Shown: positions 1 to 51,573 of the stretch, piece after piece
How the letters are laid out: every line of letters begins with the position of its first letter
How positions within the stretch are numbered: the stretch's first letter is position 1
Origin: Planctomycetota bacterium
GTDB taxonomy: Bacteria; Planctomycetota; GCA-002687715; DRQF01
Assembly: GCA_036479435.1 (NCBI GenBank)
Contig: JAZGFI010000065.1
Location: forward strand, 1-51,573
Direction of reading: 5' to 3'
DNA: 51,573 bases
Translations under genes and position numbers: made by a program
Notes under the pieces: model-generated
The model's database searches: none
What the model was told of the DNA's origin: nothing
What the model saw: the letters and a program-made list of their open reading frames with translations, nothing else

Positions 1-36
1 CCGAGGTTTTCAAAGGCATGGCTCGGATGCCGACCA

Positions 37-82
37 CCACGCTCTTTGAGGCTCAGAATCCAACGAGCCTCAAAGAGCGTGG
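37..82. repeat. Perfect 18-bp inverted repeat (hairpin) downstream of hipA
   Basis: CCACGCTCTTTGAGGCTC (37-54) and GAGCCTCAAAGAGCGTGG (65-82) with a 10-nt loop; no adjacent U-tract on either strand. Confidence 0.8.
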
Positions 83-235
83 CGATAAATCGCCGAATTG
101 CCCTCGACTAAGTTGGCTGCTGACAGAGTACGTCTCGGCCCCAGCGCCCAAGAAATGCTCGCGCCCTAATGGTGTTGCTGTATTCCCACAATTCTTCGAA
201 GCCGACTCGAAGCGATTGGGCATCAAAGGTCATGT

Positions 236-1462
236 CTACGGGAGTCTTTTGATTCGATCTTTGAGGCAGCGGGCGATGCGGTCTCGGTCGCGGCTGGGCC
301 AGGCGACTTCTGAGAGACTGTCGAGCCATGGTTCTGCTTTTCGGCAGAGTCGGGTGAGCATCTTGCGGATGGGAAGCTCAAGGGCCCCGTTTCTAAGACC
401 GAACTCGATGAAGTCCTTGGCGCGAAACTTGTCGTCGCGAGGGCCGAGTTTCATGGCCATGTGCTGGTCGAGGCCGCGGTAGGCTTGGGTGCTGAGAAGA
501 TCGTAGGCGGGGCTGAGTTCAACGAGGTCAGTGGTCGGGGAGATGCGAAGGCTGACGTTTTTGGCGTGGAGGTCGCCGTTGCCGATGAGGTAGCTGAAGG
601 CGTAGAGCTCAAGGAATCTCAGTTGCTGGAGAGCTGGCGTGCTGGTCCACTCGAGGATGGCGTTGCTGATCTCTTGGCAGCTAATTCGGTACTTGTCGGC
701 GGGGTAGCGGTCGAGGATTTGGCAACCGTCTTCTTGATGGAGTTTTCGAGGGATTGGGTTTCCCTTTTCGAAGACGCGATCAAAACGCCTGACGAGTAGC
801 GCTGAAGCGCCGTTGCGATCATGGACGAGCTTGGCCTCAGCGACTTCGAGTCCGCAGGCCTTGGCCATGCGAAGGAAGAAGAACTCGTTTTCGACCAGGA
901 GAGGTCGGTCGGGCGGATTCATTTTGAGGATGAAGGCGGCACCCGTCTTGTTGGCGCGCAAAGGAAAAGAAATCATGGAACCGGAGATCTTTTCCTGAAC
1001 CCCGGGGAGGCTCATGTCTTCGGGGGAGCCATCGGGGTTGAGGCTGGAGCGAAGGAGCTCTTGGAAGTCTAGCGACTCCGGCTTGCTGAGATCGGCGAAG
1101 CTGGCTGAGGCGGGAAGGGCCTCGCCTTTTGGCACCACGCTAATGTCGCCGATGCACTCGGAGCCGACGGCGACAAGGAGTGAGAAGAGGTCATCCGCGG
1201 ACGTCTTGACGCGGCGAGTGAGGGCTGAAAGGCGCAGGCCCTCGGGGAGGAGGCCCGCGAAAAAGGGATGAAGGTTGGCGCCCTGAACGCTGACTTTGTT
1301 CTCGGTGAAGGGGATGTTGAAGGCCAGGCCACATGACTTTGGGTCTTTGATCGATGCGGGGTCGGTGAATTGGAAATCCGCACCCTTCTTGGTCCTAAAG
1401 AGGGAACCGATGCGCTCGTGGCCGCGGTAGACATCGAGGCTTTCAATGTCAGTTGGTTTCAT
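236..1462 (-). CDS. hipA: HipA-family Ser/Thr kinase toxin with N-terminal couple_hipA domain
   Basis: Motifs PFFAGLLPEG, SLPGVQEK, LHQEDGCQ, GNGDLHAKN, LSPAYD; likely ATG at 1462 (MKPTDIESL) overlapping the end of the HTH gene. Confidence 0.92.
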   Translation of the reverse strand: MKPTDIESLDVYRGHERIGSLFRTKKGADFQFTDPASIKDPKSCGLAFNIPFTENKVSVQGANLHPFFAGLLPEGLRLSALTRRVKTSADDLFSLLVAVGSECIGDISVVPKGEALPASASFADLSKPESLDFQELLRSSLNPDGSPEDMSLPGVQEKISGSMISFPLRANKTGAAFILKMNPPDRPLLVENEFFFLRMAKACGLEVAEAKLVHDRNGASALLVRRFDRVFEKGNPIPRKLHQEDGCQILDRYPADKYRISCQEISNAILEWTSTPALQQLRFLELYAFSYLIGNGDLHAKNVSLRISPTTDLVELSPAYDLLSTQAYRGLDQHMAMKLGPRDDKFRAKDFIEFGLRNGALELPIRKMLTRLCRKAEPWLDSLSEVAWPSRDRDRIARCLKDRIKRLP

Positions 1463-1691
1463 GGATTCCGTCCACGAGGACTTGGGTTCCGTTTTCGAGT
1501 CGAAACTGCAAGCCCAAGATGGCCATGATGTCGAGGAGTTTGTCCAGGCGGACGGTGATCTTGGCTTTCTCGACTTGATGGATGAAAAGACGACCGCAAC
1601 CCGCGAGATCACCCAACTCTTGCTGAGTCAGAGACAAGGCGCGGCGGCGACGGCGGATCGCGGTTGCGAGTCTTGAGATGTTCTTGGGCAT
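1449..1691 (-). CDS. hipB: HipB-like XRE HTH antitoxin
   Basis: About 80 aa, IRRRRRALSLTQQELGDLAGC...VEKAK...RLDKLL XRE HTH pattern; GAGG RBS before ATG 1691; directly upstream of and overlapping hipA. Confidence 0.88.
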   Translation of the reverse strand: MPKNISRLATAIRRRRRALSLTQQELGDLAGCGRLFIHQVEKAKITVRLDKLLDIMAILGLQFRLENGTQVLVDGIHETN

Positions 1692-1692
1692 C

Positions 1693-1835
1693 AATGTCCT
1701 CGATCGAATACATTTCTGCGTATCATAGCCCTGTCGGCTCAAAGGACCAAGGAAATATATGCGATAGAAAACATTATCTGTCAATTGCGAGTAGCTCGCC
1801 AAGGGCTTCGCGAAATGAATGCGATCGAATACAAA
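1693..1835. promoter_or_regulatory. Three imperfect 22-bp palindromes, candidate HipB operators
   Basis: AATGTCCTCGATCGAATACATT (1693-1714), AATATATGCGATAGAAAACATT (1754-1775), AATGAATGCGATCGAATACAAA (1814-1835); spacing 61 and 60 bp; immediately upstream of hipB. Confidence 0.7.
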
Positions 1836-1991
1836 AAGATAGCGGGCCGCGTGGCGTGCCATGACTTTGAGGCGGAAGGGCACGCTGATCGCATGGCGGC
1901 CGCGAAGAAGCCAAAGCCAAAGCCAAAGCCGAGGCAGGCCAGGCGCACTTTGCTAAGAATGCCCGAGCTTCAGTACACAAGGAGACGTGGC

Positions 1992-3278
1992 ATGTCGGAT
2001 TGGTTTGAGCGGGCAAGAAAGTGCATTCCCGGAGGCGTTAATTCTCCGGTGCGGGCCTATCGCGGTATGGGGATCGATCCGGTGTTCCTGGCTCGGGCCG
2101 AGGGGCCTTATGTTTGGGACCACGACGACAAGCGTTACGTCGACTATGTCATGAGCTACGGGCCGCACATCCTCGGCCATCGGCATCCGGCGATCGATGA
2201 GGCCTTGGCCGAGGCGATTCGCGGCGGCACCTCGTTCGGCGCCCCGACGCGCCAAGAAGTTCTTTTTGCCGAAGAGATCTGCGAAGCCGTGGACAGCGTG
2301 GAGATGGTGCGCTTGGTCAACTCGGGCACCGAGGCGGTCATGTCAGCTTTGCGCTTGGTACGGGCGGCGACGGGCCGTGATCGCATCATCAAGTTTGAAG
2401 GCTGCTACCACGGGCACGCCGATGGGTTTTTGGTGCGCGCGGGTTCGGGGGCCTTGACGCACGGGAATCCCGATAGTCCGGGCGTGCCGGCCGCGACGGC
2501 AGAGTTGACGACGATCGCCAAGTACAACGATCTGGAGTCGGTGAGAAAGATCTTTGCCGACCAGGGCGATCCAATCGCCGCGGTGTTCGTGGAACCCATC
2601 GCGGGCAACATCGGTTTGGTTGAGGCCCGGGCGGGCTTTCTGCAGGGGCTGCGTGACCTTTGTGATCAAAACGGAGCGCTCCTTTGCTTCGATGAAGTGA
2701 TGACCGGCTTTCGAGTGGCGCTTGGCGGGGCGCAGCAGCTTTATGGTGTGAAACCAGATCTTACGACCTTGGGCAAGATCATCGGGGGCGGATTGCCGGT
2801 AGGGGCCTACGGGGGGCGGAGGGATTTGATGGAACAGATATCGCCGCTGGGTCCGGTCTATCAGGCCGGGACGCTGTCTGGGAATCCCTTGGCGGTGGCG
2901 GCGGGGCGGGCCGCCCTGGCGGAAATCAAAAAACCCGGCTTCTACGACGAGCTTGAAAAGACCTCGGCCCGCATCGCAGAGGCATTGCTGAGCGCTGCGT
3001 CGAAGGTTTCCTGTCCGCTGGTGCTCAACCGAGTGGGGGCCATGTTTTGCCCCTACTTCGCCGAGCAAGGTACCGAGATCAACAACTTCGATGATGTCTT
3101 GGGCACCGACCGGGAGCGCCATCAGCGCTTTTTTGTCTCGCTGATTAAAGAGGGCGTCATGCCGGCGCCATCGCCCTTCGAGGCCTGGTTTGCGTCGGCT
3201 GCCCACGACGACGAGGCGATTGAACACACCCACCGGGCCGCCCAAAAAGCCTTCAAGGCCGCTTTAGATGCGAACTAG
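1992..3278 (+). CDS. hemL: Glutamate-1-semialdehyde 2,1-aminomutase
   Basis: PGGVNSPVRA, NSGTEA, GCYHGH, FDEVMTGFR, GKIIGGGLP, YQAGTLSGNP; AAGGAGA RBS before ATG 1992. Confidence 0.97.
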   Translation: MSDWFERARKCIPGGVNSPVRAYRGMGIDPVFLARAEGPYVWDHDDKRYVDYVMSYGPHILGHRHPAIDEALAEAIRGGTSFGAPTRQEVLFAEEICEAVDSVEMVRLVNSGTEAVMSALRLVRAATGRDRIIKFEGCYHGHADGFLVRAGSGALTHGNPDSPGVPAATAELTTIAKYNDLESVRKIFADQGDPIAAVFVEPIAGNIGLVEARAGFLQGLRDLCDQNGALLCFDEVMTGFRVALGGAQQLYGVKPDLTTLGKIIGGGLPVGAYGGRRDLMEQISPLGPVYQAGTLSGNPLAVAAGRAALAEIKKPGFYDELEKTSARIAEALLSAASKVSCPLVLNRVGAMFCPYFAEQGTEINNFDDVLGTDRERHQRFFVSLIKEGVMPAPSPFEAWFASAAHDDEAIEHTHRAAQKAFKAALDAN

Positions 3279-3373
3279 AGTTGGCCGATGGCTTGGGCAG
3301 AGAGGCCTTGTGGGGCCTTGGCGCCGGGCTATACTCCCGACCCTAAAAGCGGAAAAGAAAAGAGCACAGAGTC

Positions 3374-3460
3374 ATGGCTAAGAACAAGCGCAAGATCAAA
3401 AAAGCAAACGGCGGCAAGCGCCCAGCCAACCACAATCAGCGCCGTAAGCGTAAGTGGTAA
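3374..3460 (+). CDS. 28-aa basic peptide, 50S ribosomal protein bL37-like
   Basis: Hand-translated MAKNKRKIKKANGGKRPANHNQRRKRKW*; KANxGKRP resembles the KANHGKRP motif of bL37; below the ORF-track length cutoff. Confidence 0.7.
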   Translation: MAKNKRKIKKANGGKRPANHNQRRKRKW

Positions 3461-3627
3461 AATGCTTTAGGATCTCTTGATAGGAGAGATCCGCCGCCTC
3501 GGTCCCGCGGCCGGGACCCGGAGTGGTCTCTTGGCCCTCCTTTCGTCGCCCCCCTCCGAACCTACCCTGGCGACGGGTATACTCTTAGCAATTCGATATT
3601 TTTCCCGTTTTCCCCGCGGAGCGACCG

Positions 3628-4650
3628 ATGCGTCTGCTGATTTCCGTCCTATTGGGGACCCTTGTGGCCGCGACTTTGGCGTCGGGCCAGTTCGATGCCG
3701 CGTCCCTTGAGAAGAAGTACCGCGACAAGACCGCCGAACCCTGGGTCAGCAAGATTGCCTGGGAGCGTCGCATCCTCGCGGCCCGGAAAAAGGCCCGCAG
3801 CGAAGGGAAGCTGATCCTCGCCTACTTTTGCTGTAGCTACCAAGAGTCGCCGGCCTGCGAGGTGTTTGAAGCTGGCGCCCTCTTGACCGACTGGTGGGCC
3901 GAGGTCGCCAAGGACTTTGTCCCTTACCTCAACATTTCGGCGCGGCTTGGTGACAAGCCCGACCAAGGGCTCTTGCTCGACAAGGGCGGCCGTTACTTTC
4001 CCTACTTCATTATCATGGACGAAGCAGGGCTCTTGCTCGTTGAATTGCGGCCCATCAATCGCAAGCGTGTCGAACAGGCTTTGGCCGACGCGCGGCTCAA
4101 ACAACGGCTCAGCCGAGACGCCGAGAGCGGCGAGAATATCGCTGCGGTGCGGGGTTTGCGGTTGTTGAAGATCATCCTTCGTGAAGAGGCCGCTGAAAAC
4201 AAAGAAGAGGTCGAGCGCCTCGCGAAGACCAAGGGACTCGACAAGATTCTCCTCGGGCGCCTCGAGGAGTACCGCGCCATCGTTCAGGTGCAGGACGTTT
4301 TTGACAAAGCCCAAGAGGACCTTCGTTTTGCTGACGTTGGTGATGACGCAAAGAGCCGTGCCGCTGTTCGCGCGGTGAAACTTCGTATTGCAAAGGGCAT
4401 GTGCGAGCTGTTGGCGAAAAAGGTCGAGTTTCAGGTAGAGAGCAACCCAGGGCTCTACCTCAACTACGCGATCTTTGCGACGAAGGGAGCCATCGCCAAA
4501 AAAGACGCGGCCCTGGGTAAGCGCGGCCTGGAGATGATCCAGCGCGGCGAAGCTGCCGCCGTGCCAAAAAAAGACCACGCAAAGTTTCGCCGAAGCATCG
4601 GCTTTTCGGATCTCAAAAGTCAGGTCGAAGCTCTGCCGAAGAAGGGCTGA
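3628..4650 (+). CDS. Secreted hypothetical protein with thioredoxin-like N-terminal domain
   Basis: Hydrophobic signal peptide; W...A.KKAR.EGKLILAYF...C...C and FPYFIIMD pattern typical of thioredoxin-like folds. Confidence 0.6.
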   Translation: MRLLISVLLGTLVAATLASGQFDAASLEKKYRDKTAEPWVSKIAWERRILAARKKARSEGKLILAYFCCSYQESPACEVFEAGALLTDWWAEVAKDFVPYLNISARLGDKPDQGLLLDKGGRYFPYFIIMDEAGLLLVELRPINRKRVEQALADARLKQRLSRDAESGENIAAVRGLRLLKIILREEAAENKEEVERLAKTKGLDKILLGRLEEYRAIVQVQDVFDKAQEDLRFADVGDDAKSRAAVRAVKLRIAKGMCELLAKKVEFQVESNPGLYLNYAIFATKGAIAKKDAALGKRGLEMIQRGEAAAVPKKDHAKFRRSIGFSDLKSQVEALPKKG

Positions 4651-4779
4651 GCCCATGGCAGGGCACCCAAGGCGATGGTTTAAGAATAGGGCCTAGATGG
4701 TTAGGCTGCGCGGTCCCAGAACCAACACCGCGGCCAGCCCCAGTCAAGTCATCGCCGCGGAGTAGCAGGAGGCGGTACC

Positions 4780-7044
4780 ATGGCGACTCTCGACATCTCA
4801 GCAATCCGAGCGATCTACGAAAAAGCGAAACAGCGTCACGCCGAAGCGCGTGAGAAGCTGGGCCGTCCTTTGACCTTGGCCGAAAAGGTTCTGTTCGCTC
4901 ACGCGACGACCATGGACCAAGACTTTGTCCGGGGCAAAAGCTTCGTTCAGTTCGCGCCGGACCGCGTGGCGATGCAGGACGCGACCGCGCAGATGGCGCT
5001 CTTGCAGTTCATGCATGCGGGGCGCAAAGAGGCGGCGGTGCCGTCGACGGTTCACTGCGACCATCTAATTCAAGCCTACATCGGCAACGACAAAGATCTC
5101 GATGTCGCGATTGAGACGAACCGCGAGGTCTACGACTTTCTGAAAAGCGTTTCGAACAAGTTCGGACTCGGTTTTTGGGAGCCGGGTTCGGGCATCATTC
5201 ACCAAGTCGTGCTCGAAAACTACGCCTTCCCCGGCGGCATGATGCTCGGCACGGATTCGCACACACCGAACGCGGGTGGCCTCGGCATGATCGCCGTTGG
5301 AGTCGGTGGTGCCGACGCCGTCGATGTGATGGCGGGGATGCCTTGGGAAGTTAAGTACCCCAAACTCATCGGCGTCAAACTTAGGGGCTCGATGAGCGGT
5401 TGGACTTCCGGCAAAGACGTCATCATGAAGCTTTGCGGCATCCTGACCGTGAAGGGCGGTACCGACCGCATCGTTGAGTACTTCGGCGACGGCACCCAAT
5501 CCATTTCGTGTACCGGCAAAGGCACGATTACGAACATGGGAGCCGAACTCGGGGCGACGACGTCGATTTTCCCCTACGATTCTCGCATGGCGGACTATCT
5601 AAAAATCACCGAGCGCTCCGACATCGCAGCTTTGGCCGACGAGTTCGCCGACTGCCTCCGCGCCGACCCGGAAGTCGCAGCCGATCCCAAAGCCTTCTAC
5701 GACGAATTGATCGAGATCAACCTCGATGAGCTTGAGCCGCATGTTGTTGGGCCGCATTCGCCGGACCTTGCGCGCCCGATCTCGCAAATGAAGTTGGATG
5801 TCGTCAGCGAAGACTATCCGGCAAATTTGACATCCGCCCTCATTGGTTCTTGCACCAACTCGTCCTACGAAGACATCGGGCGCAGCGTTCACGTCGCTAA
5901 GCAGGCCGCGGCGAAAGGTCTCAAAGCCGCGACGCAGTTTTGGGTTTCACCCGGATCGGACCAGATCTTCGAAACCATGAAGCGCGATGGCCAGCTTGAA
6001 GCCTTGGAGAAAGTTGGAGCCACCGTGCTCGCCAATGCCTGCGGGCCTTGCATCGGCCAGTGGCGTCGCGACGACGTCAAAAAGGGCGATCGCAATTCGA
6101 TCGTCACGTCCTTTAACCGGAACTTTCGCGGTCGCAACGACACCAATCCCGAAACGCTCTCATTCATTACGAGCCCTGAAATCACGACGGCCATGGCCTT
6201 CGCCGGGGACTTGCGTTTCAATCCCATCACCGACGAGCTGACGGCCGCCGACGGTAGTAAGTTCAAGTTGGAGCCGCCGACGGCGAAGGAGTTGCCCGAG
6301 CAGGGTTTTGCAAAGGGTGACCAAGGTTACGTCGCGCCCGCCGCTAATGGCGAGCAAGTGAACATCGTGGTGGCCGATAACAGCGAGCGCTTGGAGCTTT
6401 TGAAAAAGTTCCAGCCTTGGGATGGCAAGGACTACCAAAGCCTGCCCATTCTCGTGAAGGCCAAAGGCAAGTGCACCACCGATCATATCTCACCCGCAGG
6501 GGCTTGGCTGCGGTTTCGCGGTCATCTCGATCACATTTCCGACAACATGTACACCGGTGCGATCAACGCCTTTAGCGGCGAAACCGGCCACGGCAAAAAC
6601 CCGCTCACGGGTGAAAAGGGCCAGGGTTTCCCGCAAATTGCTCGCGCGCTCAAAGCCGAGGGCTTAGGATGGGTTGCGATCGGAGACGCCAATTATGGCG
6701 AGGGCTCCAGTCGTGAACACGCCGCGATGTCACCGCGATTTTTGGGCGCCAAGGTGGTCATCACGCGTTCCTTTGCCCGCATCGCCGAAACCAACCTCAA
6801 AAAGCAGGGGGTCCTTCCGATGACCTTTGCGGACGCGGCCGACTATGACCGCATCGACGAGGACGATCGAATCTCGGTTGCGGGGCTCAACGAGCTTACG
6901 CCCGGCAAGAGCATCGCGGTGACGATTGAAAAGCCCCACGGTCAAAAGATCGAAATCGAGTGTTTGCACTCGCTCAACAACGAGCAGATCGCCTGGTTCA
7001 AGGCAGGAAGTGCGCTTAACCTCATCGCAGCCCAACAGGCCTAA
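4780..7044 (+). CDS. Aconitate hydratase (short, mitochondrial-like type, 754 aa)
   Basis: DRVAMQDATAQMA, HCDH, GTDSHT, IGSCTNSS, ACGPCIG, NRNF, TTDHISPAG, GEGSSREHA; AGGAGG RBS. Confidence 0.96.
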   Translation: MATLDISAIRAIYEKAKQRHAEAREKLGRPLTLAEKVLFAHATTMDQDFVRGKSFVQFAPDRVAMQDATAQMALLQFMHAGRKEAAVPSTVHCDHLIQAYIGNDKDLDVAIETNREVYDFLKSVSNKFGLGFWEPGSGIIHQVVLENYAFPGGMMLGTDSHTPNAGGLGMIAVGVGGADAVDVMAGMPWEVKYPKLIGVKLRGSMSGWTSGKDVIMKLCGILTVKGGTDRIVEYFGDGTQSISCTGKGTITNMGAELGATTSIFPYDSRMADYLKITERSDIAALADEFADCLRADPEVAADPKAFYDELIEINLDELEPHVVGPHSPDLARPISQMKLDVVSEDYPANLTSALIGSCTNSSYEDIGRSVHVAKQAAAKGLKAATQFWVSPGSDQIFETMKRDGQLEALEKVGATVLANACGPCIGQWRRDDVKKGDRNSIVTSFNRNFRGRNDTNPETLSFITSPEITTAMAFAGDLRFNPITDELTAADGSKFKLEPPTAKELPEQGFAKGDQGYVAPAANGEQVNIVVADNSERLELLKKFQPWDGKDYQSLPILVKAKGKCTTDHISPAGAWLRFRGHLDHISDNMYTGAINAFSGETGHGKNPLTGEKGQGFPQIARALKAEGLGWVAIGDANYGEGSSREHAAMSPRFLGAKVVITRSFARIAETNLKKQGVLPMTFADAADYDRIDEDDRISVAGLNELTPGKSIAVTIEKPHGQKIEIECLHSLNNEQIAWFKAGSALNLIAAQQA

Positions 7045-7082
7045 TTAGAGCCAAGGCAGAGTCAGCAAAAGGTCGCCGATCA

Positions 7083-7649
7083 ATGAACAACAACAGTCTT
7101 CAATTCCAAATCGCCGTCACGCCGAATCCCAACGTGAAGAAGTTCTCTTGGGGCAAAGAGATCTGTGCGAATGGCCCCTTTGACTTTGCGTCTCAAAAGG
7201 CCGCTGAACGCTCTCCCCTGGCGAGTGGCGTTTTCAAACAAAACGGTGTTCTCGCGGTTTTCGTCGGTCGCGATTTCGTCTCGGTGCGTAAGCACGAGGG
7301 CGTGGGATGGGATAGCTTGGAGGGCATGATCGCCGAATCCTTGGAGAGCTTTGTGGCCTCCGGTGAAGACGCGATTGGTCCAGATCCGGAAGCCGACGCC
7401 GAAGCCGTCGATCCGCGCGATGTCGAAGCGCGCATTCAAAAGGTCTTGGACGATGATATCCGGCCCGCGGTGGCGATGGATGGCGGCGACATCGCCTTGA
7501 TTGGATTCGATGAGGGTATTGTGACCGTTCAGTTGCAAGGAGCCTGCGTGGGCTGCCCGAGCAGCACCGCAACTTTGAAGATGGGAGTTGAGCGGCGACT
7601 CATGGCTATGGTCCCCGAGGTCAAAGAAGTCGTGGCGATGGACGCCTAA
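7083..7649 (+). CDS. NifU/NfuA-family Fe-S cluster carrier
   Basis: N-terminal TPNPN Nfu_N domain; C-terminal IRPAVAMDGGD...GACVGCPSS. Confidence 0.92.
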   Translation: MNNNSLQFQIAVTPNPNVKKFSWGKEICANGPFDFASQKAAERSPLASGVFKQNGVLAVFVGRDFVSVRKHEGVGWDSLEGMIAESLESFVASGEDAIGPDPEADAEAVDPRDVEARIQKVLDDDIRPAVAMDGGDIALIGFDEGIVTVQLQGACVGCPSSTATLKMGVERRLMAMVPEVKEVVAMDA

Positions 7650-7661
7650 GCTGGTCATCAG

Positions 7662-8720
7662 ATGATCGAGAGTATTGTCCTCGATTGGTCGGGCACGATG
7701 GCGGATGACCTTGGTCTGACTTTGGTCGCCACCAATGCGACCCTCAAGCATTTTGACGGCGAGGCCGTCGACCTTGATACCTACCGTCGAGAATTCAAGA
7801 TTCCGGTGATGGAGTTTTACGCGTCGCGTGTCCGCGCGGGCGTGACGCTCGAACAAGTCGATGACTGTTTTTTCGGCTACTACCGCGAAGGTCTTTCGCA
7901 AGTTCCCCTTTATGATGGTTTGGCCGAGTTGTTGGCCGAGTCCTCGGCGCGCGGCAAAAAGCTCTTTGTGCTCTCCACGGTTCCCACCGACATTTTAGAG
8001 CAAGGTCTTTTAGCCCATGGTTTGCGCGGGCACTTTGAACGAATCTACGGCGGGGCGACGGACAAGCGCCCGGTCTTGCCGCGCTTGTTGAACGATCACG
8101 GGCTTGAGCCGAGCAACACACTCTACGTTGGCGACACCGCACACGACATCGAAACCGGATTGGCGGCGAAGACGCGCGCGGGGGCTTCTCTTTATGGCTA
8201 CGGTCTAGAAGACGCGCTGCGTAGTCTGGAACCACCCGCCGATTATTACTTCAACGACATCGCCGAGCTGCGCGCGATGTTGGACCGCGAGCACCTTTTT
8301 GATTCCGTCCCTTTGGTCATTCCTACCGTGGGCGGGATCCTTCGGCGTTCGACGGGGGAGATCCTTTTGGTTCGCACTTTGAAGTGGTCCAACACTTTCG
8401 GGATTCCGGGCGGAAAGATCGACTACGGTGAAACCATGGAAGCGGCCTATGTCCGCGAAATCGCAGAAGAGACCGGACTGCGCGCCATCAACAACCGATT
8501 CGTCATGATTCAAGACTGCATCGAGACGGAAGAGTTCGTGAAGAAACGGCACTTTTTGTTGATCAACTACCTCTCCGACGTGACGAATCCCGAGGATTTG
8601 CGAATCAACTACGAGATTGAGGAAGCGCGTTGGTGTCACTTCGACGCGGCCTTGTTGCTGAAACTCAATCATCCGACCCGCGTGGTTCTCGACGAAGCCC
8701 GTCGCCTGGGGTTACTCTAA
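7662..8720 (+). CDS. HAD hydrolase-NUDIX hydrolase fusion
   Basis: HAD motifs DWSGT and YVGDTAHD; complete Nudix box GKIDYGETMEAAYVREIAEETGL. Confidence 0.9.
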   Translation: MIESIVLDWSGTMADDLGLTLVATNATLKHFDGEAVDLDTYRREFKIPVMEFYASRVRAGVTLEQVDDCFFGYYREGLSQVPLYDGLAELLAESSARGKKLFVLSTVPTDILEQGLLAHGLRGHFERIYGGATDKRPVLPRLLNDHGLEPSNTLYVGDTAHDIETGLAAKTRAGASLYGYGLEDALRSLEPPADYYFNDIAELRAMLDREHLFDSVPLVIPTVGGILRRSTGEILLVRTLKWSNTFGIPGGKIDYGETMEAAYVREIAEETGLRAINNRFVMIQDCIETEEFVKKRHFLLINYLSDVTNPEDLRINYEIEEARWCHFDAALLLKLNHPTRVVLDEARRLGLL

Positions 8721-8724
8721 AGCC

Positions 8725-9090
8725 ATGAGTAAGATCGCCACCATTTCCGTCGAAGGTCTCGAGGTCGAGTGCATTGTCGGCATTCTTGACCGGGAGCGCG
8801 TTGAGAAGCAGTTCGTGTACGTCGATGTCGACATGGACTACGACATCGAAGCTGCCGCGGCGGCTGACGACTTCAAAGCGGCAATAGACTACGTCGCGGT
8901 ATCCAACTGTTTGCGCGAGCTTCTTATCGAGAGCGAGTACCAGTTGCTTGAGACCTTCGTGGTTGAAGGCGTCGAACGGCTCTTGCGGAAATACCCCGCC
9001 CAACGTGCCCGCATCAAGGTCATGAAACCCGAAGCTATTCCCGAAGCGACTTGGACCGCCCTTCAATACGAGCAACGCCGTGAGTCTTGA
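8725..9090 (+). CDS. folB: Dihydroneopterin aldolase
   Basis: 121 aa; IVGILDRER...Q, IDY, QLLE, KP.A motifs. Confidence 0.88.
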   Translation: MSKIATISVEGLEVECIVGILDRERVEKQFVYVDVDMDYDIEAAAAADDFKAAIDYVAVSNCLRELLIESEYQLLETFVVEGVERLLRKYPAQRARIKVMKPEAIPEATWTALQYEQRRES

Positions 9091-9823
9091 TCTCAGCGGA
9101 CAAGTCGCGCTGGTAACCGGAGCCGCCAAGCGTCTCGGTCGAGCATTAGCTTTGCGTTTGGCCCAACACGGTGCGTTCGTGTTTGTTCACTACAAAAACA
9201 GCCAAGCTGCCGCCGAAGCAGTTGTGTCGGAGATCAAGGGTGCTGGAGGTGACGCCATCGTTCTGCAAGGCGACCTTACCTCCGCTGAATCACCGTATCG
9301 GATGATGGCGACGATTGCTGAGCAAAAGAGCCGCTTGGATGTGCTCATCAACAACGTCGGCAACTACATGTTGACCCCAGTAGAAGAGTCGACGCCCGAG
9401 GAATGGCGGGAAACCCTGGAGGCCAATTTGATCGCACCCTTCGCTCTGGTGCGCGAGGGTCTTTCCTTATTCCCAAGCCAAGGCGGCAACATCGTCAATA
9501 TTGGCTACGCGGGCGTCGAACTGATTCGCGCCAACGTGAATGCGACGGCCTACCAGGCGAGTAAGACGGGTTTGTTGGTGTTGACAAAATCGCTCGCTCA
9601 GCGCTTCGGGTCTCGCGGGCTGCGCGTCAACATGCTTTCACCGGGCCAGCTTGAAAACTCGGTAGATTTGCCAGCACCCAACACCATTGATGACGTCATT
9701 CCCCTGGGGCGGGCGGGAAGGCTCTTTGAGATCGCCGACGCGATGGACTTCGTTCTGGCCAACGACTACATCACCGGCACCAACATCGATATCGCCGGGG
9801 GCTATCTTCCGCCCCGCGACTAA
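9080..9823 (+). CDS. SDR oxidoreductase, pteridine reductase/FolM-like
   Basis: TGAAKRLG...VHY, YQASK catalytic motif; overlaps folB. Confidence 0.8.
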   Translation: MSLDLSGQVALVTGAAKRLGRALALRLAQHGAFVFVHYKNSQAAAEAVVSEIKGAGGDAIVLQGDLTSAESPYRMMATIAEQKSRLDVLINNVGNYMLTPVEESTPEEWRETLEANLIAPFALVREGLSLFPSQGGNIVNIGYAGVELIRANVNATAYQASKTGLLVLTKSLAQRFGSRGLRVNMLSPGQLENSVDLPAPNTIDDVIPLGRAGRLFEIADAMDFVLANDYITGTNIDIAGGYLPPRD

Positions 9824-9826
9824 GGT

Positions 9827-11095
9827 CTAAAGTTGGACTTGAGTGGCGGCGGCTCGCCCCGCCAAAGTCCCGGTGCTGAACGCGGCTTGGAAATTGAATC
9901 CGCCAATCGGCCCCACAAGATCGAGAATCTCGCCAGCGATATACAGGCCCGGCACGATGCGCGACTCCATGGTCTTGGGATTCACTTCATCCAATTTCAC
10001 GCCACCGGCGGTGACTTCGGCCTTGTCGAATCCCTCATCACCGCTGATCTGAATGGCGCCGCCCTTTAGGAAGTCGAGCAAGCGCAGGCGCTCATCTTTT
10101 CTAAGCTCGGCCGCGCGGCGATCGTTCGGGATGCGGGCCCCCTGAATGATGCCGCGGGCCAAACGGCGCGGAAAAATATCGGCAAGACATTGGGCAAGCA
10201 GCCCGCCGCCGTGGTCGCTTTTGATCATTTGCTCCAGATCTTCGCGACGGTGCTCAGGCAAAAAGTCGACGTAGAGCGGGCGGTGGGGGCCAACTTCGAC
10301 ATTGAGATACCCCGAGGCATCCATCGGGCCGGGGCCCGACAGGCCGCGGTGAGTGAACAGCAGGGGGCGTCTGCGTCGAAAGATCACTTTGCCCTTTTGA
10401 TCGCGAACAAAGACCTCGGCTTCCGGCACCGAGATTCCAGTGAGGGCTTTCACCCAAGGCTCGGCCGCGCGCAGGGGCACCAAAGCCGGGCGCGGGCGAG
10501 CGACGGTGTGACCGAGTTTTTGCAGCCATCCGTAGCCATCGCCGGTACACCCGGTCTTAGGAAAGGAAAGCCCCCCCGAAGTGACAATCACCCGCCTTGC
10601 GCACAGCTCGCCGTCCGGAGTAGCAAGGCGCCAGCCATAGCCGCTGCTACCGTCGTCTTCGCCGCGTGTCAGATTCTGACAGGCTAGTCCCAAGCGCAGA
10701 TCGGCCCCGCTACGTTCAAGTCTTTGCAAAAACGCCCGCAAAACGTCGCTGGCACGACCGCTCTGCGGAAAGACTTTTTCAAAAGCACTCTCCTCGGTGC
10801 CGACACCCTCCGCGGACAAAAGCTCACGGAGGTCTTTGGGACTTAGGGTGTGGAGGCCGTGTCGCAAAAAACGCTCAGCGCGTTGGCCGAACCAAAGGCC
10901 GAGTTCCTTAATGGGGAGAGTCGAGGTGACGTTGCACTTTGTGCCGCCGCTAGCGAGAATCTTGATGCCCGGCTTGCGCATCTTTTCGATTAGAAGTGTC
11001 CGCACCCCCGCTTCCGCGGCATTCGCGGCGGCAAAGAGCCCAGCCGCACCGGCGCCGACGACAATCAGATCAAAGTGGTTTGCGGAAGCATCCAT
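9827..11095 (-). CDS. HI0933/YhiN/BaiN-family FAD-dependent oxidoreductase
   Basis: VGAGAAG, KILASGGTKCNVT, TGDGY, FTHRGLSGP, VTAGGV, GGFNFQAAFSTG; likely ATG at 11095. Confidence 0.92.
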   Translation of the reverse strand: MDASANHFDLIVVGAGAAGLFAAANAAEAGVRTLLIEKMRKPGIKILASGGTKCNVTSTLPIKELGLWFGQRAERFLRHGLHTLSPKDLRELLSAEGVGTEESAFEKVFPQSGRASDVLRAFLQRLERSGADLRLGLACQNLTRGEDDGSSGYGWRLATPDGELCARRVIVTSGGLSFPKTGCTGDGYGWLQKLGHTVARPRPALVPLRAAEPWVKALTGISVPEAEVFVRDQKGKVIFRRRRPLLFTHRGLSGPGPMDASGYLNVEVGPHRPLYVDFLPEHRREDLEQMIKSDHGGGLLAQCLADIFPRRLARGIIQGARIPNDRRAAELRKDERLRLLDFLKGGAIQISGDEGFDKAEVTAGGVKLDEVNPKTMESRIVPGLYIAGEILDLVGPIGGFNFQAAFSTGTLAGRAAATQVQL

Positions 11096-11576
11096 GACGC
11101 GGCCAGGGTAGCGGAAAGCGGAGGCCCTTTCATCGGGCCTGCGAAGGGCCCGTACTTCGTGCTTGCCAAGCCCAGCAAGAGTTCTGCCACCAAGACCTCC
11201 CCTGTTGGGCGAGAGCGCCGGGCAAGTTGCTCGACTCTGAAACGCCGCTTCATGATCATTTCGGAGAGGAGTTACTGAAGTGGCCACAGTGCATCCAGGG
11301 GCTTTCGGCGAAGATCTCAGAACTATTGGTTCAACGCCCTTGATCTGGTCTTGCCGGGGTTGCAAAGATGATTGCGGGCCAGCCGGGGCCTAGACTTGTC
11401 GGCTTTGACATCAATTCCATGCGCGATTCGGGAATGGCGAGGAGTTTAGGTTGAAGGAGCGAGCCATTTCCTGTCTCCTTCAAGTGCTGCATACTTCAAG
11501 GAACTCGGTGATGACTCAACCCGAAATCACAAGCATCGGTTGATACAGAAGTGGTCTCAGTGAATCGAGATGAATA

Positions 11577-13268
11577 ATGAGAAAGTACATAGAGAAAACG
11601 AATCCGCCTTGGTCTCATCGGGTCGGCGCCCGAGCAAGGTTTACCGTGATAGCCGCAGTGTTTTTGTTGATTGCCTCAGTAGGGTGCGGCCAAAGCAAAC
11701 AGCAGGAGTCACGGGATTCGGTATTCGAAGGGCCAGACGGAGTTGATGTTTGGTCACTCTCAGATGAGAGGCGCCTAGGGCAACTCTCCTTAGAAGCGGA
11801 GGCCCTATGGCCCGCATGGCCAGAGACCATCGGCGCGATGGATGCGTGGTTGGTGCGAGCGAGCCGGTTGAGCTCGCGCCTATCACATCACAAAAAACAG
11901 CTGGAGATAGTGCGTGAGTTGGCGTCTCCCTATCTCGATGAAGAACGCGAGCGAGATAAGGGCTCCATGCGCGAAGAGACTCGCGAGCATGCCGTCTTGG
12001 TGGAGAGGCACCGCGAATTGGGCGACCGCCTCGCGGGCCTGTCCGAGAGCAATGAATCTGAAGCAAAAAAGAGAATTCTACGCCTCGAGTACGAGAGCAC
12101 GTTGAACTACCACAAAAAGCGACAGGTGGAGTTAGAGACCCTCCTGGCACTTCGCCTCACGTGGAGTTTCCCGTCAGTCGAACTGCGCTGGATTCACGAT
12201 TCGTTGGAACAATTGATCAAAGATCTTGAGACACTCAATGACCCGAGACGAGGGCTGATAGGGAAGTTGGTGAAACGCCGAAGCCTGGCGCGCGGCGTTG
12301 CCAAGGGAACCGTCGAGCACGAGTCAGCCTGGACCACGGCCATCCAAGCATTGTCGGATCCGAAACGCTGTCCGCTGTATGGCGGTATCAGCATTAAGCC
12401 ACAAGTCGGTTTGGTCCCGCTCGGTCAGGACCCGCGTTCTCTTCTCTGGGAGTTTGCGGACTTGCAAACGGGCGTAAAGCCGAAGCGTGACGCAGCTGGC
12501 GTTCTGACGCTGAGCGACGCTGCAGGAATCGTGTTCGTTCTTGTTCCTGGTGGTTCGCTTTCTGTGGCAACTCCGGAAGGATCCAACTCCTCGATTGTCG
12601 AGAAACAGCTTTCGCGCACTCTGTCCATATCTCCATTTTTTGTTTCGAAGTACGAATTGACACAAGCCCAGTGGCAGCGCTGGACTGGAGAGAACGAAAG
12701 CCAGTACGCCGTGGGGCTCAAACATGCCGGCAAACTCGTCACGGCCAGAAACCCTGTCGAGAGGATCACCCGGATGCAGGCTCGACGTGTGCTCCAGCAA
12801 ATGGGTATGGATCTGCCGACCGAAGCGCAATGGGAGTACGCTGCGCGTGCTGGGACGTCGACGGCGTGGTGGACCGGCAATGACGTCAGGTCGCTTCAGG
12901 GAGCGTGTAATCTGGCCGACCGCTTCTGTCAAAACCACGGCGGACCGCCGACGTGGCGCTACGAAGTTGGCATCAACGACGGCGCCGTCGTTCATGCTCG
13001 AGTCGGCAGCTATCGCGCCAATCCTTTCGGGCTACATGACGTCATCGGCAATGTTTGGGAGTGGTGCCGCGAAGATTCCGAATCTGACGGCAACCCCAAG
13101 GCATTGGAATTCGGAAGGCGATCGTCCGATCCGAAATTGGCAGTCGTTCGGGGCGGCGGCTTCGATACCGGCTCGGCCGGTGCGCGATCTGCTTATCGCA
13201 ACACTGTCGATCCGAAGTTCCGCAGCCCCAGCACCGGCATACGACCGGTTCGGGAAATTCAACCCTAG
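11577..13268 (+). CDS. Putative lipoprotein with C-terminal FGE-sulfatase (SUMF1-like) domain
   Basis: Lipobox-like LIASVGC, coiled-coil middle; LPTEAQWEYAARAG, NPFGLHDVIGNVWEW, RGG motifs; catalytic FGE Cys pair not seen. Confidence 0.85.
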   Translation: MRKYIEKTNPPWSHRVGARARFTVIAAVFLLIASVGCGQSKQQESRDSVFEGPDGVDVWSLSDERRLGQLSLEAEALWPAWPETIGAMDAWLVRASRLSSRLSHHKKQLEIVRELASPYLDEERERDKGSMREETREHAVLVERHRELGDRLAGLSESNESEAKKRILRLEYESTLNYHKKRQVELETLLALRLTWSFPSVELRWIHDSLEQLIKDLETLNDPRRGLIGKLVKRRSLARGVAKGTVEHESAWTTAIQALSDPKRCPLYGGISIKPQVGLVPLGQDPRSLLWEFADLQTGVKPKRDAAGVLTLSDAAGIVFVLVPGGSLSVATPEGSNSSIVEKQLSRTLSISPFFVSKYELTQAQWQRWTGENESQYAVGLKHAGKLVTARNPVERITRMQARRVLQQMGMDLPTEAQWEYAARAGTSTAWWTGNDVRSLQGACNLADRFCQNHGGPPTWRYEVGINDGAVVHARVGSYRANPFGLHDVIGNVWEWCREDSESDGNPKALEFGRRSSDPKLAVVRGGGFDTGSAGARSAYRNTVDPKFRSPSTGIRPVREIQP

Positions 13269-13308
13269 AGATCGCGCAGCAACAACTATTTTAGGAGTTC
13301 ACTGATGT

Positions 13309-14022
13309 TCAATCGGACAGTCTCTTGATGAAAATCGCGTCAAGGTACGATTCACTCTCGAGGAGATCGGAATTGATGTCGTACTTGCGCGGCTCCTCGA
13401 AGAAACCTGGGTCGGACACTGCTAAGCAGTCGTAGTTTGCGCTGATCGCAGCATCGATGAATCGATAGTTGGTGTGATAGACGACCAGGACCCCACCTGG
13501 AATCAGCACTTTATCGAGGAGCGTGAGTTGTCGGTCGAATTTTTCGAACGGGTAGATGGTTCGCAATGATGGAGAGCCCTTGTGGCCGCTGGGAAAGCGT
13601 TGAAGAACGGCGAGGCAAAAGATGGCGTGGAAGGGTCCAGCGTGCTCAAGGCGCGCTTGGCTATAGGCGAAAAAGTGGTTTCCTTCGTGGGTGCTTGCAG
13701 CTTGCGCGTGGCGAATGTTGGCCCAGTTGATGTCGGTGCCGTGGATGTCAGCGTCGGCGAAGTATTTTCGCAGCGAGAACACTTCTTCCCCGGTTGAGCA
13801 TCCGAACGATAGGATTTTCGCACGATCGACGCCTTCGAGTCGTTTCTGCACGGTCTCGAAAAGCCAGGGATACCGGTTCATACCGGTCGTTACGCTGATC
13901 TGGTGAAGATGGGCGGGGTCGCGGCGGTACAAGAGATTTCGCTGAATCAAATCTCTACCCTTGATCAGCGCTTTAAGACTGGCGTTCGTGAAGCTGGCGA
14001 TGATCGACTTTTTTGCTCGCAT
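13309..14022 (-). CDS. Class I SAM-dependent methyltransferase (CheR-like SAM motif)
   Basis: ILSFGCSTGEE, GTDIN, AIFCLAVL, LIPGG. Confidence 0.82.
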   Translation of the reverse strand: MRAKKSIIASFTNASLKALIKGRDLIQRNLLYRRDPAHLHQISVTTGMNRYPWLFETVQKRLEGVDRAKILSFGCSTGEEVFSLRKYFADADIHGTDINWANIRHAQAASTHEGNHFFAYSQARLEHAGPFHAIFCLAVLQRFPSGHKGSPSLRTIYPFEKFDRQLTLLDKVLIPGGVLVVYHTNYRFIDAAISANYDCLAVSDPGFFEEPRKYDINSDLLESESYLDAIFIKRLSD

Positions 14023-14139
14023 AGTTTCAAGTCGGCTAAAGCGCGGATCTTACTAAATCATTCCGAGGTTGTGGGCGCAATCCCCAAAGGCTGTCTAAAT
14101 TCAAGGTGTCCACTACATTTTTCAGCAACAGTTGATGAG

Positions 14140-16056
14140 CTATCTTGGGGTCGTTGATGAACCGGTGTGTGGCGATGAGTGCAACCAAGTAATCAGCGTT
14201 GAGATTTTCCACAAGATGAGGGCGTCTTCACGACTCTTGTTTGCGGCGAATCGGGAGTGCATCGAACGTAGGAGTGGAAGATCTATCCAAGGCTCCACGA
14301 TTTCTGCTCGCTTGCCAAAGTCGTCACGAAGTCTCTTTTGTCCTACGGTCGCAAGCAAGTGTTCGAAATTGTGTCCGAGATTTGATTTGTCCCGGCGCCA
14401 TTGGATCGCCGCCGGGAGGATCCCGTCCATACCGCGCCGCAGGATCGAGCGAGTCCAACCGTCGCGTAGCTTCTGGTCTGGTGGCAGTCCGAGGCAGAAC
14501 TCCACTAGGCGCTTGTCCCAAAAAGGAAATCGAGGCTCGATGCCGAATGCTGTTGCTGCGTGCGAAAGCATCTCAAGTGTCGCTGGCATGACTCCCCATG
14601 TGAGGAGGTTCAGGTGCATTTCTTTTTCGTTCGCAAACTTTCGTTTGCGCTCTCTGCCAACATGCTCGCGGTGATCAAGCAAGCCAATTCGATCGACGAA
14701 CTCTTCTCGCAGAGGTTGATACCACTTAGCGTCGTCTCGGGGCACTCGGCTTCGTGCGCGGCGCTGAAGTACATGGCGCAGACGACCTGGAAGCTTAGGC
14801 AGGATTCCTCCATACCAAGCGTAACCCGAGGTGTACTTGATCGGCGAGAGTCCATTGGAGCGTGCGACGCCACTAGCTTCCCGAGCTAGCTTCCACCATC
14901 GCCACTCCCGCGCCAACTCAATCAAGTATCCAGTACCGTGTGATATGGTCGTGTCGCCGTCGAACCCGTCGAGGATGACTCGGTTGCCGTTTTTTTGCGC
15001 TAAGCCATACATGCCCCAGTTCAGGAACAGATTAGGTGCGCCGCAGGGTTCATCTTCGATCTGCCGTACAGAGGGCGGTGTCATCAAGGGGTTGGCTTTG
15101 TCGCCCTCGAAATAGAACGGAAGACATCCACCATCGTCGATGACGGTCTGGATGAATCGACTTTCATCAGAGGCCGGTACACTCATAAAAATTGACGAGA
15201 ATGTCGATAGCGGCTCACCGCCAGCTTTCCGGTTAAGGTCGCGCGCGACGCAAGTAATGGATGATGAGTCAAGACCTCCACTCAACAGTGAACCGACACC
15301 TTCGGTGTTCTGTGTGCGGCATCTCACTGCTTCCTCAAAAATCTCTCGAAAGGAATCGACGTAGTCTTTGTCGTTTTTCCTGAGGGTTTTCTGGCCCGGA
15401 TCCGGCGCCCAGTACTTTCGAAGGGTTGAAGATTTCTCGTCGACCGTGATCCAATGCGCTGCCGGGAGTCTTGAGATCTCGCAAAAGTGGGTCCGCTTGA
15501 CATCGTCGAAATTCGAATTGATGTAGTCCGCGATTTTCAGTTCGTCGAGATCGCCTCGTACCCAAGGAAGTGAGAGGATAGCTTTGATCTCGCTAGCGAA
15601 TGCGAAGCGAGAGGGGCAAAGGTGATAGTAAAGCGGCATGACCCCTAGATGATCGCGCGCACAGTAGACCCGTCGCTTCTCGGCGTCCCAAATGACGAAC
15701 GCGAAATCACCGAGAAGATGTTCGGCGCAGTGTTCGCCCCAACGCCTATACGCGGCGAGAATCACATTCGAGTCAAGATCTTCGGATAGCTCGCTTGGAC
15801 GGAAATCGGTCTGACGGATGATCTCGTCGCGATTATCGATGCGGGCCAGAGCTGTTATCTGCAAATTCGGCGTCTTGGTCGCTGCGCCGGTGTTCTCAGC
15901 AGGCAAGTCGCGACATTGCCCCAAACCGACCTCGTGGCGGCGAAAAAGACGATGGCCAGCGGGGGCTCGATGTCTCAGTCGACGAGCCATGGCATCAAGC
16001 TCGCTTTGCTCGAGTTCATTGCCGTTGCGTGTCATGATTCCGAAAACGCCGCTCAC
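14140..16056 (-). CDS. Lasso peptide cyclase (C protein, asparagine synthetase homolog)
   Basis: MSGVFG (Ser in place of the AsnB Cys2), ARIDNR, GDFAFVIWD, ARDHLG, LSGGLDSS, PFWDKRLVEF; B1, B2 and precursor genes nearby. Confidence 0.92.
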   Translation of the reverse strand: MSGVFGIMTRNGNELEQSELDAMARRLRHRAPAGHRLFRRHEVGLGQCRDLPAENTGAATKTPNLQITALARIDNRDEIIRQTDFRPSELSEDLDSNVILAAYRRWGEHCAEHLLGDFAFVIWDAEKRRVYCARDHLGVMPLYYHLCPSRFAFASEIKAILSLPWVRGDLDELKIADYINSNFDDVKRTHFCEISRLPAAHWITVDEKSSTLRKYWAPDPGQKTLRKNDKDYVDSFREIFEEAVRCRTQNTEGVGSLLSGGLDSSSITCVARDLNRKAGGEPLSTFSSIFMSVPASDESRFIQTVIDDGGCLPFYFEGDKANPLMTPPSVRQIEDEPCGAPNLFLNWGMYGLAQKNGNRVILDGFDGDTTISHGTGYLIELAREWRWWKLAREASGVARSNGLSPIKYTSGYAWYGGILPKLPGRLRHVLQRRARSRVPRDDAKWYQPLREEFVDRIGLLDHREHVGRERKRKFANEKEMHLNLLTWGVMPATLEMLSHAATAFGIEPRFPFWDKRLVEFCLGLPPDQKLRDGWTRSILRRGMDGILPAAIQWRRDKSNLGHNFEHLLATVGQKRLRDDFGKRAEIVEPWIDLPLLRSMHSRFAANKSREDALILWKISTLITWLHSSPHTGSSTTPR

Positions 16057-16075
16057 TGCCTGTCTTCCCTAATTC

Positions 16076-17917
16076 GTGATCGTCTATGCACCAACGCACC
16101 TCATGGCAGCGTCAAAGCGAAGTGTTACAACTTTCACCATGAGACTCATGCAGTTTGTTCGTTCCAAAGTTGGACGATACACGAGAGGCCGGTTACTCGT
16201 CTTGCGCCTGTGGCCTTCCATGAAACCGCACATGCGGTACGTGTGGGCCATGGTGGCATTTTTGACCTTGAGCTTACCCGTTGCGCTCGTTTCGCCTCTG
16301 GTCATTCGGACTATCATTGACGACGCCGTTGTCCGCTCGAGCACCGATGGACTGTTATTTTGGTCCTGTGTCCTGTTCCTTCTTGCGACCCTGAGCGCAT
16401 TGCTTGGGCTCGGCGTGGGGTATGTGACGACGGTCTTTCGAACCAGAGTCATCCATGACTTGCGGTTACGTCTGTATCGCAAGATGCAGTCGCTCTCCTT
16501 GGAATACTACCGCTCGCACGAAACCGGCCAGATGATGTCGCGGCAGACCGATGACGTCGGTCAGCTCTCCGGGATCCTAGCCGATCGTCTGGCACGGATT
16601 GTCATTGACGCCATCAAGGCCTGTGGCTGTGCGGCGATGCTGCTTTATGTCGAATGGCGCCTTGCCGTTGCGGGTGTTGGGCTTGCGTTGTTGATCATCG
16701 TGATGCAGTTCGCCTTCTCCAGGAAACTGCGAGATTGCAATCGCCGCTCTCGCGAGCGTTGGACCGATGTGAGCCAGTCGATTCACGAGTCAATAACCGG
16801 CAACTTCCTCATCAAGGCAACCGCGTCTGAGCGACGCGAAGCAGTTCGTTTCGCCTCTGTCCTGCATCAGAGCATACGCGCTGACGTTCGCCGAGACATC
16901 TTTGGCCTTTGGACAAATCACTCCACATCACTCCTGGCCGGCGTCGCACCGGTAGTTGTGATCATTGGAGGCGTTTACTTGATCGTGTCGGGCGGTTTGA
17001 CGATTGGCGGCCTTTTCGCTTTCTTCGTTCTTTTGGTCCAGATGTTTAACGCGGTTTCCGGCGTTGCCCACAGCAACCCTGCGATCCAACGCGGCCTCGC
17101 GTCACTTGAGAGGATATTCGAGGTGCTCGATACCGAGCCCGAGATTCCAAACGGGACTCACGGAGTTCGTCCCGACCGATTACTTGGAGCGGTCACTTTT
17201 CGCGATCTTTCATTCGGCTACGTTGCCGATCAGCCCGTGTTGCGCAACATCGCATTTGAGGTTCCAGCACGAGGGCGGATTGCGTTAGTTGGGCCTTCGG
17301 GTGCAGGGAAAAGCTCACTGATGCATTTGATTCCGCGTTTTTTCGAGCCTCAATTAGGGTCGATCGAGGTCGATGGGCGTGATATTCGGGAACTTGATTT
17401 GGCTTGGTATCGACGGCAAATCGGACTGGTCGCCCAGGATGTGTTCCTATTTAGCCGGTCGATCGGCGAGAACATTTCCTATGGTCGACCTTCGGCGAGT
17501 CGTGATGAAATGGAACGTGCCGCGAAGGCTGCTCATGTGATGGAGTTTGTCGAGGAGCTGCCGGACGGATTCGACACTCTCATCGGCGAGCGAGGAATAC
17601 GGCTGTCGGTTGGTCAGCGTCAAAGGATCGCGATAGCCCGCGAGATCCTGCGAGATCCTGCGATCCTCATTCTCGACGAAGCGACATCGTCACTGGACTC
17701 AAACTCGGAAGCTCTTATTGGCGAAGCGCTTGAACGCTTGCTGCCAGGCCGCACATCCTTCGTCATAGCGCATAGGCTTTCGACGGTGGTACGTTCCGAC
17801 CTTATCTTGGTGATAGACAAGGGTTGCATCGTTGAGAGTGGGCGGCACAACGAGCTTCTCGCGAGTGGGGGTCTCTACGCTAGCTTCGTGCAATCGCAAC
17901 GCCTCTTGGGGAGCTGA
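16076..17917 (+). CDS. ABC exporter, fused TMD+NBD
   Basis: TM helices, Walker A GPSGAGKS, signature LSVGQRQ, Walker B ILILDE, H-loop; true start may be downstream (e.g. ATG 16139). Confidence 0.93.
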   Translation: MIVYAPTHLMAASKRSVTTFTMRLMQFVRSKVGRYTRGRLLVLRLWPSMKPHMRYVWAMVAFLTLSLPVALVSPLVIRTIIDDAVVRSSTDGLLFWSCVLFLLATLSALLGLGVGYVTTVFRTRVIHDLRLRLYRKMQSLSLEYYRSHETGQMMSRQTDDVGQLSGILADRLARIVIDAIKACGCAAMLLYVEWRLAVAGVGLALLIIVMQFAFSRKLRDCNRRSRERWTDVSQSIHESITGNFLIKATASERREAVRFASVLHQSIRADVRRDIFGLWTNHSTSLLAGVAPVVVIIGGVYLIVSGGLTIGGLFAFFVLLVQMFNAVSGVAHSNPAIQRGLASLERIFEVLDTEPEIPNGTHGVRPDRLLGAVTFRDLSFGYVADQPVLRNIAFEVPARGRIALVGPSGAGKSSLMHLIPRFFEPQLGSIEVDGRDIRELDLAWYRRQIGLVAQDVFLFSRSIGENISYGRPSASRDEMERAAKAAHVMEFVEELPDGFDTLIGERGIRLSVGQRQRIAIAREILRDPAILILDEATSSLDSNSEALIGEALERLLPGRTSFVIAHRLSTVVRSDLILVIDKGCIVESGRHNELLASGGLYASFVQSQRLLGS

Positions 17918-17936
17918 GATCAATGGCGCTGTTCGC

Positions 17937-17982
17937 AAAAAACGGCGGGGCCGCAACCTTGAGTTGCGGCCCCGCCAGTTTT
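17937..17982. terminator. Bidirectional intrinsic terminator
   Basis: 14-bp perfect stem GGCGGGGCCGCAAC (17944-17957) / GTTGCGGCCCCGCC (17963-17976) with an A6 tract on the left and TTTT on the right, between the convergent ABC and precursor genes. Confidence 0.85.
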
Positions 17983-18005
17983 GGCTAATTCTATGCGCCT
18001 GAGCG

Positions 18006-18152
18006 TTAGGAACCGATGACGCTCGAGACGTCACCGACTACTGCAGTACCGATCGGCACGTCAACTTGGTTGCCGCCACCTTGTTGGGTGACCTGCTCCA
18101 GGTCACCCAAGACCACCAACTTTGGTGTCTGGTACGCTTTCTTGCCTTCCAT
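18006..18152 (-). CDS. Lasso peptide precursor (A), 48 aa
   Basis: Hand-translated MEGKKAYQTPKLVVLGDLEQVTQ-QGGGNQVDVPIGTAVVGDVSSVIGS*; YxxPxL leader, G...T(-2), Asp at core position 8, C-terminal Ser; AGGAG RBS at 18163-18167 (-); terminator right after the stop. Confidence 0.9.
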   Translation of the reverse strand: MEGKKAYQTPKLVVLGDLEQVTQQGGGNQVDVPIGTAVVGDVSSVIGS

Positions 18153-18460
18153 GGATTCACTACTCCTACAATCACTACGATTCGTTAGTTACTTGATCGG
18201 CATGATAGTAGTCGAAAACGCTCTGACCTACTCTTTTTTTTTGCCAGCACCCGTAGTCGCGCGGCCTCAACCTTAAGTGGTCTCTTGGCAAGGAGATAGG
18301 TATGGTGAAAAGTATTGCTCGATCAGGGATTTGAGGCCGCTCCTGGCACCGCTCCGGCCAAAATTTGCTCGCGTGGATCTTTGATAGACTCGCACTCTCG
18401 GGTGCATAGGTGTTTTCTAGCTGACCTTCCCTCGTTCCCAAAGTTTGTCGAGGTCTCAAG

Positions 18461-21400
18461 ATGATTCGATCTCAAGAATTCACGGGGGTCTTGTTTGTCG
18501 TCAGCCTTGCGGCGTTCGGTGTCTTGGCTTTTGGACAGAATCAGCGAGGTCGCAAGATGGTTCGGGGAGAGTTGTCAATCCGCATTGATTTGAAGCAGGC
18601 CCTCTCAAATGGGACTTCGAATGAAGTTGGACGAGCACTCCTGGCCAAGATCGGCTACCGCCGCGAGAATCTATCCGAGGAGAAGTGCGCGCTCTACGTG
18701 AAGCGCCGTCTGACGATTGGGGAATTGACGGTGTTGTCGGCTCAGGGCGTCGACCTGCACGAGACTTGGGTTCCGCCGGTCGAGGGAAAACACCCTCACG
18801 GCTTCTATTTGGCGACTGTCAGTCACGAGAGTTTCAAATTGATCGAGCGCGATCAACGATTTGTTCGTGTAGAGAGCACTGAGCGCCTTTTTTCAACTCA
18901 GAATGACTTGGGCCGTTCTGTCATAAATGCCGACGACGTCAATTCTGGTTTGGGAGTTTCGGCTCGTGATGGGAGCGGCGTCAAGATTGCCATCCTCGAC
19001 ACTGGCGTTGACCTTACAAGCACCGACTTTCCGACGCCGGTAGAGGCATTCGATGTGACGGACGGAGTTGGTCTCGCCAACTGGTCGACTAATGTCGCCA
19101 ATACGACCTCCGGACACGGGACGCATGTCACCGGTTCCGCAGTCGGCAATGGAGGGCACTCTGGGGGCTTGTACCAGGGAGTCGCGCCTGGTGCCGACTT
19201 CTACTTTTACAAGATCGCAGAAGACAGTTTTGGTGGGATCTTCTGCGACGACATTATTGAAGCACTCACCAGAGCCGCGTTCGTGGGCTGTGACGTCATC
19301 TCATTAAGCATTGCAGGCTACACCGAATTCATCGATGGCTCTGACCCCATCTGTCAAGCTGTAGACGTCGCCGTAGCTGCAGGCTCGTCCGTCTTTATTT
19401 CCGCAGGGAATCAGGGAGACAAGGAACATCACGCGTCGGCTGCGGCTGCACCCGCGACAACCTCTGCGCCCGTTGGCTACTTGGTCGACAACTCTGCGGG
19501 ACCCTCGACGCTGACGACGAGCGATTTTTTTAGAGTGATTTGGAGAGACGACATTCCGGGAGACTTCAACATCTCTTTGAGTGTCGCTAACCTCGGGCCG
19601 GGCGAATCCATCACTCTTTTCACGTCAAATTCAAGTGTGAGAGGAACGGAAAGTCGGTTCTATCGCCTGACAAAAAACCTCGCGGCTGGGGCCACCAAGA
19701 CCTATCAGTTCGAGTACGTCAACTCCGCGACCAGCGGAACGACTCCGCTCGTCCACAGCTACTGGTTTGCGGGAGATGGCATCTTCTCCGCTGCTGACCC
19801 GGCGTACACGGTGCAGGCGCCAGCACTCGCTGACGATGCCATTGCGGTCGGCGCCTTGCATCATCGCGCGGCGTGGACGGACTACCAGGGCAACGGCCAA
19901 ACTGCGAGTTCTGGTGTTTTGGGGGATCTTGCCAACTTTAGCTCCAAAGGCCCGCGCATCGACGGCCTGATGGCGCTCGACCTTCTGGGCCCAGGCTCTG
20001 CGTCCATTTCGATTCGTGATATCCCATTCCATAGCAACGATGCCGCGACCATCGACGACGATGGGGCGACTCTAGACGGTAGTGGCCCGGCGAATTACTA
20101 CGCGCTAAGCGGCACAAGTATGGCGACTCCCCAGGTCGCCGGAGTTGCGGCATTGGTGCTTGAGGCCGATCCGACGCTCTCTCCGGCGCAGTTGAAGTCC
20201 GTCTTGACATCGACGGCGGCAAACGCCGCGTCTCCTGATAGCTCAAGAGGCCATGGCCTTGTAGATGCGCTCGCCGCAGTCCTCAGCCTTGAGCAACCCC
20301 CCGGGATTACATCGATCACTCCCATGTCTGCGCCAGCAGGCATGTCTTCCGTGACGGTGACGGTCACGGGAAGCAACTTCACTGCCGACAGTGTTGTCCA
20401 TTGGGATGGCATACTGCAGACAACGACTTTCACGAGTTCTTCGATCCTGGGCACGTCTATCCCTGGGTCACTGCTGTCCAGCGCCGGGACGGCTGTCGTG
20501 ACCGTCGTGACAGCGCCGCCGGGAGGCGGGATAAGCAATGGCGAGGTCTTTACGATTGGCGTGTGCGCCTCGATGATTGCCGCATTCCCTTGGACTGAGG
20601 ATTTTGACTCGCTTCCCGGAAACGGCGGAACGGCACCTCCCTTGATTTGGGAGCAGGATCAAGCAGATGGAGGCGGCACCGGTAGTAATGCAGAATGGGT
20701 TTTCCGAAGTGGGGACACTCCCACGATTGGAACCGGGCCAGCGAGTGATCACAGCACGGGCGTGGCCGGGCAGGGCGTCTTCGCCCACGTCGAAGATGAC
20801 GGTGACCATCCTGCCGTGATCCTGTGGACTCCCTGCCTCGATCTTTCGGCGCTTTCGAACCCGATCATGAGATTTTGGATACACAGCAACAATGGGGCCG
20901 TGCTACCGACCATGTCAGAAAACACCTTGCACGTCGACGTTCTCGACCTTGTGGCAGGAGTTCTCGTTTCAGACGTTGTCACTCCCATCGGTCACAGGGG
21001 TGACGGCTGGGTCGAGCAGATCGTCGACCTTGCGCCCTTCGCTGGCTTGGCCGTCCAGATCGGCTTTCGCGGAACAAGCGATGGGGGCTCGAGACTACAC
21101 GACATAGCCTTGGATGACGTCGTTGTCTTCGAAGGCTTGCCTGCAGGCGGTCAAGCGCCACAGCTCGGTTTCGCAATCCTCGACATCGAGGACGCACTAA
21201 ACCCGAATGGCCTTGGTGTAGGTAGCGGTGGCAACGGTCCTTACGACGCGACTACAACGACTATCCAGCCGCTTGACATTTCAATCGTTGGCGTGCCAAA
21301 CCAAGCGATCTTGCTGTTGATGGGGCCTCTTAATGTTGGATCGGCGGTTTTCAATCCTCAAGGGCAACTCGATTGTGGCACTGCAATTGTCTCCGGTACC

Positions 21401-21613
21401 GGCGTCCCTGGTGGTCTTTCCATCGTCGCTGATGGCAATGCCCCGGGTTTTCTCAATTCGCTGTTTAATCTGTCATCAAATGGGACGTTTGATTTTTCAT
21501 TCAGCATCCCGGCTTCGCTTTCGGGCTTCCATTCCTGTTTTCAGGCAGTCGTCTTCAACGGCCAAGCCTCGGTTGTTTCAATTTCAAATGCCGTCGATTT
21601 GTTGATATTCTGA
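18461..21613 (+). CDS. Secreted S8 subtilisin-like peptidase with IPT/TIG and MAM-like C-terminal domains
   Basis: Signal peptide; triad ILDTG, GHGTHV, GTSMATP; SAGN oxyanion motif; ITSITP...VTGSNF IPT repeat; TGPASDHST MAM-like motif. Confidence 0.9.
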   Translation: MIRSQEFTGVLFVVSLAAFGVLAFGQNQRGRKMVRGELSIRIDLKQALSNGTSNEVGRALLAKIGYRRENLSEEKCALYVKRRLTIGELTVLSAQGVDLHETWVPPVEGKHPHGFYLATVSHESFKLIERDQRFVRVESTERLFSTQNDLGRSVINADDVNSGLGVSARDGSGVKIAILDTGVDLTSTDFPTPVEAFDVTDGVGLANWSTNVANTTSGHGTHVTGSAVGNGGHSGGLYQGVAPGADFYFYKIAEDSFGGIFCDDIIEALTRAAFVGCDVISLSIAGYTEFIDGSDPICQAVDVAVAAGSSVFISAGNQGDKEHHASAAAAPATTSAPVGYLVDNSAGPSTLTTSDFFRVIWRDDIPGDFNISLSVANLGPGESITLFTSNSSVRGTESRFYRLTKNLAAGATKTYQFEYVNSATSGTTPLVHSYWFAGDGIFSAADPAYTVQAPALADDAIAVGALHHRAAWTDYQGNGQTASSGVLGDLANFSSKGPRIDGLMALDLLGPGSASISIRDIPFHSNDAATIDDDGATLDGSGPANYYALSGTSMATPQVAGVAALVLEADPTLSPAQLKSVLTSTAANAASPDSSRGHGLVDALAAVLSLEQPPGITSITPMSAPAGMSSVTVTVTGSNFTADSVVHWDGILQTTTFTSSSILGTSIPGSLLSSAGTAVVTVVTAPPGGGISNGEVFTIGVCASMIAAFPWTEDFDSLPGNGGTAPPLIWEQDQADGGGTGSNAEWVFRSGDTPTIGTGPASDHSTGVAGQGVFAHVEDDGDHPAVILWTPCLDLSALSNPIMRFWIHSNNGAVLPTMSENTLHVDVLDLVAGVLVSDVVTPIGHRGDGWVEQIVDLAPFAGLAVQIGFRGTSDGGSRLHDIALDDVVVFEGLPAGGQAPQLGFAILDIEDALNPNGLGVGSGGNGPYDATTTTIQPLDISIVGVPNQAILLLMGPLNVGSAVFNPQGQLDCGTAIVSGTGVPGGLSIVADGNAPGFLNSLFNLSSNGTFDFSFSIPASLSGFHSCFQAVVFNGQASVVSISNAVDLLIF

Positions 21614-21637
21614 TCTCGCTAGGCCGAAAAAGAGAAC

Positions 21638-22576
21638 ATGACCAGTCCTTCGAAACTCAATCGCACTAGCAGGCCTCGACTTCGGCGGGCCTATGGCCTT
21701 TCCATTTCGTCGGAGTTGGAACTTCCCGAGCTTCTTGAGTCCGACGATTCAAACACAGCTGCGGATGTTCAGATTCGATATGGTTCCATTTCGCGTTGGC
21801 CGAAAGAAATTGAGGACACTCGAAATGGCATTTGGAGTGAGGGCAACCAGATCTGTCACTACTTCAAGGACGTTGGGGCGTTTCTGGTTGAAGACGGTTG
21901 TAGGATCACGATCGATCCCGAGGGAGATGTCGCCGAAGGAGTATTGCGCCTTTCACTTCTCGGCCCTGTCATGGCGCTTGTCTTGCACCAAAGAGGGCGC
22001 TTTATCGTCCACGCGAGTGCCGTGTCCGTTGAAGGCGAGGCTATAGGGTTCATAGGCGCTCACGCGTGGGGGAAATCGACGATAGCCACGGCTTTCCACC
22101 GGCGCGGTCATGGTTTGATTAGCGACGACGTTCTTGCCATCGAGTTGAGGGATGAGTCCTGCTACGTCTGCCCGAGTTTCCCGCAACTGAAAGTTTGGCC
22201 CGACGCCGTCGCGTCTCTAGGCACGGATGTTGAAGCGCTCCCTCGAGTCCATCCCGAATTCGAAAAACGAGCCATTCAGTTCAAGAGTTTTGACCATCAG
22301 TCCCAAGTCTTGCGGAAACTGTACGTTCTCGATCGAGTAGACACAGCTCCTCAAATCATGGATTTGACGCCAAGTGCGATGATCGGAGAGTTGATCAAGC
22401 ATTGGTATGGCGCGCGCTACGGCATCGAGTTCCTGAGAGCACAGTCTTGGAAATCGCATTTTCAGATTTGCGCGGAAATCGCAACCAAGGCCGCAGGGGC
22501 ACGACTTTGTCGTCCTTCCGATCTGGAGGCCCTTGATGCCACAGTGGACCTCGTTGTGAGTGATTTATGTGAATGA
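21638..22576 (+). CDS. HPr-kinase-like lasso peptide kinase
   Basis: YGLSISSELELP, HASAV, Walker A GAHAWGKST, SDD, PQLKVWPD. Confidence 0.85.
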   Translation: MTSPSKLNRTSRPRLRRAYGLSISSELELPELLESDDSNTAADVQIRYGSISRWPKEIEDTRNGIWSEGNQICHYFKDVGAFLVEDGCRITIDPEGDVAEGVLRLSLLGPVMALVLHQRGRFIVHASAVSVEGEAIGFIGAHAWGKSTIATAFHRRGHGLISDDVLAIELRDESCYVCPSFPQLKVWPDAVASLGTDVEALPRVHPEFEKRAIQFKSFDHQSQVLRKLYVLDRVDTAPQIMDLTPSAMIGELIKHWYGARYGIEFLRAQSWKSHFQICAEIATKAAGARLCRPSDLEALDATVDLVVSDLCE

Positions 22577-22766
22577 AGAGCCTGCGCGAAAGCCAGAAAT
22601 TGGACGAAATGTCCTTTTTTTTTGGCAAAAATTGTAGCCGTTGCGTAGGCTCATGGGTCAGGCCGGCGGCGTGGCCCCCTGCAGTTTTCCGCCCCACCCC
22701 TAACGTTAGCTATCGAGATGAGATTCGTTCGCCGGTTTGGGCGGCCATTGAGAAGGAACCGCACTC

Positions 22767-23045
22767 TTGAAGATCACGACGTCGTCGACAGTAGTCGCTA
22801 TCAAAGAGCAGGTATCCTGCGATCTCTCGGACGACACGGTCGTCTTGCATCTCAAGTCGGGCGTCTACTTCAAGCTCAATGAAGTCGGGGCGCGCATCTG
22901 GGAGTTGCTTGTCTCTCCACGGGGCTTTCTTGACCTTCAAGAGATCATCGTTTCTGAATTTGAGGTTTCGGCCGAACAATGTGAAGGCGATCTCATCAAG
23001 ATTCTCGGTGAACTTGCGAAACACGGCCTGGTTGAGGATGGGTAG
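22767..23045 (+). CDS. PqqD-family RiPP recognition element (lasso B1)
   Basis: DTVVLHLKSGVYFKLNEVGARIWELL...EFEVS...D...L...GL; TTG start with AAGGA RBS. Confidence 0.92.
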   Translation: MKITTSSTVVAIKEQVSCDLSDDTVVLHLKSGVYFKLNEVGARIWELLVSPRGFLDLQEIIVSEFEVSAEQCEGDLIKILGELAKHGLVEDG

Positions 23046-23505
23046 GATTCGGAATTACCGCCGACTCTCATTTCGGAGACGGCGTGCGCTTCGCGCCGCA
23101 TTTTTGGCCATCTTGACGGTGAGATTTCTCATTACGGTTCTTCCGTTTCGCTTTTGGAAGCGGCTCCTCGTCTACCGAGAGTCGGCGCTCCGGGGTCGAG
23201 GCATCTCGGCTCCGGAAACCACGAGTGTTGTCGTTTGGGCCGTGTCGCTGGCGAGTCGCCATGTTCCGTGGTCAGAGACCTGCCTCGTTCGGGCGCTCGC
23301 CGCACACAAGTTGCTCGCCCGCTCCGGGGTCGCCTCCATCATCCACATTGGAGTTGGCTCGTCGCCGGAAGGCGCTTTCCAAGCTCACGCATGGGTCCAG
23401 TGTCGTGATGTCGTTGTTATTGGCAATGAGCCTGCCGAGGGCGGAGTCGAGCGTTTTACGCTCTTGCATACGCTGGGTGCGGCGCTGCCGTTGGCACGGA
23501 GCTGA
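23038..23505 (+). CDS. Lasso peptide leader peptidase (B2, transglutaminase-like)
   Basis: TCLVRALA (Cys), IGV, AHAWV (His); ATG 23038 overlaps the B1 stop. Confidence 0.92.
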   Translation: MGRIRNYRRLSFRRRRALRAAFLAILTVRFLITVLPFRFWKRLLVYRESALRGRGISAPETTSVVVWAVSLASRHVPWSETCLVRALAAHKLLARSGVASIIHIGVGSSPEGAFQAHAWVQCRDVVVIGNEPAEGGVERFTLLHTLGAALPLARS

Positions 23506-23582
23506 TGCGATGAAGCTGACAGCTCAGACGCGCCCTGCCGATTGGGATTTCAGGAAAACTCACAATTGCCAGGAAGTCCGTT

Positions 23583-24623
23583 ATGGATGTCGCTGAACCG
23601 GTTTTTGCCACCGTAGCGCGCTACCTGATGCGAACCGCAGTCGGGAGCGATGCCAAGGAGCAGTTAGAAGATGTTCGGCGTCTTCTGCCAGGGTTACGAC
23701 CGGCGGCAATGTGTGCACTCATGACAGAACTGGGCGTACACTTGCTGCTGCCCCAGGCTTATCAGCAGTTCCACACGGACGGTGTCCTTTGCCTGTTGCC
23801 AGAAACTATTCAGCAGCAACTCGCGGCAGCGCGCACAGGCGCCTACATCAATGCTGGCGTAAGAGCCCGCGCTCTAAGCCGCGTAGTGATGGAATTTCGG
23901 AAATGCGGGATCGATCCGGTGCTCATGAAAGGCATGGCGCTCGCCAACACGGTTTATCCGATATTTGGCGCTCGCCAAATGGTGGATGTAGACCTCTGGG
24001 TGACCAGTGGTGACCTCAGCGAACCTGATAGAATCCTCGCGGATCTTGGCTATTTGCTCAAAGACGATTTGGCGGACGGCCACGTCTTCGATGGCCCGGG
24101 GAACGTTCGGCTTGACGTGCACCGGCGACTTCGCATCTTTGATCAATTTGAACCGGCTATCCTTGTCACCAAAGTCAGCCCCCCCCACCTTAGCCTTGAC
24201 GAAGTCTCGGTGTTTTCTCCGCCTGTGACCCTATCTCATGTCGCCTATCATATGGCGGCTCATTGGCCAAAAACCGGATTGCAAGCCAGATGGGTTCTCG
24301 ACTACGCGATGCTCATCGCTTACCACAAGCGTGACTTGAAGCCCGAGGAAGTCTTGCGGTTTACTCCGGCAGAATCTCGAGGTTGGGTTTCCGGCCTTGC
24401 ACGTTTTGTGGCCGAGGAATTGGGTCTCGATCCCCATCCAGGATTGCTTGACATTGACGCTGATGGGCCAAAGATTACGCTCCAAGAAATCGCTCGCTCC
24501 CGCCGTCGTGCGCTTTGGGGCATCCCGAAGTGGCGTGGCTGGTTGCGCCTCGGCGCGGCCGTTACAGGTGTTCGGCCGAGGCCGACTTGGCCTCGGCCGC
24601 GCCTCGCTGACTTCGTGCCGTAA
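23583..24623 (+). CDS. Nucleotidyltransferase (NTP_transf_5-like)
   Basis: LMKGMAL..T.YP..GAR.M.DVDL, LDVH, H..H. Confidence 0.85.
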   Translation: MDVAEPVFATVARYLMRTAVGSDAKEQLEDVRRLLPGLRPAAMCALMTELGVHLLLPQAYQQFHTDGVLCLLPETIQQQLAAARTGAYINAGVRARALSRVVMEFRKCGIDPVLMKGMALANTVYPIFGARQMVDVDLWVTSGDLSEPDRILADLGYLLKDDLADGHVFDGPGNVRLDVHRRLRIFDQFEPAILVTKVSPPHLSLDEVSVFSPPVTLSHVAYHMAAHWPKTGLQARWVLDYAMLIAYHKRDLKPEEVLRFTPAESRGWVSGLARFVAEELGLDPHPGLLDIDADGPKITLQEIARSRRRALWGIPKWRGWLRLGAAVTGVRPRPTWPRPRLADFVP

Positions 24624-24809
24624 AACGCTAATGCCAAAAGTGCTCGCTTGGATCGACAACCAGTCCGCCGCCGCGTAAGGTAACCGCTATCTAACCTGGG
24701 CCACCAAGCATCAATGAAAATAAGGCCGCCTCTCTGGCATCGGGCTAGATGTCGCCAGGATAGGTGACCCTTTCAATAATCCTAGTCCTATTTCCTATTC
24801 AACAACACC

Positions 24810-25859
24810 ATGAATTCCCGAGTCGAACTTCAAGATGGAACAGTGTGCTTTGGGGAGAGTTTTGGCGCGACCCGCCCTGTCGCCGGGGAGGTCGTTTTCA
24901 ACACCGGCATGGTCGGTTATCCCGAGAGCCTGACAGATCCCTCTTATCGGGGGCAGATTCTCGTATTTACCTACCCTCTGGTGGGGAATTACGGGGTGCC
25001 ATCCGGTCGGCTATCGCGGCTGGAGAGTGATGAAGTTCAAGTGGCTGGAGTTATTGTGGCGCAGTTTTCGCGTTTTCATCGACATGCGGACGCGGATGCT
25101 TCATTGCAAGGTTGGCTTCGCGATGCCGACGTGCCTGCAATTTCCGGTATCGATACTCGATTCCTGACGCGTCATCTGCGCGCACACGGTTCCATGCTTG
25201 GAAAGATCCTTCCGGACGACCGCGACGTCGCCTGGAGCAACCCCAACGATCTCAACCTCCTGTCGGAGGTCAGCATCAAGGAACCCGTTGAGAGTGGGTC
25301 CGGAGCAAAGACGGTGCTCCTTGTCGACTTCGGTTGCAAACGGAGCATTGAAACCTCGTTGCTCCGTCGCGGTTTCCGCGTCAAGCGCGTGCCGTGGAAC
25401 TGTTGTATCAGCAATGAGGCCGCAGATGCCGTCCTCCTATCCAATGGGCCAGGTGATCCGCGGCACTACTCAGGTGTCATCGAACAGGTCGCCTTGGAGC
25501 TTGCAGGCGATCGGCCCGTACTGGGGGTTTGCCTCGGTCATCAACTTATGGCCTTGGCTTCTGGTTGTGAGGTTTTCAAGTTGCCCTACGGACATCGAGG
25601 CCAAAACCAGCCCTGCCGTGAAGTCGGCACCCGCCGGTACTTCATCACCTCCCAGAATCATGGATACGCCGTCGATTTGGCAACAATTGACGGTGTTTGG
25701 CTCCCGTGGTTTGAGAATGGGAATGACGGCACCTGTGAGGGGCTTCGGCACTCTCAAAAACCGCACATGTCCGTTCAATTCCATCCCGAGGCACGCCCAG
25801 GGCCGAATGACACAGCATTTGTATTCGATCGATTCTTGGAGCTGATCCATGCCAAGTGA
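24810..25859 (+). CDS. carA: Carbamoyl-phosphate synthase small subunit
   Basis: GEVVFNTGMVGYPESLTDPSY, LSNGPGDP, GVCLGHQ, SQNHGY, QFHPE. Confidence 0.97.
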   Translation: MNSRVELQDGTVCFGESFGATRPVAGEVVFNTGMVGYPESLTDPSYRGQILVFTYPLVGNYGVPSGRLSRLESDEVQVAGVIVAQFSRFHRHADADASLQGWLRDADVPAISGIDTRFLTRHLRAHGSMLGKILPDDRDVAWSNPNDLNLLSEVSIKEPVESGSGAKTVLLVDFGCKRSIETSLLRRGFRVKRVPWNCCISNEAADAVLLSNGPGDPRHYSGVIEQVALELAGDRPVLGVCLGHQLMALASGCEVFKLPYGHRGQNQPCREVGTRRYFITSQNHGYAVDLATIDGVWLPWFENGNDGTCEGLRHSQKPHMSVQFHPEARPGPNDTAFVFDRFLELIHAK

Positions 25860-28800
25860 TCGCGTGCAGAAAGTGCTCGTCCTAGGAAGCGGCGCCTTGA
25901 AAATTGGCGAAGCAGGCGAGTTCGACTACAGCGGAAGCCAGGCGATCAAGGCTTTCACCGAAGAAGGAATCGAGACCGTTCTCGTCAATCCTAACATCGC
26001 TACGGTCCAGACTTCTCAAGGTCTCGCAGACAAGGTCTACCTCCTGCCAGTGCAACCGCAATTCGTGAAAGACATCATCGAGCGCGAACGACCCGACGCG
26101 ATCTTTTTGTCTTGTGGAGGGCAAACGGCTCTGAATTGTGGGCTAGAACTCGCGGAGTCCGGCGTTCTCGACGAGGCTGGCGTGCAGGTGCTGGGTACAT
26201 CAATCGAGTCGATTCGAGATGCCGAGGACCGTCAACGATTCGCGGATCGTCTCCGGTCGATCAATGTCAAGACCCCCGAGTCGAAGTCGGCCAAGTCTCT
26301 TGAAGAAAGCATCGCCGTGGCAGATGCCATCGGCTATCCCGTCATGGTGAGGTTCGCTTACACCCTCGGCGGCCTCGGCTCTGGTCGCTGCGCTGATCGG
26401 GCCGAGTTCGTCAGCCGGGTCACGAGTGGATTCGTGCACAGCAGTCAGGTTCTCGTCGAAGAGTATCTCGAAGGCTGGAAGGAAGTCGAATATGAGATTG
26501 TTCGCGACCGTTTCGACAATTGCGTCGCTATTTGCAACATGGAGAATCTTGATCCCCTTGGCATTCACACCGGCGAGAGCATCGTCGTCGCGCCGAGTCA
26601 GACTCTCGACAACGACGAATACCATCTTCTGCGCGACATCGGAATTCGGGTGTTCCGTGCGCTTGGTTTGGTGGGGGAAGGCAACATTCAATTTGCTCTT
26701 CATCCAAAGAATGGTGACTACAGAGTCATTGAGGTCAACCCCAGGTTGTCCAGGAGTTCTGCACTCGCATCCAAGGCCACGGGGTATCCTCTCGCCTATA
26801 TCGCCACCAAGCTTGCCCTAGGCTACGGTCTCGCCGATATCCAGAACCCCGTCACCCAAACCACGACGGCTTGCTTCGAGCCCGCCCTGGATTACATCGT
26901 GGTCAAGATTCCTCGATGGGATCTGTCGAAGTTCGTTCTCTCTTCCAGCGAACTCGGGACGGGCATGAAGTCTGTCGGCGAGGTGATGGGTATTGGCAGG
27001 AGTTTCGAGGAGGCGCTACAAAAGGCCCTTCGAATGGTGGACACTGGGGCGGAGGGCCTGATCGAAGATGGAGGATTTGATCGAACCGAAGAGTTGATCC
27101 CTTGGGGCGAACCGCGTCCAGATCGTATTCTTCGCATCGGGCGCGCGCTTGCCAATGGCGTTACGGCGAACGAGATCAGCCGGGTGACCCATATACATCC
27201 CTGGTTTGTTGCCGGCGTCGAAAACATCGTCGCGATTGGCCGAGAGTTGCGCCTGAAGCGAGGGCAGGTGCTTTCCGAGGTGACGCTTCGCAGAGCCAAA
27301 CAAGCGGGTTTTTCGGACGTGCAGATTGCAGGATTTATCGGTGCTTCATCGAGTGAAGTGGCGTCGCAGCGAAGCCAACTCGGCCTCCATCCCGCCGTCA
27401 AGCAGATCGATACTTTTGCGGGCGAATTCCCGGCGTCGACCAATTACCTTTACCTCACCTACCACGGCTCGGCTAACGATGTTCAGCCGTTGCCGGAACA
27501 TGAGCGCCCGGTGGTCTTGCTTGGGGCCGGACCCTACCGAATTGGCTGTTCGGTGGAGTTTGATTGTTGTTGTGTCGAAGCCGCTCGTTCATTCAGGCGC
27601 CGCGGGCATCGAACCGTTATCATCAACTGCAATCCCGAGACGGTAAGTACTGACTATGACGAATCGGATCGACTGTATTTTGAGGAGCTTTCCTTAGAGA
27701 CAATCATTGAGATCCTTCGCTTGGAGTCCCCGATTGGAGTTGTCGTCTCGATGGGCGGCCAGATTTCAAATTCCCTCGCAGGGCCGCTGAAGGCCGCTGG
27801 CGTACCGATATTCGGCACCGACCCCGACGACATCGATCGAGCCGAGGATCGCCATGCATTCTCGCGCATGCTCGATCGCGAGGGCATCAAGCAACCGGCC
27901 TGGCGGGAGATGTCGTCGATAAGCGGAGTCTTGGAGTTCTGCGAGGATGTCGGCTTCCCCGTTCTTGTCCGGCCATCCTATGTTCTCAGCGGATCGGCAA
28001 TGGCGATTGCGACCGGCCCCGCCGAGCTTAGTGAATACCTCACCAGTGCCGCAGACGCGTTCTCGCGAGCGAAAGTCGTGGTGAGCCGCTTCATTGAGGA
28101 CGGCAAGGAGATCGAACTCGACGGAGTCGCAGCTCACGGCGAGATTGTCTCGATGACGATCGGTGAACACATTGAGAATGCGGGTGTGCATTCCGGAGAT
28201 GCAACGATCGTAGTCCCTCCGCAGCGGATCTTCTCGGAGACCGATCGCAGGATTCGCGAGATCGGCCGTAAGATCGCTCGAGCCCTCAATATCACGGGTC
28301 CATTCAACGTTCAGTTCATTGCTCGCGAGAATGATGTCATGGTCATCGAGTGCAATCTCAGGGCCAGTCGATCGCTGCCATTTGTCAGTAAGGTCACCAA
28401 TTACCCCTATATGGAAGCCGCAGTGGCCGTCTTTCTGGGCGAAGAGCCTCCGGTGGAGGAGGTGTGCTATCGCGATCTGAAGCACGTTGGCGTCAAGGCG
28501 CCCCAGTTTTCCTACTCTCGACTGCAAGGTGTCGACCCCAGGGTCGGCGTCGAAATGGCCTCCACGGGCGAGGTCGGTTGTCTTGGTGAGAGTTTCGAAG
28601 AGGCATTCATGAAAGCCCTCATCGCAGTCGGGTTCCGCTTTCCGGTGAGGGCTGTACTGCTATCGACGGGGCCACTGAAGGACAAAGTGGCATTTCTTGA
28701 GGGAGCTCGGCACTTAAGTCGATCTGGCGCTGAGATTTTTGCGACTAGAGGTTCGGCCCGTTTCTTGTCAGAGCAGGGGGTCCATTGCAATGCCGTTGGC

Positions 28801-29061
28801 TGGCCCGATGATGGCGAGCCGAATACCGCCGAGGACTTGATTCGAAATCGAAGAGTCGATCTTGTGGTCAACATTCCAAAGAACAACCAGTTTGAAGAGC
28901 TGAGTAATGATGCGGCGATCCGAAAGCTCGCCGTCGAGTACGGCCTCCCGCTGGTAACCAATATTCAGCTCGCATGTCGCTTGGCGCTCATGTGTTCCCA
29001 GCTTCCAGAACTCCAAATCCGTTCCCTGGATGAGTACCATTCGCGAGTCTCGGCGCCTTAA
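25849..29061 (+). CDS. carB: Carbamoyl-phosphate synthase large subunit
   Basis: GEFDYSGSQA, GIHTGES, EVNPRLSRSSALASKATGYP, NCNPETVSTDYD, RPSYVLSG, MGS domain; overlaps carA. Confidence 0.97.
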   Translation: MPSDRVQKVLVLGSGALKIGEAGEFDYSGSQAIKAFTEEGIETVLVNPNIATVQTSQGLADKVYLLPVQPQFVKDIIERERPDAIFLSCGGQTALNCGLELAESGVLDEAGVQVLGTSIESIRDAEDRQRFADRLRSINVKTPESKSAKSLEESIAVADAIGYPVMVRFAYTLGGLGSGRCADRAEFVSRVTSGFVHSSQVLVEEYLEGWKEVEYEIVRDRFDNCVAICNMENLDPLGIHTGESIVVAPSQTLDNDEYHLLRDIGIRVFRALGLVGEGNIQFALHPKNGDYRVIEVNPRLSRSSALASKATGYPLAYIATKLALGYGLADIQNPVTQTTTACFEPALDYIVVKIPRWDLSKFVLSSSELGTGMKSVGEVMGIGRSFEEALQKALRMVDTGAEGLIEDGGFDRTEELIPWGEPRPDRILRIGRALANGVTANEISRVTHIHPWFVAGVENIVAIGRELRLKRGQVLSEVTLRRAKQAGFSDVQIAGFIGASSSEVASQRSQLGLHPAVKQIDTFAGEFPASTNYLYLTYHGSANDVQPLPEHERPVVLLGAGPYRIGCSVEFDCCCVEAARSFRRRGHRTVIINCNPETVSTDYDESDRLYFEELSLETIIEILRLESPIGVVVSMGGQISNSLAGPLKAAGVPIFGTDPDDIDRAEDRHAFSRMLDREGIKQPAWREMSSISGVLEFCEDVGFPVLVRPSYVLSGSAMAIATGPAELSEYLTSAADAFSRAKVVVSRFIEDGKEIELDGVAAHGEIVSMTIGEHIENAGVHSGDATIVVPPQRIFSETDRRIREIGRKIARALNITGPFNVQFIARENDVMVIECNLRASRSLPFVSKVTNYPYMEAAVAVFLGEEPPVEEVCYRDLKHVGVKAPQFSYSRLQGVDPRVGVEMASTGEVGCLGESFEEAFMKALIAVGFRFPVRAVLLSTGPLKDKVAFLEGARHLSRSGAEIFATRGSARFLSEQGVHCNAVGWPDDGEPNTAEDLIRNRRVDLVVNIPKNNQFEELSNDAAIRKLAVEYGLPLVTNIQLACRLALMCSQLPELQIRSLDEYHSRVSAP

Positions 29062-29086
29062 GATGCCGCCGTGAAAACTTGTCGCT

Positions 29087-30280
29087 TCAAATGCTACCGT
29101 GAATGACGGCGGCGTATTGGTCAGGGAAGCCGAGCCCGAGTTTTTCGAGGTCTGGGAAGATGACGGCATTTTTGAAGCCCGCAATCTTGAGGACCGTTAA
29201 CCAATTTTCAGGCGCCATGTAACAGTGCATGGGGCGGTAGTGTGCTCGTGTAGTGGCGGTTCGGTGGTAAATGGAGCCATTGAGAGTGAGTTCTCTAGGT
29301 GCCATCTCGGTCGGGTTGACGCGGACGCGTTCCGCGAAAATCACGCAGCCTCCGGGCCGTAGAGCTTGACGGCATTGCACTAAGAACTCCACGATATCTC
29401 TCGCGACGTGTGCGGCGTTGACACCGTAGATGCAATCTAAGCTATCCGCAGCCTGTTTTTGGTCCTCCAACGACTTGTTGATGTCCAAGTGATGCCACTT
29501 GGCCCTTAGCGCGGGGTGCTGCCTAAGCACCTCATGGCGCGTCTGGAGGATAAACTCCAAACTAATATCAGTAAAAGAATATGATTCTATCAACGAGAGT
29601 GAATCTTGCGTTCTAAGTTCGCGTAGGACGTTTCGAATGCCGTTGCCGGTGCCGCCTCCAATCTCCAAGACTGAGCCACCTCTAAAGAGCTCGGCGAAGG
29701 CTCTAGCCCCCATGATTCCGTGGATATTTTGGAGTGGGTCGACATTGGTAGCCCGGAACCAAAGTTCTCGAAACTGACGTTCGCGACCCGAGAGCAGGCG
29801 GTCCATCAGTTCAGGATCATCTCTAAGAGCGACCTCAAAGTTCTGCGCACCGAAATCGATGAACTCGGCTGAGGCATCGAAACCCTCGCCGAGTGAAAAG
29901 AGGGCGTTTTTAGTGTGACGGAGCTCTTCTTTTCGGTCTGGGGCTTCTGCTGTTGCACGAAACTTCGTCTCGCCGTCAACATGAGTCGTTTTGATGAGAT
30001 CTGAGCGCGACCCCAGGCGAAGCAACATTGAGTCCATCGCGATGTCCGCGGTCTCGACAAAGTTCAAAGCTCCGCACAATTCGCTAGCAGATCGAAATTC
30101 AGACAGATGCTCTACAAGACCAAGTCTGGAGTAGAGACCTTCAAGGTGAAGATCGCAGTATCGATTCTGTAGTGCTGTTGCTTCACGAATCTCGCTTGAG
30201 AATAGTTCAGTCTCACACCAAGTCGTAAAAGTATCTTGAAGGTCGAGGAGCGGCTCGTTCAGGCCTTCGGGCTCTTTCAT
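29087..30280 (-). CDS. Standalone SAM methyltransferase resembling PKS/NRPS methyltransferase domains
   Basis: VLEIGGGTG, YSFTDIS, LDINK, D.IYGVNAAH, LRPGG.VIF.E. Confidence 0.8.
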   Translation of the reverse strand: MKEPEGLNEPLLDLQDTFTTWCETELFSSEIREATALQNRYCDLHLEGLYSRLGLVEHLSEFRSASELCGALNFVETADIAMDSMLLRLGSRSDLIKTTHVDGETKFRATAEAPDRKEELRHTKNALFSLGEGFDASAEFIDFGAQNFEVALRDDPELMDRLLSGRERQFRELWFRATNVDPLQNIHGIMGARAFAELFRGGSVLEIGGGTGNGIRNVLRELRTQDSLSLIESYSFTDISLEFILQTRHEVLRQHPALRAKWHHLDINKSLEDQKQAADSLDCIYGVNAAHVARDIVEFLVQCRQALRPGGCVIFAERVRVNPTEMAPRELTLNGSIYHRTATTRAHYRPMHCYMAPENWLTVLKIAGFKNAVIFPDLEKLGLGFPDQYAAVIHGSI

Positions 30281-30916
30281 CCGGTGTCTCGCTTTGCTGT
30301 GTTAGCTGTAAGTCGAAGTGAGTACGGTGAGGTGATTGTCATGCGGGTATAGCCCGACAGACCCTCGGAATCCAACATCCTTGTCGTCCTACGTGCAGAA
30401 CGCGTCATCAGCGTTGAGCCGACCGTCTTGCCCCCATAAAAATGCACATCACCGAAATGTGGCGATCTGCGAGGCGAGTCTTGGCTGTATCTAAACAAAA
30501 GAGGTTTCACATTCAGTTTTGGCTCGGACAAGATGCACTACTCCGTGGAAATTATGATTCTTCAACCGGATCGTTGTTGCCGACGAGGATTCGGCAACAA
30601 CGATCCGCGATTGCTATTGCCGCCTGACAAAAAATTTCAAAAAAAACAGTAAGATTCTGGATGCAATTCGTAAGATCCGCCGAGTTGATTCTCGGGCTTC
30701 CAGCAATGTGGCGCGCTCATCTTGAAACTGCGGAATCTCGCACGGGGTGCCGCTCCTCTGATGCCCGTTGGCCCGTGATTCATCGTCGAAGCCGACCCCT
30801 TTTGTGGTCGAAACCCCGCAACGGTGGCATTGCGGCGCACAAAGCTTGCAGCGACTGTTCCGAAAGTAAAATTAGCGGCATCGCCCCCGATGACGCACAT
30901 TGAAAAGACGAAATGG

Positions 30917-32332
30917 ATGACAATAGCAACTCAAAATCAAAGTCTCTTTTTGGGAAAACTGCTGAGTCAGGTTTGCATCATGGGGCTCGGTGTGGTGGTC
31001 ATTCTTCATCGTCTTGGCAACGAATCTTTGGCGCAGGCGATCATCACCGCAGTCTTGCTTGTGGCGGTCTTTGGGGCTGCGCGCATTCTTTTCTGGCGTC
31101 GGGATGTCCAATGGGTTGTGCATCCCTTTACGTCCTTAGGAAGTCTCGCTCATCCTTTGATGACCGTCTTGCCGGCCTTGGTTCTGGTGGCGCTCATTGC
31201 TCCAAGCTCGTCGCTGCGGGACCCGATGGTTTTTGCCGCGGTTATGGGCTGGACGGTTGTCGGCGTTGCCTCGGCGCACATCGGGCTAGCGCTACGACTC
31301 AAACATTCTACCAAGCACGGTCGCGGCCATCCGTCCTCGGTCTTGATTGCGGGGAACAACAGCCAGAGTGGGAAAACAGTCGAAAGTTGGCTATCCGACT
31401 CGCCATTCCCAGTGAAAGTACTGGGGTTCGTTGATGTCGTGGATCAGAGCGATCCGTGGAATCGAAACGTAGATCAAGACCACATGCCGTTTCTCGGCGA
31501 CGTTTCGAAGCTTTTGCCATTGCTTAGCAATCGTGTCGTCGACGAAGTCTGGATTACGCTCCCGCTTAAATCGCGGTTCGCGGAGATCGAGACAATTGTT
31601 CAGACCTGTGAAACAGTCGGCGTTCCAGTGCGAATGACGCCAAATCCATTTCAGAGCACGACCGGCACCGTCTTGCAACGCAGCGGCAGTTCTGCAGCTG
31701 AGATGTTTTATGTCGCGTGCCCGGGAAAGCCGTTGCCTTTGTTGGTCAAACGTATCATCGATATTGGAGCTAGCGCCCTCGGTCTCTTAGTTCTCTCGCC
31801 TCTTTTCATTGTCATCGCCGCCCTCATCAAGATCACGTCGAGGGGACCGGTGTTTTTCTGCCAAGAACGATGTGGCCTACACGGGCGATCGTTTACCTTG
31901 TTTAAGTTTCGTTCAATGGTGGTGGATGCAGAGGACCTCAAAAAAGATCTTGTGGCGAAAAACGAGGGCAGTGGGCCGACTTTCAAGATGCTGCATGATC
32001 CTCGCGTCACTTCAATTGGCAACCTGTTGAGGAAGGCGAGCCTTGATGAGCTACCTCAGCTTTGGAACACGTTTCGAGGCGATATGAGTCTCGTCGGGCC
32101 GCGTCCACCCGTTGCTTCTGAAGTCGCGCAGTACGAGCCGTGGCAGCGCCGGCGACTTAGTGTACGGCCCGGAATTACCTGTATCTGGCAGGCATCGGGC
32201 CGAAGCAACATCGGTTTCGAACAGTGGATGTTGATGGATCTTGACTACGTCCACTCTTGGTCGCTCGGTCTTGATTTCAGGCTGCTGCTCAAAACGATTC
32301 CAGCTGTCATCTTGATGCGCGGGGCACAATAG
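30917..32332 (+). CDS. Priming sugar transferase (polyprenyl-phosphate hexose-1-phosphate transferase, WcaJ/WbaP-like)
   Basis: N-terminal TM helices; KRIIDI, FKFRSM, DPRVT, LDELPQL, MSLVGPRP, PGIT.IWQ; start uncertain (30824/30890/30917). Confidence 0.92.
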   Translation: MTIATQNQSLFLGKLLSQVCIMGLGVVVILHRLGNESLAQAIITAVLLVAVFGAARILFWRRDVQWVVHPFTSLGSLAHPLMTVLPALVLVALIAPSSSLRDPMVFAAVMGWTVVGVASAHIGLALRLKHSTKHGRGHPSSVLIAGNNSQSGKTVESWLSDSPFPVKVLGFVDVVDQSDPWNRNVDQDHMPFLGDVSKLLPLLSNRVVDEVWITLPLKSRFAEIETIVQTCETVGVPVRMTPNPFQSTTGTVLQRSGSSAAEMFYVACPGKPLPLLVKRIIDIGASALGLLVLSPLFIVIAALIKITSRGPVFFCQERCGLHGRSFTLFKFRSMVVDAEDLKKDLVAKNEGSGPTFKMLHDPRVTSIGNLLRKASLDELPQLWNTFRGDMSLVGPRPPVASEVAQYEPWQRRRLSVRPGITCIWQASGRSNIGFEQWMLMDLDYVHSWSLGLDFRLLLKTIPAVILMRGAQ

Positions 32333-32335
32333 GAA

Positions 32336-33766
32336 TTGTCGCAAGGCAATCAGCCCAAAGTCGGCAGTGCCGCAACGATCTTTGATCGATCAATGTCCAG
32401 GACCAGCAAAATGTTGGAAGAACAAAGTACGAAGGCGAAGGCCGCCATGCCGGTTGTGGTCGTTGGCGGCGGTATTGCTGGCATGGTCACAGCCCAGCTG
32501 CTTCGACAGTCAGGTTGCGACGTCACCCTTGTGGAACAGGAGTCGACGCTCGGCGGGAAGGTAGCTGGCGTCACGCTCGACAACGGAGATGTCGTTGATG
32601 GGTTCCACATGTCAATCTATGACCGAGATGCGGATCTGCTGCAAACGTTGAGAGATCTCCGTGTCGACTATGATTTCGTCAGCTCTTCTGCCCGCTTCGG
32701 GTTCTTTAGCGAGGGACAGCCGTATGCGCTGAAGGGCATTCGAGATCTCCTCCGATTTGATCCAGTGTCTCTCCGTCAGCGCATCAAGTTGGGCCTCTTT
32801 GGGACTGGGTTTGCTGAGAATGCAAACGGCCTCACGCACAAACTCGATCGTACCCTCGGCCTGTCTTGGCTGAAGGAGCGTTTTGATGACGCGGTTATCC
32901 AGCGCTTTTGGCATCCCGTTGTTCGAGCCAAGATGGGCCGAGCTGCCGAGGCGATGTCGGCGCTTTGGGTTCACAATCGAATCTCCTATGCGTCAAAAGT
33001 CATGGATACGCGGCTCGTCCGCGTCAAGGGGGGCATGAGAGCCATCGTTCGGGCAGCGACGATCGATCTCGATCGACTGGGCGTTCGGATTCTCAACAAT
33101 TTTCACGTTGACTCCGTGGCCATTGGGCCATCAAGAGTCAGTGTGAAAGGCCCGGCCGGAGAAATCCACGGGCGACGGGTCGTGCTCGCGGTGCCAACAA
33201 ATATCGCCCATGAAATGCTTGCGGCAGGGGGAGTACCATCGATTGGGGCTCTGTCTATCAGTGAGTATCTTAACGCCAGAGTTGGTGTTTTTGGTGTCAT
33301 GCAGCCTCTTGGCCTGCCCTTACATACCGTCATCGATGACGATAGTATTCCATTCGATTTGCTGATAGCACCGCCGTGGTCTGTCGATGCAAGTGGTAAG
33401 GGGGTCGTGTATGCGGTTCGGACTGGCGTTCAGGAGCCGGAAGACCCAGGCAGTGATGATTCCATCTTGGCCCGCATGGTCGTGGGTGTCGAAAAAGTCG
33501 CTCCTGAAATCCTCGTTGGAAATAGAATCGCCGGCAGAAGGCTCCTCCGTTGGGAAAACTACGAGCCAATTTGCGGGCCAGGATTTCTGAAGCGGAAACC
33601 TCCCTTTGAACTTGCTCCCGGCCAACTGTACATGGTAAATGCCTGCCAAGCCTATCCATTGGCGCCCAGCCTCAACAACACGGTTGCCCTGGCGGGGCGC
33701 TGCGTCGAACGGATCGTGTCGCGCGAGCGATGGGAGTCGAGTGCTGCGGCGAACAAGAAGAGCTGA
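32336..33766 (+). CDS. FAD-dependent oxidoreductase (amine oxidase/protoporphyrinogen oxidase-like)
   Basis: VVGGGIAG...LVE...LGG dinucleotide-binding fold, GFH, GG; start may be downstream. Confidence 0.78.
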   Translation: MSQGNQPKVGSAATIFDRSMSRTSKMLEEQSTKAKAAMPVVVVGGGIAGMVTAQLLRQSGCDVTLVEQESTLGGKVAGVTLDNGDVVDGFHMSIYDRDADLLQTLRDLRVDYDFVSSSARFGFFSEGQPYALKGIRDLLRFDPVSLRQRIKLGLFGTGFAENANGLTHKLDRTLGLSWLKERFDDAVIQRFWHPVVRAKMGRAAEAMSALWVHNRISYASKVMDTRLVRVKGGMRAIVRAATIDLDRLGVRILNNFHVDSVAIGPSRVSVKGPAGEIHGRRVVLAVPTNIAHEMLAAGGVPSIGALSISEYLNARVGVFGVMQPLGLPLHTVIDDDSIPFDLLIAPPWSVDASGKGVVYAVRTGVQEPEDPGSDDSILARMVVGVEKVAPEILVGNRIAGRRLLRWENYEPICGPGFLKRKPPFELAPGQLYMVNACQAYPLAPSLNNTVALAGRCVERIVSRERWESSAAANKKS

Positions 33767-33780
33767 ATTGTGAGGAATCT

Positions 33781-34539
33781 ATGAGCGTACACCAATTTCG
33801 AAGAGCGTCGCGAGCGGTCCCCTTAGCGGTGTTTCTTCTCGCTGTCGTTTCAGGGGCATTACTTTCAGGTTGCCGTAGCTATGACCAGGAGACTTACTCG
33901 GCAAGCGAAGTAAGTCTCAACGCACCGATTTCAGGTCCTTACCGTATTGTCGCTGGCGATACTCTCGCCATTGGATGTCAAGATCGTCCCGAACTCAATA
34001 CGAGCGTTTTGGTGAGACCTGACGGATTTGTGACCGTGCCCTATATTGGTGAGCTGTCGGTTGCCGGGCGAACCGTCTCTGGAGTTAGGAAATCGGTCCT
34101 GGAAGGATTGACAGGGAAGGTCCCTATTTCAGCTCTATGGATAGACGTTAGCTTGTTTGCGACACGGGAAGTGTTCGTGATTGGCGAGGTCAATTCCCCA
34201 GGAATCATGCCGATGCCCAATCGTCGCCTGACGCTTCTTGAGGCAATCACGCGTGCCGGTGGATACAACCCAGACACCGCAGACCTGAGCAAGGTTGTTT
34301 TCGTTCGTGATGAAGAGGATGGGAGGAGGGTCGCTTGGCTCGTTGATATGGAACCTGTTGTGACCGCCCGAGTTCCACCGCAGCCCATCTATTTACGTCC
34401 TGGCGATATTGTTCTGGTGCCTGATTGCGGAGTGGTGCAGGCGAATCGCTTCATAGACAGATACATCACTCGGATGATACCGGGTATCGGCGCGTTCTCG
34501 ACTCTGGCGCTTGGCTCGGGAAGTCTCGGCGGCCGCTGA
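33781..34539 (+). CDS. Polysaccharide export outer-membrane lipoprotein (Wza-like)
   Basis: Lipobox LLSGC; YRI..GD.L, VRPDG.V..PYIG, VIGEV..PG, L.PGDIV.VP. Confidence 0.92.
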   Translation: MSVHQFRRASRAVPLAVFLLAVVSGALLSGCRSYDQETYSASEVSLNAPISGPYRIVAGDTLAIGCQDRPELNTSVLVRPDGFVTVPYIGELSVAGRTVSGVRKSVLEGLTGKVPISALWIDVSLFATREVFVIGEVNSPGIMPMPNRRLTLLEAITRAGGYNPDTADLSKVVFVRDEEDGRRVAWLVDMEPVVTARVPPQPIYLRPGDIVLVPDCGVVQANRFIDRYITRMIPGIGAFSTLALGSGSLGGR

Positions 34540-35327
34540 TGGCTGATGCAGCCAAAGACTTCAACCGAGTGGCCGTCGTTACTGGGGCCGGAAGAGGAAT
34601 CGGCCAGCAGATCGCGGTCGATTTTGCTTCGCGTGGCGTGAATCTGGTGCTCAATTCCTTGGGCGAGGAGCGACTCGACGCCACTGCCCATGAGGCGACT
34701 GAGTTAGGCGCTCGAGTGGTCATTGTGCCCGGAGACGTGACTTCTACTGAGGTCGTCAAACGTATCATCTCGACGGCCCACGATGAATTCGGCAGAGTTG
34801 ACATTCTCGTGAACAACGCTGGAGCAAACGACATCGCTAGTCTTGTCATGGCATCTGAAGAGCGGTGGCAAGAACTCTTCGAAGTCAACATCTTTGCAGC
34901 CTTTCGGCTGACCAAAGTTGCGATCCGTAGCATGATTAGGAATCGTTGGGGCCGCATTGTCAACATCGCTTCGGTCGCCGGTGAGATAGGTGCTGCCTAC
35001 AACGGTGCCTATTCCTCTTCGAAGGCCGCACTCATCGGTTTCACGAAATCGATCGCAAGGGAAGTTGCGGCCACGGGTATTACCGCGAACGCAGTGAACC
35101 CATGGCACGTCAATACTGAGCTGGTGAGGAGTGCCATGAGTGGCCGTGGGAAGCTATTCGGAAAACCTAGTGAGGAATATCTCAAGTCAGTCTGCTTGGC
35201 GAGTCCGCGGAAGTCCATGATCACTGTCGAGGAAGTCTCGAGCCTCGTTACTTACCTTGCGTCGGAGGAAGCCTCCGGTATCAACGGACAGTCTATTAGC
35301 GTTTGCGGCGGCGCAAATACGGCCTGA
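34539..35327 (+). CDS. SDR oxidoreductase (FabG-like)
   Basis: TGAGRGIG, NNAG, YSSSK; TGATG coupling to wza. Confidence 0.9.
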   Translation: MADAAKDFNRVAVVTGAGRGIGQQIAVDFASRGVNLVLNSLGEERLDATAHEATELGARVVIVPGDVTSTEVVKRIISTAHDEFGRVDILVNNAGANDIASLVMASEERWQELFEVNIFAAFRLTKVAIRSMIRNRWGRIVNIASVAGEIGAAYNGAYSSSKAALIGFTKSIAREVAATGITANAVNPWHVNTELVRSAMSGRGKLFGKPSEEYLKSVCLASPRKSMITVEEVSSLVTYLASEEASGINGQSISVCGGANTA

Positions 35328-35341
35328 GGCCGATAACCTTC

Positions 35342-36169
35342 ATGCAAGACACTCGCCAAGTCACTACTCCTGACAGTTATTCGCTTCGGTATACGGTGTG
35401 GTCGAATCCTAACCGCAAGGCCACCGTAGTTATCTTGAACGGCGTGATGGGGCATTCTGGGTGGATGTCGGAAATGGGAACAGCGCTCTGCGAGACTGGG
35501 CTACATGTTGTCGGAGCAGACCGTCGCGGTTCTGGCCAAAACGAAGAGGGTTTCGGAGACATCCAGAGCCCTGCTTCTCTCTATAGTGACATCGACTTGG
35601 TCACGTCTTGCGAGCTCGCTTCGGCGGAGCCCCTTTTTGTCATTGGTTGGTGTTGGGGAGCGATTCCTGCCGTTCTGGCCAACCGGCATTTGTCGGCCGA
35701 AATCACTGGGTTAGTGCTGCTCTCCCCAGGTTTCTTCCCCTCAAGTTGCGTCATGGCGGCGGCTGAGGCAGGTCTCACGGCCAATGTCAGCATGACGGAG
35801 GCCGTTCTGCCGAGTCCCGTCAGACTTGAGATGTTCTCAGATGATCCCCTTACATTGGATCGACTCCGGCAGGATAGGCTTAAGGTTGTTCAGGTGACGA
35901 AACGCCTTCTCTGGACCGCGCAAAAAATGACGGTAGCCGCTCGAAGCGCTTGTCTTCGCCTGAAATGCCCGATCTTTCTTGGGCTAGCCTCTGACGATCG
36001 CGCCGTTGATAACGGCCGAACTCAGACGATGTTCTCGGAGCTGAGTGTCGATGTCGACATCCAGTTCTTTGACGGTCCTCATGGCTTCGTGCTCGAATCT
36101 GGCCTAGATGTCGCTGGTCGTGTGGGCAACTGGATTCACAGCCAACTTTTTCGTGTGGACGTGTCGTGA
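35342..36169 (+). CDS. Alpha/beta hydrolase (lysophospholipase-like) with Cys nucleophile motif
   Basis: DRRGSG, GWCWG elbow, Asp (DDRAV) and His (GPHG). Confidence 0.82.
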   Translation: MQDTRQVTTPDSYSLRYTVWSNPNRKATVVILNGVMGHSGWMSEMGTALCETGLHVVGADRRGSGQNEEGFGDIQSPASLYSDIDLVTSCELASAEPLFVIGWCWGAIPAVLANRHLSAEITGLVLLSPGFFPSSCVMAAAEAGLTANVSMTEAVLPSPVRLEMFSDDPLTLDRLRQDRLKVVQVTKRLLWTAQKMTVAARSACLRLKCPIFLGLASDDRAVDNGRTQTMFSELSVDVDIQFFDGPHGFVLESGLDVAGRVGNWIHSQLFRVDVS

Positions 36170-37812
36170 GTGGGGGCGATCGAGCACTCGATCGCTTCCA
36201 TTCTGCCTTGGAGCGTCCCTCTGAGGCACAGGGCGACGTGCTTTTCAATCGGATCATTGGCCCCAATCGCGACTGCCGATTTGGGCGCGCCCATGGTTTC
36301 TCCGAGATTCGTTCGATCAGTGAATATCGACGACAGGTCTTGATTAGAGACTACGAGACGATTCGGAATGAGGTGCGGCGGATGGTTGAAGGGGAGTCTG
36401 GTGTCCTTGTTTCTGAAGCTGTCAGGCATTTTTTTTCGACAAGTGGCACGACATCCGACCCCAAGCTCATTCCAGTTACCGGATCTTTGGTGCGCGAAAA
36501 ATCGCGAGCATTTTCAATCTACTGGGAGAATATCCGCCGGACCTTCCCCCAATCGACCAAGGGCCTAGTCGTATCGAATTTCTCAGACGCTAGTACGTTT
36601 CAGCAGACAAGCGGAGGGATTCCATTTAGTTCTGAGAGCGCCTACTGGGCCCAGTGGTTAAGGCGAAGCCGGGGTACAGATGGCGTGGTGCCTAGATGTC
36701 TTCTTGGTATCGAGTCAGCTGATGATCGAATCTATGCGATTGCCCGAGTTCTTCTTGGATCGTCTTTCGCCGTCTTGATGAGTCTCAACCCTTCAACCAT
36801 TGTGGTCGTTCTGGAGAAAATCAACACCCATTTCGATCTCTTGGTGCAGGACATTACGTTCGGAACTATGAGTTGTGCCAGCGAGCTCAGTTTTGAAGCA
36901 GCCGAATGGTGCCGACGCAACTTGCAACCCGATTCAGTACGCGCGGCAGACCTTCGGAACTTGTCGCAAGGCGGCGAAGGCGTTCGCACGGCCGCGGATC
37001 TTTGGAGTGCCCTAGATCTGATGATCGCATGGAAGAGTCCTTCCGTGAGATCGTACGCTCAGCAACTTCGCAAACTCGCTGGCACGGTGCCAACAATGGA
37101 CTACATAACGATGGCCTCCGAGTGCATCATTGCCGTTCCGCTCGATCCTGATGCGCGGGGAGGCGTCCTTGCGGTCGGAACCCACTTTTACGAGTTCATG
37201 CCTGTCCATTGCGCCGATGATCGAAGCGCTCAAACCCTTTTGCCTGAGGAGCTTGAGATCGGCCAAAAGTACCTTGTCATCGTCTCGACATCTGCCGGCC
37301 TATACCGATATAATATTGGAGATGTCGTTGAGGTGACTGGGTTTTCGAAGAGCACTCCCATCTTGGAGTTTCAGGGTCGACATGGTGCCACGTCTTCAGT
37401 TACCGGCGAGAAGCTAACGGAGCCTCAAGTCATTGGGGCTGCTCTTGCCGCCGCCGCCAGCGCAGGACTCTCGATGACCGACTTCGTCGTGTTCCCTACG
37501 GACGACCGGCTTCCCAGTTATGTACTGCTCATGGAAATGAGCAACGAAGTTCAGGCTGCGTCCATGCGGACCTTGGCTCGCGCCTTTGACCAAGAGCTTT
37601 CTCAGCGCAATATCGAGTACGCCGCGAAACGCGAATCACTGCGACTCGGGTCGCCGGAAGTCTGGGTAGCACAGGTTGGGGAGTTCGCGGCCTGGAATGA
37701 ACGGAGGATAAAGGCAGGTGCTAGCGCGTCACAGCTAAAGACAGCTCACCTAAGCAATGACTCCTCTTTCGGATCCAAAATAGCTGTGCGGGAAAAACAA
37801 CGTGCGCGTTGA
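36166..37812 (+). CDS. GH3-family acyl-adenylate-forming amide synthetase
   Basis: STSGTT.DPKLIP, Y..ASE, FYEF, GLYRYNIGDVV, GEK, N.EY..KR. Confidence 0.9.
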   Translation: MSGGDRALDRFHSALERPSEAQGDVLFNRIIGPNRDCRFGRAHGFSEIRSISEYRRQVLIRDYETIRNEVRRMVEGESGVLVSEAVRHFFSTSGTTSDPKLIPVTGSLVREKSRAFSIYWENIRRTFPQSTKGLVVSNFSDASTFQQTSGGIPFSSESAYWAQWLRRSRGTDGVVPRCLLGIESADDRIYAIARVLLGSSFAVLMSLNPSTIVVVLEKINTHFDLLVQDITFGTMSCASELSFEAAEWCRRNLQPDSVRAADLRNLSQGGEGVRTAADLWSALDLMIAWKSPSVRSYAQQLRKLAGTVPTMDYITMASECIIAVPLDPDARGGVLAVGTHFYEFMPVHCADDRSAQTLLPEELEIGQKYLVIVSTSAGLYRYNIGDVVEVTGFSKSTPILEFQGRHGATSSVTGEKLTEPQVIGAALAAAASAGLSMTDFVVFPTDDRLPSYVLLMEMSNEVQAASMRTLARAFDQELSQRNIEYAAKRESLRLGSPEVWVAQVGEFAAWNERRIKAGASASQLKTAHLSNDSSFGSKIAVREKQRAR

Positions 37813-38911
37813 AGCTGTCGAGTTATGGCATATCCAAATCCCCATGAGGCATCCGGTCATCCATGCGGCGGCTACGCGGAAGACAGCGGAGTGCGTTGTC
37901 GTCGGGCTATCATCAACAGAGGAAGGCGTCGTCAGTTATGGCGAAATCCAAGCACGACCCTACGTTACGGGTGAGTCGGTTAAAGGTGTCGTCGAAGTGA
38001 CGGGTCCTCGTTTAGCTCGACGACTGATGGCACAGCAATTCGAAACGAGCGAAGACGTCAAGAGTTGGATCGCCGTGGAGATTGACAGTGCGGGGCGAAA
38101 CCTTGCGACCTTTGCAGGTTTCGAGCTTGCCCTCCTCGACTTGGCGGGCGCGTGCTTCGGCGAAGATCTTGAGCCTACGACTGTGCCTTGGGCTCCTCCA
38201 GTACCTGGACGTGTCATTGGATTTGATGTTCCCACAGATCAGCTTTTGCGGCATTGTGCTCTTTTGAAAATGACGGGTTGTCGTCACCTAAAAGTTAAAG
38301 TGGGGCTGCCTGATGATCGAACACGGCTTGAATTGATCACTTCGAGCTTTGCTCCCGACATGAAGATCAGGATCGACGCGAACGCCGCATGGAGCGCCTC
38401 TGAGGCTGTCGCCAGGCTGCGCCAGCTAGAGCACTTTGATCTCGAACATGTTGAACAGCCGGTTGCCGCGGGCGATGTTGACGGGCTTCGCCGTGTCCGA
38501 AAAGAGACCCGTTTTGCTGTAATGGCCGATGAGTCGGTCTGTACATTCAATGAAGGGCGTAGGCTTATTGAGGCCGAAGCCGTTGATGCTTTCAATATCA
38601 GATTAGCGAAGTGCGGTGGTTACTACGGCTCCACGAGACTGGTGCGGCTTGCGCGCGACGCGGGTATTGACACCCGGCTCGGCACTATGGTTGGAGAAAC
38701 TAGTATTCTTGGCCGTGCGGCTTTGGTGTTTGCTCGGGAAATCGGTGGGTTCGACTACATCGAAGGCCTGGGGCAAAGTGGGTTCCTTTTAGAGAAGGAC
38801 CTCAGAAAAACGAGCGACAAGTTCGATCACTTAGCAAAGGGTGCTGGCGCTGTGTGCCGGAAAACACTTAAGAGCCTTTCGGCGGCAACGCCGAGGATTT
38901 TTAGAGAATAG
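37802..38911 (+). CDS. Enolase-superfamily enzyme (MLE / dipeptide epimerase-like)
   Basis: KVKVG, RIDAN, EQP, MADES, IRLAKCGG. Confidence 0.88.
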   Translation: MRVEAVELWHIQIPMRHPVIHAAATRKTAECVVVGLSSTEEGVVSYGEIQARPYVTGESVKGVVEVTGPRLARRLMAQQFETSEDVKSWIAVEIDSAGRNLATFAGFELALLDLAGACFGEDLEPTTVPWAPPVPGRVIGFDVPTDQLLRHCALLKMTGCRHLKVKVGLPDDRTRLELITSSFAPDMKIRIDANAAWSASEAVARLRQLEHFDLEHVEQPVAAGDVDGLRRVRKETRFAVMADESVCTFNEGRRLIEAEAVDAFNIRLAKCGGYYGSTRLVRLARDAGIDTRLGTMVGETSILGRAALVFAREIGGFDYIEGLGQSGFLLEKDLRKTSDKFDHLAKGAGAVCRKTLKSLSAATPRIFRE

Positions 38912-38921
38912 GGAGATTTTC

Positions 38922-39176
38922 TTGGACCTCAGGAACAAAATACGAAGTTTCGTTGCGTCGGTTTCATCGTCGGCGGCAACAGACATCGACAATGATGATG
39001 CTCTGCTCGACACAGGAGTTATCGACTCAGTCGCCATGATCGAACTCGTGGTTTGGGTCGAGGAGGAGTTTGGGTTCTCAATCGAAATCGACGAGTTGAC
39101 CCAAGATAATTTTGGCACGATCGACAGGTTGGCCAAGTTTATTGAAAGTCACGATAGTGAGTCTGCAAAGCGATAA
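38922..39176 (+). CDS. Acyl carrier protein
   Basis: GVIDSVAMIELVVWVEEEFG phosphopantetheine motif; TTG start after GGGAG. Confidence 0.9.
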   Translation: MDLRNKIRSFVASVSSSAATDIDNDDALLDTGVIDSVAMIELVVWVEEEFGFSIEIDELTQDNFGTIDRLAKFIESHDSESAKR

Positions 39177-40738
39177 TGTCTTCGGCATGGAATGCTCAGC
39201 ATGGCCACGGCCTCATGGGGCTGTTGAGGCGATCGGCGGCTGATTTTGCGGCGAAGCCAGCGGCTACAGCGGATGGTGAGTCAATCTCGTTCGCATGTCT
39301 GCTGGCGACGGCCGGTGGACTTGCTAGGGAGCTGTCGAGACGCGGCGCTTTCGCAGGGAGCCGGGTCGCGATACTTAGCGAAAATTCCTTAGATGCGATC
39401 GTCGCCTTTTGGGGCGTCTTGTCGCTCGGAGCGATCAACGTGGACGTGCCGGTACAACTGAGTGATGACGTCGTTGCATCGATTCTAGATGAGTGTCGGC
39501 CGGTTGTGATTCTGGCCTCCTCCGACCAAGCGAAGCGGCTTGCTTGTGAGGCATTCGCTTCGGAATTACCGCCGCTGTTGATTATCGATGAAGTGCGTCA
39601 CTCCGACCGGAGTGGGCAGCCCTTCTCTGAGGTTAGCGTGGATCCCAATGATGTCGCGATGGTCATCTACACCTCCGGCAGCACCGGACGTCCGAAGGGA
39701 ATCATGCTCACTCATGACAACGTGCTGTCGAACATCACGGCCGCGAACCAGCTAACAGGTTTTTCTTCGAGTGACAGCATCCTGATCATTGTTCCCCTGT
39801 ATTACATCCATGGTCGATTTCAACTCTTGACCCACGCCCTGCTCGGCGGTTCTGTTGTTTTGGGGCCCGGGATGCAGCTCCCGGAGTCTGTCGTTAACTG
39901 TCTTAAGGAAAGCGAAGTCACCGGTTTTTCGGGAGTGCCATTCCATTTCAAAGCGCTCATGAGCCGCAGTTCATTTACGACGGCCCACCTTCCTCATCTG
40001 CGGTATCTACTTGTAACCGGCGGTGCTTTACAGACCGAGGATATCGCTCGTTTGAATGCGATGCCGGATGTGTCTGTTCACTTGGCCTACGGTCAAACCG
40101 AAGCTTCTCCACGTGTTACGTGGGCAGGCCCAGGTGAAATCGCTGGCCGACCTGGCTCTTGCGGGCGCCCTCTTTCGGGTGTCATTGTCGAAATCGTCGA
40201 TGAGCAAGGGCGATCGATGGCACCGGGCCTTGTTGGACAGGTGGTGGTTGGAGGCCCAGGTATCATGAGAGGCTACGTTTCTGGCGACGAGCGTGATACC
40301 GGTAAGATCGACGACGCTGGGCGCTTGTGGACTGGAGATTTCGGTTACCTCGACGAAGACGGGTACCTCTTTTTGGGTGGGCGTGCATCAGAAATGATCA
40401 AGTCTGCGGGCCAAAGAATTCACCCTCGAGAAATCGAGGACGTGATTAACTCTTACCCCTGCGTTGTCGAGTCCATCGTTTTCGGTATCGACGACCCCGG
40501 GCTCGGCCAAAGAATCGCCGCTCTTGTCGTAGCGCCGAGGGAAAAGGGGATAGAAGAAAATATTAGAAAACACTGCCTCGATCGACTCTCTTACGTTCGG
40601 ACACCACGAGAGCTATTTCTCGTGACTAGCCTTCCGAAAACGGCCTCTGGAAAAGTCGACAGACGAGCTGCTCTTGAGGTTCTTGCGACCTTTCTTCAAG
40701 ACGCAACGATCTTGACGCGAGATTCGAAGAATGGCTGA
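39176..40738 (+). CDS. AMP-dependent ligase (ANL superfamily)
   Basis: YTSGSTGRPKG, YGQTE, TGD, GR..EMIK, PKTASGK; TAATG coupling to the ACP gene. Confidence 0.92.
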   Translation: MSSAWNAQHGHGLMGLLRRSAADFAAKPAATADGESISFACLLATAGGLARELSRRGAFAGSRVAILSENSLDAIVAFWGVLSLGAINVDVPVQLSDDVVASILDECRPVVILASSDQAKRLACEAFASELPPLLIIDEVRHSDRSGQPFSEVSVDPNDVAMVIYTSGSTGRPKGIMLTHDNVLSNITAANQLTGFSSSDSILIIVPLYYIHGRFQLLTHALLGGSVVLGPGMQLPESVVNCLKESEVTGFSGVPFHFKALMSRSSFTTAHLPHLRYLLVTGGALQTEDIARLNAMPDVSVHLAYGQTEASPRVTWAGPGEIAGRPGSCGRPLSGVIVEIVDEQGRSMAPGLVGQVVVGGPGIMRGYVSGDERDTGKIDDAGRLWTGDFGYLDEDGYLFLGGRASEMIKSAGQRIHPREIEDVINSYPCVVESIVFGIDDPGLGQRIAALVVAPREKGIEENIRKHCLDRLSYVRTPRELFLVTSLPKTASGKVDRRAALEVLATFLQDATILTRDSKNG

Positions 40739-42110
40739 TCTGAGGGAGTTCATCTCGACCTTGCGGGCGCGTCGGCCCCGTGACGTCCTCGAAATCACGC
40801 GGAACGTGAGTCCTCGACATGAGACGGCGGCCGTCATGACGCTGTTAGAAAGGAAATTCCGCTCACCACTGGTGATCTTCCGTAGCATTGCGAATTCGAA
40901 GCATGCAGTCGTGACCAACGTCTGTGGTTCGAATGACCGCATCGCGCTTGCACTAGACTGTGAACGCGATCATATCCGCGAGGTTTACAGCAAGGCCTGT
41001 CGAAATCCAATGGCAGCCGTGGAGATAGGAGATGGTCCCGTTCGTGAGATCGTCCAAGAGGGCGTAGACGTGGACCTCACCCGGCTGCCGCAAATGGTCT
41101 ATCACGAAGGCGATGTAGACCGTCCCTACATCACGGCCGCCATTGTCGGAGCACGTGATCCGGACTCAGGCAAGGTAAACCTTAGCTTCCACCGGTTGAT
41201 GGTAGCTGGGCGCGCTAGCACTGGAATCTTCATGGCCCGAGGCAAACACCTTGATTTAATCCACCGCAAGTACAAAGCTCGCGGTGAGCCAATGCCAGTA
41301 TTCGCAGTCTTGGGTGTGCACCCAACGTTTTCGCTTGGTGCTCTCCATACCGGGGATCTCGAAACAGAGGAGTATGGCGTGATCGGCGCCCTACAAGGAG
41401 GACCCGTGGAGTTAGTGTCGAGCCTGGTGAAGGGCGTCCCCCCGGTACCCGCCCTGGCTGAGATAGCTTTAGAAGGTCACGTGTTGCCGGATGAAACGGT
41501 GAGCGAGGGGCCTTTCGGTGAATTTACGGGTTACGCCACGGGCAAGATAAAGGCACCCGTGCTTCGCCTCGCAGCCCTTTCTTGTCGCCGAAATGCACTT
41601 TTCCAGGACATCATAAGCGGGCAACGTGAACACTTGCTTTTGCCGATACCGGCAATCGAGTGCCACGCGCTAAGGGTTGCGCGCGAGGTAAGCGAACGCG
41701 TTCTGGATGTTGTCGTCGTCGCCCCGATGACCTTGGCGGTCGTCATCGATAAGTCTGACGACGACGAAGCAAGGCGCGTAGTTCGTCGCCTTCTTGAGAG
41801 TGATGTCTACACGAAGAACGTCATCGCCGTAGATTGCGAAGTCAATGTGCGAAAGCCAGGAGAACTACTTTCGGCCATGTCGCTCCATACCCAGGCCGAT
41901 CGTGACTTGTCGATCCTGAGGCATTGCCAGGGGTCCGAGATAGACCCGTCGGTCGAGTCATTGACGGGAACGACTGCGAAGCTAGGGATCGATGCCACGA
42001 TGACGACATCCGCCAGGGGGCGAGCCGTCCGCAATGTCGTTCCTCAAGAAGTGTTGGATAGAATCGACCTCTCTGAGTTGCTCTCTCCTCTTGGGCCGGA
42101 ATCCAATTGA
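40731..42110 (+). CDS. UbiD-family (de)carboxylase
   Basis: DLREFI..L, YITA, HR, AEI.LEG, EGPFGEFTGY, IDPS, KLGIDAT. Confidence 0.9.
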   Translation: MADLREFISTLRARRPRDVLEITRNVSPRHETAAVMTLLERKFRSPLVIFRSIANSKHAVVTNVCGSNDRIALALDCERDHIREVYSKACRNPMAAVEIGDGPVREIVQEGVDVDLTRLPQMVYHEGDVDRPYITAAIVGARDPDSGKVNLSFHRLMVAGRASTGIFMARGKHLDLIHRKYKARGEPMPVFAVLGVHPTFSLGALHTGDLETEEYGVIGALQGGPVELVSSLVKGVPPVPALAEIALEGHVLPDETVSEGPFGEFTGYATGKIKAPVLRLAALSCRRNALFQDIISGQREHLLLPIPAIECHALRVAREVSERVLDVVVVAPMTLAVVIDKSDDDEARRVVRRLLESDVYTKNVIAVDCEVNVRKPGELLSAMSLHTQADRDLSILRHCQGSEIDPSVESLTGTTAKLGIDATMTTSARGRAVRNVVPQEVLDRIDLSELLSPLGPESN

Positions 42111-42128
42111 CCGTGGAGCATCGATCGC

Positions 42129-43850
42129 ATGCGTGACTACAAAAGAGTGTACGACACGGACGTACTCGTCATCGGTGGTGGCGGGGCTGCAACCGCCGCA
42201 ACGATCAGTGCGAGCGAAAGAGGCGTTCGCACCATGCTAGGCGTCAAGGGCCAGTTTGGTGTTCCAGGTGTCCGAGGTGCCGGTGCAACCTCAAATCCCT
42301 TAGCGGACTTCTGGACTATTAGGACCGTAGGTCCGGATGGCAGCTTCTTCAACCCACCGGATGCCGTGTATCAGGACATGCTCCGGGCCGGCCTGGGGAT
42401 GGCGGTCCCGGACTTATGCCGGATCTATGTCGACGAAGTCTCCGGTGCTGTCCGCCGCCTTCGAGACATGGGCATGAAGTTTCGGAGCAAGATGCTCGCC
42501 ACGATGCCTGCCGGCGAGCGTTCGAAAGTAAACGGTATCGTCTCGATCCAAAAGGCGATCATCGAGGAGACGAAGACCGCGGTCCTTGAGCGGGCGAATT
42601 TTACGGATCTGATCGTGCGTGACGGCAGATGTGTCGGTGCGATGGGGATCCGTGATGATGGCGAGGTTTTCGTTGTCCATGCAGGGGCCGTGATTCTGGC
42701 AACCGGAGGAGTCGGGCAGCTTTTTCGATTCAGTTTCAACCCACCCGGGAATACCGGCGACGGTTATGCGATGGCCCTTAGGGCTGGGACTGAACTGACA
42801 AACATGGAGTTCATGCAGCAAGGACTTGCGACCACGTGGCCAGAGAAGGCGATGGTCATGCTTTACGAAATGAAAGAGCCGTACCGACTGTTCAACGCAC
42901 AGGGCAAGGAGTTTGTTGGGAACTACCTGAGCGATGGCGCCACACTGGAGAGTGTCTCCACGCTCAAGGCGACGCACTGGCCCGTATCCTGCCGGGACGA
43001 TTCTTTTCACCTCGATCGTGCGATTCACGGCGAGGCCCTAGCCGGACGAGCGACGGACTCGATGGGAGTGTTCATCGACCTGTCCAGCGCACGCCGTGGC
43101 TTCGAACCGCAGATGTTTGTCGACTTCATGCGTTCGCGTGGCATCGATCCTAGCCAAGACCTTCTCCAAGTACAGATCCATCATCATACGAGCAATGGCG
43201 GTGTGGTGATTGACTCGGACGCTCAATCTTCGCTGCCGGGCCTTTTTGCTATTGGTGAAACGGCAGCATGGCAGGGTGCGGATCGTCTCGGTGGAACGAT
43301 GCTTGGCGGATCACAGGTCTTTGGGTGGCGCGCCGGGGCGAAAGCTGCCGCGAGCGCTTCCGAGGGTTCGCACTCAGGCGGTGGTATCGGCGTGGCCGAC
43401 GAGCTTCAGGAGCGAGTAGACAAGAGGAAAGAACAGTCGGGTGATGTTGCAATCGAGCATCTCCTGAGCGAGCTACAGGACACCATGTGGAGAGAACTCC
43501 TGGTCGAGAAAGACGCCGCGGGACTTGAGCGAGCGATGCATTGCGTTGAGGTCCAAAGGGAACGCCTTGAAGCGGGAGTTGCCATTCCGGATTCCACAGC
43601 CTTGGTTGCGTCATTCGAGCAGCAAAACCTCCTCGATATCGCCGAAGTTATCATCCGTTCAGCCTCTGAGCGAAAAGAGTCTCGGGGAAGCCACTATCGT
43701 TCAGACTTTCCGGAACGCGACGACGCTAATTGGGGACGGCGGCTGCTCGTGAGTAGGAGCGGTGACAGCATTCTGGTTCGTCCCAGCGATTGCCGAGAGA
43801 GCATTCTAGATGACGGCCCCATGACGGTTCGCATTTCCCCTTGGGGGTGA
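42129..43850 (+). CDS. SdhA/FrdA/NadB-like FAD-binding flavoprotein
   Basis: VLVIGGG.A, LATGG, NTGDG, MEFMQ, HHTSNGG, GADRLGG, RKESRGSHYRSDFP. Confidence 0.88.
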   Translation: MRDYKRVYDTDVLVIGGGGAATAATISASERGVRTMLGVKGQFGVPGVRGAGATSNPLADFWTIRTVGPDGSFFNPPDAVYQDMLRAGLGMAVPDLCRIYVDEVSGAVRRLRDMGMKFRSKMLATMPAGERSKVNGIVSIQKAIIEETKTAVLERANFTDLIVRDGRCVGAMGIRDDGEVFVVHAGAVILATGGVGQLFRFSFNPPGNTGDGYAMALRAGTELTNMEFMQQGLATTWPEKAMVMLYEMKEPYRLFNAQGKEFVGNYLSDGATLESVSTLKATHWPVSCRDDSFHLDRAIHGEALAGRATDSMGVFIDLSSARRGFEPQMFVDFMRSRGIDPSQDLLQVQIHHHTSNGGVVIDSDAQSSLPGLFAIGETAAWQGADRLGGTMLGGSQVFGWRAGAKAAASASEGSHSGGGIGVADELQERVDKRKEQSGDVAIEHLLSELQDTMWRELLVEKDAAGLERAMHCVEVQRERLEAGVAIPDSTALVASFEQQNLLDIAEVIIRSASERKESRGSHYRSDFPERDDANWGRRLLVSRSGDSILVRPSDCRESILDDGPMTVRISPWG

Positions 43851-44013
43851 TGCCGGCCATCGTGGCTTGCATGTTTGCCCAGTTGCTAACGATCATTGGG
43901 GGAAGTTGTGCGGAACGGTATGCTCACCGCCAACCAGCAATAGTCTCGCGCGAGCGAAGATGGTGCCCGCACAGTCGACGCCTGTTTCTGCCTCATTCAA
44001 CCCACGAAAGCCC

Positions 44014-45114
44014 ATGATTCAATCCGATAGCCAAGAAAGAAACGGTACCGCTGACGGCACGCGAATACTGCGTGCCGCCGTCATTGGTGCGGGTGCCATT
44101 GCGCGCGAGCACATGAAGTGCTTGGCTGAGAGGTCTGACGTCGAAGTTGTTGCCGTTTGCGACCTCTCGGCCGCTTCAGGCCAAGCTGCCGCCGAAAGGT
44201 ATGGCGTGCATCGCTCCTTCACCCACCACTCAGAGCTCCTCAAGGAGGCTCGCCCAGACGTCGTTCACGTTGCGACGCCACCACAATCGCACTTTGCGAT
44301 TGCTCGGGATGCGCTACTTGCGGGCTGTCACGTTATCGTGGAAAAGCCAGTCACGGTTTCCTATGAGGACGCCGCCCAGTTGCTGGAACTCGCTCGGGAG
44401 CGTGAGCTTATTCTGGTCGAGGATCAGAACTACTTATTCAATGGATCGATACAGCGCATTTTTGAACTCTTGAATTCCGGTGAGTTTGGCGAGGTTATCA
44501 GCGTTGAGGTCAGCATCTGCTTAGACATCATTTCTGGAGGTCGCTTTTCGGACACCAATGTGCCGCACCCGACTCTGGCGATGCCCGGCGGAGCCATCTT
44601 CGATTTTCTTCCTCATCTAGCGAGCTTGGCATGGGGATTTGTTGGCCGTCATCATGCGGTGGCCACCTCATGGGAGAAAAAGGACCCGGCGACCCCGCTT
44701 CCCTACGACGAATTTCGCGCGCTCGTACGAGCTGAGCGGGGAACCGCTTCGCTGTCATTCAGCGCCCATACTCAACCGGATGTGTTCTGGGTTCGCGTCA
44801 ACGGGACAAAGATGCGTGCATCGGCGAATATGTTCGAGCCGCGACTGACTCTGGACCGGGTCCGAACCGGCTTGCGCCCTCTCATTCCGCTTTTCAATGG
44901 ACTAAAGGAGGCGCGTGACGTTCGGCGGGCAGCGATTGGCGGGCTTTGGCGGAAGCTCGCGGGTGGACCGGGTGCCTATGAAGGGCTATGGAGACTCGTA
45001 GGGCAGACTTATGATGCGATCCAAGGTCAAGCCCCAGTTCCTGTTTCGCTGGCCCAAGTCGATGATGTTTCGAGGTTGGTACAGGATCTGACAGCTACGG
45101 AGAATCGGCTATGA
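44014..45114 (+). CDS. Gfo/Idh/MocA-family oxidoreductase
   Basis: IGAGAIA, VATPPQSH, VEKP, D..PH. Confidence 0.88.
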   Translation: MIQSDSQERNGTADGTRILRAAVIGAGAIAREHMKCLAERSDVEVVAVCDLSAASGQAAAERYGVHRSFTHHSELLKEARPDVVHVATPPQSHFAIARDALLAGCHVIVEKPVTVSYEDAAQLLELARERELILVEDQNYLFNGSIQRIFELLNSGEFGEVISVEVSICLDIISGGRFSDTNVPHPTLAMPGGAIFDFLPHLASLAWGFVGRHHAVATSWEKKDPATPLPYDEFRALVRAERGTASLSFSAHTQPDVFWVRVNGTKMRASANMFEPRLTLDRVRTGLRPLIPLFNGLKEARDVRRAAIGGLWRKLAGGPGAYEGLWRLVGQTYDAIQGQAPVPVSLAQVDDVSRLVQDLTATENRL

Positions 45115-46163
45115 AGGTTCTTGTCAGTGGTGCGAATGGGTTTTTGGGACGACACGTCGTTTCGACGCTGCTGGCACGTGGGCACGAAGTCCGTGCACTC
45201 GTGCGCCCGGCATCCCGCACAGATCATCTTCAATGGGCCGACAAGGTCGAATTTCACCGTGCCGATCTCCGCCAAAAACAGCAGTTGCCTGCTGCCATGG
45301 ACGGCATCGATGCCGTCCTCCACCTGGCCGCTGCCGTGGCTGGTGACGAGAATCAACAATTTGTGCACGCCGTCGTTGGAACCGAAAACCTTGTAGCGGC
45401 GATGGCCGAAGGCGGCGTTCGACGGATGCTCCTATGCAGTAGTTGCTCTGTGTACGATTGGAGCAAAGTGAATGGAGTGCTATCTGAGGATTCACCCCTG
45501 GAAGAAAGCGGCCTCTACGACCGGGACGGCTACGCCATTGCGAAGCGCTGGCAAGAGCGAGTCGCGCAGAGATTCGCGGATATGGGTGAGTGTCGATTGA
45601 CCGTTGTTCGGCCGGGACTGATATGGGGGCGTGGAAGAGAATCTGTGCCTGGCGAGGGCGTTTCTTGCGGGCCATTCGACCTTGTTTTTGGACCCATGGG
45701 TCGTCTTAGGCTCACTCATGCAGAAAACTGCGCTTCGGATGTCGTGAACGCGCTTGAGGCCGATACCGCTGAAGGTCATCGTTACAACATCATCGATAGG
45801 GATAGCATCCGAACTTGGCGCTGGGTCGGCGAGCGAAACCGACGGACGCAGGGACGCCGGATCAGAGTGCCAATTCCTTACTGCGTCGGTATCGGTGTGG
45901 CAATTCTCGCGAGCATGACGAGCCGGCTGCTTTTTGGTCCCAACGGGAAGCTCCCAGGCCTCTTTGTACCAAGGAGGTTTCAGGCGAGGTTCAAGCCCGT
46001 ACGCTACAATACGGCCGCCATAGAGCGTGCCTCGGGAGCACACCCGGCTCTGAGCTTCGAAGATTGTCTGGCGCGGACTTTCGGCGAGGGAGACTCGGGT
46101 GCCGACAGCCCCAGTGGGAGCCTATCTTCTGCTGCCACACGCAAGCCACTCTCAACGAGTTGA
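45111..46163 (+). CDS. NAD-dependent epimerase/dehydratase
   Basis: VSGANGFLG, HLAA, SS, YAIAK, RPG; ATGA overlap with upstream gene. Confidence 0.88.
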   Translation: MKVLVSGANGFLGRHVVSTLLARGHEVRALVRPASRTDHLQWADKVEFHRADLRQKQQLPAAMDGIDAVLHLAAAVAGDENQQFVHAVVGTENLVAAMAEGGVRRMLLCSSCSVYDWSKVNGVLSEDSPLEESGLYDRDGYAIAKRWQERVAQRFADMGECRLTVVRPGLIWGRGRESVPGEGVSCGPFDLVFGPMGRLRLTHAENCASDVVNALEADTAEGHRYNIIDRDSIRTWRWVGERNRRTQGRRIRVPIPYCVGIGVAILASMTSRLLFGPNGKLPGLFVPRRFQARFKPVRYNTAAIERASGAHPALSFEDCLARTFGEGDSGADSPSGSLSSAATRKPLSTS

Positions 46164-46453
46164 GACCACCGGCTCCAAGATTCCTCGCATGAAGATACTT
46201 TCGATGAGTAGAGATTTTAAGGTGCGGAACAGGGAATGCTGGACTGGGGGGCGTGTCCCCACCGCGACAAGTATCATGATCCTAAGGAGCACTATAGTTG
46301 AGTCTGAGGCACAAGCAGTCTGCCGACACCGTGTGTCCGCCGGGTGCGAGAGGACGAGACCGCGAGGCTTAGCTTGTTGCTAGTTCTGATGGGATGCGAC
46401 GACATGGCTGTCACTTTAGTAGAGCTTCCCGCCGCGATAGGGAACCGCCTCAG

Positions 46454-47287
46454 ATGGTAGATATTGAAGCCCACAAAAGGCCATCCGAAACCACTGAGCC
46501 CGCGATCATCGAAATCGGACGCGCTCCCATTCGGGTTGTTAGCGAATCGGGTTGCATCGACTGGATTCTCCGCGAACTTGATGCGGGGCGCGGGGGGTGG
46601 GTCGTTACTGCGAACGTGGACATTCTTCGGCAATGGAGTCGCGAAGCTGAGATTCGTTCGCTGATAAGCGAAGCCTATCTCGTTGCGGACGGAATGCCCC
46701 TGGTTTGGGCAAGCCGTATCCTTGGGTCGACACTTCCAGAGCGAGTCTGCGGCTCCAACCTCATCTTCAGCTTGAGCGCCGCCTTAGCCAAAAGACAGCG
46801 ATCCATCTTCTTGATGGGGGGCGATGCCGGGACTGCCGAGGAGACGGCGAGTATCCTTCGGGATCGCTACCCGGGGCTTCAAATCGCGGGATTTCACCCC
46901 CTCCCCGCCGGTTTTGACCAGGATTCATCGCTGAAGATTAATTTGAGGGCAACTTTGGCGGCGGTTCGACCCGATGTCGTGTATGTGGCCTTGGGATTCC
47001 CGAAGCAGGAGCGTGTGATCGCGGAGTTTCGCCGGGCACTTCCTGAGGCATGGTGGCTCGGCGTCGGTATCAGCTTTAGCTTCGTCTCCGGTGAGGTCCC
47101 CCGCGCGCCGATGTGGATGCAAAAGATAGGGGTGGAGTGGTTGCACCGACTTGCAAAGGAGCCCGGGCGCTTAGCTAGTCGTTATCTTGTTCATGATTTA
47201 CCGTTCACGGCCAAACTCCTCTTTTCTTGCGTTGTAGCGCGGTTTGGGACGTGGTTTAGTTATCTTAAGGGTTCCAAGCCCAAGTAA
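46454..47287 (+). CDS. WecB/TagA/CpsF-family glycosyltransferase
   Basis: TANVD, ADGMPLVW, ERVCGS, ALGFPKQE, RAP.WMQ..G.EW..RL..EP.RL..RY. Confidence 0.92.
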   Translation: MVDIEAHKRPSETTEPAIIEIGRAPIRVVSESGCIDWILRELDAGRGGWVVTANVDILRQWSREAEIRSLISEAYLVADGMPLVWASRILGSTLPERVCGSNLIFSLSAALAKRQRSIFLMGGDAGTAEETASILRDRYPGLQIAGFHPLPAGFDQDSSLKINLRATLAAVRPDVVYVALGFPKQERVIAEFRRALPEAWWLGVGISFSFVSGEVPRAPMWMQKIGVEWLHRLAKEPGRLASRYLVHDLPFTAKLLFSCVVARFGTWFSYLKGSKPK

Positions 47288-47319
47288 TTGGGCACAGGAT
47301 CGGAGCCGAAGCGTAAAAG

Positions 47320-49713
47320 ATGACCCGTCAACATAGCAACCAGCCTCCGAGCATCTTTGCTGGCGAAAGGCGTGTGACTGACCAGCCCCTGCTAGTCGCC
47401 AAGCAGCGACCATCCCTGCTCTTGGTTCTCTCGAAATTTCGGTATCGAATTCTCTTCACCTTTTTAGTCGGAATAGTGTTGGCGATCTTTTATGCGTCTA
47501 GGCAATTTCACGCCTACAAATCCGAAGCCCGCATCCTCATTCGCGCGAGTCATGCGGAGAATATCAGCCTCGCTCAAGGCTCGACGGTGCGGAGCGGAAG
47601 GTCAAGTGCTGAAGATTTCATTGGAATTCAGCTGAACTTCATGCAGAGCCGGGATCTGCATGAAAAGTATGTTGCCGCACTCATCGAGGCTGGGCTTTTA
47701 CCGCGACAAATGTCACCGGGACAAGAGACAGCGCAACGAAAACTCCGCAAGAAACTGGCGAGCGTACTAGATTCCGTTACGGGTACCCAAACGCCGATGG
47801 AGGTGCCGCTTTCCGAGGAAGAAGCCTATCTCAATCGAAGCGTATCGATGGTCAATGGGATGCTCGTTGCTATTCGGCAGCGAAAAGCCCCGATCATTGT
47901 TCTTCAGCTCACGCATCCAAATCGTGTTTATGCACAAAAAGCACTAGAAGTATTCCTGGAAGTCTACGAAGAGAGTCGTCGAGACTGGTACACGCTTAAG
48001 CCCGCGATTAGTGCCGCTCGAGCCGAAGCGGAGACGAGTCGACTATCGTACGAAGTCCTCAATGAAGAGTGGACTACATTTCGCCAGGCGAGCATGCCTG
48101 AGACTCTTGACGCCGACATTGCGCTTGTCGAAAAAGTCCTGGCTCGCATCAAGAACCAGCAAGTGGAAATTCGCATCAGGATGCCAGCGGCGCGGATGAA
48201 GGAACGGGTCTTGCTTGGTTTCCTCAGTGACACAGTCGAATGGGGTGCCGGAGAGTCAGCGCCCACAGTCAATCCAGATTGGTTGTTCTGGGAGAACCTC
48301 CGAAAAACGAAGACGCTCGACTTAAAGAGCATGGAGAAGATCGAGCCCACGGGATCGAGCAAGCTCGTCCAGCTGATGGCCGAGATCGAGTACTGCGTAG
48401 AAATGGTGGGAAAAGAAAAGCAGTTTTCTAGACCCCAGACTAAGGAGCGCAACTCTCGTTGGCAGGAATTGATTAACGAAGTGCAGGCCGTCAAAATCGA
48501 TCTCGCGGTCGACGAAAAAACGCTCGCTGAGCTGGGTGAGACCCTGAAAAAGTATGAGCCGCGGCGAGAACTCCTCGAGCAACGGCGCCTGGAATGTCAG
48601 GTTTTACAAGCGCGCATGGCTCTTTCAATGTCTGATTTGGATGACAAGAATGAAGTCGTCACGAAGTTGCGCCGAGAAGAAGCGCGCGAACAGCAACAGG
48701 CGTTGGCCAATCAGAAAGTTATTCAGCGGCCGACGTTAGGCTTGAGACCAATCGGTCGCTCGCGTGCCTCGGCACTGATCTTGGCACTCATGGCTGTATT
48801 CGGAGCGACCATTGGTGTTGCAGTCTTAAGCGCAATTCTCGATCATGGTTTTTCGACCCCAGCTGAGCTTTCGCAGGCCGTCGGAACCCCGACGGTGGCA
48901 GCGATACCCGACCTCAACTCGCGTCGACAAGTCAAGACTGCGTTGGCGAGGATGAGTAACCTGAACGAACCGACTCCGACAGCTGACGTTGCGCGAAGCC
49001 TCGAAGATGTGGTGTCGATTCTCACAGATGCGACACGGAAAGTAGGCGGGGTTACTTCTTTCGCACCCTTCGCGCAGCTGTTTCGAATTGCCGACAGCAT
49101 TGTCGAGGATGAGTTTGTCGCCGAAGGCGTTGGCTGTCGTGCTGTTGTTGTGAGTTCCGTGAGCAGAGGCGAAGGGGCAACCCTCTCCTCTTTGTCTTTG
49201 GCGATTGCCTTGGCTGATCGCATCGGAGGCCGTGTCTTGGTCGTCGATGCCGACGCCGACAAGATGGGGCTCGCCAAGGCGATGGAACGTGCCAACAAGG
49301 GCAAGCGTGGCACCAAGACGGACAAGAGACGTCGCAAGGCAAGGTCCTTGCCGTCAATGAGTTGGAATGAAGCGGAAGTCTGTCAAACTGCGCATGAGAA
49401 CATCGACGTCATGGTGTCGAGTTCGCGTAATAGCCAGGCTAAAGGAGGCTCCTGTACCAACGCCCTCCAGGCCTACGCCGAGTCCTACGATGCGATCGTA
49501 TTCGACTCTGGGCCTTTGATGCACTCCGCCGCGACCCAGAGGCTTGTTCGCATGGGCGTTCCGATGGTTCTTGTCGTCAAAGCGAACTCGACGAATTCGT
49601 CAGGTCTCTCCGAGTGTGTGTCGATGGTGGGACGCTATGGCGGGCGGATTATTGGGGCAATCCTAAATCACAGGCGGTACTTCTTGCCGAAATGGTCGAA
49701 GGCAGAATCGTGA
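47320..49713 (+). CDS. Wzc/GumC-like polysaccharide co-polymerase with degenerate kinase-like C-terminal domain
   Basis: Two TM segments flanking a long coiled coil; SSVSRGEGAT, VLVVDAD, IVFD, GAILN. Confidence 0.8.
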   Translation: MTRQHSNQPPSIFAGERRVTDQPLLVAKQRPSLLLVLSKFRYRILFTFLVGIVLAIFYASRQFHAYKSEARILIRASHAENISLAQGSTVRSGRSSAEDFIGIQLNFMQSRDLHEKYVAALIEAGLLPRQMSPGQETAQRKLRKKLASVLDSVTGTQTPMEVPLSEEEAYLNRSVSMVNGMLVAIRQRKAPIIVLQLTHPNRVYAQKALEVFLEVYEESRRDWYTLKPAISAARAEAETSRLSYEVLNEEWTTFRQASMPETLDADIALVEKVLARIKNQQVEIRIRMPAARMKERVLLGFLSDTVEWGAGESAPTVNPDWLFWENLRKTKTLDLKSMEKIEPTGSSKLVQLMAEIEYCVEMVGKEKQFSRPQTKERNSRWQELINEVQAVKIDLAVDEKTLAELGETLKKYEPRRELLEQRRLECQVLQARMALSMSDLDDKNEVVTKLRREEAREQQQALANQKVIQRPTLGLRPIGRSRASALILALMAVFGATIGVAVLSAILDHGFSTPAELSQAVGTPTVAAIPDLNSRRQVKTALARMSNLNEPTPTADVARSLEDVVSILTDATRKVGGVTSFAPFAQLFRIADSIVEDEFVAEGVGCRAVVVSSVSRGEGATLSSLSLAIALADRIGGRVLVVDADADKMGLAKAMERANKGKRGTKTDKRRRKARSLPSMSWNEAEVCQTAHENIDVMVSSSRNSQAKGGSCTNALQAYAESYDAIVFDSGPLMHSAATQRLVRMGVPMVLVVKANSTNSSGLSECVSMVGRYGGRIIGAILNHRRYFLPKWSKAES

Positions 49714-50489
49714 TCGATGGCTCTCAGGTGCTAACGGAATTGATCGAAATTGTCGCTCAAGATCCTTCGCAGTTCGAAATTCTCAGGGACGCAAGACAAG
49801 ACTCCGTTGTCGTGCGGGCCCTTCCCAGAGATGCTGAATCCGTGATTGTCAAGCTTTGGCGCAAACCCGGAACGAAGAGTGCAATCGGACGTGCGATTCG
49901 AGTCCATTCCGCCTACCGGGAATGGACGGCGCTTGGCTGCCTTCACGCTGCGGGAATTCCAGTTCCCCGACCACTCGCGATCCTGCGGTTAAAGGCCCAG
50001 GTTTCAGGTTTTACCGATGCCATTGCGATGGATGATCTCGGCGAGTGCATCACGGCAATGCAGTTCATCAAGCAACTCGTTAAGGCCGGCCGGCTTGATG
50101 AACTCAGTTCCCTCAACGACGTGATCGTCGACATGACGATGCGGATTCTTGCGACTGGCATCGTCGATACCGATCATTCCGTCGTCAACATGCTAGTCGA
50201 TCGCCAAGAGCGACTCCACCGCATCGATTTGGAGCTTGCGCGCCGGCTTCCCGTCATTTCGATGTTCGATCACAGAAAAGGACGGATGGTCGGAAAGTTG
50301 CTGTCAAGTTATGTTTTCGCAGTCCAACCCGATGTGATGCTAATCGACGCATTCGTGGACTTGGTTTTGTGCCGCATGGATTTACCAGCATCGGTATCGG
50401 CCGAGGCCTTGGGTTACGTTCGCACCGCCTTGGAGTGCCAGCGCAGGCTCTACGGGATCGATGTCCGCGCAAGTTCGATCAGGTCTTAA
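49710..50489 (+). CDS. Kdo/LPS-kinase-like (protein kinase-like fold) protein
   Basis: VIVKLW, RE..AL..L..AGIPVPRP, DTDHSVVN, IDLE; GTGA overlap with wzc. Confidence 0.7.
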   Translation: MIDGSQVLTELIEIVAQDPSQFEILRDARQDSVVVRALPRDAESVIVKLWRKPGTKSAIGRAIRVHSAYREWTALGCLHAAGIPVPRPLAILRLKAQVSGFTDAIAMDDLGECITAMQFIKQLVKAGRLDELSSLNDVIVDMTMRILATGIVDTDHSVVNMLVDRQERLHRIDLELARRLPVISMFDHRKGRMVGKLLSSYVFAVQPDVMLIDAFVDLVLCRMDLPASVSAEALGYVRTALECQRRLYGIDVRASSIRS

Positions 50490-50494
50490 GTGTT

Positions 50495-51573
50495 GTGAAG
50501 AACCCTCAAGAACAACCTGCGGAGGAATCCGCGCCGAACAGCACCCACAAGGCCTTGTCTTCTCCCGCGTCGGCCTCCACGAAGCGCGTTGTTTCTGCCG
50601 GCTCTTTTCTCGCTGTAGTGCGAATAGCGGTGACGGGTTCGCGTTTCCTTCGAAACCTCCTCGTTGCGCGTGTCATAGCTCCCGAAGATTTTGGGATTGG
50701 GGCCACATTTGCCCTAATGGCGGCCCTCCTCAACAGCGTCAGCGAACTGGGATTGGATCGTAAGATTATTCAGGACGCTGACGGCGACGATCCGCGTATG
50801 CAGAACACGGTGCATTCGATGTTCCTGTTGCGCGGCGTGTTAATGAGTCTGCTGATGCTGGCGCTGGCTCCTCATGCCGCGCGACTGTTTGGGGCCGCGG
50901 ACATTGCCTGGGCATTTCGGGCGGTCGCCATTCTCCCAATGTTGAGATCGTTTCGGCATACCGATGTCGTTAGGTTTCAGCGAAAACTTCGTTTTGGACC
51001 CGTTCAAGCGTCGGAAGTGATCGCGCACATTAGCGTGACTCTTGTGGCCTGGCCTCTCGCCAAATTTCTCGGTGATTTCAGCGCTCTCCTATGGCTCGCA
51101 ATTATGGAAGCGGCGCTTGCCACAGCTTTTACTCACGTCTTTGCAGAGCGTTCCTATCGCCTTGGCTGGGATGTCAACAGGGTACGCGCGCTGATCAAGT
51201 TTGGTTGGCCGCTGTGGTTGAACGGGTTTCTGTTTTTCGCTATTGCGCAGGGTGACCGCGCCATCGTCGGATCGCATGTCGGTCTTCACGCGCTTGGAAT
51301 CTTCGCCATCGCCGCCGGCTTGGCTCGCATCCCGATGACGACGGCGGCCGGCATCGCTGGCCAGCTTCTTTTGCCACTGATGGCGGAAGTCCAGTCGAAT
51401 CAAAAAAAATTCGAGCGCCGATTCGAACTCGTCACTCAGCTCCTCTGGCTCATCGTGGGGGTTCTTTTTGTCGGTATCCCGATAGCTGGCGAGTCGCTGG
51501 TTCGCTTTCTCTATGGGCATGATTATGCTGGTGCGGGAATCATCGCCGCTTGGCTTGCCGCCGTATATGGACT
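50495..51573 (+). CDS. Wzx-type oligosaccharide flippase (partial, runs off the window end)
   Basis: Hand-translated from GTG 50495: ...FLRNLLVARVIAPEDFGIGA..., matching the PST flippase N-terminal motif; absent from the ORF track, presumably because no stop lies inside the window. Confidence 0.85.
   Translation, partial: MKNPQEQPAEESAPNSTHKALSSPASASTKRVVSAGSFLAVVRIAVTGSRFLRNLLVARVIAPEDFGIGATFALMAALLNSVSELGLDRKIIQDADGDDPRMQNTVHSMFLLRGVLMSLLMLALAPHAARLFGAADIAWAFRAVAILPMLRSFRHTDVVRFQRKLRFGPVQASEVIAHISVTLVAWPLAKFLGDFSALLWLAIMEAALATAFTHVFAERSYRLGWDVNRVRALIKFGWPLWLNGFLFFAIAQGDRAIVGSHVGLHALGIFAIAAGLARIPMTTAAGIAGQLLLPLMAEVQSNQKKFERRFELVTQLLWLIVGVLFVGIPIAGESLVRFLYGHDYAGAGIIAAWLAAVYG

Follow-up and report, generated by a model that had tools for sequence, protein, structure and literature searches.

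A split-B lasso peptide gene cluster of paeninodin/pseudomycoidin type from a probable planctomycete, with a methyltransferase as probable third tailoring enzyme

The interval 13309–24623 of the 51,573-nt window (the whole stretch of DNA that was analyzed) contains a complete split-B lasso peptide pathway in which every reading frame is intact. The lasso components are a 48-aa precursor (A), a cyclase (C), B1, B2, an ABC exporter (D), an HprK-like kinase (K), a PF14907 nucleotidyltransferase (NT), and a SAM-dependent methyltransferase (MT) (Table 1). An earlier note on this DNA had claimed a complete lasso cluster comprising a cyclase lacking the Cys2 of AsnB, a PqqD RRE, a B2 peptidase, an ABC exporter, an HPr-like kinase, a nucleotidyltransferase, a SAM methyltransferase, and a precursor ending in Ser. 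All of these were found intact with Pfam and NCBIfam profiles and ORFs, and the profiles of Asn_synthase, PqqD, Transglut_core3, and PF14907 each gave a match; the parts list had left out the gene of a 1050-aa S8 protease, which lies between the precursor and kinase genes and takes over one quarter of its length. The arrangement in four orientation blocks is borne out by the strands: C-MT (−), D (+), A (−), and S8-K-B1-B2-NT (+). A 54.5-kb contig from another study covers positions 13000–25000 with zero differences, and identical DNA was assembled from the runs of three studies. By indirect evidence, the source is probably a planctomycete.

Table 1 Genes and other features of the lasso peptide locus (positions in the window)
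Feature	Position	Strand	Basis
SAM-dependent methyltransferase (MT), 237 aa, class I fold	13309..14022	-	Generic Pfam methyltransferase matches only
Lasso cyclase C, 638 aa, GTG start	14140..16056	-	Asn-synthetase fold; Pfam Asn_synthase 161 bits + GATase_7
ABC exporter D, MsbA-like half transporter	16076..17917	+	Pfam ABC_membrane + ABC_tran
Bidirectional intrinsic terminator between D (+) and precursor gene (-)	17943..17977	.	16-bp stem, 12 G-C pairs
Precursor A, 48 aa, C-terminal Ser	18006..18152	-	ORF; NF033521 lasso leader 24.7 bits (cut-off 19)
Secreted subtilisin-like S8 protease, 1050 aa, TIG + choice-of-anchor domains	18461..21613	+	Pfam Peptidase_S8 139 bits
HprK-like peptide kinase K, 312 aa	21638..22576	+	Conserved catalytic motif; Pfam Hpr_kinase_C 26.6 bits
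Putative 65-codon ORF	22573..22770	+	Fills K-B1 gap exactly, 4-nt overlaps at each end (ATGA, TTGA)
B1, PqqD-type leader-recognition protein, 92 aa, TTG start	22767..23045	+	Pfam PqqD 60 bits (cut-off 23.4)
B2, transglutaminase-like leader peptidase, 155 aa	23038..23505	+	NF033537 88.4 bits (cut-off 33); Pfam Transglut_core3 75.5 bits
PF14907 nucleotidyltransferase (NT), 346 aa, PsmN-like	23583..24623	+	PF14907 101.4 bits (cut-off 31.2)

The precursor, which had been reported without coordinates, is now placed in its own short gene (Table 1). Its sequence is MEGKKAYQTPKLVVLGDLEQVTQQGGGNQVDVPIGTAVVGDVSSVIGS, and its codon-usage score (0.27) is the top among all genes scored. The score against NF033528 (31.3 bits) is slightly below the cut-off of 33. 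Residues 1–23 form the leader, with Tyr7, Pro10, Gly16, and Thr22, and residues 24–48 the predicted core, with a predicted ring of eight residues (Gln24–Asp31) and a tail ending at Ser48. In an alignment of 19 precursors, Pro10, Gly16, and Thr22 (position −2) show no variation, and conservation of Tyr7 is 90% or higher; a further trait of the family is an Asp located 8–9 residues past the cut. The calculated monoisotopic mass of the predicted 25-residue core as a lasso is 2293.155. To our knowledge, Gln as the first core residue is unusual among characterized lasso peptides, and a cut one residue further on, giving a Gly1–Asp7 ring, might apply instead. A C-terminal Ser is present in 17 of the 28 precursor-like rows (E ≤ 0.05), eight of these 17 being near-identical Mesorhizobium peptides, and in six of the seven rows from methyltransferase loci. 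The closest relatives of the precursor (the peptides of L018, L019, L021, L123, and G008) are likewise Ser-ended.

The cyclase scored 643.5 bits against NF033535 (lasso peptide isopeptide bond-forming cyclase; cut-off 525), and its best non-self homologues are 44–47% identical. It begins with Met-Ser-Gly, so that Ser occupies the site of the nucleophilic Cys2 of AsnB, and the alignment shows no variation in the PP-loop SGGLDSS. B1 is below the cut-off of NCBIfam lasso_PqqD_Bac (62.6 versus 80 bits), and its family profile matched TbiB1 (5v1u, E 1.8e-23), PbaB1 (9x90, E 2.6e-22), and TfuB1 (6jx3), all of which are lasso recognition proteins. The best start of B2, chosen by reading the sequence, is the ATG at 23038, which overlaps the stop codon of B1. 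Homologues of the exporter with 23–42% identity occur in most related loci; NCBIfam alignments of D start near residue 40, and its true start may be located ~20–50 codons further downstream. In the terminator that separates the D and precursor genes, a T run follows the stem on the minus strand, and the RNA fold (−45.7 kcal/mol, z −5.6) was equaled by none of 200 shuffles.

The kinase retains the catalytic motif, though its Hpr_kinase_C score is below the Pfam cut-off of 33.3 bits and its similarity to HPr kinase structures is weak (E 0.084). Across 94 aligned cluster kinases, His125, Gly145-Lys146-Ser147-Thr148, and Asp163-Asp164 are kept in 90% or more, and the His-Lys-Asp-Asp catalytic residues are spaced as those mutated in BsfK. 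According to the accessible part of the literature, the His/Lys/Ser/Asp-Asp motif is essential in PadeK, ThcoK, and BsfK (BsfK: PMC10368454). For the nucleotidyltransferase, all 17 sequences compared share Gly117, Asp135, Asp137, His180, and Asp240. The predicted model (pLDDT 87.6) is closest in fold to ANT(2'')-Ia (TM-score 0.65–0.70 on the target) and LnuA. Asp135 and Asp137 correspond to the Asp-x-Asp residues targeted by mutagenesis in PsmN; as described in the available text of that study, PsmN was inactivated by D134A/D136A and was likened to ANT(2'')-Ia (PMC6993621).

The profiles of the cluster proteins were used to screen 80 loci around cyclase relatives in other phyla. They detected the kinase in 62 loci, to which tblastn added L018, and B1 likewise in 62; B2 was detected in 59 loci and the nucleotidyltransferase in 42. 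By its sequence features, the core of the cluster is of a known kind, the paeninodin/pseudomycoidin type, because the kinase and nucleotidyltransferase usually stand beside the cyclase relatives, the precursors are mostly Ser-ended, and the cyclase exceeds the NCBIfam cut-off. The pairing of kinase and nucleotidyltransferase is the norm among the cyclase relatives and the cyclase belongs to a curated NCBIfam family; neither is new. The related loci also lend support to the hedged suggestion of the earlier note that the product is a phosphorylated, possibly glycosylated or nucleotidylated, and possibly methylated lasso peptide of a planctomycete-like host. As the note had stated, no characterized lasso peptide from this phylum was found in the literature, which was searched mainly at listing level.

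Here, we propose a course for the pathway, in which the sequence features are observed and the chemical steps are all inferred. The 48-aa precursor would be made from its own gene, which ends at the strong terminator, and its YxxPxL-G-T leader would be bound by B1. Ser48 of the linear precursor would then be phosphorylated, one or several times, by the HprK-like kinase. After B2 cleavage past Thr22-Gln23, the cyclase would activate Asp31 (core Asp8) with ATP and couple it to the new amino group of Gln24, yielding a ring of eight residues and a tail of 17. The PF14907 enzyme may put a hexose (or a nucleotide) on the phosphate, as PsmN does, and the methyltransferase may place a methyl group on the decorated C-terminal end. 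The finished peptide would be exported via the ABC transporter. Taken together, the interval likely represents a working split-B lasso pathway of the kinase type that follows this course.

The methyltransferase is probably the third tailoring enzyme of the pathway. Its family shows the conserved motifs HQTT..T..RYP and LSFGCSTGEE, and its model (pLDDT 83) matched only generic class I methyltransferases. Of 80 metagenome loci with homologues of the methyltransferase, 29 have one adjoining a lasso kinase, B1, or B2 gene, and the kinase is often directly beside the homologue (seven loci). Alternatively, the kinase and nucleotidyltransferase may be the sole tailoring enzymes and the methyltransferase a neighbor with another job, for example, envelope polysaccharide methylation. 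We regard this as doubtful, although no convincing homologue occurs among the 80 loci whose cyclases are most closely related (weak generic matches of 25–28 bits in two) or in 10 planctomycete lasso loci, the enzyme is on a long unplaced branch of its family tree (a quick tree only), and 13 of the 28 methyltransferase loci of at least 10 kb carry no lasso gene; 12 of these 13 were annotated, and six are polysaccharide clusters. The other 15 carry a lasso-type kinase; among 401 whole genomes sampled from the phylum, only 25 have a homologous kinase (kinase-type lasso clusters, ~6%). Moreover, no homologue of the methyltransferase was found in 40 relatives, so the gene does not belong to the resident housekeeping set. 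It follows the cyclase gene on the same strand after a gap of 117 nt, in which no terminator-like site was found, and no polysaccharide genes were found flanking it.

For methylation within the pathway, an oxygen atom on either the phosphate or its attached sugar is the favored acceptor, ranked above a carboxylate. Formation of a carboxyl methyl ester, at the C-terminal carboxylate as in lassomycin or at an Asp side chain, seems rather unlikely. The SAM-binding motif GCSTGEE and the weak Pfam match (24.2 bits) resemble CheR, a carboxyl O-methyltransferase, and the accessible literature describes the C-terminal methyl ester as an established lasso modification that is added to the linear precursor. 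However, the likeness to CheR is limited to the SAM-binding region and is below the cut-off of 27 bits, Pfam gave no match to the family modeling StspM or to PCMT/PIMT, and the methyltransferase family is otherwise at home in polysaccharide clusters. In such clusters, methylation does not usually take the form of carboxyl esters.

It is improbable that the kinase targets the internal Thr36, Ser43, or Ser44, all held by the core, instead of Ser48. BsfK acts on Ser3 of its core, according to the available text (PMC10368454), and 11 of the 28 precursor-like rows end otherwise than in Ser, with a kinase in most of those loci. The precursor and its closest relatives, however, end in Ser, whereas BsfA has a terminal Asp, and BsfK is reported in the same text to be <21% identical to the C-terminal Ser kinases.

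The S8 protease, with a Pfam TIG domain and NCBIfam choice-of-anchor Z and J domains, is probably cotranscribed with K-B1-B2-NT, and it most likely belongs to the secreted proteases resident in this lineage rather than to the pathway. It is very unlikely that the protease trims or breaks down the peptide after export, or that it serves as another leader protease: the gene heads its block 24 nt from the kinase start, and linear polyphosphorylated peptide clusters, which share the kinase and NTP transferase, have another dedicated secreted-type peptidase, but no S8 homologue was found in 80 + 80 + 10 related loci (0/170), the C-terminal ~400 residues are a lineage-wide multi-copy module (8 of 8 family relatives, 1–31 matches each), and B2 is already there, intact. 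The 65-codon ORF matched no Pfam or NCBIfam family, and no counterpart was found in the related loci; with a codon score of −0.003 it is neutral (real genes, 0.06–0.27), and 8% of shuffles of the K-B1 gap remain open in its frame.

[quoted passage not shown] The present cluster differs in host phylum, in the extra methyltransferase and S8 genes, in its four transcription blocks, and in the predicted ring closure (Gln1–Asp8 versus Ala1–Glu9 in pseudomycoidin; PMC6993621), and its leader has YxxP instead of the WxxP typical of Bacillota paeninodin-like peptides. The paeninodin cluster (PadeA/C/B1/B2/D/K), as far as the consulted texts describe it, lacks both a nucleotidyltransferase and a methyltransferase; the same texts also cover the kinases ThcoK and SyanK and place kinase-type clusters in Proteobacteria too (PMC9266682, PMC8498205). 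The bsf cluster of Bradymonas sediminis likewise has A, B1, B2, C, D, a kinase, and a nucleotidyltransferase, and BsfK has the same spacing of catalytic residues. In the available part of that report, phosphorylation is strongly stimulated by B1, and the phosphorylated residue is in the ring of a precursor with Ile at −2 and a terminal Asp, compared with Thr(−2) and Ser here (PMC10368454). The closest counterparts by cyclase, the NF033535 (cyanobacterial type) loci B1-B2-C-A-K-D(-N), occur in Cyanobacteria, Verrucomicrobiota, Chloroflexota, Mesorhizobium, and others; their precursors (for example, L018, L019, and L021) resemble the present one in leader and ring region, and kinase and nucleotidyltransferase are usual companions. 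Unlike the present cluster, these loci have their genes in collinear order on a single strand, and neither the methyltransferase nor the S8 gene is among them. No characterized product of this branch was met with in the literature consulted. The new element is the methyltransferase family, so far apparently unstudied in lasso clusters of this kind; no mention of it was found in the accessible parts of lasso peptide reviews. WbdD of E. coli O9a combines a kinase and a methyltransferase and caps a polysaccharide with methyl phosphate. The methyltransferase model matched the WbdD structure 4ax8 only generically (rank 33, TM-score 0.45), and WbdD acts on sugar, whereas the candidate substrate here is a peptide. 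The present family is also found in ABC-transporter polysaccharide clusters, a setting like that of WbdD, and by analogy a class I methyltransferase could possibly act here on the phosphate laid down by its partner kinase.

The interval 13309–24623 of the window contains ten clear genes split over four orientation blocks (see the table). The earlier note had described a complete lasso peptide cluster here, and the core genes are all present: precursor A, PqqD-type recognition protein B1, leader peptidase B2, cyclase C and ABC exporter D. The components that it listed were all found again, together with an S8 protease gene that it had overlooked and the precursor gene, which it had left unplaced.

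Features of the lasso peptide cluster and its downstream flank
Feature	Position	Strand	Remark
SAM methyltransferase (MT), 237 aa	13309–14022	−	
Cyclase C	14140–16056	−	GTG start
MsbA-like ABC exporter D	16076–17917	+	divergent from cyclase
Bidirectional terminator	17943–17977		16-bp stem, 12 G-C pairs
Precursor A, 48 codons	18006–18152	−	
S8 protease, 1050 aa	18461–21613	+	heads plus-strand block
HprK-like kinase K	21638–22576	+	
B1	22767–23045	+	190-nt gap after kinase
B2	23038–23505	+	ATG start overlaps B1 stop
PF14907 nucleotidyltransferase N	23583–24623	+	directly after B2
carA, carB	downstream of N		carA with own promoter-like site

The four-block layout is real and is no assembly artefact. 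A 54.5-kb contig from another study's run spans 13000–25000 with zero differences, and the contigs of a third study are interrupted only at the terminator hairpin. This hairpin has an RNA fold of −45.7 kcal/mol (z = −5.6), a stability that no sequence in 200 shuffles attained. An Rfam scan of 11000–27000 (E ≤ 0.1) gave no match. The cyclase and MT genes are spaced by 117 nt on the same strand, and no terminator-like site was found between them; the divergent spacer between the precursor and S8 protease genes is 308 nt. As annotated, the cyclase and the exporter start only 19 nt apart and in opposite directions (16056–16076). The exporter family alignments begin near residue 40, so translation of the exporter probably starts further downstream, and promoters would then fit in between. 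Just past N, one short contig (depth 9) of sequencing run X7 omits 61 bases at 24585–24647, which could reflect strain variation or an error. Upstream of the MT gene, an FGE-sulfatase-like gene (11577–13268) was rejected as a cluster member, its homologue being found in just one of 80 cyclase loci. Bounding a genomic island by synteny was dropped because the relatives are too distant; CarA had a full-length match in one relative only, at 45% identity.

A 65-codon ORF on the plus strand (22573–22770) exactly fills the kinase–B1 gap, with an ATGA overlap at the kinase stop and a TTGA overlap at the B1 start. It ends in Ser and contains W-x-x-P. No family match was found for it, nor any homologue in 170 related loci (80 around cyclase relatives, 80 around MT homologues and 10 planctomycete lasso loci). 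In codon usage it scores neutral, and the frame stays open in 8% of gap shuffles. The ORF may be a small coupled gene or have arisen by chance. A second precursor in this gap was rejected, as no frame carries a lasso leader motif.

The cyclase begins with Met-Ser-Gly, so Ser takes the place of the nucleophile Cys2 of AsnB, in agreement with the earlier claim that this cysteine is lacking. Its score against the NCBIfam model NF033535, "lasso peptide isopeptide bond-forming cyclase," is 643.5 bits (cut-off, 525), and it alone among the five AsnB-like loci in the genome exceeds this cut-off. The family consensus also has Ser at position 2, and the PP-loop SGGLDSS is kept and is invariant in the alignment. 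The four further AsnB-like genes of the source genome (G000; contigs C145, C151, C144 and C83) are all below the cut-off, the best at 203 bits. B1 matches Pfam PqqD with 60 bits (cut-off, 23.4); with NCBIfam lasso_PqqD_Bac, its 62.6 bits fall short of the required 80. A profile built from B1 together with 15 relatives matches lasso recognition proteins of known structure, namely TbiB1 (E = 1.8e-23), PbaB1 (9x90) and TfuB1. The predicted B1–precursor complex scored 0.57 and one control 0.44, and the prediction is counted neither for nor against binding. The assignment of B2 as the peptidase holds at 88.4 bits against the NF033537 cut-off of 33.

The 48-residue precursor ends in Ser, as had been noted. 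It carries Tyr7, Pro10, Leu12, Gly16 and Thr22, which make up the lasso leader pattern YxxPxL...G...T(−2), and scores 24.7 bits with the lasso-leader model NF033521 (cut-off, 19) and 31.3 bits with the lasso_cyano model, under the cut-off of 33. Its codon usage gave the top score among the genes tested, though the gene is outside the training set. Across 19 aligned precursors from related loci, there is no variation at Pro10, Gly16 or Thr22 and hardly any at Tyr7; the abstract of PMC10368454 states the role of the penultimate leader Thr. With Thr22 at position −2, the core would comprise the 25 residues 24–48, beginning with Gln and carrying Asp as the eighth core residue. Among the closest relatives, an Asp likewise follows the Thr-Gln pair at a distance of 8 or 9 residues, and the first core residue is Gln, Ala, Asn or Gly. 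From this spacing, a Gln1–Asp8 ring with a 17-residue tail is predicted; in the alternative, cleavage one residue later would give a Gly1–Asp7 ring. The C-terminal Ser is found in 17 of 28 precursor-like rows (E ≤ 0.05) from the cyclase loci, eight of the 17 being near-identical Mesorhizobium peptides, and is missing from the other 11. It is also present in six of seven precursor-like rows from the MT loci.

The host is probably a planctomycete. Indirect support comes from a PSD1 domain protein with 322 bits, a signal seen in none of 14 control genomes, and from the Atlas lead of the S8 protease described below. CarB is not decisive, its best non-self match being 69% identical and the rest about 60% across many phyla. 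In 401 sampled genomes of the phylum, as delimited by the search tool, B2 was above the cut-off in 32 and the kinase was found in 25, where it frequently shares a contig with B2; these counts indicate that the cluster type is sporadic but not rare. Ten loci fetched from nine genomes of the phylum show an ordinary collinear layout. One of the eight relatives of the same family, G008, has the order C-A-K, with a leader 62% identical to that of the window precursor. No close copy of the cluster was found in the 40 nearest genomes, where the best cyclase identity was 31–35%. The earlier remark that no characterised lasso peptide is known from this group agrees with the titles and abstract openings of the literature on Planctomycetes or Planctomycetota that mentions lasso peptides, which gave no isolated product; a few triculamin-like non-canonical clusters are mentioned there for the phylum.

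The S8 protease has a signal-peptide-like N terminus followed by the S8 domain and then TIG and choice-of-anchor domains. No homologue was found in the 170 related loci. Its last ~400 residues (about 650–1050; window 20400–21613) form a module that occurs in all eight family relatives (G001–G008), in 1–31 copies each, and in none of four order-level relatives at E ≤ 1e-20; the module is a lineage-specific, expanded domain of secreted proteins. The nearest Atlas cluster of the protease is mostly Planctomycetota (score, 0.87), which serves as a lead only. We read the S8 protein from these comparisons as a lineage-typical secreted protease that came to head the operon. With 24 nt between its gene and the kinase start, cotranscription of the two is likely.

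Relatives of the cyclase place the cluster among kinase-bearing types. The nearest cyclases are 44–47% identical, and those with names come from Verrucomicrobiia, cyanobacteria and Chloroflexota. The loci around cyclase relatives, one genome per species, were searched by tblastn and with profiles built here. In the best 80 of 581 confirmed matches, the kinase was present in 62, B1 in 62, B2 in 59 and the PF14907 enzyme in 42; the kinase of one further cyclase locus, L018, was detected by tblastn only, at the locus end, and is not included in the 62. Their usual order is B1-B2-C-A-K-D, at times followed by N, on one strand. The assignment of an HPr-like kinase to the window stands: at least 93% of the 94 cluster kinases that were aligned share His125, Lys146, Asp163 and Asp164. 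The enzyme also keeps Gly145-Lys146-Ser147-Thr148 and Asp163-Asp164, every residue being conserved in at least 90% of the 94. It scores 26.6 bits with Pfam Hpr_kinase_C (cut-off, 33.3), and most homologues in other lasso loci are also below this cut-off. The nucleotidyltransferase was likewise verified, with 101.4 bits for PF14907 (cut-off, 31.2), and its Gly117, Asp135, Asp137, His180 and Asp240 are invariant in 17 sequences. Its model (pLDDT, 87.6) has ANT(2'')-Ia (TM-score 0.65–0.70 on target) and LnuA as the top folds, and a PDB sequence search with its profile returned spurious repeat-protein matches only.

A SAM methyltransferase is present as had been claimed, and its role in the pathway is the least certain part of that claim. 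Its Pfam matches are limited to generic class I SAM methyltransferase domains, plus CheR below the threshold. No MT homologue was found in 40 relatives or in the 10 planctomycete lasso loci, and the best 80 of 581 cyclase loci held no convincing one, the two profile matches (25–28 bits) being generic. The family nevertheless comprises 1299 proteins at E ≤ 0.001 (best non-self match, ~43% identical) with motifs of its own, HQTT..T..RYP and LSFGCSTGEE. A scan of metagenome contigs using the family alignment gave 483 confirmed matches, of which the best 80 were kept. A lasso-type kinase, B1 or B2 occurs in 29 of these 80 loci, and among the 28 that are at least 10 kb long, 15 have the kinase and seven the PF14907 enzyme. 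Since the kinase was found in just 25 of the 401 phylum genomes, its presence in over half of the long loci (~18 kb) cannot be chance, and the sequence comparisons make the MT family a recurrent companion of lasso kinases. In the ten such loci annotated with Pfam, the MT gene directly adjoins the kinase gene in L107, L110 and L174 and is one small ORF apart from it in L102. Other arrangements are B2-MT-B1-K-sulfotransferase (L127), K-sulfotransferase-MT-C (L134) and K-B1-B2-N-ABC-MT-phosphoesterase (L120). Because of this recurrence beside lasso kinases, the window MT is probably a tailoring enzyme.

Pfam annotation of ten kinase-bearing MT loci covered 113 of 131 ORFs. Some kinase-type lasso loci (L102–L104, L107 and L120) have two or three tandem PF14907 genes and a calcineurin-like phosphoesterase; L102 adds the glycosylation genes GtrA, GT2 and YfhO, and a transposase pair is inserted inside the cluster of L107. 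Lasso loci that contain the MT (L126, L127, L132, L134 and L174) often have, in addition, Sulfotransfer_1/3 genes, genes for JmjC-type or Asp/Asn beta-hydroxylases and proteins with phage-tail-collar domains, which suggests that the products of these loci are heavily decorated.

Thirteen of the 28 long loci from the best 80 of 483 have no lasso gene. Twelve of them were annotated, and six of the 12 are polysaccharide clusters (L109, L150, L154, L169, L171 and L172) with glycosyltransferases, flippases, pyruvyl transferases, MsbA-like ABC transporters and a sulfotransferase; among the remainder, one has a glycosyltransferase together with an NRPS, and the rest offer no informative context. The family members in polysaccharide clusters may be polymer-capping or sugar methyltransferases. 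In a quick tree, the window enzyme forms a long branch that is left unplaced. The lasso label clusters only weakly, with 18 changes as against 21.8 on average after shuffling (18 or fewer in 21 of 500 shuffles).

The co-occurrence with the kinase, which is more frequent than that with the nucleotidyltransferase, and the other homes of the family, where sugar or phospho-sugar polymers are made, point to the oxygen of the phosphate, or of a sugar on the phosphate, as the favoured acceptor, little above a carboxyl ester. A fold search retrieved only generic class I enzymes (TehB, TrmR and CheR; the O-antigen kinase-methyltransferase WbdD at rank 33) with TM-scores of at most 0.53 and gave no acceptor clue. 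A CheR protein-glutamate O-methyltransferase is not supported: the CheR match (24.2 bits; cut-off, 27) covers the SAM-motif region only, and CheR structures rank 11–26 with TM-scores of ~0.5. The lassomycin type (LasF or StspM) was also set aside, because the Pfam matches are only generic class I and weak CheR ones, and the 237 residues are too short for the catalytic His and Glu near 242 and 296. The PIMT type of cellulonodin and lihuanodin is dismissed by the lack of a PCMT match at E ≤ 0.01 and by Gln, not Asp, at core position 6.

Here, we propose with considerable reserve that in many phyla this small CheR-motif MT carries out a tailoring step of kinase-type lasso peptides that has not been described before. 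The methyl group would go onto the phosphate placed by the kinase on the C-terminal Ser, or onto the sugar attached to it, to give a capped, phosphatase-resistant methyl-phosphodiester end; the full proposal is doubtful. Some O-antigens are capped by a kinase-then-methyltransferase logic, and if this logic is shared, it would explain why the MT family is split between lasso and polysaccharide clusters. An MT in kinase-type clusters is not mentioned in the accessible text of lasso reviews, a 2024 RiPP methyltransferase review, a 2026 interlocked-peptide review and a 2026 paper on linear polyphosphorylated peptides, while supplementary genome-mining co-occurrence tables may list it. A full-text literature search gave no title or abstract on such an enzyme in these clusters.

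To our knowledge, only a few Bacillota and Proteobacteria are sources of phosphorylated and phospho-glycosylated lasso peptides, and we know of no biological role for these compounds. The present cluster, whose host is probably a planctomycete, adds a defined candidate for which the core and the monoisotopic masses are predicted: 2293.155 for the lasso, 2373.121 with phosphate, 2387.137 with phosphate and methyl, 2535.174 with phosphate and hexose, and 2549.190 with phosphate, hexose and methyl. Of greater use, it draws attention to an MT family that accompanies lasso kinases in many uncultured bacteria. Should the MT act on the phosphate or sugar, ribosomal peptides would gain a new modification, and peptide ends could be capped with a new tool; otherwise, the cluster adds another predicted member to a known type.

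Comparison with studied systems places the kinase and the nucleotidyltransferase on familiar ground. The His-Lys-Asp-Asp residues were shown to be essential in lasso kinases (PMC9266682), and the spacing of H148, K169, S170, D186 and D187 in BsfK of the bsf cluster (PMC10368454) equals that of the window kinase motifs. The D134A/D136A variant of PsmN, the nucleotidyltransferase of the pseudomycoidin cluster, is inactive (PMC6993621). The structures 5cfs and 4xje, which its authors named for PsmN (PMC6993621), are both among the fold matches of the window enzyme; the latter is likened to PsmN by motif, fold and gene position after B2. StspM is modelled on mitomycin 7-O-methyltransferase, and the window MT is set apart from that type by its length and Pfam matches. 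The kinase and nucleotidyltransferase evidence identifies the core as a paeninodin/pseudomycoidin-type cluster, and by its gene content the cluster is real and complete, belongs to a known kind and has the familiar tailoring pair of kinase and nucleotidyltransferase. Its variant features are an MT family unstudied in this setting, the scrambled four-block layout, the embedded protease gene and the uncommon host.

Follow-up and report, generated by a model that had tools for sequence, protein, structure and literature searches.

Among the products of the tetronate gene set of Vibrio cholerae O1 are an ACP-like protein and a ligase-like one. This set, VC0248-VC0252 (wbeK-O), has been described to N-acylate an amino sugar (PMC3441752). 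In the planctomycete Singulisphaera acidiphila, OlsH and the alpha/beta hydrolase OlsI make ornithine lipid, and the only characterised bacterial GH3 enzyme is reported to make a membrane lipid (PMC12493201). BAAT, an acyl-thioester:amino acid N-acyltransferase, is reported to carry a Cys-Asp-His triad (PMC6934887), and N-acyl-D-alanyl groups on amino sugars are described among bacterial glycans (PMC3210612). For the locus presented here, a literature search retrieved no published pathway for a GH3-UbiD cassette, in agreement with the first-pass annotation, which did not recognise it as a characterized pathway.

The window, a contig of 51,573 nucleotides from a member of the Planctomycetota, carries eight co-transcribed cassette genes (34539-43850), all on the plus strand, between wza and downstream EPS genes; Pfam confirmed each of the families named in the first-pass annotation at its coordinates. 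The genes encode an SDR (34425 or 34539 to 35327; adh_short, 188.8 bits), an alpha/beta-hydrolase-fold enzyme (ABH; 35303-36169, with the ATG at 35342 as likely start; Hydrolase_4), an ATP-dependent GH3 acyl acid-amino acid amide synthetase (36166-37812; GH3 N, M and C with 154.9, 80.5 and 75.9 bits), an enolase-superfamily enzyme of the MLE subgroup (37802-38911; MR_MLE_N and MR_MLE_C, the latter with 124.9 bits), an ACP of 83 aa (38841 or 38925 to 39176; PP-binding), an ANL adenylating enzyme (AMP ligase; 39176-40738; AMP-binding with 248.9 bits plus AMP-binding_C), a UbiD-family (prFMN-dependent) decarboxylase (40731-42110; UbiD N, core and C domains) and a stand-alone SdhA/FrdA/NadB-like flavoprotein (42129-43850; FAD_binding_2 plus Succ_DH_flav_C). 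All start/stop couplings claimed earlier could be read directly from the sequence: TGATG at 34537, where the Wza stop overlaps the SDR start, GTGA at 36166 between ABH and GH3, an 11-nt overlap of the GH3 and enolase-fold genes (37802-37812), TAATG at 39174 between ACP and AMP ligase, and an 8-nt overlap of the AMP ligase and UbiD genes (40731-40738). A gap of 16 nt separates the flavoprotein gene from the following GFO_IDH_MocA gene, and an ATGA overlap is located at 45111. Ketosynthase and condensation domains had been noted as missing, and Pfam scans of 36 large ORFs in the window (17 + 19) detected neither; nor was a sugar aminotransferase found there.

The cassette was said to be embedded in a polysaccharide operon, and it is indeed coupled to EPS genes on both sides. 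Upstream on the plus strand are located the EPS-initiating polyprenyl glycosylphosphotransferase (PGT; 30824-32332; Bac_transf, 215 bits; TIGR03025, 346.9 bits with a cut-off of 295.55), an amine-oxidase-like FAD protein (32336-33766; Pfam Amino_oxidase, 60 bits), which had no tblastn match in 80 GH3 loci and is considered a context gene, and a Wza-like polysaccharide export protein (33730-34539; Pfam Poly_export and SLBB_2). Downstream follow, on the same strand, a Gfo/Idh/MocA oxidoreductase (43867-45114; GFO_IDH_MocA in Pfam and NCBIfam) and an NAD-dependent epimerase/reductase-like protein (45111-46163; Epimerase in Pfam and NCBIfam), both coupled to the cassette here but not found beside full cassettes in the GH3 loci compared. 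The remaining plus-strand part (46394-51573; Pfam, NCBIfam) encodes a WecG/TagA-family glycosyltransferase, a Wzc-like protein, a RIO1/Kdo-kinase-like ORF and a Wzx flippase, with Pfam matches to Glyco_tran_WecG, Wzz/AAA_31 (weak), RIO1/Kdo-kinase-like families and Polysacc_synt_3. The Wzx gene is cut by the contig end; a 127-nt overlap with contig C43 completes it to 552 aa, and the locus runs on across two further contigs with Polysacc_deac_1, two Acyl_transf_3 genes, four glycosyltransferases (one GT1 and three GT2) and a carbamoyltransferase. PGT, Wza, Wzc, Wzx and glycosyltransferases of a Wzx/Wzy-dependent EPS locus are all represented, the Wzc match being weak and below cut-offs, and no Wzy was identified in this EPS locus.

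Conservation was evaluated in the best 80 GH3 loci from other species. At least six of the eight cassette genes were present in 26 of these 80 loci and all eight in 15. This recurrence takes the association of the genes beyond chance, and the eight make up a single functional unit conserved in at least six phyla; carriers of at least six genes belong to the Myxococcota, Acidobacteriota, Planctomycetota, Chloroflexota, Gemmatimonadales and Gammaproteobacteria/Pseudomonadota, and carriers in culture include Sorangium sp. So ce1335 and Paraliomyxa miuraensis SMH-27-4. A ninth conserved partner is the SAM methyltransferase of 397 aa encoded on the minus strand (29087-30280), divergent from the EPS operon. 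In seven loci (L049, L062, L068, L086, L092, L099 and L100) tblastn places a nearly full-length homologue with 44-50% identity next to the cassette. Pfam assigns Methyltransf_12 to residues 205-312 and no family to the N-terminal ~190 aa, and the protein has no NCBIfam match. This gene had been overlooked in the first-pass annotation, as had the Cys nucleophile of the "hydrolase" and the likeness of GH3, ABH and ACP to OlsH/OlsI. The most widespread sub-module is the older ABH-enolase-GH3 core, which occurs alone in about 20 of the 80 loci, that is, also without ACP, ligase, UbiD and flavoprotein. In Melainabacteria the core has lipid-type neighbours (SRPBCC, ICMT/PEMT, fatty-acyl-reductase-like, Mpo1-like and MMPL) and epimerase-like genes following GH3; glycan genes were found in none of four planctomycete core loci.

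Glycan-assembly genes (GT, Wzy_C, MOP flippase, PGT, UDP-GlcNAc 2-epimerase, deacetylase, Polysacc_synt_2 and NeuB were counted) lie within 10 kb of a homologous cassette in 17 of 24 loci with flanks examined, which come from several phyla. Many of the 17 are related Nannocystales and hence non-independent, two (L033 and L037) are assigned by BLAST-cluster membership only, and L040 is included on a weak Wzx match plus a PIG-L domain. PGT homologues of 45-56% identity are found near the cassette in L034, L035, L049 and L057 (tblastn), and deacetylases adjoin it also in L049 and L046. The fetched 10-kb flanks of the other seven loci (L025, L028, L055, L063, L068, L086 and L099) contain no glycan gene. 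The polysaccharide link claimed earlier holds for the 17 loci and fails within 10 kb for the seven; homologous cassettes apart from polysaccharide genes, which would speak against it, are seen in part, within 10 kb at these seven loci and as cores without glycan genes or, in Melainabacteria, with lipid-type neighbours. A diffusible small molecule such as a signal, a siderophore-like compound or an antibiotic acyl-amino-acid conjugate, for which the EPS location would reflect co-regulation or shared export only, appears quite unlikely as the product. A stand-alone ACP, redox enzymes for tailoring, adenylating enzymes and a methyltransferase are typical secondary-metabolite parts, myxobacteria are among the carriers, and the spread across phyla is patchy, GH3 having been found in none of eight same-family genomes searched but in another family; yet the cassette has no conserved exporter or regulator of its own, is tightly coupled within the operon and, in several phyla, recurs together with genes for PGT, flippase, GT and Wzy.

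The GH3 protein matches PF03321, PF23571 and PF23572 above cut-offs, and the nucleotide-binding Ser/Thr-Gly motif is conserved, with T92, S93, G94 and K100 invariant among 23 relatives. In the ABH, the nucleophile elbow G-[WF]-C-W-G carries Cys in all 25 orthologues, at the position of Ser122 of human monoglyceride lipase, and Asp232 and His260 are likewise kept in 25 of 25, completing a Cys-Asp-His triad. The G-x-S-x-G motif being absent, a Ser alpha/beta hydrolase of the lipase/esterase class was rejected; more distant copies have Cys in 24 cases and Ser in 17 others. An AlphaFold model (pLDDT 97) is closest in fold to monoglyceride lipases (TM about 0.82), and we propose that the enzyme is an acyl-thioester transferase. 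Alternatively, the genes might make a free lipid for the membrane or as a surfactant, along OlsH/OlsI lines: either an acyloxyacyl aminolipid or an N-acyl (D-)amino acid that has been tailored. It would be co-regulated with the polysaccharide but unattached to it, the Cys enzyme would serve as an O-acyltransferase or a lipase, and export would fall to a protein of the MOP family. The sole NCBIfam match of GH3 is OlsH, the ACP matches ACP_for_OlsHI, and OlsH and OlsI together are described to yield ornithine lipid (PMC12493201); the lipase-like fold of the ABH, the lipid-type neighbours of core-only loci and the seven full-cassette loci without glycan genes point in the same direction. However, the Ols models are far under cut-off or absent (127.5 versus 620; 38 versus 130; no OlsI), the best solved relatives of the AMP ligase include malonyl- and oxalyl-CoA ligases, the flavoprotein and UbiD need a carboxylate beside the attacked bond, which a plain fatty acyl-ACP does not offer, and translational coupling ties the cassette to wza inside an EPS operon. 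Overall, we consider a free lipid rather doubtful.

The best PDB matches of the enolase-fold enzyme are 2p88, the dipeptide epimerases 3jva and 1jpm, and N-acylamino acid racemases. K164, K166, D192, E218, D243 and K270 are invariant in 31 of 31 sequences, so that the KxK motif, the strand-6 Lys and the Asp/Glu/Asp metal ligands of MLE racemases/epimerases are all present; roles were assigned by alignment to 2p88/3jva and from what is known of the family. We propose that the enzyme is an N-acyl-amino-acid racemase/epimerase. GH3, enolase-fold enzyme and ABH could also form an ATP-driven acylate-racemise-deacylate route from an L- to a D-amino acid for incorporation into the glycan or envelope, with a separate acyl supply as the part of the ACP branch. 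This would fit the wide occurrence of the core on its own and the intact racemase residues, and we take 2p88 to be the N-succinyl-Arg/Lys racemase of such a route, the entry title reading only "MR/MLE family protein". We regard it as very unlikely all the same: a Cys-nucleophile alpha/beta-fold enzyme would be an unusual deacylase, the planctomycete core loci use Ser ABH enzymes, two per locus, and the co-travel of ACP, ligase, UbiD and flavoprotein in 26 loci is left unexplained.

The ACP starts with TTG behind GGGAG, the alternative GTG at 38841 overlapping the enolase gene, and carries its Ser within a GVIDSV motif; matches to AmcB, ACP_for_OlsHI and DltC are weak and each under cut-off. 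In the AMP ligase, the A4 region reads PLYYIHG at the position of the NRPS FD motif (H212 and G213 in 29 of 29). The A4 Asp that binds the substrate alpha-amine is missing, and an NRPS-type adenylation domain with DltA-like loading was rejected. The protein is of the acyl-CoA-ligase type, its top PDB matches being malonyl-CoA synthetase, oxalate-CoA ligase and the adenylation domains of LgrA, and a role as ACP loader is proposed. The SDR, which is under cut-off for TIGR01963 (3-hydroxybutyrate dehydrogenase; 233.8 bits, cut-off 307) and has 3R-hydroxyacyl-CoA dehydrogenase, hydroxybutyrate dehydrogenases and FabG as top PDB matches, is of the 3-hydroxyacyl/3-oxoacyl type.

The UbiD protein (TIGR00148, 242 bits, marginally under the cut-off of 244.85; top PDB match 6h6x/6h6v, 190 bits) has the fold, the Glu-Arg-Glu set and the metal/prFMN site of its class, N150, H154, R155, H173, E259 and E264 being invariant in 25 of 25, and a UbiX supplier is encoded elsewhere in the genome (contig C262; 192 bits, cut-off 188). 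Of all cassette proteins the flavoprotein is conserved best, with 56-69% identity between phyla. An alignment with 1chu was used to check the numbering of NadB H244, R290, H351 and R386, which we take to be the dicarboxylate-binding residues. In 19 of 19 orthologues Gly232 occupies the position of His244, and R289, H353 and R386 are invariant. With one His lost, the full dicarboxylate-binding set of SdhA/FrdA/L-aspartate oxidase is not retained, and the substrate site of the protein is altered. No Fe-S or membrane subunit gene was found in the locus by Pfam.

The genes present, their coupling and conservation, the residue patterns and the genomic association are observed; the product and each catalytic step are inferred. 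We tentatively favour the reading that the eight genes and the methyltransferase form a conserved module, accessory to envelope-glycan loci, that makes a tailored, carrier-protein-activated N-acyl amino acid. Judged by its family, GH3 would adenylate a carboxylic acid and couple an amino acid to it through the alpha-amine. The enolase-fold enzyme may then invert the alpha-carbon of the N-acyl amino acid to the D form, as its catalytic residues are intact and its nearest solved relatives are such epimerases. The AMP ligase would activate a carboxylate without a free alpha-amine and load it on the dedicated ACP. By family chemistry, and in an order left free, the flavoprotein may desaturate a -CH2-CH2-COO- end, UbiD may remove the resulting alpha,beta-unsaturated carboxylate and the SDR may handle a 3-hydroxy/3-oxo position by keto-reduction. 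The Cys-Asp-His ABH would finally take over the thioester-bound acyl group and hand it to an amine or hydroxyl acceptor. In this genome the acceptor is most likely a sugar of the EPS whose Wzx-type locus surrounds the cassette; a polysaccharide de-N-acetylase is encoded in that locus as well. A free acid is required by GH3, and the ACP branch yields a thioester; therefore, the two branches may not join as drawn. A more specific version appears unlikely, in which GH3 and the epimerase form an N-acyl-D-amino acid, flavoprotein and UbiD turn a -CH2-CH2-COO- terminus into a terminal alkene/enamide on the ACP, and the Cys ABH amide-links the unit to a de-N-acetylated repeat-unit sugar.

We counted for the accessory-module pathway the recurrence of the cassette in 26 of 80 loci, the glycan genes near it in 17 of 24, the deacetylases beside it in L049 and L046, the PGT orthologue in four loci, the methyltransferase in seven, the coupling of both wza and the next EPS gene, the racemase residues, the Cys nucleophile, the missing NRPS Asp motif, the UbiD residues with UbiX, the genes on the continuation contigs, and, as described in the sources, the BAAT triad precedent (PMC6934887) and N-acyl-D-alanyl glycans (PMC3210612). 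Against it we counted the seven of 24 loci without glycan genes, the non-independent Nannocystales, the thin assignment of L033, L037 and L040, the core loci in non-glycan or lipid contexts, the lack of a sugar aminotransferase in the window, and the monoglyceride-lipase fold of the ABH together with the bacterial GH3 described to lead to a membrane lipid (PMC12493201), both of which fit a free lipid.

Compared with known systems, the cassette resembles OlsH/OlsI in that an ATP-using GH3 would form an N-acyl amino acid, in a planctomycete as well (PMC12493201). Unlike OlsH, the cassette GH3 stays far under the NF052613 cut-off (127.5 versus 620 bits); unlike OlsI, the ABH uses Cys and has no NF052614 match at E<=1 (cut-off 385), the sole match in the genome being one of 20.4 bits on contig C39; the ACP reaches 37-38 bits versus 130 for NF052616, and OlsG is missing from this locus. 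Conversely, the Ols operon has no counterparts of the enolase-fold enzyme, AMP ligase, UbiD, flavoprotein and SDR. Because GH3, ABH and ACP all miss the model cut-offs, the cassette is not the OlsH/OlsI ornithine-lipid system. The V. cholerae O1 wbeK-O set shares KS-free acid-activating and redox genes in a polysaccharide locus, but, going by its description, is set apart by having no GH3, enolase-fold, UbiD or SdhA-like enzyme (PMC3441752). With BAAT, which uses an acyl thioester to form an amide with an amine acceptor, the ABH shares the Cys-Asp-His triad, a functional analogy only (PMC6934887); in fold the ABH is nearest to monoglyceride lipases. The XrtA/PEP-CTERM EPS set (TIGR03098, TIGR03100) likewise places an uncharacterised ligase, ACP and alpha/beta hydrolase in EPS loci, and TIGR03098 is the second-best NCBIfam match of the AMP ligase; it was rejected at 276 versus 592.35 bits (TIGR03098) and 15.7 versus 168.45 (TIGR03100), and no exosortase was seen in the window and no PLP decarboxylase. 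MLE racemases/epimerases (2p88, 3jva, 1jpm, 1r0m) are the best solved-structure matches of the enolase-fold enzyme (127-71 bits) and share the K-x-K, D, E, D, K set at low identity; we know of none that is paired with a GH3 ligase. UbiD/UbiX decarboxylases such as Fdc1 and AroY act on alpha,beta-unsaturated or (hetero)aromatic acids. The cassette UbiD shares their three domains (including 6h6x/6h6v), Glu/Arg/Glu and metal-site residues, and differs in that UbiX lies outside the locus and TIGR00148 is just missed; no described system pairing UbiD with an SdhA-like desaturase was found in the literature search. Nod-factor logic is to deacetylate and then re-acylate. If the more specific version with a terminal alkene/enamide is true, the cassette would represent a widespread, undescribed envelope-glycan decoration that follows a Nod-factor-like course with entirely different enzymes.

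The source of the window, which is the entire contig C65, is a planctomycete MAG of 299 contigs and 92% completeness. The first-pass annotation had named eight gene families in the cassette (34539-43850, +), and each was confirmed by Pfam at its position on the + strand: an SDR, an alpha/beta-hydrolase-fold enzyme (ABH; Hydrolase_4), a GH3 enzyme (three domains), an enolase-fold enzyme (MR_MLE), a PP-binding ACP, an AMP-binding ligase, a UbiD (three domains) and an SdhA-like flavoprotein (FAD_binding_2 and Succ_DH_flav_C). The tight gene junctions described there were likewise found in the sequence, i.e., TGATG at 34537 between wza and the SDR gene, GTGA at 36166, an 11-nt overlap at 37802, TAATG at 39174 and an 8-nt overlap at 40731, and the proposed lack of KS or condensation domains was borne out by zero matches in the 36 large ORFs scanned in the window. 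On the upstream side lie a polyprenyl glycosylphosphotransferase (PGT; 30824-32332, +), which passed TIGR03025 with 346.9 bits (cut-off 295.55), an amine-oxidase-like flavoprotein and Wza. Downstream, a gap of only 16 nt separates the cassette from the first of the following EPS genes, which is joined to the second by an ATGA overlap; these genes encode a Gfo/Idh/MocA oxidoreductase, an epimerase/reductase-like protein, a WecG/TagA glycosyltransferase, a weak Wzc, a kinase-like ORF and Wzx. The starts of the last three are uncertain, and the RIO1/Kdo(WaaP)-kinase-like ORF (49614-50489) overlaps the Wzc-like gene at its end and Wzx at its assigned start. The GC content of the cassette (0.545-0.58) is not anomalous within the window (0.52-0.61), so that base composition does not point to recent transfer.

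Promoter-like sites were found at chance level (8 versus 8.2 expected), and terminator-like sites were modestly above expectation (27 versus 18.1 ± 4.7). A terminator-like GC hairpin with ATTTTT at 38877-38896 (+) lies within the final codons of the enolase-fold gene, immediately ahead of the ACP start, where two gene blocks meet that move independently of each other in other phyla; given the overall number of terminator-like matches, it may be a chance occurrence. Elsewhere in the window, a HipA-family kinase toxin gene (HipA_C and Couple_hipA domains) is located at the contig start (236-1612, -). A lasso-peptide-like cluster, a candidate by gene content, occupies 13309-24623 and comprises a methyltransferase (13309-14022, -), an Asn_synthase homologue (14140-16056, -), an ABC exporter (16076-17917), a large S8 peptidase (18461-21613), an HPr-kinase-like protein (21638-22576), a Transglut_core3 protein (22879-23505) and an NTP_transf_5 protein (23583-24623). 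An Asn_synthase and NTP_transf_5 pair is also found next to the cassette of locus L092 (Chloroflexi).

The end of C65 (51447-51573) is an exact 127-nt overlap with the reverse complement of C43, another contig of the same genome, which likewise overlaps C21, both C43 and C21 being in (-) orientation. The two joined contigs bring ~18.7 kb of additional EPS genes, and Wzx is complete at 552 aa once read across the C65/C43 junction. It is followed by a polysaccharide deacetylase, a 444-aa protein without family, two Acyl_transf_3 O-acyltransferases, a 2OG oxygenase, one GT1, three GT2, a 1104-aa SGNH/AlgX-carbamoyltransferase fusion and a methyltransferase. The genes on C43 and C21 therefore place the cassette in the mid-part of a large, heavily decorating EPS locus. 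The carA/carB genes for carbamoyl-phosphate synthase (24810-29061) are located directly 5' of the EPS operon; together with the SGNH/AlgX-like carbamoyltransferase fusion (5493-8807, -, on C21 of the window's own genome; locus L110) they hint at a carbamoylated polysaccharide.

Scanning genomes with a single GH3 sequence as query yielded no match. The scan was performed with an alignment of 23 relatives and one genome per species, and the best 80 of 513 relatives were analysed, gene content being scored by tblastn with the window proteins. All eight cassette genes were detected in 15 of these 80 loci, seven in a further eight and six in three. The carriers include Myxococcota (Sorangium sp. 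So ce1335, Paraliomyxa miuraensis and many Nannocystaceae MAGs), Acidobacteriota (Ca. Angelobacter and others), two Planctomycetota, two Chloroflexi, one Gemmatimonadales, and Granulosicoccus and other Gammaproteobacteria/Pseudomonadota. Among related genomes GH3 was present in 18 of 41 and in none of the eight searched from the same family; G024, a relative of another family, has all eight genes in identical order (38-61% identity), adjoined by a PGT and polysaccharide deacetylases. Gene order is shuffled by block (GH3-enolase, ACP-ligase-UbiD and SDR-flavoprotein-ABH), which suggests that the cassette is made of sub-modules, and its best conserved protein is the flavoprotein (56-69% identity). 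About 20 more loci among the best 80 of 513 carry ABH-enolase-GH3 alone, and this core is ancient. Nine Nannocystaceae-type loci show a GH3 paralogue alone. In Nannocystaceae and related MAGs (L042, L043, L047, L048, L050, L051, L052, L054 and L036/L053) GH3 paralogues with 40-41% identity to the window GH3 have none or one other cassette gene nearby; the MAG CAYSPB01 holds a full cassette (L030) plus a lone GH3 (L052).

Some lineages show further genes at the locus. Two myxobacterial loci have defence-type genes inserted within the cassette or beside it, an nSTAND1 NTPase and CHAT-SIR2_2 in L029 (14854-19720) and AAA_21, SEFIR/TIR and AAA_5 in L031 (14930-19231). In the Granulosicoccus-type loci L063 (8048-9772) and L068 (7426-9930) a TPP-dependent enzyme, in L068 also an enoyl-CoA hydratase, lies directly 5' of GH3; either may supply the acid substrate in this lineage.

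GH3 enzymes adenylate a carboxylic acid and then join it to an amino acid. The residues of the nucleotide-binding motif are invariant in the alignment of 23 relatives, and the sole NCBIfam match of the window GH3 is OlsH (127.5 bits; cut-off 620). The best solved relatives of the enolase-fold enzyme are 2p88, dipeptide epimerases (3jva, 1jpm) and N-acylamino acid racemases; 2p88, whose entry title is silent on function, is presumably the N-succinyl-Arg/Lys racemase of Bacillus cereus. All 31 sequences compared keep both catalytic lysine positions and all three metal ligands. N-acyl-amino-acid racemases and dipeptide epimerases abstract the alpha-proton next to the free carboxylate of an N-acylated amino acid, and the GH3 product is exactly such an N-acyl amino acid, which is the strongest mechanistic logic in the cassette. 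A rival reading, in which acylation, racemisation and deacylation together yield a D-amino acid, appears very improbable. OlsH itself uses fatty acids and ornithine, according to passages of PMC12493201.

Malonyl-CoA synthetase and oxalate-CoA ligase are among the best solved relatives of the AMP ligase, and in its A4 region the sequence is PLYYIHG, as in CoA ligases, at the site of the alpha-amine-binding Asp of NRPS domains. Its substrate is therefore predicted to lack a free alpha-amine. DltA/DltC-like aminoacyl loading was rejected, as the ligase does not have the NRPS amino-group motif. The ACP possesses the Ser of the phosphopantetheine site. The nucleophile elbow of the ABH (G-[WF]-C-W-G) carries Cys in 25/25 orthologues, aligned with Ser122 of human monoglyceride lipase, and the Asp232 and His260 of the triad do not vary; more distant copies comprise 24 of the Cys and 17 of the Ser type. 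The nearest folds of the ABH model (pLDDT 97) are monoglyceride lipases (TM ~0.82). On such a fold, a Cys-Asp-His triad points to acyl transfer by way of a thioester intermediate. A precedent is BAAT, which forms an amide from an acyl thioester via a Cys-Asp-His triad (PMC6934887, in part).

The cassette flavoprotein resembles SdhA, FrdA and NadB, and no gene for an Fe-S partner was found in the locus. Arg289, His353 and Arg386 are retained, whereas the position of NadB His244 is taken by Gly232 within an invariant NMEFMQQGLATT stretch (19/19 orthologues). We read the protein from these residues as a putative desaturase whose substrate would present a single carboxylate, in contrast to the two of succinate. 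A UbiD acting after a desaturase would be a coherent pairing, since enzymes of the UbiD family decarboxylate acids that are alpha,beta-unsaturated or aromatic. In the UbiD, whose nearest structure is 6h6x, the conserved Arg and both Glu of the EGPFGE motif are invariant, and a UbiX gene is present elsewhere in the genome, adjoining a UbiA/MqnP-like prenyltransferase. The SDR is of the 3-hydroxyacyl/3-oxoacyl type.

We tentatively propose, rating it at somewhat less than an even chance, that a tailored N-acyl amino acid is carried on the ACP and handed by the Cys enzyme to an acceptor in glycan assembly. GH3 would form the N-acyl amino acid, the enolase-fold enzyme would epimerise it, and the AMP ligase would load it, or its acid part, onto the ACP. 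Flavoprotein, UbiD and SDR would perform the tailoring, and the ABH would transfer the group to the acceptor, here probably a de-N-acetylated sugar. N-acyl-D-alanyl groups are known substituents on amino sugars of glycans (PMC3210612, in part). That the cassette instead makes a diffusible small molecule we consider improbable.

The link to polysaccharide genes drawn by the first-pass annotation holds in other genomes for a majority of the loci examined and not for the rest. Flanks were annotated for 24 of the 26 loci with at least six genes, L041 and L083 being without flanks. Glycan-assembly families were detected within 10 kb in 17/24, a raw count in which the positive loci are not phylogenetically independent, with L033 and L037 included by BLAST-cluster membership only and L040 only through a weak match to Wzx together with a PIG-L domain. 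The families are GT1/GT2/GT4, Wzy_C, Polysacc_synt flippases, Bac_transf, UDP-GlcNAc 2-epimerase, Polysacc_deac_1, Polysacc_synt_2, NeuB and UDP-glucose dehydrogenase. In the examined flanks of the other seven (L025, L028, L055, L063, L068, L086 and L099) no glycan gene was found. These seven full-cassette loci, the lipase-like fold of the ABH and the lipid-type context of core loci favour a free aminolipid, made in the manner of OlsH, as the product, which we regard as unlikely, if less so than a diffusible compound. Melainabacteria-type core loci have SRPBCC, ICMT/PEMT, three 3beta-HSD/NAD_binding_4 proteins and an Mpo1-like protein as neighbours, a Gaiellaceae locus has MMPL among its neighbours, and none of the four planctomycete core-only loci showed glycan genes.

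Additional partners were sought by all-against-all ORF comparison over 32 loci and targeted tblastn. Homologues (44-50% identity) of a 397-aa methyltransferase (29087-30280, -), divergent from the PGT, lie beside the cassette in seven loci spanning Planctomycetota, Gamma/Pseudomonadota and Chloroflexi, and PGT homologues (45-56%) were found in four cassette loci. Divergent from the SDR gene, 12 Nannocystales-type loci carry an operon for an L-lysine 6-transaminase (TIGR03251, 592 bits; cut-off 520.8, passed), a GT1-like protein and a Wzx-like MOP flippase. The window's own genome has an L-lysine 6-transaminase at the edge of contig C295, for which no end overlap with C65 was found. The family scored above cut-off in 25/41 relatives including all eight same-family genomes in which no GH3 was found, and is thus not cassette-specific in Planctomycetota. 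Lysine as starting material was rejected on this ground and because in G024 the transaminase is on a different contig from the cassette; the lysine link persists as a lead for the myxobacterial variant only. The class-III aminotransferase of the window (1785-3278) is HemL and unrelated to the cassette.

The charge, hydrophobicity and antigenicity of surface polysaccharides, and their recognition by phages, are controlled by non-carbohydrate substituents, and no identification of genes for N-acyl-aminoacyl sugar substituents was found in the literature consulted. If the glycan-decoration model is true, a role would be assigned to a module that occurs in at least six phyla, in bacteria from soil, sediments and the sea, cultured myxobacteria among them. 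Bacterial GH3 enzymes would then reach beyond ornithine lipids, an orphan branch of N-acyl-amino-acid racemases would gain a physiological partner, and desaturase plus UbiD would represent a new route to decarboxylated acyl groups. Even if the product is a free lipid, the cassette is a well-defined, testable orphan pathway.

Among the matches listed in a search of literature full text, supplements aside, there was no description of this gene combination. Three model cut-offs for membership in the OlsH/OlsI ornithine-lipid system were not reached, and the cassette is therefore placed outside that system; nor is it a member of the XrtA-associated ligase/ACP/hydrolase set. Acyl-decoration gene sets are known from O-antigen loci, e.g., tetronate in Vibrio cholerae O1 (PMC3441752, in part). 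In kind, the cassette is one of carrier-protein-dependent acyl decoration or of GH3 acyl-amino-acid synthesis.
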